A DNA stretch of 64,000 nt from Amphiscolops sp. MND2022 (taxonomy: Eukaryota). Shown here piece by piece: positions 1 to 64,000 of the stretch; position 1 is the first letter of the stretch, and every line of letters begins with the position of its first letter. A program made the translations under genes and the position numbers. Below the pieces are notes generated by a model. That model had not been told where the DNA came from, did not search any database, and saw only the letters and a list, made by a program, of their open reading frames with translations. The stretch lies in assembly GCA_964187785.1 (NCBI GenBank), contig OZ076409.1, positions 37,636,001-37,700,000 of the forward strand, read 5' to 3'.

Positions 1-170
1 ATGTAACGACTCATTTTATTCCCAGTACCCACGTTTTCTGGTTTCTCTATTTCATTTTTCCATCCTCTCTTTCACAAATTCATTCACTTTGAAAGTTGTT
101 GAATTGATGATTTGATCGGGTTATCAATAAGAGTCTACTAAATTTTCATGGCACGCTTATGTCTGAGAGA

Positions 171-408
171 CTAGACACGGCACTGTGAAGAAGAAGACGA
201 AGAAGTACTCACGTGTGAGAAGATGAAGTTTGGGGCAGCGATCACCACACCTGAGATCCAGGCCAGGGCGAGAAGCACTCGGGTCTTGTACTTGGAGCGA
301 TGACTGAACGAGTGTGGCTTCGTCACTGCCAACATGCGGTCGTAACACATCAGAGTGATGGCCACCACACTGGCATGGTTAGTGGCCACGTCCAGGGCAT
401 TGAACAAC
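171..408 (-). CDS. Class A (rhodopsin-like) GPCR, exon encoding TM3-ICL2-TM4-ECL2 (possibly pseudogenised)
   Basis: Translation (R)LFNALDVATNHASVVAITLMCYDRMLAVTKP...VLLALAWISGVVIAAPNFIF...QC shows a DRY-like YDRM motif and the TM4 W/P. Acceptor tttttgtgttcaAG ends at 409. In-frame TAG at 171-173 after CRV. Confidence 0.85.
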
Positions 409-442
409 CTTGAACACAAAAAGGTAGTTGCAAAAGATACGT

Positions 443-729
443 ACCCAGCGTTTGACATTAAAATCCTTAGTAAGATCTTGACAACATTATGAACGACAAT
501 AGAAATCCTGCCGAGAAACTCGGGAAGATTTCTAGAAGTCACCAGGGTCCAATGGGAAAACTGAAATGAAAAACTGCCCGGAGAAAAAATCCCGAGACCT
601 TGTCAAGAAATACAGGAAAGCGGGAAAGTTGCCAAAAAATCCAAGACACCAGGAATCTCGCCAAGATTGCCAAGATAATCGGGAAATAGCCAGTATCTTG
701 CCAAGATTCTAAAATCTCGAAAGCTGGGT
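443..729. mobile_element. MITE / non-autonomous TIR element with internal CAAGA-rich micro-repeats
   Basis: Termini ACCCAGC...GCTGGGT are inverted. Interior has repeated caagat/atcttg motifs shared with other elements in the window. Confidence 0.55.
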
Positions 730-2756
730 GAATGTCTTCTAGAATGATTTGAAATCTGATCACGAGACTTCTATTAAACGATATGCAAGCATACGTTACA
801 ACCCAAGCTTCAACAATAAATAGCAATGTTAGGAAGAAACAAAAAACAAGCAATGTCAACAAGATTAGAATGTTCAATGTCATCATCTTGTTTAGGACTC
901 GAAAAGCTGAAGTGGTTTGAATAACTTAATGATTTTTGTCCAGAGCAAAAGAAACTTTTGAAGTTCAAAAAATTTCTCCCCTGTCAACATTTGAAAAACA
1001 AAAAGCGATAACTTTTGACGACATGAACGATTTTCGAGAAAAATTTTCACAGTGCAAAAAGTACTCCAAAGAGCGACCCTTTGATGTCACATGGTTTTGT
1101 AAATCACATAATGAAGTGGAAGATTCGAAGGGAGACCTCTCTTGCAATGCCTGAAACCTAATGCATAAGGTCTGTGAAATGAAGATCATCCGAAGTGACT
1201 TCTGTGGTCTCGAGAACAGAGGTGAATGTCGGCACACTTTGTTGCAAACTGCACTCTCAATGCTTTTTTTCAAAGCTCGTAAAATTTGATCGAACTTTTT
1301 GTTTTGTCAGAACAAAAGTTGAATTAGTGATGATTTTTTGTGACAAAGCAGTGACAAAAAGTATCTTCAGGAAAAATTGCAATTCAACAATCGAAGGGTT
1401 TAAAAATCTTTCGTCTGTCTTGAAGCTTAAATCAGTTTTGCAAAACTGGACAACTCATATCGAACGAAAACTCAATAAAAAAGAACTTGAAATAACTAAG
1501 TTGAGTCAAAATCCAACTAGATCCGGGATCGAATATCGAACACAAATTCGCATTGGTCCTCATGATATTTTTCCTTTTGCCTCTCAAAGCTATGAGCGCT
1601 ATACGAATGATGGTAAAAGAGATCCGCTTTCGGATGAACGTGCAATCGTTTGAAAATGCAACAACTGTGAAAAAGCGAGACTTCATGTCCACATTCAATT
1701 GACATACAAGCGCAATGATAAACGAATCGGGCACCTAAGTGATGTTAATGTTCGGAACACTCTATTTTTTAGCTCTTATCTATACCCTTTATTAGGAGGA
1801 ATACGTTTCATAAAATGATCTTTACATTTAAGCTAGCTTACAATCGTGTGAGTTTAAAAATTCTGTGACAGAAAATGTCAAAAATAATTTGTAACACCTC
1901 CGTATGTATTTATGATACCAAGATTTTGATTTCATGTACTTTAGAAACAATTACTATATTAATAACAAGGTTTCCATTCATCGTCCATTGCATTGGTGTC
2001 CACCAATTCCACTGTCAAACTTTGAGGTCTTGATTTTTACACATCCAACGTCCAAGGAAAATCGCATTTGAAATAGTTACCTTACATGTAATAAGATATA
2101 TAATGGGTATAGATTTGGAAGCATGGGATTGAAATTATCTTTTTACATGCACAATTTAGAAATCTAATTCATTATTTTTTTTGAGTGTAATTGGTCGATG
2201 ATGATGGGCTCCTTGAACAGTATCAAAAAAGTGAATAATGACTTTCTGAATAAATAGCCTGTGCTCCTAAGTCAGTCTTTGTCCCTCCTTTTGCAATTTA
2301 TAAACGAAAGCTAGTTTTGCAAACATGTCTCTTAATGGTGGCAATACTTCCAAAATTATACGATTGTAAGATAGACAAAATCCAAAAACCGTTTTCATCA
2401 TATTTCGGAAAGTTTGACAGTTTTTGAGAAATTCACAAATCATTAGGCATTCCAAACTTCATTATCAAACAGAGGTTCCATTCTCTTATCACTTTGATAT
2501 ATATCGAAGAATGAATACCAAGGTAGATATCAATTTGGTAATTGTCGCACGTGTGAGAGAAGCTTAGTTTTCCGATATATTGTTCATGTTTTTGTCGCCT
2601 CGATTTTGGGTGAAAAAGCCCAACCCTAGCAATGATCAGATTTTTTGTAGAATGAAAATTATCACTCAGAAATGTCCAGTTTCAAAATCATCTATGCGTT
2701 TTTGAGTTGGCACCAATGCTAAATACCAAAGATCCGAAGAGATATCGAAAGCCGGA

Positions 2757-3270
2757 AGACTATGCTACTGAGGTAATGAAGATAGTGAGAGTTTGGAAAT
2801 TTCCCGTACAATTATGACAGTCAACTTTGTCTATTAACGAGCTTCATCGGAGTTAATTAAGTGTTATTATACTGTTCAACAATATTTGACTTAGAAAGCA
2901 TAAGGTTGCGATATTTTTGGATGCGAAAATTTTCGTGGACGCAAGAGTTTACACTTATCAGTTCGTTTAGAAGATCAAGAACAGCAACCTCCCAACTTTA
3001 TCGTGACTGCTGATTTGTTTCTAGAAGTCCCACTTTTGAATATAATAGTAACTTTACTGTTGACAAGGTTTGTGAATAAGTGTGAAGTTACAGTCGCAGT
3101 AACTGCTTCAATGACTTCAAAAATTTTTTGAAAAAACGCAAGCCGATTTTACAGTCGGATTTTGCAAAGGCCATTCTTTGACAATTCAGTTTAGGAATTG
3201 GGAAGCAAATTGTCAACCAGGCCGTCGTAAAGCTCGGTAAGTTTTTCGTCAGCATACTTTACAGATGTAA
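2757..3270. repeat. Decayed dispersed repeat, copy 1 (probably ancient coding TE/viral relic)
   Basis: Colinear similarity to 9552-10068, including exact blocks ttgtcaaccaggccgtcg, gtcagcatacttt and tcgtggacgcaa. Confidence 0.7.
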
Positions 3271-3699
3271 CATTTTGATGCCGCGACCAGGGAAAGGCAC
3301 ATTTCGCTGGAATTGTTGAAAAATCATCCCTTTCAATTTTTTAATTAACTGCAAAACCATTGCCAGTGAGATTGAACAGACCCTAAAATGGCGACCATTA
3401 CCGAAAGATGTCTTTGATGTCTTTCTCTGAAGACTTCAAACATTCTTCATCACTCAAAACTTGAATTGATCATGATGATCGATTTGTGGAAGATTACCGT
3501 TTTATAGGAGACTTAGGATCCTGACTTTGAAAAACAACGAACAAGCTTGAGATATATCTTCGGAAACTTGTATCTTGAAGTCAGCGTAGATAGAGTTAAA
3601 TTCGAAAAAGAATTCTAGTTTGGCCTGCCTGCCCATGCTCAAAGACAGGTACCATAGTGCTCGGCTGACAGTACGAGCTGATCTCTTGAAAGAAGTCAA

Positions 3700-6600
3700 T
3701 CGAAGTACCAAACAACCACGAATTGATAGTAAAAAATGCGAGAGCCTCTAGTCTTGAATCAGTTGTACCTGCAGATCAAGAACTGAAGGAAAACTGGAAG
3801 AATTCTTGAATCAACAAAGAAAATTTTTGCAACCATATCACCAAAGTTTCTTGAACCCAGACGATGAGGAGCTTGAAGTCGATTTGTTATTGATACAGGA
3901 AGTAACAACAAGATTAAGTGTCATATGTAGTGCGTTTGCAATCCTATCTCGAAGAAACGAGCGCAGGTTTTGATGCTGGCATGTTCCATCACTCATACCA
4001 TCAATCAATCTTTTCATATCCCGAGGAAAGAGGGACCTTATCAGATGGACAATGCTAGTGCTGAAAAGCGTACAATTACTCCTGACGGACCTGATGAGTC
4101 GAGTGTTACAGTTTCACAGTCGAGTGTTACAAGACAAAAGCAAGATTTCCATGGCCTCAGCGAAGCAAAAAATGAATGAGACACTTAATAAAAGATTGAA
4201 CCAGATGAAAAAAATTGGTTCAAAAATAGGGTCCGATGTTTCAAAAATCAGCGAGCGAAGACCATTGTAGATACAGGTGGAACTGATGTATGAACAATCA
4301 CAAAAGGAAATCGAAAAGAAAACGCAAGGTGAAACTGGTAAAAATACTTATCGAAAGGGAGATGAGAGTCAAATGATTACAAGTCGAGTCAGAAATCGCT
4401 GACCAAAAAAGACTTCCAGAGCAAAAGAGCAATTGGGAAGCAGCAATTGCAATTGCAATTAAAAGAGGCTCAGCGGTCACTTCATGCTTCGTCAATTTGT
4501 CCCAGTTTGATGACCCTCGCAGCCGATGATGACAAAAACAGCCACATCAAAAGATGGTTATACCAAAGAGAAAAGAATTCTGAAAAAGTCTTCTCGCAAC
4601 TCGAAAAACCAGTATAGAAATAGAAGCTAAAAGTGGATTGATGGAACCGCCTCATAGTTTCGAAGCAATTCTTCAACACAAAAATCTAGCGCTACCAACT
4701 CAATCTCAAAGTAGACAAACGATCGAACCACTTCAAAAAAACAGGTCTTTTTTTTCAAAAACAATTTTTTCTCGAGATCAAGGTGGTGACGAACTGAAGC
4801 CTAAAAAGGAATTCATGAAACCCTCATTGTAATACGAAAATCGATTTCCTTCTTTCAAAAGTGAATGGCCTATGCAACCACCTGTGAAACTTAAGCAAAC
4901 AAGTTTATCAAAAATGAGACTATCTGATTTTCATGAAATCTACGGAGACCCATTAGAGTAGCCAGAGTCATCTAGCTTGTTTAAGCAACGATCCATAATG
5001 TACCAACTGACGACAATGCTGAAATGAGTCATTTGAAAATACTCGCTAAAAGCCAAGCAAAGTTGGCTAATGCTGGTCGCGGAGATTCGGGAGTCATGTA
5101 CATTGCTGCGTCGAATGCTTCAATTACCAAATTTGGACGTTCCTAAACAATTGTGAACGCACAGATGTAGCAAATCCATTAGAGTCTGTTCAGCAAGTCG
5201 CACGACTTGCAGCTATTATAAAAGGCGCCCAATAAATCTCTACTTGTGTGAAACAATTTCGTTCTTCTGGAGACGTGTACTTCGAGTGCGTTTTCATTTC
5301 GGCATTGAGGATATAACCCCCAGAAATGAAACCAAATTGTTTCGCCTTGAGAACAACAAAAGATTTTACAAGCCTGACTTATGTAAGTTTGTTGTACTTT
5401 ACATAAATAGCTCCGTGAAGTTGCTGTTCGCGACGAGATGACAGCACAGTTCCTGTCAACTTTAGAGAAAAAGGCTCAACTCAAACGGATAAGGTGAAAA
5501 TTCCAACTTTTGCCGCAAATGGTAAAAAGAAAACATCATATGCTTCTAATGAACAATGTTCCTTGAACGATGGCGGCCGTAAATTTTGGATGTGCGCAAA
5601 ACTCATATTGCAAAGCCTTAGTGAGTGCTATGAAACGTTGAAGAAATCGAAACTATGTTTTTGTTGTATGAATTTTCATATGATAAACGACTGTGGAACG
5701 TTGTGTTGAAACCATAACCCTGTGTGACTCTTGGTCGACTGTGTCGTTTGTTGAACAAAATTTTGTCGACCTTTTGAAGTTGAAAAGTAGTGCGTCGGTG
5801 ATATCGATTGCCGGAAATTATCTGCTATCTGACATTGAAACTGAAAGGGTCACAGCTAGAATTGGTGTGAGTTAAACAGATCTTGTGGAGGAGGAACTGA
5901 CACTCGGCAGTCACCCAAAAGTGTTTCTCGGTGAAAAAAATTACGACTCCACAAGAATGAAAGGAAATATACATACTTCAACTAGTTTTCGGCCATCAAA
6001 TTCTCAATGGCCGATGTTTAAGTCAGTCTTGGTCAAAACGCCTATCATCTCACGTCCTCTTGAAAACAGATCAAGTGAAAAAAACTCTTGGCAGTTAAAA
6101 CAGCTTTGGGATGGACTGCGGTGTTTTACCTAAAAATGACACCAACCATAAGACAGTCTGGACTTTTATAAGACAGTGAAGTTGCACTTTTATGAGCTGA
6201 CGACAACCCACTCTGCCGAACCATTTCTTTTCTGCTTACCAACACTTCCTTTCAGGGAAAAAAAGATTGGGTACCGATCATAAATCAAAAATGACTACAA
6301 ACCTCCCATTGAAAATTTTCTGGAAAGTCCTATTATTCGGAAACTGGAACAAGAAGAAGTTGACAAAACAGAGAACGACGAGCAATTCAAATACCAAATC
6401 GTCCTGTCTCTGAATGACAAATTTCTCAGCGGCCCTGACTTATTACGCAACTTTGAAAATATTTTCAGGTTTAACGAATATCAAATACCAATAACCACGG
6501 ACATTGAGTCCATGGTTTTGCAAATAGCAGTACCAAAAGAAGATTGCAAAGTGCAACGTTTTCCCTGCAGAGATAAAAGTGTTACTACCACTTGGTGGAA

Positions 6601-9260
6601 ACGTTCAACCGTAGTGGTTTCTCTTGAATAAAAAACGAGCACGCAGTTCACAAAACATTCTACAAATAGTCCTCTAGAAGCTTTTTCGAAAGCAAATGTA
6701 TTCACGCCTAACGCTGAAACATCTCCCATTTTAGATTTGGAGTGGATTATCGATAGAGGTTTTCTGCAAGTATGTCGACGACGTAACAACGAATGTGCTC
6801 AAGATAATACCCATTGAGTAGTGCTGTCCTTTTCATCCTCAGCCTTTGAACCGATGGGATTTTTTACACCTTTCTTTATGCGTATTACACCTTTATGCAT
6901 ATAAAAAAGTTTTTGATTTCGCTCTGGTTTATCCTGGGTTGAAAAAATCACCGATGTTGATAAACAAATGTTGGATTGGGTTGAAGAAAAGCAAACAATC
7001 AAACGAATTTCACTTCCCAGAAACAATTTTTCAGCAAAGCCTAAAAATCTTCAGCTGCACTTCTTCAGTGATGCTTCCTGAGAAGTGTTGCTTACTTTTG
7101 AGCTGAAGCCAACGACGGGGTGGAGGTCTGATTTTTTTGCGCAAATGCAGGTAAGCTCCCATCCATCAAGCATTTGTCTTTTCCTCGTCTAGAGCTTCAA
7201 GCTGCTTTAAATTATACAAGGGTGCGGACATTGTTCGTTCGAGAACTCAACATCCAGATTGACAGTGTAACTTCCACTATTGACAAATGGAAACACAAAA
7301 AAGGTTCTCTGAATCCATCATGTCCCAAGTACATTGGAACAACTTTATAGAAGTTATCAGAGAGTAAATAAATGTGTCGTCCAATTTGATACTAAGACCA
7401 TCTTGATGATTGGCTTGTATCTTTACAGCAAATTGACCATGTCCCTGACAATTGAACTGAAGTTAAAGTAATTGCGACCAAAAGTGTGACGCAGAATCTG
7501 CCCGTTGATGGAAGCAGTTTCAGTGAAGCTTGGAAATGCGCATGTGTTGTCGCATATTGTTTACGATGGAGGTACGAAAAAGATTCGATTGTTTTGCCTT
7601 ACAGAAGAAATGCAAAGGATAAAAGAGAAGAAAGGAACGTAACGTTGCCTCAAAGAAAGCAATTCCAGAAATGTTTATCGGAAGCGGGAATTTTGGCAAA
7701 ACGAGCAAAGGTGGAGACCTAGCTATGTTTTCTCCATTTCTCGATGAACAAGTAAGAATTCGAAACAGAGGTCGCATTGAACATGCAAACCTAAGTTTCG
7801 AACAACGTCATATCTGGTATTAGCAAAGCACACGATAATGAGTGTTGCAAGATTTCCTTCGTGAACACAAACCATGAAGGGGTAGAGTTTGTCAGAAGTA
7901 TTTTACTACAAAAGTTTGGATGTTCGGTTTAGAGAATGCCTTGAGCGTTATCAATAACAATTGAGTCCTTGCTTGAGTACAAGCTCTATTTAGGGTTGAT
8001 TTACCTGCAGAACGTTTAGACTTGATGTCTTTTTACATAAGTGGGAGTAGAATATTTTGGTCCGTTTGATGAGAAGTTGTTACCAAGAACAAAGAAGCAG
8101 TGCTGTTGCCTATTAACTTGTTGAGCTACTCGATCAGTTCTCATCGAGGTTATTGGAAGCCTTGAAACAGATTCTTGTTTAACAGCTAATAATGGGTTCA
8201 ATTCACGACGTGGCATGCCAGCATTTGTTGAGAGAATTGATAGAATATATTAAATCGTTGAGAGAATTGATAGAATACATTAAATCTTGGAGTAAAGACC
8301 TAACTATTTCAGAGCTAGCCCAGAAAGAAGTCGTGTCTAAACTTAACCCACCAGGGGTGCCTCAGTTGAAGGTGTTTGGGAACAATTAGTTAGGAAATGC
8401 GAGAAGGCAATGATTGCCTTTCGCGATAATTGAGCACTAACTGAAGAATCATTGACTTTGACTGTTTTGTTGAACAAACTTTGGTTGCCCAACAACTTAC
8501 GCCAGAAAACGATGATATGATCCTATTGATTTAGAAGTACTTACCTCCAACCATTTTATCCCGGCTCGAAGAAACAATTGTAAACCCTTTATCCCGGATG
8601 CGGAGGTATATACGAACTATCGAAAGATGTTTCGATATAGTCAACGTTATACGGACATGCCTTGGAAAAGATGGGTTCAACAATAGATACCGCAGCACCG
8701 CATGGGAAGGGGTCTCAATGGAACAAGTCAAACGCTAACGTTTAGTCAGGCGACTTGGTATGATTAGTAGAAGACAATGTGAAACGATCCCATTACAAAA
8801 TGACAATAGTTTTCAGACTTATCCTGAAAATGATGGCGTTGTGAGTTGAGTTCTCATCAAAACTCATTAGGGTACACTGAAACGTAAGGTGAAAAAGTCG
8901 ACGTAAGGTGATAAAATCGGCGCCAATTTTCAAAGAGCGTTTTTAATCTGAAAACAGGGCCGACGTTGTTGGCGCCTCAAAATAAACTTAGAAAGTGTAA
9001 TCGAAAAAGTGTCAAAAATTTTTTTACTGTCGTGACTCGTGAAATTTCAGATTTTGGAGAAAAAATAGCGGAGCAGGTGCTTGCTTTTTTATGACATTTT
9101 AAAGATTAGGGCCAAAAAATGGAAAATCGTAAACAAAAGTTTCAAAAACCGCTTTTCTGTGTTGAAATTTGATCTCTTCCAATTTATCGTCTTTTTTGTA
9201 AACAAAAGTTGTTTCAGAGTTAATATTTTTCGACATTATTGTTCTTCCTCAGCTACTACA
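3700..9260 (+). mobile_element. Heavily decayed BEL/Pao LTR retrotransposon (5' boundary approximate)
   Basis: Broken motifs in BEL order: GDPLE gag (~4945); Cys/His knuckles KLCFCCMNFHMINDC (~5650); RT LNDKFLSGPDLL (~6410); RNase H LQLHFFSDAS (~7050) and PRLELQAA (~7185); integrase GVEYFGPF (~8045); C-terminal TYPENDGVV / GTLKR (~8820-8885). Many stops and frameshifts. Confidence 0.85.
8967..9260 (+). repeat. Probable 3' LTR of the BEL/Pao relic
   Basis: TGTTGG start directly after purine-rich aaaacagggccgacg downstream of the integrase end; ends ...CTACTACA. No matching 5' LTR seen. Confidence 0.5.
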
Positions 9261-9551
9261 TCGGTTTAAGGACTGGTATTTACCCTTTTGAGTCAGACCG
9301 ACGTATTTAGAGTAAAGAGCCAATATATGTTCAATCACATCCCTTGTAATGTATACAACTATTCAAGTATTTTTGTGTACTTATCCTCAAAATATTGTAA
9401 TTTAACAATTCACATCACATTTCGTAGTGCCTTTAGGAGGCATGCATGATTGAGTTTAAATGTTACAGATATTGTTTTTTCTTGTATCGTTGAATATCCC
9501 GAGTTAACTCGGGAAAAATTCCATAGAACCAAGCAGATATTCTAAATCAGT

Positions 9552-10068
9552 CGACTTTGCTACTCAATTATTAAAGATAATGAGAGTTTGGATACTTTCC
9601 TACGATTAATACAATCAACTTTGACAATCAAATACCTTATTTGTAATTTAATAAGTTTTGTTGTATTATTTCGAAACCACATTCTTAATTTACTCATTTT
9701 GCATATGGTCGCGATATTTTTGTTTGAGAAAGTTATCGTGGACGCAAAAATTTGGACTTTCAGAAATGATTAGGTGATCAACAGCAGCTCCCAACTTCTG
9801 CTAAGTTGACTCGAAAAGTCCTAATTTTGAAATTGATGATAACTTCACATTTGGCAAAGTTTGTGAAACACAATATGTGCCAATTCACAGATACACTAAT
9901 TGCCTCATCGATTTTGTAAACTTGGTCAAAGTAACGCAAGCCATTTTTACAATTGGATTTTGCAAGTGCATTTCTTGGACAAACCATTTTAAAAAGGGTC
10001 TGCAAGTTGTCAACCAGGCCGTCGCAAAGATCGGTAAATTTTTTGTCAGCATACTTTGCAGACGTAAA
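9552..10068. repeat. Decayed dispersed repeat, copy 2
   Basis: Colinear with 2757-3270 (shared blocks listed for copy 1). Confidence 0.7.
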
Positions 10069-13000
10069 AGTGAGATGTTTTTAAAGCCTTCTACAAAAAC
10101 ACTTTTAGCGAGTTTGAAAAATTTTTCGAGCCCCAAACGACTTGAGGCGTTCTCATTTTGTTATTGAAATTGATTGATATTTATAAACTTGTTTATGACC
10201 TTTTTATACGCTTCACTATGAGTCCACCTTATCGCATTCACTGTTTCCCGGTGTGTTTGGCCAGGTAAATTAATGGCTCGATTTCGGTAAAAGAATTCAA
10301 TATTGTATCAACTCTGCAGAGACGTCGGTAACTTTTAAATTAAATAATACCGCGCCAGAGGTTTTCCTCTATTTCGGAGAGAAATGAGTATTTAATTTTC
10401 TTCAAACCAGAAGACATGTTTTTGGTGGAAAAAAGCATATTATGGTCTTAGATTCTCTGAAACATTTGACGCGAAATAAAAATTTATCAAAATTTCATGA
10501 GAGCTAACGGAGAAAACGTTCAAGACCTTTATGGGCTTATTGATGAAAAACCGAATGGAATATCGTCACGAACTACGCTGAAAAACCATCCATAAACTTG
10601 AAGTTCTAAAAAAGGAGAAACAATGTCTAATTAGTAGCGATGTCTAATTTCTAGAGAAAAAATGCTGCGAAAATACTACAAAGCATCTAACGAGTAAAAG
10701 TATTTCCTCAAAGGGTATACTTTTTAAAATCTTCTTTTTAAACTGACGTTATGATAAAACGACCCGCCAAGTTTTTGATATCAAATATGCATTCAGGTTT
10801 GCGGTTCTTTGAATTCAATTCAAAATTCGAAACGTTTTGAGCTAAACTTAGAGGTTCTGTTTGAAGAAAAATGTTCTCATCTTTTGTCTGATTAGAGGAA
10901 TTTCTGCAATTCTATAGCTATGAAATTAATGAGTTTCATGAACTGTTTGAAGTTTGAGCTTCTCCCAATCTCTGGAAAATTTTTTCTTTGTTTGTTTTTT
11001 CTTTTTTTTTGTTTAGACTACCACGCCAGGACAAGAGCAGCACAAAATATGCATAGAAAAATAAATAAATAATAGGAATCTTGTAACAAGATGTATTGAA
11101 AATTTAAAACATTTGTTATTTAGGTATGCATAGAATAATGAATAAACAACAGGGATCTTTTTTACAACGTTTTCTAAACTAAAAATATTTGCAATTACTC
11201 AAGTTAAAAGTAGCCTGGATCTTAAGTTCGTAAGATTCTTGCTAGGAAATTGCGAAACTCTGTTTGCACCAAGTCAATAATTTAAGAAGAAATTTTTGAA
11301 GACTCAAAAAAATAAGAAGTTGACCTATCATGACAGAGTTGTGAATATTTGATAGTGCTCTAAAAATTGTAGAACAAATGTCAATAAAACAGCAAATTGG
11401 CTCCAAATTTTCCTCAAAAACTTTGTCAGCGCTGAGAAGAAGAACCTGTTAAAATAAGTAAAAGAATAATTTTCAATGTCATCTCAACCAGAGGGTCCAA
11501 TGTGGCGTTAGTTACTTGGGTAGTTTCTTACACATATGAACCTGATCTCGCAAGATTCTCAAGACTTCTGCTGAAACTAACAGGAATGATCGTTTTCAGA
11601 TTAGCATTTTCAATGCCAGGGCATGTAGGTTACGCAAAAGGTTTTTCTAGAAATCTTTTTTAAAGCATCAAATAAATGATAACAAACAATATAATCCATA
11701 AAAGCAGGCCGTCAACCATCTTTTTTCGTACAAAATTTGGGGCGAAATCGTCACAAAAATGTCAAAATTTTCAAAAATTATTGCCAGTGTTTGTAGGTCA
11801 CTATACCAAGAAGTTTCATAGTCTTTCTGAATTGACCACCAACGGAACACGCATGGTGTTAGGCCGAATTAGTCTTATTTGATCATTCTAATTCAAGTCA
11901 GCATTGTTGTAGTTTTTAATTAACATTCAAGCCGGCGTCCCGCTTAAAGCTCAAAACGAATTCGTAACTTAAGTCTTAAATTTGCTTGATTTAAAAAATT
12001 AGCAAAACTCGCGATACAATACCATTTTCGCCAACTGAAAACACAAAGTGCTAAATGCCGACAAACTCAAGCGGGACCATTTCGGGTCGCCATGCAATTT
12101 TTTTGAACTAAAAACATGTAAAAACTCAAAAAATAACATTTTGGTGAATTTTAAGGAATGAATTTTTGAAGGCAAGCCGAAAAAGCTCATAAACCCGTTG
12201 ACTTAGTCTAGCTAGGCAAACATGTAAAAACAACCTGCACGTGATTCAAATCCTCGAACTGAAGTCTAGTATTCCGTGGCACTAGTCCGTTGAACCAAAA
12301 TGTCGAATTTCACTGTTTTTAATAATGAAGTGCTATAATCTTTTAGTTGGCGCGTGTCTCTAAAAATAATAACCGTATTTGGGTCTTTCTTGCAGAGAAC
12401 GCCGAGTAAAAAGCAAATGGAAGTCACATCTCGATACTGACCAACTTAAACCTTTCAATCAAAAAAGATGGAAAGAGCCACGGGTTTTGTCACAAATGCT
12501 GTCATAGTATTCCTTGGGACTGTTGAAGTGTTGAAGGCGGTGCGCTGAATTAATCAACTGGAGACATTTTGAGAAATCATTAGAAGACTTTTGGACGCTT
12601 TTTACTAAACAAGAACGGAATTAGTTATAAAACCTCAGTTTTAAAATATTAAAACTACGTGTATTCTATGGCCAAGACAATTGTGTGCCTGTCAGTCACA
12701 ATTTTAAGCTTGAAACAATTACAACAATCATCTAAAACATTAACATACTTCTTTAGCAGACTCTATTCACTTTGAGAACAAAACTGTAAATGTTGAGTGA
12801 AATGTGCTAGGAAAAGTACTGTCTGCAGGATTCCCCTTTCGGAACAGTAAAAAATCTTTTGACGCCGCAATAAATTTTGAACACTTCTGCGTTTCTACGG
12901 TCACGCGCAAGACGTGACACCGCTTCTTTTTTTTACATGAAACGTCCAATATTGCACAGCTAAAGTTTAGCATTCAGCATTATTAAAAGCTACTTCATGG

Positions 13001-13425
13001 AGTAATTGCTGATGAGCAAAACAGGAAAAATATTAGTATTTTCATTTTGCTGAGCTAATTGTCGAAGGAATAGTACTAACTTTTATTGCTGCTGTCCAAT
13101 GCCCATCTCTACAACAGGCTGTTAGAAGGAGTCGCTTCTAGAACTTTTCGAGTGACAGCTCGGTTCAGACTGACTTTTTGTATCAAGGCGGGGGAACGTC
13201 ATACAGACATAATGTAATGCACATCTAACTTTCAAACAGCAGAATTCACTAAACTGAAAACACGTGTCTGATTTCGTCGGAATTATTATTATATCGTAGT
13301 CAGCTATGTTCACATACCCCAAGTGCCCTAAATGGAGGAGCGAAGCGAAGCGACGTGCCATATGGCCATGCCTCAATGCTGCTACTTGGCGAAGGGAGCG
13401 AAGCGACCGAGCCATACAACAAATA

Positions 13426-14428
13426 CGCCCTAAGTTACAAGAATTTTTGTAAGATCTTGTAAGAAAATGCATTTTTAGAATCTAACTCTTGCAAAATCTT
13501 GCAAGCTTTGCATTTTTCTGCCCAGAATGCTACAAAAAATGAATAAATCTGACAAATTTTTGCATTTCTTGACTCAAAAAATTGAAATGTGGCAAAAAAA
13601 CGAACTGTACGCGAAAACTGATACAATTGCCCATTTAAGAGCATCCAGATCCTAAATTATTGAAATGCCTTCTTTACATGGTGAGCATTGATTGATGTTA
13701 TTGTTGTAAAGCTTTCGCTTACAACGTTACAGCCCTGCGTGGTGTCATTGCCTTTAAGAGAGCAATATCATTCATTCTCACCAGTCTCCTGACTAGTTGA
13801 AATGGGCTGGGGAAGAAATGAAACCAATGGTTGAATTTTGCTAGAATTTTCAGGGTTTTAATAGTTTTCAATATGACATTGCACAGGTGATTTTGTAGTA
13901 TTGTTATTGATTTTCTCCATCACATCAGCTGTAGGTTTGTGTTAGAACCGGTAGAAAGCCCTTGAAATGTGTTTTCAATTGGTACCATATGCAAATTGCT
14001 GACACCATTAGCTGAAGAGTTCTCGGAATTTCTGTCGGGAGGTTCATAGCTGGAAGACGTTATTTTTGGGGTAAAGTTGCATGTAGTTTCTTCTTGCTCA
14101 AAATTAACAATTTGGACCCTTTTGCTGGGATCCTATGACAGTTTGTGCATTGTAAACGGCAACTGTGGTTGTTGTTACTGGTAGTTTGATGATTTTTGAA
14201 ATTTTGGTCGAAATAACACATCACACTTTTCGTAAGAATTTCTTTCGAAAAAAAAATGTATTTTTTACAAAAATGTTATTAGAATCTTGTAAGAAATAGT
14301 CGACATTGTAACAAATTTGCAAAATTTGCGATTCTTGTAAAAACTTGTGAGATTCTTGTAAGAATTGCAAAGTTGACAAGTATTTCGGAAGATTTTTGCA
14401 GAATTTACGATTCTTCTAACCTAGGGCG
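13426..14428. mobile_element. Non-autonomous TIR DNA transposon (~1 kb)
   Basis: Imperfect TIRs CGCCCTAAGTTACAAGAAT / ATTCTTCTAACCTAGGGCG; subterminal arrays of tcttgtaaga/tcttgcaa on both arms. Confidence 0.7.
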
Positions 14429-15661
14429 CTAACCTTTTCAGATAAATTAAGTTCCATACATCTTGGCTGCAACAGCACTAAAAGCTGGTAATTTGAATTC
14501 TGCTGTTTGAGATCTTTTTGTAAATTCCGTTGTATGAATAGTCGCCCGAAATTAGATGTGTATTACATTGTGTCTGTTTAATTTGACTCTCAAGGCGCAT
14601 TACGATCGATGTATTGACTCGCTAATGAAAACTAGCTATTCAGTACCTCGCGTTTTAGATGTGCGGTCTTCGTTCATTCCACTTTTATAAAAAATCAAAA
14701 CTATGAAAAAGTGTCCCGAGGAATTTCTTTCATTGAAATTTCAGAAATCGATTTTTCAAATACAAAAATAATCCATTCGTTTTGAGTTGTCAATTTCGCT
14801 GTTTATTTCAATTACCGAGGAAACCTTTTTCGGCTGTGTAGCAATATAGTCGAGTTTAGCGACTATAGTCATCGCTTCCGCTTAGCGACGAGCTAACGCT
14901 ATTAGCGGGCCAATTCTTTGATTCCGTTCAATCATACTTAATTCTTGATTCTAGCAAAAAACAATACGTGCCGTTTTCACGGGTCACATAGAAGTTGCGT
15001 CCTGCTACGCGAACTGTTAGGTAAATTTGAATAATGACGTTGAAAATAACGCATGTTATTTCAGTCAAGACAATATTGAGTTGCCGCTTTGTCTTCAACT
15101 ATTCGACTGAGTTCGGTTTCTCTGTTATTAGTTAGGAAAAATCTCTTCATAGCTCTATTTCTCACGATGAAAGGAATTTTGAAACCAACATGGAATTTTT
15201 GGGCAATAAATTTATCAAATCTTGAAACTTGAAAGTCTTGCTTGAGTTTTTGATTAGTTGAAAAACAAATCGATTGATTAACAATTTTTTGCTAATCTAG
15301 GGATAAGTTCATTTTTCTCTGATTCGACTGACTGTTCTTTGGGTTAAAACTTCTGTGCTTAACTGATTGCTTCATTCCCAATTCTTCGTTCGGAAGAATA
15401 TCCAGGTGTAGATTTTTTTGAGGTTAAAATTGGAGAAGTAAGTAGTAGGGCAAAAACAGTAGAAACAAATCCTTTGTCATATCTTTCATAAGTGCTCTAG
15501 ATTGAATTCATACGCGATCAAAAGACATCGATATAACAGAATAGAGAACCACCACGAACAAACATTTTTGTTTTGCTCAGTTTGAAAGCTCGTATGGATA
15601 AGTCAGGGACTAATCTGAGCTCTCCGTGGTTATTCAGTAGCAATGAGGAATGTAAAAAGTT

Positions 15662-16396
15662 TGTAGCGATTACCTATCGAGTGCACGATTTCGAAAATTT
15701 CGATGAAAATTTCGTTCAAGGGACTACATCTCCTCTACTAAAGAGTCATATTCCGCTAGATGGCAGCGTGTCTTTATTCAAGTACCTGCCCACAGAATTG
15801 AAGAGAATTTGAACAAAAGACTCGAGAGAGACCCCAACCGAACGAGAAGACTGCAGAAATACAGGCCGCTGTCAGAAAAAGACTCAAATTTCTGTCAAAA
15901 CGGACTGAACTTTGTTCTAACAAGTGCTTTCTTCAGCGAAGCGTTACAAGACGCTGTGATTACCAAAAATGAGTCAACTAGCTTGACCAAGCATCCGTGC
16001 TTGTGTCCCCGGCTAATTGCTGCCTCAAAAGTGCTAATTATGTAGTAATTTTCGTATTTTCTTGTTGTAACAGCTCGTGAGCTACTCATTTCGATCTCCT
16101 GTGTAACTTCGAAAAAACTTGATTTTTCCTTTCCACCACTTGCATTTTTTTTAAAGGCTATCTAAGTGTTGGTTTCGAAGAAAAAGCGTAATGCGCACTA
16201 CTGATAGCAATTACAGACTGGATCAGGCCGGCGAGCACTTCACAAGAAGCGGAATCCTCCTCTGACGGGACAGTTTTTACCCGAAAGAGGCAAAATGAGC
16301 TCATGGTCATGGGCGCCTGTCCCGGGCAAATACCCATATCATGTGTTCCTCTAACTCTTATGGTTACGGCGACAATGGTGAGAGCTTGTCGTCACA
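15662..16396 (+). repeat. 5' LTR
   Basis: TGTAGCGA...TCGTCACA with imperfect terminal IR; identical to 34161-34895 except two 1-nt indels (acagg vs acacgg; T8 vs T7). Confidence 0.97.
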
Positions 16397-16412
16397 TAGA
16401 GACATCATTTTT

Positions 16413-16429
16413 TGGCGACCACAGAGGGA
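16413..16429 (+). promoter_or_regulatory. Primer binding site, probably tRNA-Arg type
   Basis: TGGCGACCACAGAGGGA is complementary to a tRNA 3' end ...TCCCTCTGTGGTCG-CCA, resembling animal tRNA-Arg(UCG) 3' ends. Confidence 0.8.
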
Positions 16430-19018
16430 TCGCTTCGAAGTGCTTCCCTTAATGGTTTTAAAATAGCCGACCCTCTGGTGATTGACGCCAAGTACGACCC
16501 GACTCTGATGGAAAGAAGAGAGAAGCAGAGTTTTTCCCACGTTTTTACCCTGTGTGTGTCATTGAAGATTTCAACCCCGGTGGATAAAGGTAAATCTTGT
16601 AAAAAAGCGTTGTATGTTGTGATTTTCATGCTTTTTTAGTAGTTGACAGGTAACGATTGAAACAGCCTACCCTCTTAACGGGTCACTCATAAAATTGGTC
16701 TAGCAAGCCGCTGGGAGGCTGCTAGAAGTGTTAACAGGTGTTTTCTAGCCTTTTTCAGCTTTTTATGACCAATGAAGTGAGTGTTGAGAAGAGGATGATC
16801 CTTGCTCAGAGGAATCTTACAATCTGCCGAAACGAGTTATACGACTCACCAATCCCATTTCCCGTACAGACAACCTAGGGAAATGAAATTTGGTGGAGAC
16901 GTACTACAAATGCTGACGTGTCTAATGGTGCAACCTGTTTGTCTCTGGCTGTTCTGGGTGATGAGCAAAAAGAACGAGAAGACACGACTCGTCAGTCCGG
17001 GTTGTATGATATTTTTGAGTCAGGTTAAAAAAATTTTTTGAGTCGCTCAAAATTTTGTGTACGACCATTTGCCAATGTTTTTACGAGCCTTCTGTAACTA
17101 AGTGTGTGCTTTTGCACCTGTTTTGTGCGAAAAAAGTGCGTTTCTTCATGTATTTTCGACGAAAAGTGCCAAATTTGGCCATTTTGAGGCGAAACACCTA
17201 CATGAGCGCGAGCGCTCTTGGTGCTAGCCACACACCTGCAGAAATTAAATAAAAGTAGCTCAGGACTCTAATGAGTTCGCAAAAAACGCGACGAAGTACT
17301 CAAAGTTGCCCGAAAAGGCACTTAGTATAAGTTTTGTGAGGAAAAAACCCCGTTTTTGAAAGATTGAACATTTTAGCACTTTGAACTTGTGGGGGAATTT
17401 GTATGGAAGCTTTTAAACATCCCCGTATGGTTGCAATTAGGTTGGGGTACACCTGCCGGTACCCAACAATACTCATTTTGGTAATTATAACCACTACTTC
17501 TTGAAAAAAGTTACGAGAACTGTGATTTTAAGGTTTTTCTATAGTACTCTTAGAAGAAACCCAACTTGACTATTGACGAACACTTCTACGCTTAGAATAG
17601 CCCCCGGGCTATAATTTTCAGTTTATTCAGTAAATTTAACGATCTATAGTGAAGACCGCATCCCAAAATTCCTTTTCAGTGCTGAGAAAAGTAGAAGAAT
17701 GCACTGAAAAACCTCCATTTTCCTAAAATCCGGACTGTCTCTGAGCTAAGGTCGGGTCATTGATTCTTGGACCTTAGCCAAAAGGTGGTTGCACTTTCAT
17801 AACCACCACTAAAAATAATGCTAGTGCCAAAAATTTGGTGGACGTAACTTTCACCGAAATCGAGAAAAGTTCTCTAACGTTTCCACTTTAGAGGACTGTA
17901 AAACTACCGAAATAATCCAAAACTGAAGGACTGTCGGTGCCTCATACTTAACGGGCACATCTAATCGAGGGTTTATCCTAGTGTTACGAGTAGTGGGGCA
18001 ACACCTAGATCCCATTTTTTCAGCCCTACCGCTTTTTGAGGTGACCCTCTTAGCCAATTTGTGAAAAAAGTAGTCCAAAATTGTTTTTCTTTAGGAGTGT
18101 TGTCCAAGTAAGGTCGAAACCTCAAATAAGCGTCCGCGCTTTCTTTTGATGGTTTCACCGGCATTGTACACTCTCATCGGCTGTAACCACAAAGTTTCAT
18201 GTCAATCCAACCGGTACTTGATGAGAAAATAGAGAAAACGTACCACTCAAAAAGTTGGGCATAGAGGGTAATTTTTCAAATTTTTCCCGAGTGATCCGAA
18301 TACCTCAATTGAAAAACGAGGTTGAATTGCAGTTCATTTCTACCATTTATACCAGATATTACGTTGTTTTGCGAATTTTGAGCCCGCTAGCTTTTTTTCA
18401 GTAGAGCACAATCTTGAAATAAGCAAGAAAATTGATGTATTTTGATGACTAAGGGTACCGAACGTCCGGATCAGCCTGAATCTTGAAATAAAAACCTTAG
18501 CTTGGATTTGATTTTGCCATTGTGTAGTACACCTACCACAAGGTCAGGTGGCCAATTTTCAAGTGTTTCCGACGATTAGACGTTGCGTTCGAGGCATCTT
18601 AGTCATTTATAAAGAAATTTAAAAAACTCAAAAATTGTCTAAAAACCCAATTGTTTGCGAATCAGCCATTCCGTAAGCCCCAAACGCACGGTTTCCGGCC
18701 CCACACCACGGTATCAACGCGCTGTGTAAGTTTCACGCCGGTGCGACCCCTAGATCGATTTTTGACTTTTTCGAGACGTGCGAAGTCATGAAAACCAACA
18801 GTTTGCGTAACCTTTGGATTTCTATAACGAGAACATTAGGCCGCGCGAACACCCAGCGACGCTCTAATCATTCAAAAGGGGGGAGGAAGGACACCTCGCG
18901 ATGAACTGAAGCATCAAAGACACCAGACCCAACGGGGTGCGAGACAAACCTCAGTGCAATATCAGACCTGACCTCAGACCCCAGGGAGGAAGATTGGCCA
19001 ACTGACGACAGTTTCGTT

Positions 19019-22000
19019 ATGGAACCCGATTTTTCAGACCCAATGTCAGACGACGCATCGGAGGAATATCAGGCTAAGCCGATCGCCAAGACTACCGATG
19101 ATATCGGAGGTTCAGCAGACGAGACAGGAAGTCAGGCGCACACGTCCAAATGGTTACAAGAACTCACCAAAGTAGCCGTCACACCTTTCGGTACTGACGA
19201 AGCAGGAACATGGCCCAACTCCAACAGGACAAACGCTGAGGAAGAAGCTGAAATGAGTTGCTTGAATGCCACTGGACAACTCAAAGCTCCCAGCATGGCC
19301 AGCGAGAGCACTGCAAACACGGCAGAGATATTACAACAAATGTCTTATGTTGGGGGTATGAACTATGCCAGGACACGTCTTCAAGAAGCTACGGCCCCCC
19401 GAGCATCTGGGAAAGGTAAGCAAGTACGGCCTCCAGCTCTACTGGCACAGACTGGTACTACCGGACCTCATGGCGACTCGCGCTCATCCTCACCCTCATC
19501 AAAAGCTGCATCTGCCCGATCTTCAGCATATCGAGCCGTACATGAAGCAGCGAAAGCGCGCAAAGCTCTGTTAGATGCCCAGATAGGCGTGAAGCAAGCT
19601 GCTTCACAACTGTCTGAGCGTAAAGCAAGGTGCGACAGAGAGCATCAGTCAATAATGGAGGAGATAGAAGCCGTACAAACTGAACTGCGAACATCGACTG
19701 AGCGACAAGCGCAAGGACATGAAATTCAGGCAGCCCGAATGGATGCCATGGGTTATCGAATGGCCGAAATAAAGGACATGGTGACCGAAAGAGAGGTACG
19801 CATGGAAGCTCAACTGCAAGAGGTATGTTCACAGATACAAGCAATGGGCACTATGTTGAAGAATATCCAACCTCAACCCGCACCAGTAAGCAACACCATC
19901 AAAGAGTTGCTGCAAGACACTGATATAGCACTGCCAAAACCCATGAAAAGCGTCTCCCTCAAGCCAAAAGAGAGTGTGACAATTTCGACGAACCCATCTG
20001 GCTCTAAACAACACTTGGCCAGGTACGCGCCCTTGCCACAAACTCTGGTCTCAAATGGAGAAGCTGCGTCAACATCGACGAAATTTATCCCATCCGCGGT
20101 ATCAACAAAAAATATTCCACCCACGACCAAAACTCACAAGAAAGAACCAACATGCGAGATGATAACTATCGACACTTCAAGCATGGGTATCAGCGACCTG
20201 CGAGAGCCCACACGCACAAACGTGCTAACCGAAGTCACCAGCACCTTCCAAACAGCAAATGCAACTTTGGGAGAATCAGCTGCAGAATTCCAAACCGCGA
20301 ACGACGAATTACCCCCGGGTAACCCATGCGCCAGCAGCACTCGACGCCGAGAAGTGACTCTCCCCGAGAACACCGATGACTCTGTCAACTCAACGCGAGG
20401 CAGCAGTATCCCGCCACCAGCTATCAGTGAAGAAGCGCCTATATCACCGGAGCAACTCAGGTTTACCGAGGCAATATCCAAAGCCATGTCCAAGGAACTA
20501 GCGCCGCTGATTGCTAATCGAGATCAAACTAGGGTGCGCCCTACGGTATACAAAGGCACAAAAGATGGTTCTGTCGATGGATGGCTCCCAGTGATGAAGC
20601 GATTTCTAGAAAGGGTACATGCAAAATCCCCAAAGATCGACAGAGCCTGGGCTATCATCGACCACCTGGAAGGAGAGGCGAGAAATTATATTATCAATAA
20701 ATCTGAACCTGAACGAGACGAGCCCGACAAGGTATTCTCTCTCTTGGCCAGCAGATTTGGAACCGGTGGAAATCGCATGCACGTGAGGCAAACCTTCATG
20801 TCTCGTGTCCAACAGGAAAAAGAGGATTGGATGCAATTCTTGGACGCATTAGAGGGTTTGCGCACCCAAGGTTTCCCAGACGAGCCTATCACTACGCGTC
20901 GTTATGAGATCCTGCAACGTTTTATAGATGGCATTAATGACCCGACGCTGCGACAAGAGTTGGCCGTGGTGTACGCCGCAGAGGCATATCTGACCGAACC
21001 ACCAACTGTAGAATCCCTAAGGTTCACCACGAGACAATTGCAACGGCATCGCCCAAACACATCAAAACCTTACGACCCAAGGTATGCAATGAGATCGAGG
21101 CCTCACCCTTTCGTGCCAGGAAAATTGGTTCATCCAGCACCAGGCATACCGCAAAACGTACTACCTCCTAACCAAGGACAACGAGAGGCTAAACCCCAAA
21201 TGGCTCCACCAGGCCCTGCATCGGTAAAACAGGCTCCTGCACAACAGCAACCAGCGAGAGTGATTCCCCAAGGAGCATGCTTCAACTGTGGACTACCAGG
21301 TCACTTTGCAAGGGAATGCCCAAGTCGAGACCTAGCAAGGAAACCAGCGGCTCGCGCTGCACCCGAAGAACGAGTAAACTTATGCGAGAATAATGTGGCC
21401 TCTGCATGTTCTGGCCCCGTATTCTGTGTAAATTGTGGCATGACTGAACACTCTGCATCTCAATGCCAAAATGTTCCGGTACATGAGGATTTGGCCTACA
21501 GCCTCTGGGCTGAACAGCCACCTGCTTCTCAAACAATGAGTGACAGCGAAATGGTACTCATGCTTCGCCCTGCTGAAGCCGCTCACGTGACGACGCCCCT
21601 TACCGTCACATGTGGCAAAATCCAAATCCAGACGAACCCGGAGCCAACTACTTTTGATCCCTCGGGACGCACTATTATGTCTGTCCGATTGCTATTGGCG
21701 ATTGAGAGAGAAACCCGCCCAGAACTCACCATAGACACCCTGATAGACGAGATAACCGCAAACGAAAATTGCCGACAATTGACCTTGCCCCAACCGGAAG
21801 AATGGCAGGTAAAAGGCGTCACTTCGACGTATCATGCCTATTCTCCGATTCCAGTCAAAGTTTGCATAGATGGTGTTGACATGCGTTTTAGTGCCACTAT
21901 CATTACTGACGCGTTTCCTCCTGGAATCTGCTTGGGACCGCAGGAGCTGCGCTGCTATAACATTGATGCTCAAGAACCAACTGGTGAAGCGAGAATCGAT

Positions 22001-25000
22001 GAGCGTGCGTCGCTCGTAGTTTCATTCGTGGTTCCCGATGCTGCTCCCGTGCCATTACGTGGTCTGATAGACACTGGATCAGGAGTGTCCATCCTCACCT
22101 TCTCAGCCTACAATCGAGTCGCTGTGCGCACTGGGACACTCTTACGACCTTATGGTATTGACCTATATGCCGCGATTGGGAAAACGATCAAGACTTTTGG
22201 TCTAGCGGAGAAAATCAAGTTCCAACTGGGAGGCTACGAATTGGAAACTAACTTCGTGGTAGTCGATGATGCCATGGGAGTGGAAGACTTCCTCCTGGGC
22301 AGAAACTTCCTACGAGCTTATCAAGTCTTGGTGGATTTAACCGCGATGAAGGTCATTGTCCGAGCTCCGTCTGAACCAGTGTGGTACCATGCCCACACAC
22401 AAGTAAGTAACGAATCACTCAATTCGTCGGTAGCGATTGCACAGGACGTAGTGTTGCAACCTTTTGAACGCGCAATACTACGCGCTAAATTGCTTGTAGA
22501 CAACTTAGAACCTTTCATGTTTCGAACCGTGCTAATCAATTTTCAAACACCTAACCGAATGTTAAAAAACGCCATCTTTTTAGAGGACACCGTGGCGACC
22601 GTGGGGGAGACTGGCTTCCTTTACGTCAGTTTAGGAAATCTTACCAGCAACGTGCAGCGGATTAAAAAGGGCACCCTTTTAGGAACCGCGGTACCCGTAA
22701 CAATGGTTCATAAAGCCATCCCCCAAATTGTCCCCGGACAATCAAGTGAAACTCAGCAGTCAAATGCAAATTATGTTTATAAAGTTTACGAACAGATGAA
22801 CCTTGATTCTTCTTCTGAATATAGTTCTTCATCTGAATTTGAGTTTTTGTCCTCTACCGAACCGTCAGAACTAGGCTTGTCCGAGCGCGAAGTAAAAAAA
22901 CGAACCGATCCGGCGTTAATGGCTCCGATACCGGGCCCGGAAGCACAACTCGACGAGGTGCGCGGTTTGTGGGGATCGACCGCCAGCGACACGCCTAGTA
23001 AACTTTTGAACGAATTTGATGATTTGTTTATGAAATTCAAAGCCGACATTGGCAAGTGTAAAATCGCTAAGCACCCGGTGGAAGTAGAGCCAGGGGCTGT
23101 ACCCCACCGCGAAGGTGCAAGACGAATGTCGCCTGACAAGGCAGAACGTGCTAACCAAGAAGTTCGTGACTTGCTAGCTTTGGGAATGATACAACCTTCC
23201 TTATCCCCTTGGGCGAGTGGAATTGTTATGGTCAAAAAGAAGAGTGGTGAATTGCGATTCTGTTGTGACTTTCGACCACTTAATGAAGTGACCATCAAAG
23301 ACGCTTATCCCTTGCCACGTATCGATGAAAGTCTATCCAGATTGGGCAAAGCCAAAATCTATACTAGTATTGACTTGGCATGGGCATTCTGGCAAATTCC
23401 TGTCCGAAAAGCCGATCGTCAAAAGACTGCCTTCGCTTGTGAACTTGGGTTATTTGAGTGGCGGCGTATGCCTTTTGGTATGTGTAACGCATCAGCGACA
23501 TTTCAACGGGCAATAGCGCGAGCGCTACAAAGAATAGTGAACCGTGAAGGAAGTATGGTTATGGCCTACATCGATGACATTGTGATTGCTACCGAGACCA
23601 TCGAGGATCACATGGATAGACTACGCGAAGTATTCCAATGCCTGCGTGAGGCCGGGTTCAAAATGAGAGTCTCCAAGTGTGACTTCATGAAATCAGAGAT
23701 CAAATATTTGGGCCGGGTAGTATCCGCAGATGGTATCAAGCCAGATCCAAAAGCTGTCATCAAGCTGAAAGAATGGGATATCCCGCGAACCAAGACTGAA
23801 TTGCAAAGTTTCTTGGGTTTTGCCAACTACTATCGAGATTTTATCCCGTGGCATGCAAAACTAGTTGCCCCTTTACACGCGATAACGGGAGGAGCCTCTT
23901 CATTTTTATGGGGGGAGGAGCAGCAGCGAGCCTTCAACAGCATCAAAGTGGCACTAATGGAAGCCACCGCTCTGGCGCAACCCGACACTGAAGGCGAATT
24001 TGTTCTCGACACAGATGCTAGTGGTGTAGCTATATCGGGTATTCTGCACCAATGGCAAGGACCACCTGAGAGTCGCAAACTGCGACCGATTGTATTCGGA
24101 AGCAAAAAATTAACTGCTACGCAAGCAAAGTACGGAGCCCCAAAATTGGAAATGTATGCTGCATACTATTTCATCTTGAAAAACCACAGTTATCTCTGTC
24201 CACGAAAGTTCACACTGAGGGTAGATAATCAGGCCCTATCCTGGCTAAAAACATATTCGATGGATCAGGCGATTATCGGTCGATGGATTATGGCTCTTGA
24301 AAAATATCACTTCAGCATTGAGCATCGACCCAGAACGCAACATCGAAATGCTGACGGTCTTAGCAAACGAACAAATGATTACAAAAAACACGAAAAGCAA
24401 CTAAAGGGTTTACCCGCAATTGCAGACAAATGGGATTTCCTATCACAGGAAGAATATAACAAACTCCCGCTAGCCCCATGGTTCGATATCCACGGACGTG
24501 TGATACCAAATCACCCAGAATTGCCTGCACACTTGCAGAGGTTGGGTAGCCAAAGTTCACCCGAGACCACAGTTGCCGTTCCCACGCGAAGGAGCGGACG
24601 AAGCAAACGAAATGCGACCATACGCGACGAAGCCATGAGAGCGCCCCTACCTACATTGCCAAAACCAGAATTGACGCTGCCTGCCGAACTTTATCCAGAA
24701 TATCCTGAGGATTGGTTGGAACTGACCGAGGATTATCAACGAGACTATTTACTCCCCACGCATGCTGCTAACGTACCATCAAGAACCACTTACCCATTGA
24801 CGGAAAAGCAAGCAACTAGCACTGCACCAGAGCACGTAAAACAAGCCGCGTTCGTGGTAAACAGCATATCAATGGAACTGCATGAACATGCTAACACAGT
24901 CCATGGGTTGAAGGATCTACTACTAGCACAAAACCGTGACGTCCATATATTGGCTATCAAGAAATTGGTAATGCAAGAATCAATAGATAATGACGTCTTT

Positions 25001-28000
25001 CCGGAGAATGTACGTGCCTTTGCCAAAAACTACCACAAACAGAAGAAGAACCTTCTACTAATAAACGCCAACAGGATTTTGTGTGTAAAATACTCCAAAA
25101 GTCAAAGAGCTTTGCATGAACGCCCCTGCATGATTGTGATGCCCCAATTGTATCAGCATGAGATACTATTCAAGGCCCACGACGCGATGGGACATCAGGG
25201 CATCGCGAAAGTCTTGGCCAGAATTCAAGAGCGCCACACTTGGCCAGGCATCCGCCGCACCATTGGACAATACGTCAGCCAATGTATCACTTGTCAACAA
25301 GTACGCGACAAGCCTGGTGATGTACGCTTTCACTTGAAAAATATCCAAAGCGGTTATTTCAACGAGCTAGTCCAATATGACCACATGAAAATTTGTCCCT
25401 CTGATGATGGTAACACAGGGATATTGGTTATTATCGATCATTTCTCTGAGCTCGCAGAAGCTGTGCCGTGTAACCACGATGAGTATGATGCAGCGACCAC
25501 TTCAAAGTTGTTGTTGCAGAAGTGGTTTGCCCGCCATGGAACGCCAACGAGGATGCAGTCAGACAATGCTCCCAATTTCACCGCGGCAGTATCTGCTGAG
25601 TTTATGAAAGCAGCCCAAGTGACCAAAGTAACCTCAACTGCTGGCCACCCCAGGACTCAAGGGTTGGTAGAGCGACAAAACCGAACGCTACTCACCCTAC
25701 TGCGTGTATTCTGCTCTAGACGAATGCGTGACTGGGATCAGTACCTAGATGAAGTTATGGGTGCATACAACTCCACACGTCATGCCACTACTGGATTCTC
25801 CCCGTACATGCTGACCAGAGGCATGGAAAAAGCTATACCCCTGACTTTCTTGTATCCAGAATTTGCAACTCAGTCATTCGAATCACACGAAGCCTATGTG
25901 GAACATGTGCTGGCTCGACAACAAGAGATTCATGACTTAGTCCGTCGCAACACGCATCAAGCCCAGCAACGACAAAAATTGAAATACGACAGAGCAATTC
26001 GTGCTAAAGCCTACGAAGTGGGCGAACCTGTTTGGGTATTCTGCCGATACATTCCTCAAAAGGGATCCCCTAAATTGATGAGAGCGTGGCGTGGTCCTCA
26101 CAAGGTAGCACGAGTGCTACAAGAGGGACGTGTCTACATACTTGACACTGGTCAGAAAGTGCATTTCGAACGATTGAAACCGCATCATGGTGGTCCAACA
26201 GAATGGGCAGCTGTTCCTGCGCATAACGGCGAGGTTGCTATTATCATGGACCCTGATCCAGAACAATCCCATGAGGAGGTGAGAGACGACGCTTCGCAAC
26301 CTTCTTACCGTGCAGAGGAACCAATTTCAGAAGCCAGCAATGCCTCTTTGCCTTCTCGACAAAGACATTGGATGGACACACGGTTACGCACACACATGCG
26401 CGCAGGTGGCAGCCGCCTGCATTATCAACAATTTGGCTACTCTTCGACAGAGTCTGACGATGAACGTTCTGATGTACTCCTATCGAGTGTTCAGGCTAGT
26501 CCTGACGAAAGTGTTATCTTGTCATCACAAGTAGATGAGCCTGCGCCTATTCCCGAAATGCCAATATCACCACTACCTGCTATGGAGGCTCTATTTTCAG
26601 AGAATGAAGCAGTACCCGACGCATTAGACATAGCCCCGAATCCTAATATCCACGTACCCACCGAAAGTGCCGCCACCTCCTTGACCGGTACATCCGCCCC
26701 ATTATTGACAAATCCATCTCTTACGGATATGTTGAGTAACTTTCCCATTTGGCCCCTAATCGATGACAATGTTCTCAACCCAACCCTAGACGACAACGGT
26801 GCTGACACACCAACGACCAATAACGAAAAGGGATCAATTCCCCCTGCAACAGTTCCCACCAACAACGATGCAGCTACTACCACGAAACTCCCCAATGCTC
26901 CTAGAGGGCGTGGACCCCGAGGACGTCCGCCAGGCAGAACAAGGCCGCGAGCCTCGCTGCCACGTGGTCACCAACGGAGAGGTGCTATTAGAGGCGCTCG
27001 CAAAAGAGGCCGTCCCAGAGGTAGACCTCCTCGTATAACGCACGCCAGACCTAACACTCCTACCCGTGTTCGTAACACTCCATCAATGGACACTGACTCT
27101 TCTGCCCCTAGCGCGGCGGTTACCTCAGATCAGGCAGCACCGCCAGAATCGACCAACGCTCGTTACGGACTGCGACGCAATCGTTTTCCCAGATATCGTT
27201 GCGGAACATGTGGCCTAAGAAACTGCGAATGTAACTACATGGTCCACGCGGGCTTCCCAATCAAATCCCAGGGAGTCCTGCTAGCACGTGAACAGGAGAA
27301 ATCACTTCCGAGCGGAATGGTTGACCGTTTGGTTATTCGAGCCGAGAAAACTTATACTGGGCTACAACGCAGCGACGCTCCATATCCCGTGGACTATATC
27401 CTATCCAAAATGAAAGATTCTACGATAGCGAAGGCTCCGTGCCCAAGGTTCAAGGAGTGGACCTATGATCTTGTTGGTTTGGAGTTCATCTTACCCATCA
27501 CTGTTCCCCCTTTGCCTACAAATATTGCTTTTGGTCCTTTCAACTATGAGCGAGAGCCTATCCAAATGATACGCTGTATTCCTGCTGACCTCTTGTATGA
27601 CAAATACAACGTCACCGCAAAACCAGGAGACGTCTATCAGCCTACAAGCAACTGGTGGCTACTAGTTACGGCCAAACAAGCATCCGACCTGGTTCATCCC
27701 ACTAACTTGAACACCTGTCTGGAGAGTTTGCGGACGATGGCCTCTCCTGATAGAATCACTTGTTTCCACACCATAGACCTATATCGTGGTAAAATTAAGT
27801 TTGAATGGTGGCTGGAACTTATTATAGCAGTTTTATCGAATTTTTCACGAATCAGATTCCTGGACGAATGGACACACTCATTTCCTAGTCCTGTATCGCT
27901 CCAATCGGCCCTGCACGCACTGGATACATGGTCCAGGGCTAATATTGATAATCAATCACTGCCGCGATCTGTGTGGCAAGATTTGGGCGCAATCAAAGGC

Positions 28001-28555
28001 CTCCTCCCGAATGCATGTGACGATGCTCTCTCCAAAGACCTCGGACAAGAGTTAGTGTACCATGGAGCCGTGAGACCTCAATTGGTTGACTATGTGCAGT
28101 ATGCCAATACGGACTTCCTGCAGACTCCCCATCATATCGTTTTATGTTGTCCCGCAAATCTGGAAACTAGTTCTGCCGCTCTTCGTTACGTCATTCGTGA
28201 GCATGGTGCAGATGCAATCTTTCAACTTCGACCGGAGGTTGGCAATATTGTAACGCTACCCACATCTTTGATAGACGGCCATCCTCAGACTATCCACCTT
28301 CTAATCACACGAGCTACACCTCGCTGCCCTATGCTCGCTGATATTCTCTTTGGATGTCTTGATCATTTGAAAACGTTACTCGAGCGCTTGGAGGCGATAG
28401 AAGTACACTTTGCCATCATTGATCCTGAACGCCCAATACGTAATCTTTTTGATTTTTATACCTGTTTGATGGACGTATTCGCCGACACCCCCCTGACCGT
28501 CGTTCTTCACGATCGCGTTTACGTATCTATTGCAAGCGTCGCTAGCTTTCCATAA
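19019..28555 (+). CDS. gag-pol: Gag-Pol polyprotein, 3178 aa: coiled coil, capsid, 2x CCHC, pseudo-protease + protease, dUTPase-like, RT, RNase H, integrase, AT-hooks, 2x macrodomain-like
   Basis: CFNCGLPGHFAREC (21278-21319); CVNCGMTEHSASQC (21425-21466); LIDTGSG (~22064-22084); RMPFG and YIDD (23567-23578); TDAS...NADGLS; integrase H-H-C-C then D-D-E (QYDH, QSDNA, LVERQN) and WRGP. Confidence 0.98.
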   Translation: MEPDFSDPMSDDASEEYQAKPIAKTTDDIGGSADETGSQAHTSKWLQELTKVAVTPFGTDEAGTWPNSNRTNAEEEAEMSCLNATGQLKAPSMASESTANTAEILQQMSYVGGMNYARTRLQEATAPRASGKGKQVRPPALLAQTGTTGPHGDSRSSSPSSKAASARSSAYRAVHEAAKARKALLDAQIGVKQAASQLSERKARCDREHQSIMEEIEAVQTELRTSTERQAQGHEIQAARMDAMGYRMAEIKDMVTEREVRMEAQLQEVCSQIQAMGTMLKNIQPQPAPVSNTIKELLQDTDIALPKPMKSVSLKPKESVTISTNPSGSKQHLARYAPLPQTLVSNGEAASTSTKFIPSAVSTKNIPPTTKTHKKEPTCEMITIDTSSMGISDLREPTRTNVLTEVTSTFQTANATLGESAAEFQTANDELPPGNPCASSTRRREVTLPENTDDSVNSTRGSSIPPPAISEEAPISPEQLRFTEAISKAMSKELAPLIANRDQTRVRPTVYKGTKDGSVDGWLPVMKRFLERVHAKSPKIDRAWAIIDHLEGEARNYIINKSEPERDEPDKVFSLLASRFGTGGNRMHVRQTFMSRVQQEKEDWMQFLDALEGLRTQGFPDEPITTRRYEILQRFIDGINDPTLRQELAVVYAAEAYLTEPPTVESLRFTTRQLQRHRPNTSKPYDPRYAMRSRPHPFVPGKLVHPAPGIPQNVLPPNQGQREAKPQMAPPGPASVKQAPAQQQPARVIPQGACFNCGLPGHFARECPSRDLARKPAARAAPEERVNLCENNVASACSGPVFCVNCGMTEHSASQCQNVPVHEDLAYSLWAEQPPASQTMSDSEMVLMLRPAEAAHVTTPLTVTCGKIQIQTNPEPTTFDPSGRTIMSVRLLLAIERETRPELTIDTLIDEITANENCRQLTLPQPEEWQVKGVTSTYHAYSPIPVKVCIDGVDMRFSATIITDAFPPGICLGPQELRCYNIDAQEPTGEARIDERASLVVSFVVPDAAPVPLRGLIDTGSGVSILTFSAYNRVAVRTGTLLRPYGIDLYAAIGKTIKTFGLAEKIKFQLGGYELETNFVVVDDAMGVEDFLLGRNFLRAYQVLVDLTAMKVIVRAPSEPVWYHAHTQVSNESLNSSVAIAQDVVLQPFERAILRAKLLVDNLEPFMFRTVLINFQTPNRMLKNAIFLEDTVATVGETGFLYVSLGNLTSNVQRIKKGTLLGTAVPVTMVHKAIPQIVPGQSSETQQSNANYVYKVYEQMNLDSSSEYSSSSEFEFLSSTEPSELGLSEREVKKRTDPALMAPIPGPEAQLDEVRGLWGSTASDTPSKLLNEFDDLFMKFKADIGKCKIAKHPVEVEPGAVPHREGARRMSPDKAERANQEVRDLLALGMIQPSLSPWASGIVMVKKKSGELRFCCDFRPLNEVTIKDAYPLPRIDESLSRLGKAKIYTSIDLAWAFWQIPVRKADRQKTAFACELGLFEWRRMPFGMCNASATFQRAIARALQRIVNREGSMVMAYIDDIVIATETIEDHMDRLREVFQCLREAGFKMRVSKCDFMKSEIKYLGRVVSADGIKPDPKAVIKLKEWDIPRTKTELQSFLGFANYYRDFIPWHAKLVAPLHAITGGASSFLWGEEQQRAFNSIKVALMEATALAQPDTEGEFVLDTDASGVAISGILHQWQGPPESRKLRPIVFGSKKLTATQAKYGAPKLEMYAAYYFILKNHSYLCPRKFTLRVDNQALSWLKTYSMDQAIIGRWIMALEKYHFSIEHRPRTQHRNADGLSKRTNDYKKHEKQLKGLPAIADKWDFLSQEEYNKLPLAPWFDIHGRVIPNHPELPAHLQRLGSQSSPETTVAVPTRRSGRSKRNATIRDEAMRAPLPTLPKPELTLPAELYPEYPEDWLELTEDYQRDYLLPTHAANVPSRTTYPLTEKQATSTAPEHVKQAAFVVNSISMELHEHANTVHGLKDLLLAQNRDVHILAIKKLVMQESIDNDVFPENVRAFAKNYHKQKKNLLLINANRILCVKYSKSQRALHERPCMIVMPQLYQHEILFKAHDAMGHQGIAKVLARIQERHTWPGIRRTIGQYVSQCITCQQVRDKPGDVRFHLKNIQSGYFNELVQYDHMKICPSDDGNTGILVIIDHFSELAEAVPCNHDEYDAATTSKLLLQKWFARHGTPTRMQSDNAPNFTAAVSAEFMKAAQVTKVTSTAGHPRTQGLVERQNRTLLTLLRVFCSRRMRDWDQYLDEVMGAYNSTRHATTGFSPYMLTRGMEKAIPLTFLYPEFATQSFESHEAYVEHVLARQQEIHDLVRRNTHQAQQRQKLKYDRAIRAKAYEVGEPVWVFCRYIPQKGSPKLMRAWRGPHKVARVLQEGRVYILDTGQKVHFERLKPHHGGPTEWAAVPAHNGEVAIIMDPDPEQSHEEVRDDASQPSYRAEEPISEASNASLPSRQRHWMDTRLRTHMRAGGSRLHYQQFGYSSTESDDERSDVLLSSVQASPDESVILSSQVDEPAPIPEMPISPLPAMEALFSENEAVPDALDIAPNPNIHVPTESAATSLTGTSAPLLTNPSLTDMLSNFPIWPLIDDNVLNPTLDDNGADTPTTNNEKGSIPPATVPTNNDAATTTKLPNAPRGRGPRGRPPGRTRPRASLPRGHQRRGAIRGARKRGRPRGRPPRITHARPNTPTRVRNTPSMDTDSSAPSAAVTSDQAAPPESTNARYGLRRNRFPRYRCGTCGLRNCECNYMVHAGFPIKSQGVLLAREQEKSLPSGMVDRLVIRAEKTYTGLQRSDAPYPVDYILSKMKDSTIAKAPCPRFKEWTYDLVGLEFILPITVPPLPTNIAFGPFNYEREPIQMIRCIPADLLYDKYNVTAKPGDVYQPTSNWWLLVTAKQASDLVHPTNLNTCLESLRTMASPDRITCFHTIDLYRGKIKFEWWLELIIAVLSNFSRIRFLDEWTHSFPSPVSLQSALHALDTWSRANIDNQSLPRSVWQDLGAIKGLLPNACDDALSKDLGQELVYHGAVRPQLVDYVQYANTDFLQTPHHIVLCCPANLETSSAALRYVIREHGADAIFQLRPEVGNIVTLPTSLIDGHPQTIHLLITRATPRCPMLADILFGCLDHLKTLLERLEAIEVHFAIIDPERPIRNLFDFYTCLMDVFADTPLTVVLHDRVYVSIASVASFP
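27518..27870 (+). other. Macrodomain-like domain 1 (TARG1/OARD1 type, degenerate) within Gag-Pol
   Basis: MIRCIPAD / KPGDV / LLVTAKQAS...NLNTCLESLR / RIRFLD parallel the TARG1 segments LAHCISED / KSGEV / YLITKKRAS...NLQKSLEAMK / KITVY. Confidence 0.6.
28085..28512 (+). other. Macrodomain-like domain 2 (TARG1/OARD1 type, degenerate) at Gag-Pol C-terminus
   Basis: VQYANTDFL..HHIVLCCPANL...EVGNIVTL...IHLLITR...LFGCLDHLK...EVHFAII...LMDVFADTPLTVVLH follows the TARG1 pattern ITYVKGDLF..SLAHCISED...SGEVAVL...IYYLITK...LQKSLEAMK...DLSMPRI...IEEVFEATDIKITVY. Confidence 0.75.
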
Positions 28556-28779
28556 AGCTCTCGTTTTTCCGCTTTTTTTTTGTTTTTTGTTTTTTATCCG
28601 CTCGATTAAGTTTAGTGAGTCGACACGGAGTTTATTTGAGACTATTACATTACCTTTTTCTTTAATGTTAATGTGTGACATTCTATTACTTTCCCTGGTA
28701 TTACCCTTAAAATGACCTATGGTGTTGCCCTACTATCAAGTGTGCTACAATCGACCTGCACTCTTTCAGAATTGTCGTC

Positions 28780-31700
28780 ATGAACCAAGATAATGATAGA
28801 AGCAACAACGTCCCGCCAAGGTCTACAGATAACTCTCCTGCTTTGGGGCAACGCGTCTACGACACTGCGCGTGTCCAACGTACCCCACAAATTGCCTTTA
28901 TTCGAGACAGACTCGACCAAGGTCTGTCGCCAGCTACAGTTGCCGGGGTAGCAGCAATTATTGCCCAGATGGAATCACAATTGCAAGCCCCAATGCTGAC
29001 GATATCAATTACTTCAGGGTTTCCTGGATTCCAACGATCCATGACGTACCAAGATGGAGTGTGGCACGGCCATGATCTCACGCATCACTTCACGGATGAT
29101 CGTGCGGCGATCTCATATAGTCCTGCGAATGGCGGAGTCCATCAGACTAGACCTTTACAGATCCCTTCTTGCCCGCCTCCACCTCCACCGCCACCTCCTG
29201 CACCAACACCACAAGCAGTAGTGCGTGCGCGCACTCCTGCTCCTATAGTGCCTGGCCTGCCCAATCAATCTATGGCGGAGCAAGCAGTCATCTCAGCGCT
29301 GCAAGCAGTGGCTGCCAACCCCAATTACGATGATTTCATGCGATCCATGGAGCAGTGTTGGCCAGAACTACGTCGAATTGCTCTGCCCACTGTCACTATT
29401 CGCAACGACAATGTGACTTCAACTGAAACACGTCAAGGTGTCATCACTATCCCCCACATCAATCCTCAGTCTGAACAGCCAGGACACTCTCGCACCGTGA
29501 CTGTAGAGCGCAGTCGTTCGCCTTCCCGCTCTTCTCAAAAGGGGGGAGGAGAGAGCCGCCCTGCCTCAAGAAAACGCAACGACCCTTCTCCAACAAAAAA
29601 GACTCAACAACCACTGACTGCCCGTGACAGTCCCTCGAGCAAGCCACCACCCGACAAAAAGATCTCCAACGAGAAGGCCACAACCTCCAAAGCGCCAGAC
29701 CAAACAAAATCAAAAGTGTCGGAAGCATGCGTGCTTCCCTCACCCCAATCACAACCGGACGTAACAGGCGAACAACAAGGACTGCCGCAACCACCATCCA
29801 CGCAGTCTACAACACGCGAGTCGCTGGCTCAACGAGCGACTCCTAAGCCTTCCACATCAAGACAGCCACAAACGGAGAAAACTGTGGGTTATCAAGGCAC
29901 CCCTGAATCCCAGCGAACTGTCAAGGACATAATGGGTGACTACCCAGGATTGAAGGTAACCAACAGTGGTCCAACTGGAACCCCACTCCGCAAACAGTCG
30001 ATTCAACACCCAACTAAGAGGACCTTTACGAAACAGCCGACGTACCTGAGTCCCATGCAAAACACAAAGGGCACATTGGTCACCAAGGACTCCCGACGTA
30101 TCTGGGAATCGGCAGTTATAGTATCGCCCGAATGGCTATTTGAGAAGAACATGTGTCCTCCGAATGACGAAGAGCATGCGAAGTTGAAGAAGGCGAATGT
30201 ACCTGTATTCATGAATCGTCCAATCCGCCCCGACCACACCCCTACCAATGAGCCGCCATGGCTAGGGAAGGCAATGAATATGCTGCCAAACGTAGAAGAC
30301 AATTACCTAGACGCCCTCAACATTGACCTTCGTGGGCAATTCGCTGATCGATATTTCCTCAACGCTGGAGAGACCTTCGAGATCAACCCACGGTACGCCC
30401 GTGACCTCGAAGCCCAGCTACCAATGCCAAAAGAAAGGTTGCAGCGTGCGCGCTTCGCCTTACTTATAGACTCAACATTCCTCAAGAATGTCCCCATTGA
30501 CAACGTGCTGTCAGACGTGATGGTTTTTACTCTACCGCTGTCACGTATTCCCGAGATGGCCGAAGTGTTGGTCACCATGTTTGACCCTGAGATGACAGGA
30601 ACCTTCAAAGAGCCACCCCCACGCAGAGTGATCATCAGCAACGTTTTCGATCACATGGCCTGTGAAGGACTAATGGCCCAGATCGCGAACGTTGAGATTA
30701 TGAATCCAAGTCCAGCTCAGCGAACAACGGTACGCAATGCAGCATTGAACATGGCCCGAGCCATGGAAAAAGCCCAAAACATCTTGAAGGATAAACTCAA
30801 GGTGCCAGCCCTGTTCGTGACACCCCCAGGTTTTTGCCAATGGCCCCCCGCCTTGCAGAGATTTATCTACATGGTGACAGAAGTTTGCAAGTGTAGAGAA
30901 ATAGACTTTGCGATCTGCGCGCCCAATATGCGGATTAGCTCCAACGACTTTCGTCCCTCCTGGCTGTCCTACATGGGGTATATTGCCTCAGTGTCTAAAG
31001 TGCTACAGTCAGTGGAAAAGACAGGGAACGCGCAGCTGACAATCGACGATGCCATCTACTTTGATCACGGCACTCGCATGGGCTTGTTAGTATTCAACAA
31101 GGACGGAGAAAGGCGAGTCCCAGAGCCCAGTACGGCTGAATGCGAGGCAATCCGCCTGAATAACTGGATAGAGCGCGCGCGCTCCTCCGGTGGAAAGACT
31201 TGTATCAAAACCGATCTTGCAGAAGTCACTGCCACAATGAGCAAAGTCCCCAGCGACCGAGAAGTAGAACGATCCATCCCGCGAGTTCAATTTGCCAAGG
31301 ACCTCACAATCGATCAATTATCAGTGGGAATGAAGTACATTGCTGCAAAACTGACGAGCGAAACTCAGGCTGAAATCCAAGCCTTCAGCAGCACCTACGA
31401 CGCCTGGTACCAGCGGCTACAAACTACCACCGTAGCAGACATTGCAAAAGAGCTTGGGATGTCAACCGACCAGTTTGCCATTTGTTTGGGATTGGGTTGG
31501 AGTCCCGATGTTATTCGAGTCGAGTTCGATTTAGACGAGAGTTGGTTGATCGAAATCAGCGAGATTATCGGTACCATGCAGGTGAACGAACTCTTTGCAC
31601 TGATGCTCACTTTCGGGCAGAAACGCTTTGTAGCTGGCCCAATGATGATATTGACCGACCTGGTTACCGAGTGTAATCTGGAATGGCTATTTTCATACTT

Positions 31701-33147
31701 AGTGATTGCGCGAGGGAATATCTCAGGCCTCACCGCCTTAGCCAAGCTGTTACAACGGAAAGACGCTCAGGATTATCCCGCTCACCTGGAGCGTATGACA
31801 ACTTCATTATATCACTGGATATATTGCAGTCTGGTCTTTGCCTCGGGACTTTTCGTGGGAGTGGATAAGCACCAACCATTATATGACGGACGTCAGCTAG
31901 TGACCGAGGTAGCTGGATTTTTGACACCCAACCAGCTGGCAGATTTCACTTTGGCTGAAGTCGAAGATCTAGTACCGGTGTTAGCACCCGTGCTAACTCC
32001 GATATTTGGCCCAACCGGGATACTTCGCTATCCCACCAAGCCTCTGCGACTGGCCTCGGAGACACTGACAGTATCCATCCTGACTTATCTGAAGAACGTG
32101 AAACCGCACAACTATCAACAGATGCTTGAACGTGGGCTGTTTCTGCTAGTACCACGCATGTATACCACCATAAAGAATGAGACGCAGCAAGACGAAAACC
32201 TGGCCGGTATTCTCAAAGCCCGAACAAAGAAGGCGTGCCCTTTACCTCGCGAATACGGCCCGGTGAATTGGTACAATTCTCCCCTAGATCACCTCGGAAT
32301 CCCACAGCGATTCAATTGGAGTTTCGCACACCTCAGGAAGTACGTGACCGAATGTGTGCAAACCATGGGCGGTCACACGAATCAGGAGTACAATTTTCAA
32401 ATGATCAAGCTTCCAGCCAGGTACTGGCGAGGACCCATCGGTTATATCCGGGCTAAGCCAATCAGTATGGTCGAGAAGGGCTTTGATGAGCAGTATGCCT
32501 ATCGCGATCACTACAAACTAGGCGTGTGGATGTCAAGGACCCTGGAGGAGCGCCAAGGGCGCCTAAAAGGTTTGATCATCCCCCCACTGACAATGCCTGT
32601 TTGGAATCCAGAGGCGAGGGTTACCATGGGAAGCGACATGCCAGCGGAGACTTGCTACCACGTCATGGAATTGCTAAGTGATCCCCTCGGACCCGAATGG
32701 GAAGCCTCCAGGCAAATCATAGAACATGCAAACAGGGACAACTGGTCCAGAGCCTGCGGGCTCTGGGGCCGACCTGATCTACGCCCGAAACTCAGTGCGA
32801 AACAGAAACGACCCATTGCCACCCGCAATAGACCGCTGGATCTACCGCACTTGTTTAATGCCAGTAGATTGGATGTGCAGATCCCAATCTCCACGTCGAC
32901 CACAAGTCCTGCCAATGTTAGCGGCTCAGCCAATGCAGCGCAAGAACATTCGCCAGAAGCCTCAACTCCTGTAGCCGCAGAAAATGGCCCTGGTGGCTCA
33001 AACACGGCTCCCAGGACCCATGAAACTGCCAGCGCCGAACCAAATCCAGTCCTGCGAGGAGGAAATACGCGAAGAGGATCTCTGTCCGAACTGCAACCAA
33101 AGGCAGACGTTTCCCCCAGAGCGCGTCACTCCTCCGCCACCCAGTAA
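28780..33147 (+). CDS. ORF2, 1455 aa, unknown function; Pro/Ser-rich N-terminus, SGNH/GDSL-like domain (aa ~558-745), helical region
   Basis: Uninterrupted ORF between pol and the 3' LTR with element-like GC content; no signal peptide or obvious C-terminal TM anchor. Confidence 0.93.
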   Translation: MNQDNDRSNNVPPRSTDNSPALGQRVYDTARVQRTPQIAFIRDRLDQGLSPATVAGVAAIIAQMESQLQAPMLTISITSGFPGFQRSMTYQDGVWHGHDLTHHFTDDRAAISYSPANGGVHQTRPLQIPSCPPPPPPPPPAPTPQAVVRARTPAPIVPGLPNQSMAEQAVISALQAVAANPNYDDFMRSMEQCWPELRRIALPTVTIRNDNVTSTETRQGVITIPHINPQSEQPGHSRTVTVERSRSPSRSSQKGGGESRPASRKRNDPSPTKKTQQPLTARDSPSSKPPPDKKISNEKATTSKAPDQTKSKVSEACVLPSPQSQPDVTGEQQGLPQPPSTQSTTRESLAQRATPKPSTSRQPQTEKTVGYQGTPESQRTVKDIMGDYPGLKVTNSGPTGTPLRKQSIQHPTKRTFTKQPTYLSPMQNTKGTLVTKDSRRIWESAVIVSPEWLFEKNMCPPNDEEHAKLKKANVPVFMNRPIRPDHTPTNEPPWLGKAMNMLPNVEDNYLDALNIDLRGQFADRYFLNAGETFEINPRYARDLEAQLPMPKERLQRARFALLIDSTFLKNVPIDNVLSDVMVFTLPLSRIPEMAEVLVTMFDPEMTGTFKEPPPRRVIISNVFDHMACEGLMAQIANVEIMNPSPAQRTTVRNAALNMARAMEKAQNILKDKLKVPALFVTPPGFCQWPPALQRFIYMVTEVCKCREIDFAICAPNMRISSNDFRPSWLSYMGYIASVSKVLQSVEKTGNAQLTIDDAIYFDHGTRMGLLVFNKDGERRVPEPSTAECEAIRLNNWIERARSSGGKTCIKTDLAEVTATMSKVPSDREVERSIPRVQFAKDLTIDQLSVGMKYIAAKLTSETQAEIQAFSSTYDAWYQRLQTTTVADIAKELGMSTDQFAICLGLGWSPDVIRVEFDLDESWLIEISEIIGTMQVNELFALMLTFGQKRFVAGPMMILTDLVTECNLEWLFSYLVIARGNISGLTALAKLLQRKDAQDYPAHLERMTTSLYHWIYCSLVFASGLFVGVDKHQPLYDGRQLVTEVAGFLTPNQLADFTLAEVEDLVPVLAPVLTPIFGPTGILRYPTKPLRLASETLTVSILTYLKNVKPHNYQQMLERGLFLLVPRMYTTIKNETQQDENLAGILKARTKKACPLPREYGPVNWYNSPLDHLGIPQRFNWSFAHLRKYVTECVQTMGGHTNQEYNFQMIKLPARYWRGPIGYIRAKPISMVEKGFDEQYAYRDHYKLGVWMSRTLEERQGRLKGLIIPPLTMPVWNPEARVTMGSDMPAETCYHVMELLSDPLGPEWEASRQIIEHANRDNWSRACGLWGRPDLRPKLSAKQKRPIATRNRPLDLPHLFNASRLDVQIPISTSTTSPANVSGSANAAQEHSPEASTPVAAENGPGGSNTAPRTHETASAEPNPVLRGGNTRRGSLSELQPKADVSPRARHSSATQ

Positions 33148-34150
33148 AACAAACCTAACTTTGTCGTCATTCGATTTCCAACTTCAATAGTCTTATGCTA
33201 GATGAACTTTTGCGAAATCTCATGGTTTCAATCTCTGTTGTTGCTAAACTTCGATTATGGAAATGCCAATTGGTCATGGGTAAAAATCTCCAAGTGGAGA
33301 TGAAGCCCCCGGGCTTCATCCTCCTTGTTATTCCGTTTTGGGACCGGCAACCCAACCATGAAACTGCGTCTTTGCCTTACCTTAGTTAGATGCAATATTC
33401 AATTTGCAATTTGTGTTTGCAGTTAGTGCTTTTTCATGCTACCTTATGCTACATGTGGATGCGCTGTGCGCACTCCGTGCTCTAAATTTTCGGTGCTATT
33501 ACACCCTTTTAGTTACTAGTTATTGTTTACACTGTTGCCATTGTCGAAAAAGACAAAAAGAAAAGATGAAGGAAAAGGAAACAAGAAGGGAGAGATGAGA
33601 AATGAATAGAATAAAAAGATTGATGAACCTCGACCATTGTTTTTCTTGAGCTACCTGATAGGATCGAGAGTAAGTCTCGCAAAAGAAATTTTAAATTGAC
33701 CGTACTAATTGATTGATTTTATGGCAACTGCTTACCAAAAGAACTTTTATCAAACGCCAAGCAGTGCGAAGCTCCCGAGCTTCGGAAAATATGTTTCAAA
33801 CAGTCATGTGATGGTCGTTGACCTTAAAACAAGTTTTAACACTAACGGCAAATAAAAAAATTTTTTTTTGAATGGCCGAAAAGAAATTTTAACGCCTGAA
33901 TTGCTCACGACAGGCTACAAAAAGTAATGACCTTGCCGTATAAGATTTGTATACAAAATTGTATTGATTTGATCAAAATGCAGCAACGCTGGGTCAAAAA
34001 CAATTCCACGAGGCCAACTTGACGATGTCCCAATGAACTGTCCAGCGCTACTTGATGTGCACTCTACCTCCTCAGTGGGACACAGATGACTCTGGGTACA
34101 GACTCGATGACGCCAACCCACGCTTGACGGGGACGTCAAGACTAGACCCC

Positions 34151-34160
34151 GGGGAGTGTA
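34151..34160 (+). promoter_or_regulatory. Polypurine tract (short)
   Basis: GGGGAGTGTA immediately 5' of the 3' LTR. Confidence 0.65.
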
Positions 34161-34895
34161 TGTAGCGATTACCTATCGAGTGCACGATTTCGAAAATTTC
34201 GATGAAAATTTCGTTCAAGGGACTACATCTCCTCTACTAAAGAGTCATATTCCGCTAGATGGCAGCGTGTCTTTATTCAAGTACCTGCCCACAGAATTGA
34301 AGAGAATTTGAACAAAAGACTCGAGAGAGACCCCAACCGAACGAGAAGACTGCAGAAATACACGGCCGCTGTCAGAAAAAGACTCAAATTTCTGTCAAAA
34401 CGGACTGAACTTTGTTCTAACAAGTGCTTTCTTCAGCGAAGCGTTACAAGACGCTGTGATTACCAAAAATGAGTCAACTAGCTTGACCAAGCATCCGTGC
34501 TTGTGTCCCCGGCTAATTGCTGCCTCAAAAGTGCTAATTATGTAGTAATTTTCGTATTTTCTTGTTGTAACAGCTCGTGAGCTACTCATTTCGATCTCCT
34601 GTGTAACTTCGAAAAAACTTGATTTTTCCTTTCCACCACTTGCATTTTTTTAAAGGCTATCTAAGTGTTGGTTTCGAAGAAAAAGCGTAATGCGCACTAC
34701 TGATAGCAATTACAGACTGGATCAGGCCGGCGAGCACTTCACAAGAAGCGGAATCCTCCTCTGACGGGACAGTTTTTACCCGAAAGAGGCAAAATGAGCT
34801 CATGGTCATGGGCGCCTGTCCCGGGCAAATACCCATATCATGTGTTCCTCTAACTCTTATGGTTACGGCGACAATGGTGAGAGCTTGTCGTCACA
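34161..34895 (+). repeat. 3' LTR
   Basis: Direct repeat of 15662-16396, followed by GTT. Confidence 0.97.
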
Positions 34896-35289
34896 GTTGG
34901 TCTCCTGTATGACAACTCTGAGTTTCGATATAATTCAACTAATTATCAGCATATGCTTTTTTCCTAACTAATAACAGAGAAACCGAACTCAGTCGAATAG
35001 TTGAAGACAAAGCGGCAACTCAATTGCCAGGATCGTGAAAGGTCTTCAAATTTCTCAAGGCTTTCGCAAAGAATACAATTTCTTCCAGAACCTTGAAACA
35101 AGTTTGAAAAATCTTTGATTGTAATGAGCAACAAAGAGCATTTTTTGAAAAATCATATCAGGAAAACTTTTTATTGAGGATCGTTCTAGCATTGTATTTC
35201 ATTTCAAGACGCTCAAGACTGTACTTCGTTAAATTGTTTTTGAGGAAGTGCATGAAATGACGCTGCAAGATTATTGAACAGAGAATCTA

Positions 35290-35711
35290 GGAAAACTTGC
35301 CGACTGCTAAAAATACAACTGCTAAAAAACTGCTAAAATACAAGGCAAAAAAACTCGTCATAAAGCAACTCGCCAAAAATTCTCCGGCGGAAAATTCGTC
35401 GCAAGTTCTAAATTATCATGATTTACTTGTTCTGAATCATTACACAGGAAACTATAAAAGTGAGACATTTCAAGCAATTCTATAACTAAAAAAGCTAAAT
35501 TATGCTAAAACTGAAAATTTCACGCATCAATTCACTAAAATTAATCCATAATTAGTGGTGAATAATCCCGGCTGGTAATCTGTAATTATTCGACGAGTTT
35601 GCGCTCAATTATTATTCGAGGAGTTAATTTTCGACCAGTTTTCCGCCTTTTAATTTTGATGAGTTGTTTCCGACGAGTTGCATTCGGCGAGGTGTTTTCG
35701 ACGAGTTTTCC
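35290..35711. mobile_element. Small decayed MITE with CGACGAGTT-type subterminal repeats
   Basis: GGAAAACTTGCCGA vs TCGACGAGTTTTCC (12/14 inverted match); repeated cgacgagtt/aactcgtc motifs in opposite orientation on the two arms. Confidence 0.55.
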
Positions 35712-35959
35712 GCATACCAACAATAACCAGTCGAGAAGTAAAATGACCACCCATTACCGCTGCAAAATCTGTCATTGCAATAAGCAATTGATTTGATAAT
35801 TGAATAAATCTAGTTATTCGGCTGGAGTTACATGGGAAAGCTGAGTCTGATTTGCGCAGAAACTTTCTCCTAAAATGGACATGATTTTAACACGAGTTAA
35901 CAACCAAGGAAAACGATTTAGCGACCACTTCGTTTACCTACACAACCAAACAAAATTTA

Positions 35960-36645
35960 AGTTGGAGAAAAGTCGCACAGTGCCGAAAAAATAAAAGGTC
36001 GTTTTCATATTTTTTTGCAAAAAATCACATCAGTTCCACAAGAACGAAAAAACTAATCAATGAGGTCATTCTTGGGACTCGGAAAAGAAAGCATCAAAAA
36101 TTGTGTAAAAATTTCTAAATATCTCGAAAAACAGTTCTACTTTGCGACTTTTTAAACATCGGTAAGTTCCATTGTGCCGAAAAAACCTAAGGTGGCCCTC
36201 TAAGCTTCCAAATAGTTTTTTCCCGAAAAAAATTAAAGAGGGCTAGAAATCTAATCTTTTCGATTGAAACTTTCGCCTCCTCTCAGTAAAACGCAATTCA
36301 TTTCGGTTATAACGTCAAATTCGGATACAGCGCAATACTTTCGAACCCCACCTCCTCTTTAGTGAAATACAATTTACTTCGTTAAAAAGGTTAATGCCAT
36401 CAAAAATTTTTCCTCAAGGAACGATACATCCAATGTACGTTATATCCGTGTGCGGTAAATCCAGTATGAGCTGCGTTATTGTCGGAGGGGACTCCTGAGC
36501 ATTTTCACAGTTCGAATGTAGTATGTACATAGCCGTTAAAAAAATATGCCAAAAGTGAAGAACTTTTGTAGAACTTTTTTGGCTTGTCCAGATGTATCAA
36601 AAAAACTGACGAAAAGCCATGACTGTAGTCGCTTTTTTCTAAATC
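35960..36645 (-). mobile_element. Decayed relative of the Helentron-type non-autonomous elements (boundaries approximate)
   Basis: Shares cagtgccgaaaaa core repeats and the gtagaactttt...tagtcgc block with 37735-38136 and 52057-52729. Confidence 0.45.
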
Positions 36646-37734
36646 AGTTGAATCTTGAACAAATATATTTTTGAAGCGAGTTTGGAGTTGCTTTGTAGCT
36701 CATCCGAACATTTTGGTCACCCGAAAAAAACCATCTGGAATATGGTGGCACACTGGTGGAAACATTTAATGTTGAATACAAAAAATTGTCAAAATCGTGA
36801 CGCGAAACTGTCATCATTTTGTTGACACTCCAGCAATTACCTCTGCGCTAGCAACTCTCATTTTTGTTTTTTTTGCCTTAGCTATATTTGTTCTGCAGCA
36901 TTGCCTAAATCGCGGCTTGCGGACATGCGGTGCCAAAAAAAGTCTTTAATGACGCAGATGTAACTTCAATAACGTCTAGATTCCCTAATGAAACAATGAC
37001 AATCAAAAAAGTACGTTTTCAATCATTTCTGAGACATCCTTTTTCATTTATGTTTGAAATAAATTTCACCGACGGCCACCGGTGGAAATGGTGACTGAAT
37101 ATCCAAAATTTTCTCCACCGGTGGTTACTGGTGCTCCACTAGTAGTCACCGGTCGTTTGCCGTGGAGTGCCAGTACGGGATCTCTAAAGTTGAAAAAGTT
37201 TTTTCTGCAATTTTCAGCATTTTCTAAAGTTTATCATGCATTTTCTCCGAAACCGCTGTCTGTAACAAAAATTGTCTGCAACAAACTGCTCTTTTTGACT
37301 TTACCACTTTTCCTGAAAACGTCCTTCATATGAGTTTACACCACAAAGTTGTCAAAAAATGCAATTTTTCCAGTTTTACTACGTCACAAAAAGATTCGGA
37401 CGAAATTACAACCGTTTTGGTCTCTTCAAGAACGGTGCAAAGGCTAAAACAATCATTGTAAAAAAGTTTTATTCTGACCAGCAATTTTTGAGATATTGCG
37501 CAAAATTCGGAAAATGCCAAAAGTCTTCAGAATGCAACTTGACAAAGTTTTTGAAATTTTTGATTCGATGTCAAAATAAAAATATTGTAATTCTGATCAA
37601 TCTGGTACTTTGATCTTTAGAATTTTTGTGAAATGAATGTATAAAACTATATTGCGCTGTGAAACTTTCCGTTAGCCAATTCAAAGGTTTTTTTGGTACC
37701 CTGTGGTACTTTGTGATAGCTATCGGTAGGTTCA

Positions 37735-38136
37735 AAATAAGCCGGGAACGGCATAATTTGGCGCAATATCTAAGGCTCAAAAATTGCTAAAGGACTTCAA
37801 GTGTCAAGTATTCTTTTACCGTACCTGAAAAACCCAAAAGATGGAGCGAATTGGCGCTAAACGGGGGACCCTTTCGGATTTTTCAACATCCATTGTTGCA
37901 AAACATCAAAAATTGAAAAGGGGACATTTTGGGGATTTTTTTCCCGAAACAATTTCACAATGCCGGAAAATCCAAAAGGAGGGCCCTTGTTGGTTCAGTT
38001 CGCTAGGCCAAATATTTCAATTCGACACCATAAAATTACGCAGAATTTTGTACAACTATTTTGGTCAGTTCGTGTAGATTGAAAAATAAAAGAGTCACTA
38101 TAATAGCCGCGTTTCACTTCATGAAGCGCCGACTAA
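37735..38136 (-). mobile_element. Helentron-associated non-autonomous element (HINE/DINE-1-like)
   Basis: Colinear with 52057-52729; ends cttcatgaagcgccgacta; hairpin gccgggaacggc at the other end; A/T-run flanks. Confidence 0.7.
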
Positions 38137-38453
38137 TAACACAAAGACTTCTTTTTGAACCCGAATACTATTACTTGTGTCAATGATGATTCACAACATT
38201 AACATTGACTCAACATGAACTCAAAACTATTTTCAACTTTACTTCCTGACTTTTCACGTTTGTTTTCATACTTTTGTACAAACTGTTGTTCAGACTGGTG
38301 ATTCAATGAATGAAATATTAGACGTTTCTTATAACTTGATATTCCTGGATTTTACCACTGGACTGCATGCGCTTGCATTTTAGATGTTTCGTCTATTTTG
38401 GTTTCAGAAAATTATTGTCCAGATGACGGATTGAATTTACGCGGTGCTAATAA

Positions 38454-39490
38454 CCCGGGTTGACCCTCTTACTAGCATCTTGGCTGTCTTGGCAAGATCT
38501 TGCCAAATTCTTACTACATCTTGGCAGCCATGGATCCCATGGCAAGATTCTTATTAAGATCTTACTAAGATGATACTTATTCCAAGATCGTATCTTATCA
38601 CGATGGACAAAATTTTAAGATTATAAAAAACACTATACCTTCGGTACAAGCAGCCGAGACTCAATCTGAAGGCTCATTTCACCCAACAACGACTATTTCT
38701 ACTTGTTTTCATAATCAAAATGCTTAAACCTGCTGAAAAAATTTTGCATGCAAAAATGCGTGAAAAATTACGATAACGTATTCTGGCTTCCGAAATTTTG
38801 ACGAGAATCCTAATAACTCCTCACCTATGTAAGTCTGAAAAATGCCGAATGTACCAAATGAAAGGTCATTTCAAGGGCTTTCCAAAACTTGTAATTTATC
38901 ACTCCTGTCGATTCCAGAAACGAAGAAATATGCTCTCAAACGTCCAGACCCACTACCGGAAAGTTACAAAGGAAAGACCTTAAAATCAGGAAATTTTTGT
39001 AAAAATCATATTTCCAGCTTTCTTTGAGCCTGTTTCAGCAGCCTTATTACTGCTGGAAACGGCGGTCATTGCACTAATTTGGGTAATGATTCAGCTCAAG
39101 GCTTTTCTGACGCCGTTGTCGGCGACAGTTTTGCAATTGAAAGAACAATTTAACCAGCCTTCCTAAATAATTATCTCTTCAACCAAAATTTTCATATTGC
39201 TAACAGAAGTTTTAATGTCTAACAATATAAATCTGCAGACATGTTGATGTTTGTTGACTTCCTTTCAGATTTTTTTCTTTCCAAATAGGATTTCGTAGTA
39301 AGATTTTTCTTGCCATATTGGGCTTCTTAGTAAGATTTTTCTTGGAAACATGGCTCTCTTGATAAGATCTTACCATGACATCTTGCAATTCTTGGCAATA
39401 TCTTGTCACGATCTTAGCTAAGATTTTTCCAAGATCTTGGCAAGATCTTGCCAAGATCTTACTAAGATATCCATGGAGGGTCGACCCGGG
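38454..39490. mobile_element. Non-autonomous TIR element with CAAGATCTTG subterminal arrays
   Basis: TIRs CCCGGGTTGACCCTC / GAGGGTCGACCCGGG; multiple caagatcttg repeats in both arms. Confidence 0.8.
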
Positions 39491-41042
39491 AAAACTTCTC
39501 TACAGCATTCTATTTAAGTACTCATAAACAGACTTATGCGATCTTAACGACTCAAATTTTGCGAATTCCAACTGAATTTCACAGGTTTTAAATACTGACA
39601 TAAACTTTATTATCAACGTATTTCCATCGATATTACACTGGTTGACGATCGACGATCATCGGTGAAACAGCTCTCAAAAGAGACATTTTTGCCCACTTGT
39701 GCCAAGCCATGATGAATTACCTTGGAGTGTCAGTACGATGAAGCTTTTCAGATACAGAAGCAGACTTACATTTAGTTTTATTCAAACCATTTGTATAATT
39801 GACCAATGAGTTGTCTTTCTTGTTCCGAATATTACTTTTGCGAAAAGATTTTATCTTATGGTAACACCCAGACAACATCTCTTGTAATAACTCTTCTGCT
39901 AAAGAATAGTTTCATCATGCCAACAAATTGTTTCAACCTCAAATGAAAAAGATAACCATCTAAGCATTTGACGGAAAAGGAGCATCTCAATGGTTTACAC
40001 GTGTTATGATGAGCTGAAAAAATGATTTGTGAAAAACGTTTTTTAATTCCAAAATTCTTGAAATCGGCGCCAGTTATGTCCCTGACTGCTTTTCTAAATT
40101 AGTTAGCAGCGGAAGCAGGTGTTTCAGGTGTATTTAGTTCAAGATAATAGCCTACTGTTGCAGTAAACATGGAAATGTCACTTCTTTTTCCAATCCATGA
40201 AGCAACTGGACTTTCTCTGGAAATACTTAATGGCCGAAAACTTTGTTCCGGAATAGAAAATTAGATAAACCTTTTCAACATTCAGCCTTGAAATTATCTT
40301 TTTCGTCTGCGCGTCCAGGTAGTCTGGAGCTTTTTTCAGCTTCACTTGAAATTATGAAGAAATCTTTTTTTGGTTGAAAATTTCCTCTTTCTATAATTGC
40401 ATACCAGGTTTCATTACACTAATTGGCAGATTTGCTTTTGTTGCATCCATTTGCCAAATATTAAGCATGGGAGGTTTGACTGCAAGATACTTCTATGCAA
40501 GATACATGTACGCATTGATCTCAACAGCAAAAATGAACGCCCAAAAGTTCTAAAAAAGCTACTTCTAAATGTCAATCTATTGCATCCCGAGCCTGAATTA
40601 AGAAAAGAACTGAATTCGGCAAATTTTTGCATAATTTTACTGTAGAGCAATGGGCGGAAAATTGGGATATCCTCAAAGGAATCTAAAATGATGACAGGAG
40701 TTACAGCTGGATTTTCAATCGAGACCTGTAAATGGCCTGTAAATGCTGCTACAATTTTGTAATGGCATCAAAACTATCGTAAATTTGGAAGCTTGAAAGA
40801 TCTTTAATTTGGTTCTGATTTGTCACTAACAAAGCATTCTTCAAGGATTCTTAGAAAAACGGGATCTTTTTGTTGTCAGAGGCGTCTATAAACTCAGGCC
40901 TGTCTGAGTTGAAAAAAGGTTGATTGTAGGTTGATTTGATTTTGTTTATTTTTTCATCTTTATTCATCAAAGCTCTAATAAAAATTCCCAGACATGAAAA
41001 AATGGGGAAAACTTGGTGGAATAAAAGTTACATTTGGCCAAC

Positions 41043-41402
41043 CTGCAGAAAGTTTCGCCGAAGATCCAGCTCTTGGTTACCATCTGGATGGCCTGCATGG
41101 GCACGAGGCAGATGTAGATCATGTCTGAGATAGAGAGACTCAACACGAACGAGGAGTGCAGATCTCGCACTATCTTGCCATGGCAAAAGATGTGGAACAT
41201 GATGATGGCATTCCCGAACAGCCCCACTATGAACAGCGTGCAGTAGAAAAACAGTTGGAACAACTTGGGTTTGGGCAGTTCCTCGAATTGGGCGCAAAGG
41301 AAGCTCCAGTCTTCCTCCGTGATGCTGCTGTTCAGAACATTCTCCGTGTGGTTCACTGAAACAGAAGCCAAAACTCTTTCTTGGTCAGCAAATTTGAAAC
41401 AT
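41043..41402 (-). CDS. Class A GPCR, exon encoding N-terminus-TM1-TM2-ECL1 (start uncertain)
   Basis: FIVGLFGNAII (GN in TM1), FVLSLSISDMIY (LxxxD in TM2), WIFGETFC (ECL1 WxFGxxxC), N-glycosylation sequons NHT/NSS; donor AG|GTTGGC at 41042. Confidence 0.88.
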
Positions 41403-42611
41403 AAAGGACTATTTATACCTTGACCCCATTATTTTCAAGTTTTCAATTATAATTGTGAATGATTGTTTCCACAGTGATTACTTACTATATATATTGAGAA
41501 TTTGAAGGTTGAAAATTTCAAAACCGACGCATCTTCACAACACCGTGAAATCCGAAACAATATCCTAAAAGGATTGATCTTAGCAGCATGACATCAAGCA
41601 TGTACTCTTAAATCTCAGTGACAGTTTATGTTTCGTTGACGTCACCATGCTTCTTGTTCACCAATTAATCACCCAGTGTGAGGGGGTGGAGCTAGCATTG
41701 AAACAAGGTCGAATTTTTGTCTTTTTATAATGAATTACGAAGAAGCATTTTTTGATATAACGTACATTCCGATGAGAATTGCGCCATATCCCATTCGTCG
41801 ATTGACATTTATTCAGAGCTTCTAAAGATCTTGTATTCCAAGTGACTCAGACTTTACCGGACAAAATGTGGGTTTCGACTATGAACAGTGCAGAACATTT
41901 ATATTTTTCATTTTGAACGATATATTACGGTTTTGCAAATTGACATATAATAGTTCAAAACAAAAGAAATTAGTTTTCTTCGAACTGCCGTTTCGGAATT
42001 GTAAATGCATATTTGCATGAACTGGTTTTCAGGTCTTTAGCGACACTTCCGTTTGAAAACTTCCAATACTTCTTTTGCCAAAAATTCAAAGGGTGGGCAT
42101 AGCGTATAAATGCCAAAGAGGTAGCAGCAAAAAAACAACGTTTCAAAGTGAAGTATGTACGAGAGGCAGCTAACGGCATTCTAACGGCTTCAGACAATTG
42201 AACATCAACCGGACCTAATTATCACTACAATACACATCCCAGTAAAATAGATTGAAGTCACGCAACATAATCTGTTTATTACGAAAAACGGTCAGTCATC
42301 GATTTCAATCAAGATCCTCTACTCCAGGAAGGTGTAGCTGTTTCAGCGATTGTATTGCAAAATAGTGCAAACTAGTCAAGATGCATAGTTAGTGGAAAAT
42401 GAAAGTTGGTCCAAAAGTCACTTTCCCGTAAATCAGCCAAACTTTGATGAACTTCCACTTTTTACAAAAATAGATATCCACAATTTGCAATAAGTCAAAT
42501 GAAGTCAAAGTTTGACTAACTTACACCGAGTTTATATCCATTCAATATTCAACGTTCTTTCTAATTCCAATTCATACCGACATATCGTAAAACAGTCAAG
42601 TTAAACAATGA

Positions 42612-45600
42612 CATTAAAAAATCAATAAATATATTCAGGCAGGTTCATACGTAGAACGTATAACCTGCAATGCGCATGTTTATTTGATCCATGCAATATA
42701 CGTACAGATAGTTGAATAATATACTTTGCAGCTACTAATTAGTATCATTATCACAACTGATTGATCGTTCGGCCAGTTATTGACCTGGTCATTTTTGGTA
42801 CCTGTCGAGAGCCAGTATGCCTAAACTGATCAATATCATCTCATTTATCCTATTTTGAAATTAAAGATGATGGTACTGCTGGTATTGCTCATAGTTTTAT
42901 TTCAAAGCAGCACTCATGAAAACTAGTTGCTAAACTGTCTTTAATTCCGATCCCAGTCGTGAGAAAAATTGTAAATGGACAACAACGATCAATGCAACGC
43001 AATGTTCGTTCAACAAATGAAAAAAGTTCATTTCGTAGATTTTTCGTTGCAGCATTTCATAACTAGTTGTACGTTCGTTCAAATGTACGAAGAAACAAAG
43101 GAGTGCTTCAATCATTTGTTTTTACTGATCATCATTTACAAACTAGTGGTGCACCTGACGTATTGACGAATCGCATATCACGTCGAAAAGACATGTTCCT
43201 CCTTTTCTTTAATAATAGAAAATTATATTTCAAACTGAGTCGTGCTTGACTCATTTCCGTTTGCTACTACAACTTCCCATTACATATTGCACCTTTGGTA
43301 AGAAGTCTTAGATTTTATGAAATGGTTATTGAACATTGAGGGATAATACTGGAGAGGAATCTTGTCCTTTTATGTTTGATATAAATGCAGCACTTATAGA
43401 GTCTAGTCTAAAGACTGGTCTCGTAAAAAAGACTGTCTGGTAAGGTAACGAAGTATGCCTGTTCTTTTCAACTGTAGGTTGACGTGACTCCTGAAAGAGG
43501 TAAAGCGCTAGGCAAATTGCAGTCCAGGTACTAAATACACAGTTCCATAAGCGTTTCTGGAGACCACATGGCACTCTCAAGTTTATTAGCACAAAGCCAC
43601 TGTCGACATTTTTCGGAAATCAACAGAAGTTTCACTTTTTTATTCAACAATCTTTTTCTCTACTCACTCTCTACAATTATGAAGACGCTCAGTAGACCCA
43701 ATATTGAAAGTATTTCTACCAATAGCCAAAAAAGCTGAAAGGGTCACAAACACTTTGACAAAATTCGCTACAAAAGTTTAAAATCGGCAGCCAAGTGAAA
43801 AACTTGTTATTTCGAACTTCAAAATGGAAGTGCTTTGTTTATAGATAAGCTGACAAGACGCGGTTGCATAAAATTTTCATGAACCGCTTCAAATGTCACA
43901 TGCAATTGACAAAAATAATAATGTACTGCTAGTTTAGCTATTGGAGCATGCCTTTTGTCACATTTTTGCATGATATGATATTTATATATTTTCGGGCCAT
44001 ATTTTCGCGGAGGTGTTTTGAACAATTGCCATAATCCGAGTCCTCGTGAAATCTAATCAACACTAATTAGTTCGAATTGATGTGACGAATATACCTTGGG
44101 AAGATGTCATGATTCCATGTGAAAACATGATCAAATTTCGCATCATAACTTTTTGTCAATTTGAAAAAAAAATTGAACAAAAAATTATCGGAAGACAAGG
44201 TTTTCTTTTTTGTCTTTTTACCGACAGAGTCAATTGACTTACTCGAATACAAAATCTGACTTAAAACGTGGACTTTCTTTTCACAACCTTTCAAAAACAT
44301 TGTTACATGAATAAATGGTAGTCTTTCAGTATTTTGAATTACTTATTCATCGTAAAAATTACCTATAAATTTTGTAAAAGGAGTGGTTTAAAAAAACCTT
44401 GTTTCTGTATGAAAACCAATTTAGAAGTGACGATATAATTATTGTTCCCTACAGAGGTTATGAAATATACATCATTGGATTGCTGGTGCTAACTAGGACT
44501 CGGAAGAAAGTTCTATGAATAAACATCATGGAATGTAATCTTTTTCAAGACTGCTGGAATTCTTTACATGCTGCAGGCCTGCATTCAGGGCAAGTTTCTA
44601 AAAAACCTAAAAAATGCCTCAAGCATTTGGTGGTAAATCGTGTAAGATGCGGTTTCCAGTATTAAAATTCGAATTGAAGACATTTCCCACTTCGTTACCG
44701 ACACGATCACGTTGTTTTCACACTTTATTGTTTAAGCTAATTATCTGATGTAGTCATTAAAAAATCAATAAATATATTCAGGCAAGTTCATACGTAGAAC
44801 GTATAACCTGCAATGCGCATGTGTATTTGATCAATGCAATATACGTACAAATAGTTGAATAATATACTTTGCAGCTACTAATTAGTATCATTATCACAAC
44901 TGATTGATCGTTCGGCCAGTTATTGACCTGGTCATTTTTGGTACCTGTCGAGAGCCAGTATGCCTAAACTGATCAATATCATCTCATTTATCCTATTTTG
45001 AAATTAAAGATGATGGTACTGCTGGTATTGCTCATAGTTTTATTTCAAAGCAGCACTCATGAAAACTAGTTGCTAAACTGTCTTTAATTCCGATCCCAGT
45101 CGTGAGAAAAATTGTAAATGGACAACAACGATCAATGCAACGCAATGTTCGTTCAACAAATGAAAAAAGTTCATTTCGTAGATTTTTCGTTGCAGCATTT
45201 CATAACTAGTTGTACGTTCGTTCAAATGTACGAAGAAACAAAGGAGTGCTTCAATCATTTGTTTTTACTGATCATCATTTACAAACTAGTGGTGCACCTG
45301 ACGTATTGACGAATCGCATATCACGTCGAAAAGACATGTTCCTCCTTTTCTTTAATAATAGAAAATTATATTTCAAACTGAGTCGTGCTTGACTCATTTC
45401 CGTTTGCTACTACAACTTCCCATTACATATTGCACCTTTGGTAAGAAGGCTTAGATTTTATGAAATGGTTATTGAACATTGAGGGATAATACTGGAGAGG
45501 AATCTTGTCCTTTTATGTTTGATATAAATGCAGCACTTATAGAGTCTAGTCTAAAGACTGGTCTCGTAAAAAAGACTGTCTGGTAAGGTAACGAAGTATG

Positions 45601-48600
45601 CCTGTTCTTTTCAACTGTAGGTTGACGTGACTCCTGAAAGAGGTAAAGCGCTAGGCAAATTGCAGTCCAGGTACTAAATACACAGTTCCATAAGCGTTTC
45701 TGGAGACCACATGGCACTCTCAAGTTTATTAGCACAAAGCCACTGTCGACATTTTTCGGAAATCAACAGAAGTTTCACTTTTTTATTCAACAATCTTTTT
45801 CTCTACTCACTCTCTACAATTATGAAGACGCTCAGTAGACCCAATATTGAAAGTATTTCTACCAAAAGCCAAAAAAGCTGAAAGGGTCACAAACACTTTG
45901 ACAAAATTCGCTACAAAAGTTTAAAATCGGCAGCCAAGTGAAAAACTCGTTATTTCGAACTTCAAAATGGAAGTGCTTTGTTTATGGATAAGCTGACAAG
46001 ACGCGGTTGCATAAAATTTTCATGAACCGCTTTAAATGTCATGTGCAATTGACAAAATTAATAATGTACTGCTAGTTTAGCTATTGGAGCATTTAATTGG
46101 AGCATGCCTTTTGTCACATTTTTGCATGATATGATATTTATATATTTTCGGGCCATATTTTCGCGGAGGTGTTTTGAACAATTGCCATAATCCGAGTCCT
46201 CGTGAAATCTAATCAACACTAATTAGTTCGAATTGATGTGACGAATATACCTTGGGAAGATGTCATGATTCCATGTGAAAACATGATCAAATTTCGCATC
46301 ATAACTTTTTGTCAATTTGAAAAAAAAATTGAACAAAAAATTATCGGAAGACAAGGTTTTCTTTTTTGTCTTTTTACCGACAGAGTCAATTGACTTACTC
46401 GAATACAAAATCTGACTTAAAACGTGGACTTTCTATTCACAACCTTTCAAAAACATTGTTACATGAATAAATGGTAGTCTTTCAGTATTTTGAATTACTT
46501 ATTCATCGTGAAAATTACCTATAAATTTTGTAAAAGGAGTGGTTTAAAAAAACTTTGTTTCTGTATGAAAACCAATTTAGAAGTGACGATATAATTATTG
46601 TTCCCTACAGAGGTTATGAAATATACATCATTGGATTGCTGGTGCTAACTAGGACTCGGAAGAAAGTTCTATGAATAAACATCATGGAATGTAATCTTTT
46701 TCAAGACTGCTGGAATTCTTTACATGCTGCAGGCCTGCATTCAGGGCAAGTTTCTAAAAAACCTAAAAAATGCCTCAAGCATTTGGTGGTAAATCGTGTC
46801 AAATGCGGTTTCCAGTATTAAAATTCGAATTGAAGACATTTCCCACTTCGTTACCGACACGATCACGTTGTTTTCACACTTTATTGTTTAAGCTGATGAT
46901 CTGATGTAGTCATTAAAAAATCAATAAATATATTCAGGCAAGTTCATACGTAGAACGTATAACCTGCAATGCGCATGTGTATTTGATCCATGCAATATAC
47001 GTACAAATAGTTGAATAATATACTTTGCAGCTACTAATTAGTATCATTATCACAACTGATTGATCGTTCGGCCAGTTATTGACCTGGTCATTTTTGGTAC
47101 CTGTCGAGAACCAGTATGCCTAAACTGATCAATATCATCTCATTTATCCTATTTTGAAATTAAAGATGATGGTACTGCTGGTATTGCTCATAGTTTTATT
47201 TCAAAGCAGCACTCATGAAAACTAGTTGCTAAACTGTCTTTAATTCCGATCCCAGTCGTGAGAAAAATTGTAAATGGAGAACAACGATCAATGCAACGCA
47301 ATGTTCGTTCAACAAATGAAAAAAGTTCATTTCGTAGATTTTTCGTTGCAGCATTTCATAACTAGTTGTACGTTCGTTCAAATGTACGAAGAAACAAAGG
47401 AGTGCTTCAATCATTTGTTTTTACTGATCATCATTTACAAATTAGTGGTGCACCTGACGTATTGACGAATCGCATATCACGTCGAAAAGACATGTTCCTC
47501 CTTTTCTTTAGTAATAGAAAATTATATTACAAACTGAGTCGTGCTTGACTCATTTCCGTTTTCTACTACAACTTCCCATTACATATTGCACCTTTGGTAA
47601 GAAGTCTTAGATTTTATGAAACGGTTATTGAACATTGAGGGATAATACTGGAGAGGAATCTTGTCCTTTTATGTTTGATATAAATGCAGCACTTATAGAG
47701 TCTAGTCTAAAGACTGGTCTCGTAAAAAAGACTGTCTGGTAAGGTAACGAAGTATGCCTGTTCTTCTCAACTGTAGGCTGACGTGACTCCTGAAAGAGGT
47801 AAAGCGCTAGGCAAATTGCAGTCCAGGAACTAAATACACAGTTCCATAAGCGTTTCTGGAGGCCACATGGCACTCTCAAGTTTATAAGCACAAAGCCACT
47901 GTCGACATTTTTCGGAAATCAACAGAAGTGAAACTAATTTTATTCAACAATCTTTTTCTCTACTCACTCTCTACAATTATGAAGACGCTCAGTAGACCCA
48001 ATATTGAAAGTATTTCTACCAATAGCCAAAAAAGCTGAAAGGGCCACAAACACTTTGACAAATTTCGCTACAAAAGTTTAAAATCGGCAGCCAAGTGAAA
48101 AACTCGTTACTTCGAACTTCAAAATGGAAGTGCTTTGTTTATAGATAAGCTGACAAGACGCGGTTGCATAAAATTTTCATGAACCGCTTTAAATGTCATG
48201 TGCAATTGACAAAATTAATAATGTACTGCTAGTTTAGCTATTGGAGCATTTAATTGGAGCATGCCTTTTGTCACATTTTTGCATGATATGATATTTATAT
48301 ATTTTCGGGCCATATTTTCGCGGAGGTGTTTTGAACAATCGCCATAATCCGAGGCCTCGTGAAATCTAATCAACACTAATTAGTTCGAATTGATGTGACG
48401 TATATACCTTGGGAAGATGTCATGATTCCATGTGAAAACATGATCAAATTTCGCATCATAACTTTTTGTCAATTTGAAAAAAAAATTGAACAAAAAATTA
48501 TCGGAAGACAAGGTTTTCTTTTTTGTCTTTTTACCGACAGAGTCAATTGACTTACTCGAATACAAAATCTGACTTAAAACGTGGACTTTCTATTCACAAC

Positions 48601-49067
48601 CTTTCAAAAACATTGTTACATGAATAAATGGTAGTCTTTCAGTATTTTGAATTACTTATTTATCGTAAAAATTACCTATAAATTTTGTAAAAGGAGTGGT
48701 TTAAAAAAACTTTGTTTCTGTATGAAAACCAATTTAGAAGTGACGATATAATTATTGTTCCCTACAGAGGTTATGAAATATACATCATTGGATTGCTAGT
48801 GCTAACTAGGACTGGGAAGAAAGTTCTATGAATAAACATCATGGAATGTAATCTTTTTCAAGACTGCTGGAATTCTTTACATGCTGCAGGCCTGCATTCA
48901 GGGCAAGTTTCTATAAAACCTAAAAAATGCCTTAAGCATTTGGTGGTAAATCGTGTAAGATGCGGTTTCCAGTATTAAAATTCGAATTGAAGACATTTCC
49001 CACTTCGTTACCGACACGATCACGTTGTTTTACTTTATTGTTTAAGCTAATTATCTGATGTAGTCAT
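42612..49067. repeat. Tandem array of three ~2.15-kb units (starts 42612, 44755, 46911)
   Basis: Near-identical sequence and the same small ORFs recur at +2143 and +2156. Confidence 0.97.
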
Positions 49068-52056
49068 CGCTTCTCAAACAGCACACTGAAGATGCCACTA
49101 GCTGGTCATTCCGACACCAATCGGGGACCTTTGGTTTTTTCAAGAAATGAGGAAATAGTGCACTACAAAGTCCCGCCAAATTGGTCGAAGAGGTCTATTG
49201 GCAGTGCACAAATTTAATTTTCAAGAAATGAGGAAATGGTTATGTGGATTCTTCACAATAGTAATAATATATGGTACCCATGTTTAACCATTGATGTGAA
49301 GGTTCTTCGTTTTTTGTCAGGTGGCCTAATTAGTGAAAAATCCACGGTCGTTTCTTATATGACTGAAGTTATTCTGCACTGAAATGGCGGCGAAACGAGA
49401 AACTTCTCAACTGCATTTAAAAGTAGAACAGATGCATATCAAAACCTGCAAACCTTCACTGCCTAAATTCAGAATAAACCTTCCTAGCACCTTGATAAAA
49501 ATCGAATACAACAGGGAAATATTAACGCAAGAAAACTTCCGTACGACGTTCAAAAAATCATAGTAAAAGTTGCATCCAATCTTCAAAAGCATGGTGAAAG
49601 TTCAAGCAGTTTCGACAAGGGATGTTTTAATTTTCCGCGCTTCAATGATTCTCTCGTGGCCATATGTGGTTCCATCTGACATTTCGAGGCTTCAACGAAG
49701 CAAAAAGTAAGCAGCAGATAAAACGCGTAGCAACTGAACTGTTGTCAAGATTCGAGATACATAAACTGAGAAAAACAATCTCTCCATTGATTTTGTTAAA
49801 TCTTGCCCATCGAGACTTTATAACAATGCGAAGATGGCTGTGAAATATTTTCCACTGAATAAACGATGTCTCGATGAGTATTACGTGAAATTAAAATGTA
49901 TTGTTCCGATAGCACAGAGGCGACAGTTGTATTTCAGTAAGTGCTTTCGGAAGTCGCATCAACAAACAAAGATAAAAGCCTTAAAAGATCAACCAACCTC
50001 AAAGCAACGGGCAAAATGCTCTTCAAATGTAATGACGTTACAAAAATAGTGTCGTCAGTGAACTAGATCTAAGGCGCTTGTTTAAGCTTTTCACAAGGAC
50101 ATTCCGCTCCTTATTAGGAAAACACTCTACTGAAAATACATGGTAAACAGCTCCTCAGCAAAGTTTTGTGGCCAGTTAAAAGCGCGAAGAGATGAGGGAG
50201 TGATCCGTTGCGTTTTTGGTCACTGTAAGAAATTGTTTATACATCTTACAAGATCTTGCAAGTGAAAGGATTTTCTTACAAGAATCTATCAAAACATCTT
50301 GCAGAAAAACATCTTTCATCACGAAACGCGATAAATTGCGCGATAAAGTAAATCCTGATCGTAGCAGGTTATGTTGTCAAGAATGAACTGAACAGAGACA
50401 TCTCTCGTACAAAAGCGCTTTTATCTCAATCAACTGCGGACTCGAAAAATTGTTCTCAACAGAAAGAAGCCTTCATGAAGAACGTTTTCCAGTGTCGAAA
50501 TGGACAGTGCAACAAAGAAGTGGCTCTGTTTAATTGAAAAACAAGAAGACTCCGCAACATGGAGTACCCCGTTCATCGCCTATATTCAAACAAAAAATCT
50601 TTTCGAAACACTGGCTGGCACAGCAGTGAAACCAGTTGAATCTGCAGCCTTGGGAGACGCTCCGACGCATGAGCAGAGAGATGCTCGTAAAGATGCAATA
50701 GAGAAATTTGAAAACAATAAGAAAAACTCCGAGATGCCAAAAACACACTCTGGGGAATGCTGTCTCTGACACTTGATTCGAGAAGTTTAATGCTGATACG
50801 ACATGACTGTGTTGGAAAAGATGGCCTGGGTCACGGAACCCAAGCATGGCATCTTTTGAACTAAAGATTCACAAGTAAAGAATCACCAACAGTTGTGGCT
50901 CCTGTATCTCGAATCGCGAGAATGCAACTGAAACCAGACGAGTCACTGCTCGAGTCTTTCATTAGAGCACAAGCAAGAGTTGATGAAAAAACTTTGTGAA
51001 GCCGGTGAACGCATTTCGGAAACGATATTTGTGGAGTTGTTCCCCATTGATCTTCCGGGAAGGTTCGAGAATTTTGTAGTTCACTTCGTTGGGGAAAGTT
51101 TCAATCCATCCGCCAACATCACAGGGTTGAGATTGAGACTGACAAACATCGAGGACAGCCGCAAACATCGCAATGTTGAAGGAGAGCAGCCAAATCAGCA
51201 TGTGGCAATGCCATCAAGGGGGAAGTTCGAGAGGAGTAACAGTACGTCAAAAAGTTTCTGTTTGAAAAATAAAGATAAGCTTGAGGAAAGGAAGCGAATG
51301 AGTTGTTATTGCTGTGGTAAAGTAGGTCATATAGCCAAAAGTGTTCTTTGAGAAACAAAGCAGCTTGTTAAAACTAGGGAAAAAGGACATTTAGAAGTCA
51401 CTTGTAGGAGTCAATGTACGGCGATTTTCGCTCAACTCTCAAGGTCTACATTCAGTTCACCTGAGTTCAGGTAGCAAAGTAGTGAGTAAGTACAAAGTTT
51501 AAATTAAAGCAGAATGCAGATCTCATTCTGACAGACGGGATATTTTTCCAAAAGTTCAGAGTGTTAACGTCTAGTGTACAAAATCCAGATGGAAGTTTTG
51601 CAATATTGAAGGTATTGGAGACGTTGACGTCGAACGTCATGATGAAAAAGGAAGCATAGACACGTTGATTTTGAGATGTACTTTTAGTACCAAGTTATGA
51701 AACTAATTTCGTTTCAGTGTCAAAATTAGTCGAAAAAGGACAAAGAATTCACTTCAGTTGGAACTGTTCTAAAATGACAACTCAGATAGGAGCAATCTAC
51801 CAAAATGTTAGTGAAGGAAGTCTTTATACTATTCAGCTGAAACTAGTGGGAAAACTTATGAGCTTTGGTACGCATGCAAGGAAAATGACTGACTTGGGAA
51901 CATGACACATTGAATTAGGCCATGCTGAATAGCGAAGTACAAAACTCACGGTACCTAGGTTGAAGAAGTGTGAGTTCTTTTGCGAGACGTGTGCACTTAG
52001 TTGGATTCACGAGAAGCCAGTACCTCGTGATGTAGCTTCTAAAGCTACTAAAAAGT

Positions 52057-52729
52057 AAAACAAGCCGGGACCGGCCCAAGTCGGCGCCATATCCAAGGCT
52101 CAAAAATAGCAAAAAGACTTCCAAGTGTCAAGTACTCTTTTACAGCACTCGAAAATCGAAATTTTTTGAAAAAAAAATTTTCGAAAAAATTACTCAAAAA
52201 AATGGACAGAGTGGCGCGCCGGGGCTCGCTAGCGCGAGCCCCTGGCGCGCTAAAGTCTCACAATGCCGAAAAACTGAAAGGGGGGACCGTTTGTGGTTTT
52301 TCAACATCCATTCTGTCGCAAAACATGAAAAAATTGAAGAAAACATAAATTTTTATTTTCGGGAAAAAAACTCACAATGCCGAAAAAAACTGAAAGGGGG
52401 GACCCTTTGGGATTTTTCAACATCCATTCTGTCGCAAAACATCAAAAAAAATGCAGAGGGGACCCTTTTGGGGAAAAATTTTTTTTCGAAAAAAAGTCTC
52501 GCAGTGCCGTAAAAAAATGAAAGGGGGGAGTCTTTGGTCTCGCCCGGTATGGTATGTTACGCGGAAAAACAGGAAAAACCTTTTTGGTTCAGTTCGCTAG
52601 ACAAAATAGTGCATTTTGATGCAATAATATTTTGTAGAACTTTTGTAGAACTATTTTGGTCAGTTCGTGTGGATAGAAAAAAAAAGAGTCACTATAATAG
52701 TCGCGTTTCACTTCATGAAGCGCCGACTA
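52057..52729 (-). mobile_element. Helentron-associated non-autonomous element (HINE/DINE-1-like) inserted in Copia
   Basis: Sub-terminal IR AGTCGGCGC (52079) / GCGCCGACT (52720); nearby partial IR tagtcgcgtt; terminal hairpin GCCGGGACCGGC; internal tandem core repeats; no TSD, A-run flanks. Confidence 0.75.
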
Positions 52730-54338
52730 GAAAAGAGTGACATAAAGGGACCGATTAAGGTTACCGGTAGCCAATCACTTTGTTTGATGAGAATACAAAA
52801 ACGCAGTTGGGAATTTCATGAAACTGAAGCCTGAGGCATTTGAAAAGCTGAAACAGTATGTAGCTGGAAGAGGTAGACCCGAAATACTGTGGAGTGGTAA
52901 CGCAAAAGATGAAAAATTCAAACTTGTGAAAAATTTTGCGTTATTTTTGTTAACAAAAAAACTAGAACATGATAAAGCGGTAACTTACAATTCCAGGGAC
53001 ACCACAACAAAATGGAGTAGCTGAACGATATAATAGAATGCCAGCAGATATGACTAGAGGTAACATGAGAGAGGGCAATCTTTCTAAAATGTATTGGGTT
53101 CGAGCGATGGCAACAGCGAATTATACTTTGAATCGCATAACGAACGTGAAATTTAAAAAATTTCTCTTTGAACTGTTTTTTGGTCACAAAACTGACTTCA
53201 GAAGTCTTCGGGTGATTTGGATGCACAGTGTTATTGCAGAGACGAAAACACCAACGAAGTAAACTAGAACAAAAGATGTGAAAATATTCAGGCTACGACG
53301 ATTGTAGTCCATCTTTTGTTACTCAAGAGATTGATTCATGCAAAATTCATCTCGCGAGAAACATCAATTCTCAATGAAAATGAGATACTAAGCTCAACTT
53401 TTAGCGGAGACAGCGTTGTTAGGTCAGAGGTTGATTCCATTTTGGTATTTTTGAAAACTTTGCTGAAAAGAAGGCAAATATTGATTTAACAATCAAGAGA
53501 ATATTGAAATCGCAAAGTTGGGTACAAATTCTCAGGAAGAAGAACAATCCGATGAAATCGAAAACCTCGCTGATGATCAAGCACTGTCTGAGGTGAGTTA
53601 AGATGCCACTAAGAGTCAAGTAGTTAAAAAAGAAAGTGAAGAAAATGGCAATAGAGGATAAGATACTTCGAGCAGATCTAACGTCAATGACAGCCAAAGT
53701 TTTCTCCGAGTGCACAATTTTAGATATCTACATTGATAGACACATTGGTGTTCGCTTAGGAACGAGTGAGATGGAAGAAAACTCAACGATTGAAAAAAAA
53801 ACGTCTGAGACAAAATTCTCAAAAAAGAAGCGTACTAACTATAAATGGTACTACATACATAGAAGTGAGAAAATTGAAACTTTTGAGCCAAATACATATC
53901 GCGAAGCTGTCGAAATCTCAGAGAAAGTATTATGATTAGATGCAAGGCAGCAAGCAATGAATGCGGACGCTGAAAATGAAGAGATATCAAACGTTGAAAA
54001 TGCGAGTAAAAAGGTTAGCAAAAAGTTAATGACATAAAGTAAAGTCTGCTTATTTACAATATGAAATACAAGAAGCATTTTTTTCTAGAGCAGTCTGAAG
54101 GATGGGAGAAAGGAAACGATTTTGTGTCCAAATTGAGAAATTCTATACAAGGCTTGAGACAAGCAGCAAAGAATTGGAATGAAAAAGTACATGTTTTTTG
54201 CTGGAAAAAGAACCGACAAAAATTGCAAACGACCCGTGTTTTTTCTCCAAGAAAAAATCGAGACAGCTTTGTGTATATTTTAACGTGAGTATATGATATT
54301 CTTATGGTGGGGAATATACCTGAAGTAGTTCAAACACT

Positions 54339-56009
54339 TGTAACGGTTGCTTGTGTGACCCGTAGGATCTCGTGCGAGCCCTTATTGCACTTGTTTGGAT
54401 CCGATGTGATTCGTCACGCACATTTCTCACTGTATCTACACGCGCTCCGGCTCTCCAACTATGAGAGTATATAACTTAGTCGCTCTGACTTTAGCGAAAA
54501 TTGTGAAGAGTGAGAAGTTCACTAGTTAGTCTCTTGGTCCTAAGTCCAACGTGACTATAGCTATTCAGTCGCAAAAATCCCTATCTAATAATGGTATAAA
54601 TGTGGTTCAAAATTCTTCAATAAACATAGAGCAAATATCAGTTGAAATATGTTGTGAAAATATATGACGTTTTAGTGAAATATTAAAGTTATTGGCTATG
54701 TAAACAAACCACATGGTGGGTCTTGAACATTAGTTAGGTGGCCTCAAAAGCATGTGTACACAAGCTGAATATCATTAGTTTCAACAGAGTCACATTCTAG
54801 AATGTCATATGGGTAAATAGCAAAGTTTACGTTTTGGCTCGAAGACCTTGATTACCACACATGTGATAGGTAAAAGATGTGTTTACGGGTGAATGACCTT
54901 GAAAGTTGGTCGGGTTGTTCGCGTTAGGCACCTGCATATGTGTACCAAGTTTCATGGCTCTATGACTAACAATCTTCGAGAAAACCCATTTGGTTCCCCA
55001 TTCGCAATGAGTGGTTTTCCTTCAAATTGTCATATCTTTTTCTAAGAAATTAAGTTTTTTCTCAACCAGCAGGTTCGCAATTGACTTTCTTTGCCTGCTG
55101 ATGAATAGCACCAACAGAACAGCTGTGCCAGTTTCACTACCGGTCATTTGAGAATGTCATCATTTGTCGTTGTCTTTCTGAGGACTTCAGCTTCATAGTC
55201 ATGTTTGCCACTTGTTTGCTGTGTTATTTTGCTACTGCAATGATTTTCTAGCCCATAATCCAATTCGCTGACCATATGGTTGCTTTCCACAGTTTCACAT
55301 CACACTTTCAAACTGTTCCAAATAACTGTTTCCTCATTTGAAGTCAAAGTTTTCCAAATTATATCAAACTTCATCATCAACGTCCAACATTCAATACTTT
55401 CAATCGAATGTTTTCCTTTCGAACAAGGTATGATACAATATTGCTTCATTTCATTTACCTCAGCTTCCATAATTACTTAAACATCCAACGATTAGATTTC
55501 CAGGTAAGTCGATAATGTGCCCAGCCAGTTTCTCAATACTTGCTGTGCTACACAATTCCTCGTCAAAGTTGACTGACCTTGGGCAAGACTTGTCAAAAAG
55601 AGTTCGTTCTCAAAACCTACCATAGTCTTCTCCTGGATCCAGCCTTTTTGAAAGGTCGTCGACTCATCCATCATCTTAATTAGTAGATAAAGAGACTTTT
55701 CTACATTACAGCGACTGAAGTCCTTCCTTTTGTTTTCAGTGTTCTCTATGCATTCAATAGTAATGGATTTGTGGTTTGAATTCAGTCGCTGGGCTACATT
55801 CTGCTGTTTGCTTACCGTCGATTTTCTTAGCAATTGCCATGTTTTCTCCCGGTAACTCAGTTCTGTTGAGATTCGCTTTCGCGTTTTTGTAGAAAAACAC
55901 CCAGCTTCTCTCATCACAAAACTCCATCTTCTTATCATCTGAGTTTCTCACAGGCTCCCAATTATTGTCGAAGACTGGTCCGCTGAATACAAATATAGTC
56001 TATCCCACA
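54339..56009. mobile_element. 1.67-kb insertion interrupting the Copia RT (LTR-element fragment or solo-LTR-like)
   Basis: Copia RT reads ...DILMVGNIPEVVQT before it and YKIEDRGKIKHFL after it. Insertion begins TGTAACG and ends CCACA; no TSD evident. Confidence 0.5.
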
Positions 56010-57086
56010 AATATAAAATAGAAGATAGAGGCAAAATTAAACATTTCTTATGGCTGAGGATTAGCCAAATGAGGTGGTATTGGGGTAGATCAGGAATTGT
56101 TCGTTCGGAACGTACTTGGAATGTTCGGAATGGAACATTGTAAGCTTATTTGTACTCAAGCTGAAATATTTCTAAAGTTAGAGAAAAGAAGCGAACATTA
56201 GAGTGCATAGACAAGCTAAATTTGCTCAAAGCACAAATTTTTTGTGCTTCCAATATCCCAGATTCCATACCTTTAACCGACGACCATACCTTTAACTGTG
56301 CAAAATTGGCAAATTACATCATAAGTCCCTGATTCCACGGACAAGCAATCCACGGAAAAGCACGAGAATTTTCGTGTCCCGTATTCCACAACAAGCAGCA
56401 AAATAGCTTGCCTACGCACTGTAATGAACAAGTAGTGATATAGACTTAACAGCCTATAGAAGTTTAAGTGGATCATTGCTCTATGTGCTAAAACAATCAA
56501 GACCTCATATCACGTGGATTACCAATCAGTTATCCCGCCATATGCAACGTCCTACACAGCAACATTGGGTTGCAGCTAAAGGAGTTTTGTGACACCTGCA
56601 ATTAACGAAGACAATGAAACTTGCTAATGACGGAAATGATCTACTACTTCAAGGTGCATCGGGTGCAGATTGGAGTGGTGATGCATCAGATCGGAAGTCA
56701 ACCACTGGATTCTATTACAAGCTAAGTAACAGTGAGCGAGCAGCAACTAGTTGGAACTACAAAAAGCACAGCACGGTGGTTTATCAAGTTGTGAGGCAGG
56801 GTACCGAGGATTGGGCGCAGCCGTTCAAGAAGCGATCTTTTTGAGACAACTAATGGATCATTTGTTCATTCCGCCGCTGACGCCAACACAATGTGCGGAA
56901 AACAATCAGAGTTGCATAAATTTATGTAACAACCCAGTACTCCATAAAATGTCGAAACACATGTTGACGAAATTTCACAGTATCAGATAGAAAGTGGAAG
57001 ATGGAAATGTGGAAAAATTTTATCAACCAACCCAAGATGCAGAGTTATCCTATAGTGGGCGTTACCCGGAAAATTCTGAGTGAGGG

Positions 57087-57407
57087 TATTGAAGTGATGA
57101 CCTGAAAGGACATAGAGTAATGTCCGAGTTGTAAATAAATGGTTAAATAGAAATTAGCAAAGCAGGGGTGAACAATTGTTGACATGTTGATGAGTAAACG
57201 TTGCTAGTGAACACGTGCTTCCTAATAATTTTTATTCGTCCTGTTAAGTATTTGTTTGTAATTATCATCGACCAGAGAGTTGAGATCAAGCAAGTCTTTA
57301 CCCCAGATTTGTGATTCTAATTTCCAGTTGACTATTAAGTAATCTCTGTTTTCATCACGCTATTTGACAAATTGTGCAGTAGACTAAACCCTATCCCGAT
57401 CGTAGCA
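57087..57407 (+). repeat. 3' LTR of the Copia relic
   Basis: Follows PPT-like gagtgaggg. Its end atcccgatcgtagca matches atcctgatcgtagca preceding the PBS at ~50353-50367. Confidence 0.7.
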
Positions 57408-58498
57408 TATATCTTGCAAAAGTAGTTATTTTGGAACGCTCAAGGAATGCACAAGGTTGGTCGTTCTGTCGATTGATCCGAAATGAATTGGCAAAGCAAG
57501 AAAAGTTCTTTCTGATCAGGCAGAGAGAAGCAGAGCTCCGCTCTAATCTTGAATGATTTTCCGCTCATTCATCATCTCAGTGATCAAATAAAAAATTACA
57601 TCTATCAAGTGGCATGTCAAAATGCTTTAGACGTATAACTTAAATATATGTGCATATAAAAAGAAATTTGGGGCAATTACTTTATGAACACTGATAGAGA
57701 ACTTGAACCTGGGATCATCCCACATTGGTCTTTTGTCTTGATTAATTTTCTGCGTTTTGACATTTCTGAAATTTTGGAGCAGTTTGACGTTGTGGAAAAA
57801 AATAGAATTTTCGGCGTCAAGTTTATAGTGATCAGATTTGGAATTATTCGAACAGGTGTTCCGGAAATTTGTATTCATTGTTTTTCATCACAAAGACGTA
57901 GAAATACATCTTCTCAGTTTCCGAATATTGGAGTAATTTTTGCTTTTTCCAATATGGACGCTCAACACGTGCGGAAAGCATTCTTGGATATTTTCTGCCA
58001 TAACAACCCCACCATCAAAATTCAACAATGAAATTTCAAAAATCTTTTTGAACTGGATGGAGTACAAATGAAATATTTTTAGATAACATGAAATTAACTG
58101 GTGTTGGAATAGTTTTCGTTTGAACAGAACATTTCGCACGCCTTTTGACTGTGATTACGTGGAAAATTAAATGTTTTTGTTACTCGAAATGTGGAGCAGT
58201 TGATTTTCTAATCAAAAATACGTGCCTTCCTTATATGAGTTAAACGGAGAAATAGTGTGAACAATTTGTTTGTATCATACTTCAAAATTGCCACCTTGAG
58301 ATAATTTTTTTTCTTCTTTCCCTAAAATTTCCCTACTTCCATTAAGTTTCAGAAAATGGGGGGGGGCAGAAAAGAACCTTATTCTTTCATACGAAGAAGA
58401 GTTATCCGAAATTCTTCCTGTTTCAAAGGGCTAGATAAATCGTTTGCGTCTAAATGCCAAACAATTCACTAATTTTTATGTTAATTGCACAAAAATAT

Positions 58499-59897
58499 AA
58501 ACTGTCTAAAACGTATGTGAAAACACGTTTTTGGGCCAAAAAATCTGAAATACAGAGAAATTAGAAAAACGGTATAGATCAACGGCAAGATACAGTAAAG
58601 CAGTCCGTATGATAGTATTTTCACTGTTATTGGATGATTTCCTTGCTTTTCTTGGTCAAATTCTATGTTCAGTGCTGTCTGAAACGTATGTGAAAAATTT
58701 GGAAAACTTTACAATTTTCACGAAAATAAAGACAAAAATGTACGAAACTAACTCAATAGGTTCGAGTTGGCCATCCTCTATTCGCCACTACTTGAATAAG
58801 ACGTTTTGGAAAGCTCCTTATTAATTTTCGAATCAGTTCTATCTCCAGATCTTCCCACACTCTTCTTATCACATTTTTCAAGTCTTCTATTGTTCTGTAT
58901 TCTTTTCCTCCTTCATAAATACCCCTTACAATGATCGCCCAAAGATGTTCAATGGGGTTACAGTCTGGAGAGTGAGGTGCCCATTCCAGGACGTCGATAT
59001 TTTGTCTTCCAGAAACTTTAGTGTTCATTGTGAGGTATGAGGTGTTGCATTATCTTGCATTAAAATGAATCCTTGTTGATGGAACGGTAAATAATTCTCA
59101 TTGAGAATTCTCTGATAATACTGCGAGTCGACATTCTTTTCACAAAAATGTTTTGTTGTTGTTCCTCGTGATCCAATGCCTGCCCAAACCATAACTCCCG
59201 GGCTAAAAACACCTTTTCTCTTCTCCTTCCAATTGCCAGTACTTTCGACATCCATCAAGTCCATCCAGTAAAAAACGTTTTTCGTCGGCGAATGTGATGC
59301 TTTCGATATTAATTTGTCCAGCTGTGATTTGTTCGAGAACATTTTTTGACCATTCCGCTCTTCTTTTTTGACTATCATCTGTTAGTGATGGTTGTTTCTT
59401 TGGGGAAGTGTATTTATTGCCTTCGGTTTTCAGAAAGTTCCTCACTGTGTCTTTTTCTACAGGTACGTTTAGCTGTGGGACTGTTTTTCGTAGGGAAACA
59501 TGGCTTTCTCCAGTCATGAGTCGTACTAAATGTCTTTTCATTGATTCTGATAGTTTTTTAGCGGGTCCACCTCCGTGTCTGTAATCACCATCTCTCAAAA
59601 AATTGTTAACGCAGTTATATGTCCTTTTCAACTGTTTCAATATTTCGGTCACGGTCCTTCCTGAATCGCTCATCCCAATTATTCGCCCTTTTTCGATGTC
59701 AGATAGTAAGGTTCCTCTCTTCGGCATTCTTGATAATCTTGATAATCTTGATTAATCTTGAATAAAATACTTTTGATTTTTTTCATGAACGCGAAGATTT
59801 TGATCGAATAAACTTCTCTGAAAAAAAGGTGGTTGGATTTAGAGTAGTTGAGTCGGAATTCACGTTGAAAGTTTTTTCACATACGTTTTAGACAAAT
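58499..59897 (-). mobile_element. Tc1-family DNA transposon with IR/DR-type ends (right outer end degraded)
   Basis: Direct repeats ctgtct(a/g)aaacgtatgtgaaaa at ~58502 and ~58675; inverted copy ttttcacatacgttttagaca at ~59874. Confidence 0.8.
58753..59727 (-). pseudogene. Tc1-like DDE transposase, frameshifted
   Basis: MPKRGTLLSDIEKGRIIGM HTH start, FADEKRF, VMVWAGI, QDNATPH and WAPHSPDCNPIEHLW are spread over three frames. Confidence 0.92.
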
Positions 59898-62800
59898 TTT
59901 CATGACCGGAAGTTGAAAACACTGAAACCGGAAGTCACATCAAAGTTTCTTTGGTGAAAACAATTAGAACATATATCTCGTCTAACATCGTTTATAATCT
60001 ACGTAGATATTTTTTTCTGGTTTTCAGAAGTTTACAAAAGTGTCAAATGTGGTATTTTCGACTTTTTGGGACCAATGTGAAAGATTGCTGACATAAGCAT
60101 GCTGTTATCTTTTCGAAAAGCCTACTTGATAACGATTTTCTTCACTTTTGAACAATTTCAACATTTAAGAATAATTCAAAAAGTTTACGAAGTTTACATG
60201 AAAAACGATTTCAAAAGTTCGTCACACTTGCAATCATTCGGAGGTAATTTTAGTTGTCGCCTTTTCCCATCAGGAAAAAGCCCAACTATCACAGTGGGTA
60301 GTTTTTTCCAGTTCACTCTATATGGTCCACCTTTTTGACCTTTTTTTCAACATTTTAATTTTAGTTTAGAGATATTTCAGTTGGGATAAAAATTCGGATA
60401 TAACGTTTTCAATGTTCAGATAAAACATTTTCAGATAAAAGTCCTTCTTTCTTCCTTGAACGTTTTGAACCCTCTAATTCATGAAAACTATCAGACATTG
60501 AACAAAATGTGTTTGAAAAACGACGAAAATTAGAAACTTTCGTAGTTTTGCTTAGTTTTGTGTCTATTTGAAGTTTTTTTCTAAAAAAGTGCATTAAAAA
60601 GTAAAAAGCGGAAAAATTTGGTCTTTTTGTTCATTTTGGTTACAATTTGATGCCTTTTTTTCATGAAACAGCCTGTGTTTTTTCAAATTGGGCCTCCTGA
60701 ATAACTATTTTTTTCCTTTTCAAACCTATTCATTTTAAGTCCCGATATCTATCAAAACTTTGACAAAATTGCATAAGAAATCGGAATTATTTGGAATTTT
60801 TGTTAATTCCCGTCACATTTTGAAGTTTTTTCAAAAGAAGATTCCCCTTTTTTCTTCAGAAAAGCTTCCTAAGCAAAAAGTGCATGAAAACACTAAAAAT
60901 TGAAAAACTTTTTAGTTTTTGTCATTTTTGTGTCATTCTGGGGTCTTTGGCAGTCAGCCAAAAAAGTCCAAAAATACGTATCGCATGAAACTTATTTTAG
61001 TTCAGTTTAATTCTATGGGTGAAATCCTTTAACTTGGGCATAAATATGGAACATGGGATGTTTCGAAGAAAAAACCGTTTCAATCAAAGATTTTTCCTCT
61101 CATATAGAATATGGGCAGAAAATGAGCAGGAATTCGTTTTCCATCACAATTTCAAGAGTTCTTTTCGGAGTCGGAATAGTCTTTGACATTCGGATTTAAT
61201 GTAATGAACTAAAAATTATTCCACTACAAGAAGCTTGCTTCTTTGCACTTCCTGGGAGCCATCATTAGTGCAGGAAAGTTTTCCATGCTGCATTCATGCG
61301 TACAGGCTAGTTTTTCTATTAAAAAAACATGGAAAAGTCAGGGACCCTAGGAACCCTAGTACTCTAATGCTAGCAATCTTAATGAAATATCGATAATTTG
61401 TTGAATCCAATTTAGAGAAGTGACGATATTGATGCATGGGATGCACAGCACTGTATGATACCGGTTCCGAAACAGCTTTTTCAATATAATTATATTTCAA
61501 TTGCAGTAATTGGATTTTTTCCTCATTTTGAGGGACGTTGACGATGTCTTACGTTCTTCTGTTAGAAAATAGCCAACTATGGATTAAAGATTACCAGAAA
61601 GTTCAGGAAAAATAGTCACATTGATTGCATCTACAAAATACTTTAACACGTGAATGATTTTCCTAATCAGAAACTTCAAACATCAGCTAGTTATTTTAGC
61701 AGTTTTCTGACTGGATTGCAAAGTTTTTGGACTAAAATTTTTTGGCAATAATTGTCTTTGCAGAGTTCTCACTTTTAGGCTGATTCGAGATCTTTTATGG
61801 ATAAATCAGACATCAGACAATAAATGGACAAAGACTCTTTTGGTCGAACATTCGACTCAAATTCAATGAATAATTTATGCGCTGAAAACAAAACAGAGTT
61901 TCAAAAAAATAAAAAAAAAACGATCAAAATTGCCAGTGAGGAGCTTTACTTGCAACAGAATTATATAAATGGATTCTGGACAATAGATTGATGTACTTTG
62001 TTGATTAAACCAGTTCTCCAACTTAATTTGCGAAGCATGTCAAATTGCAAGCTACTCACTGAGAGTGCCCAAGATGCTCCATGTTGATTTTCATTTCAGA
62101 TATCATCAAAATTGTGATTATTTTTTTCAATTATTTCACATGTATTAAGATGATTCGTGCATTTGAGTTTGGGGCATGTTTGATTTCCTCTGGGATTATA
62201 GCATCAAGTGAAATACAAATTTAAAAACCGAACGTATTAGTACAGAACGTATCAATTGATATCTGGAATTTCTCCTATCTGCATACATAGAAAAAGAACA
62301 TTTGAAATTTGCATTTTTTGTTGAAGATAAGTTTAAAACAAGTTGTTCCAGAAATTTACTGGGTTTTTACGGTATAATTCATGATTATCAAGACGACTTC
62401 TTTGTTCACGAGGTTTCTAGAATACTAACGATCGCCCGGAACATTCTTTTTTCAACTGTAGTTCAAACACTCTAATCATTGTATTGCCACAGGTTGGCCT
62501 GCAGCTGTAACGTCCAGCAAAAGACGTCACAAAAATTCGATGAAATGTGCGATAGCAAAATTTCTAAATCAAGATGGCCGACCTGACAGGTACTGAAAAT
62601 TGAAAAGGATGATGAAAAAAAGTGCAAACCACCCCCCACCCTACCCGAGAGAGAACACACCGTCACAGAAGTATCGCCGAAATCGCCGTGTTGTGCCATC
62701 TCCCTCGGAAGACGTCCCAGCTGCCAGCAGAACCCGAAGAATGGCCCAAGAGATGAAGAAACTCAGAAGTTTGCATATTTTGCATGTGCCACCTAGTAGG

Positions 62801-64000
62801 TCCAAGACCAAGGCTCGCTGACACTGACGCCTGATGTTTTCTGAATCTATTGTACCATATTTGCGGTTTTTGTAGATGTTTGGTGATGTTTTACCCCTTA
62901 TTTCACCCAGTTTAGACGTTATTCACTAATTGAATGCACTTTGGCTAAACCCCTGTTTTTGGACCTCGGAGGTATGTAGGAACACGCAGGAACATTAGGA
63001 ATTGTTTTTACTGGCTTGTGGGACGTGTCCGGACTTTGAGAGAGCCGGCACGTCGCCTCGGAGCTCTAGCTGAGGAGACTCCTTAGGCGTATAGGAAAAG
63101 TCCCTTTTAGGAGACCATTTTGGGATTAAAAACTAATGTCTAGGTTGTAGTAAGACACTGGTCTCCTGTTCAAGCAATCTAGGCATTGTCCCACTTCTAT
63201 GATGTACTCTGCTAGGTGGTTGACGTTACATCTAGAATAGTTTTTATGGCGCCCCACAAGGGACATTTTTCCATCTTTTCGCCATAATTGGAGTTTTTCC
63301 TGCTTTCCGGCCCTGTTAGGTCCAGATCTAGGAAAACATTTTGGAGAGTCCTAGATTATTTTTATTGCCTTAGTCAAGCCTGGTAGGCTTTCTTCTAGCT
63401 GAATTCCTGCGTTTCCTGCATGTTTCCGAGGTCTGAGATGAGAAATAACTGTTTAATTACAAAGTACCGTTTCGACACCGTTTCTCTGTACCGAGATTAA
63501 CCATCCGGCTTAACCGGATTCTGTTTTAAAGGGTTTTGTAGTCTCATTTCAGCTTAGTTGTAATGTATTGGGACTGCAGGGACGTGGTGTGAGCGCCTCC
63601 ACTAGCTGTGACGACGGAGTGACGTCCTTCACGGCAACACCCCATTGACCCACTGGTGGATCACTACGAATCGGCTGGGTTACAATCTCCTTTTTTGTTT
63701 TTGTGGCTTTAAAAGCCTATTCCCAAGCGTACTCCCATTAGTAAGAACTGAGAAAAATACACACTGGGTATTCCGATTGTTTTCTGAAAAAATATAGCGA
63801 GCTAGCTATAACACCCTATATAGCTCTAATTTCGATTTGGTTACTTTTAAAAGTCGAAATTTTTCAGAAGGTAGTACGAACAATGGGAATACAATAAAAA
63901 CGTTCCATTAGACCTATCAGGTCAGGAACAGAAAAATTTGTTTAGCTAAATTGTGAAAAACACCGAAAACTTTAGCGATTTTTGTTTGAAAACGTCAACT

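Follow-up and report, generated by a model that had tools for sequence, protein, structure and literature searches.

Two probable TARG1-type macrodomain folds with replaced catalytic residues on the integrase tail of a young Gypsy-type LTR element from Amphiscolops sp. MND2022

Introduction

The described proteins closest to the domains considered here are human TARG1 and macrodomains of its class. The catalysis by TARG1 uses Lys84 and Asp125 (PMC9411070), and each of the substitutions G43E, I44E, and G123E alone abolishes both ADP-ribose binding and activity (PMC5928194). Binding of RNA by this protein occurs through basic patches and is kept in the G123E mutant, on which PAR competes poorly with RNA; binding of PAR itself needs an intact pocket as well as the basic patches (PMC5928194). 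SCO6735, a member of the same macrodomain class, lacks the equivalents of Lys84 and Asp125, yet it is active and has kept the loop glycine; its G128E substitution, a change like G123E, lowers the activity (PMC9411070). Macrodomains have also been reported from LTR elements, viz. in open reading frames that epsilon-like endogenous retroviruses of fish carry (Basta 2009, cited in PMC4977317). With regard to their insertion, LTR elements mostly make target-site duplications of 4–6 bp, and duplications of 3 bp are described for Troyka (PMC12440569). In this work, we have analyzed a stretch of 64,000 nucleotides from the genome of Amphiscolops sp. MND2022 (contig OZ076409.1, positions 37,636,001 to 37,700,000 of the forward strand; hereafter the window), in which an initial annotation had proposed two tandem TARG1/OARD1-like pseudo-macrodomains downstream of an integrase.

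Results

The Gag-Pol protein with the two units is part of a young LTR element of Gypsy type that spans 19.2 kb of the window, and all of its features described below lie on the plus strand. Its 5′ LTR (15662..16396) is 735 bp long with TG...CA ends; the 3′ LTR (34161..34895) is preceded by a purine-rich tract, and the LTR pair is flanked by a 3 bp target-site duplication, GTT (15659..15661 and 34896–34898, not assigned to a strand). As the two LTRs differ by no substitution and by just two single-base indels, the insertion is very young. The first open reading frame (ORF1; 18905..28555) encodes a Gag-Pol of 3216 aa from stop to stop, consisting of CCHC knuckles, protease, reverse transcriptase (RT), RNase H, integrase and a long C-terminal tail. 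The order of its Pfam domains (zf-CCHC, protease, RT, RNase H, integrase) is that of Gypsy elements, and this PR-RT-RH-IN order, the TG..CA ends of the LTRs and a knuckle of the form CX2CX4HX4C are features of Ty3/Gypsy elements (Metaviridae). The label Gypsy-type refers to these three features, and the RT tree described below was built from elements without family names. The second open reading frame (ORF2; 28711..33147; 1478 aa) has no Pfam family but shares a conserved core with sister families, and it accompanies the tandem module in those sister families that were examined. An impression by eye that ORF2 might be an SGNH esterase found no support in Pfam or in a profile search of the PDB. 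No RNA was listed for the tail region, a result that has no bearing on its expression.

The lineage is present in hundreds of near-identical copies in the host genome (1.07 Gb), where a first look at the region gave 4301 candidates, sister families included. The 117 copies that were scored are all 97–100% identical, and the commonest length of the sibling Gag-Pol frames is 3292 aa, compared to 3216 aa in the window copy. The exact 20-base start of the LTR occurs 554 times in the genome, and the 100 places listed are mostly paired at a distance of about 18.5 kb. Thirteen LTR pairs belonging to the family were compared, and 12 have TG..CA ends and duplications of exactly 3 bp, the remaining pair being a tandem arrangement. 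In a distant subclade, the duplication was also 3 bp, with TG..CA ends, in all three elements where it was resolved, and it was left unresolved for 5 of 8 elements of the tandem clade and for 6 of 6 comparison elements. This length departs from the 4–6 bp usual for Ty3/Gypsy elements, which is typical rather than strictly defining. Searches for an empty insertion site found none. Annotation rules that expect duplications of 4–6 bp would miss 3-bp duplications with standard LTR ends, and the latter also bear on the evolution of integrase geometry.

The integrase (25142..26176), in which Pfam recognizes the Integrase_H2C2 and rve families, comprises the H2C2 zinc domain, the catalytic core and a C-terminal region up to an HFERL motif, and it is 82–90% identical between sister families. 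It is followed by a tail linker (26177..27193) of about 90 conserved residues and then a low-complexity stretch; in comparisons between sister families, the dN/dS of the first part is 0.04–0.11 and that of the remainder 0.13–0.25. Within this linker (26903..27034), all 20 of the frames listed contain R/P/K-G-R-P motifs, which we take to be AT-hook-like, and they are absent from one older copy. A weak match to the Pfam AT_hook family was seen in 4 of the 150 members (E 0.26 at best), and the window segment itself had none. Further downstream are a CxxCx4CxC four-cysteine motif (27194..27235), which is found in 19 of 20 frames and is likely zinc-binding, and a conserved block of about 70 aa (D0; 27317..27517), which is not macro-like. 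The possibility that D0 is a third macrodomain was rejected, as its comparison with the TARG1-like profile gave a probability of just 0.1%. Unit 1 starts about 450 aa past the C-terminal motif of the integrase, and in the frames compared 320–397 aa, partly of low complexity, separate the integrase from the module. Judged from their motifs, the AT-hook-like and four-cysteine segments appear to be better candidates for contact with DNA than the macro pair.

The two units, which together occupy 27518–28552, are in frame with the end of the 18905–28555 reading frame, and the evidence for the fold is strongest for the second one. Unit 2 extends over aa 3047–3216 (28043..28552), the evidence on its fold referring to aa 3047–3207 (nt 28043–28525), and it is joined to unit 1 by a conserved two-helix linker (27875..28042) that is evident from dN/dS as well as from the model. 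When family profiles of unit 2 were compared with the PDB, human TARG1 was the top match (E 0.009, 0.02, and 0.0034). An AlphaFold2 model of aa 2805–3216, based upon 60 sequences (pLDDT 86, pTM 0.60), gave for unit 2 a Z score of 16.5 with TARG1 (2LGR; rmsd 4.1, 142 aligned residues), 15.1 with DarG (rmsd 2.8, 139 aligned), 13.6 with Bt_1257 and 12.4 with Poa1p (rmsd 2.7, 138 aligned), and other classes of macrodomains trailed in this search (Z at most 10.9). In profile–profile comparison, unit 2 matched a set of 22 TARG1-like domains from other retroelements, one of which itself matches TARG1 at E 1e-27, with a probability of 97.5%. In the ESM Atlas it scored 0.89 with a cluster of which 14% is Macro, which serves as a lead only. 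By its profile matches and predicted structure, unit 2 is thus shown to have a macrodomain fold of TARG1 type.

For unit 1 (aa ~2872–2990; 27518..27874), the direct searches were negative: its family HMMs had no match in the PDB, a single-sequence PDB search of the region returned one chance match only, and the ESM Atlas gave low-score hypothetical clusters only. Pfam likewise assigned no family to the tail region of Gag-Pol, and among the 25 families listed for the 150 members Macro was absent from all. However, unit 1 matched the bridging set of 22 retroelement domains in profile–profile comparison with a probability of 93.5% (score 46.7) and it matched unit 2 with 89%, whereas control profiles (reversed, RT, integrase, and RNase H) all remained below 1%. 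The maximum scores in 40 block shuffles were 23 and 29 against observed scores of 47 and 74, the values of 23 and 46.7 being those for unit 1. Both predicted models also give unit 1 the strand–helix order of a macrodomain, with a shortened first loop. In the structure search with the full model, unit 1 was seen only in weak matches to macro-like domains of aminopeptidases (Z 6.4–6.5, model residues 68–183) and in two matches to the tandem macrodomains of PARP14 and the coronavirus SARS-unique domain (SUD), which span model residues 67–403. Based upon profile comparison and model topology, evidence that is weaker than for unit 2, unit 1 very likely also has a macrodomain fold.

The residues upon which TARG1 depends were located in both units by sequence alignments and counted in 156 non-redundant rows out of 198, each site over those rows that cover it. 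The position of Lys84 is occupied by Ala2923 in unit 1 and by Arg3136 in unit 2; lysine is present there in 0 of 66 unit 1 relatives (Ala in 46, Ser in 16) and in 1 of 59 unit 2 relatives (Arg in 55). The loop G121-C-G123-L-D125 is replaced by D-L-Y-R-G (2958–2962) and D-P-E-R-P (3173–3177), respectively, so that both units have a D-x-x-R loop instead of GCGLD. The Asp of this loop is present in 59 of 65 and 41 of 44 relatives, and Asp125 is retained in 1 of 64 and 0 of 45. At the position of Gly123, unit 1 has Tyr2960 (Tyr 50, Phe 7, Gly 1; n = 64) and unit 2 has Glu3175 (Glu in 35 and Gly in 2 of 44). At that of Gly43, unit 2 has Ala3091 (Ala in 59 of 63, Gly in none), and in unit 1 the same region is shortened. 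The C-x-x-D of strand 2 is retained in 47 of 67 and 51 of 68 relatives. Of the 22 retroelement TARG1-like domains, 19 have Lys84 and 19 have Gly123. The two units also differ from this set in their median net charge, which is −2 for each (35 and 23 rows, respectively) versus +8; the charge is −1 for unit 1 and −8 for unit 2 of the window copy, and in some relatives it is positive, reaching +7 and +5, all of these being computed net charges and not a surface map. From the residues at these positions, it is predicted that both ADP-ribose pockets are plugged by acidic or bulky side chains. As a point against the docking role discussed below, the Asp, the Arg, and Lys2963 of the new loop as well as Arg3136 are highly conserved, and they could mark a new ligand site.

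Both units are clearly under strong purifying selection. In pairs of the sister families L093, L097, and L099, the dN/dS of unit 1 was 0.03–0.05 in all three measurable pairs, and that of unit 2 was 0.05 in the one measurable pair, the other two being saturated with a dN of about 0.08; pairs involving the window copy are saturated in dS for both units. These values lie in the same range as those of RT (0.02–0.05), whereas that of the low-complexity linker is higher (0.13–0.25). Among 30 young copies, 38 of 45 and 39 of 51 variants in the two units were synonymous, a count that is biased as the copies were chosen by protein score. Several parts of the initial annotation are borne out: the motifs LVTA, DLYRG, SSAAL, LITR, and DPERP occur in the Gag-Pol tail as it quoted them, its two TARG1/DarG-type folds agree with the structural match of unit 2 and the controlled profile match of unit 1, the catalytic residues have been lost as it stated, and the region that it wished to see compared by dN/dS is constrained among relatives to the same extent as RT. 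The end coordinate that it gave cuts off the last strand of unit 2.

A search of 1.84 billion representative sequences yielded 300 relatives at E ≤ 0.001, and a search of longer proteins yielded 43, seven of them with Pfam integrase domains. In an RT tree, whose members were picked by presence of the module and in which long branches are flagged, the tandem module is identical in layout in all 19 elements of one clade (support 99/99), and 15 elements with a single C-terminal TARG1-like domain form a separate clade (100/100). In an unrooted tree of the domains, a branch with a support of 100 separates the two units together from the intact domains. Other Gypsy families of this genome have the latter at three positions of Pol, viz. 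following RNase H and ahead of the integrase (L061, and likewise the database protein P0196), before RT and after the protease (L062, L063, L064, and the database protein P0197), and at the C-terminus, where in the single-domain clade the domain lies 240–310 aa past the integrase (13 measured) and the linkers contain no AT-hook-like motif. In three elements of the C-terminal clade (L050, L054, and L066), the lysine was lost independently, and a Glu stands near the Gly123 column, its register being uncertain by one due to a gap. Two distant relatives, P0087 and P0189, have matches of just 34–35% in this genome, and the module is therefore probably present in other species. P0189, which on its own gave a Pfam Macro match (E 0.3), looks intermediate between unit 2 and the intact domains.

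Discussion

The reading that we favor, and to which we give an even chance, is that the two conserved TARG1-type folds, with their catalytic residues lost and their pockets predicted to be plugged, likely act jointly as a protein-docking module on the integrase tail. This lineage of Gypsy type carries the pair behind its integrase, past the linker with the AT-hook-like and four-cysteine motifs. In an ancestor, the capture of a single TARG1-like domain, of the kind that took place in other Gypsy lineages, would have been followed by its duplication; we infer duplication of a single captured domain because both units share the D-x-x-R loop in place of GCGLD. Acidic or bulky residues are predicted to close the diphosphate site, due to which neither unit should bind or remove ADP-ribose, and selection maintains the entire block consisting of the zinc motif, D0, unit 1, and unit 2. 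The basic AT-hook and zinc motif may touch DNA and the neutral-to-acidic macro pair may bind a protein of the element itself or a host factor from chromatin or the nucleus, by which the integration complex would be helped to reach its target or to assemble on it. Near the site, the flanks of 7 insertions gave no sign of a preference for AT-rich targets (GC 0.33–0.35 throughout) and thus lend no support to targeting, nor does position alone imply it, as the intact macrodomains of this genome vary among three places in Pol.

The initial annotation had instead regarded the units as non-catalytic binders of ADP-ribose, PAR, or nucleic acid that could anchor integration at PARylated chromatin or protect the integration complex from ADP-ribosylation. 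The TARG1-type fold, the C-x-x-D of strand 2 retained in both units and the arginine that unit 2 has instead of Lys84, and that could still hold a phosphate, agree with a role as readers of ADP-ribose or PAR, and macrodomains devoid of catalytic activity are frequent among PARP14/15 and coronaviruses (PMC10221186). However, neither glycine loop is retained, Gly123 having given way to Glu or Tyr and Gly43 to Ala, and the basic charge has been lost in both units (medians of −2 versus +8), whereas the binding of PAR by TARG1 requires the intact pocket together with basic patches (PMC5928194). As far as can be judged from these residues, binding of ADP-ribose or PAR is not to be expected, and we consider a role as such readers decidedly unlikely. 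That unit 2 is still a hydrolase, acting by a non-canonical mechanism, appears highly improbable: although SCO6735 is active without Lys84 and Asp125 (PMC9411070), Bt_1257 is a close structural relative of unit 2 (Z 13.6) and residues on the side of the pocket are conserved, SCO6735 retains the glycine of the phosphate loop and its activity is lowered by G128E (PMC9411070), and unit 2 has Glu at that very glycine in 35 of 44 relatives.

The remaining alternatives do not depend upon the pocket. The pair could bind RNA or DNA (element RNA, cDNA, or G-quadruplexes) via patches outside it, as SUD, which binds G-quadruplexes through lysines (PMC2674928), and TARG1, whose G123E mutant keeps its RNA binding (PMC5928194), both do. 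A conserved cluster of Arg and Lys residues (2961, 2963, 3094, 3098, 3109, 3136, and 3176) would be suitable for this purpose, but a role of this kind is weakened by the net charge of the units (−1 and −8 in the window, medians −2) in comparison to that of the retroelement TARG1-like set (+8), and we regard it as unlikely. It is also quite unlikely that the element protease severs the tail, which would then work apart from the integrase, e.g. as a particle or cytoplasmic factor together with ORF2 or against silencing by the host. Such cleavage would fit with the long, partly low-complexity linker of 320–397 aa, with the presence of ORF2 alongside the module in those sister families that were inspected, and with the shifting of intact macrodomains between Pol positions, which indicates that they need not act on integrase; however, no cleavage site was identified, and the AT-hook-like and four-cysteine motifs of the linker and the 90 constrained residues past the integrase suit a continuous extension of the latter.

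The docking module that we favor could also be part of a broader picture, to which we attach some, though rather low, probability, viz. that of a clade of giant elements of Gypsy type, so far undescribed, in which a duplicated, pocket-closed eraser combined with AT-hook and zinc motifs forms a new integrase tether, and whose remodelled integrase also makes 3-bp duplications from TG..CA ends. TARG1-type ADP-ribose erasers have been captured several times by retroelements of this genome, and if the pocket was indeed closed independently in another lineage of this host, conversion of an enzyme into a scaffold would be a recurring strategy of retroelements. The intact and closed domains in one host provide a matched natural pair for testing ADP-ribosylation as a host defence against retrotransposons, and the same pair could show what a macrodomain does once its ADP-ribose binding is gone.

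In comparison with known systems, human TARG1 (OARD1, C6orf130; 4J5R, 2LGR) and DarG resemble the present units in the fold of unit 2, the C-x-x-D of strand 2 and the L-x-T motifs. They differ in that the units have replacements for Lys84, Asp125, Gly43, and Gly123, are present in two copies, are fused to a retroelement Pol and are not basic; the catalytic Lys80 of DarG, which corresponds to Lys84 of TARG1, is lost in both. The intact TARG1-like domains of other Gypsy-type elements (L049–L068 of this genome and the database proteins P0196 and P0197) belong to the same domain class and are also part of Pol, but they are single, mostly with the Lys and GCGLD, basic, and found in a separate RT clade. 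Fish epsilon-like endogenous retroviruses are a further case of macrodomain capture by LTR elements, but there as additional open reading frames (PMC4977317). The chromodomain of chromovirus integrases is likewise a captured reader-type fold at the C-terminus of Pol (PMC12440569, PMC5053271), and the initial annotation had assigned the present units to its slot. This holds loosely, as regards the C-terminal position in Pol, but the fold is a different one and the units begin some 450 aa away from the integrase. No chromo family was matched in Gag-Pol by Pfam at E up to 1, and the modelled tail (aa 2805–3216) is macro-like. With Troyka (PMC12440569), the element has in common the 3-bp duplications, but its termini are TG..CA instead of CG..CG, its knuckle CX2CX4HX4C instead of CX2CX8-10HX4C and its LTR 735 bp instead of 100–400 bp, by which membership in Troyka was rejected; it also has an interior of 17.8 kb and a second ORF.

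In design, the pair parallels the SUD (Mac2 and Mac3) of coronaviruses, although by analogy only. It similarly consists of tandem macrodomains without glycine loops in a viral polyprotein, and its ADP-ribose binding has been lost (PMC2674928, PMC10221186). SUD is of another macrodomain class and origin (Z only 6.6–6.9 with the model) and it follows an active Mac1, whereas no intact macrodomain was detected in the present element; its lysines bind G-quadruplexes, and for the two units the comparison is one of net charge (medians −2). In the open literature searched, Repbase not included, no description was found of a tandem pocket-closed macrodomain pair in LTR elements or of a Gypsy clade with TG..CA ends and 3-bp duplications. 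In relation to all of these systems, what is new here is the tandem macrodomain pair with its predicted closed pockets, and the clade of elements that makes 3-bp duplications with TG..CA ends.

TARG1-like macrodomains in other elements

Single TARG1-like macrodomains were observed in many other Gypsy-type families, where they occupy three positions in Pol (loci L049–L068 in this genome and the database proteins P0196 and P0197), and a first look at the genome yielded 1442 candidates for domains of this kind. In three of the loci (L050, L054, and L066) the C-terminal TARG1-like domain is degenerate, the lysine being lost and the loop glycine replaced, and this is a second, independent case of degeneration in a C-terminal domain of this type.

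Leader and reading frames

The 5′ LTR is separated from ORF1 by a leader of 2.5 kb (16397–18904), in which the primer-site-like sequence TGGCGACCAC does not adjoin the LTR and starts 16 bases past its end; the intervening spacer exists in two variants across the element family. The open frame of ORF1 begins at 18905 and, compared with the frame of 3292 aa that is common in sibling copies, falls short by 76 codons at the 5′ end. For the product of ORF2 (28711–33147; 1478 aa), no match was found in Pfam and no convincing one in the PDB. A core of about 750 aa is retained in sister families with 27–46% identity, and by eye the product looks similar to SGNH proteins, a resemblance that the Pfam and PDB searches did not bear out.

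Insertion site, recency, and target-site duplications

The element is flanked by a perfect 67-bp inverted repeat (15075–15141 and 34958–35024), as if it had inserted into a small TIR element; a genome search with the upstream flank found no further copy. As most of the 100 LTR starts listed for this genome occur in pairs about 18.5 kb apart, solo LTRs seem to be rare and the burst very recent. Elsewhere in the window, a 2.15-kb unit is repeated in tandem about three times (42612–48552; copies 98–100% identical), and dispersed short repeats common to two places 14.6 kb apart (37851–38135 and 52269–52729) are probably fragments of another mobile element.

The LTRs, which have TG..CA ends, are flanked by a 3-bp target-site duplication (15659–15661 and 34896–34898). 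The same combination recurs across the clade: it was found for 12 of 13 LTR pairs of the family (L133–L162) and, among distant relatives (L170–L173 and L181), in all three that could be resolved. Target-site duplications of 3 bp are unusual except in Troyka elements.
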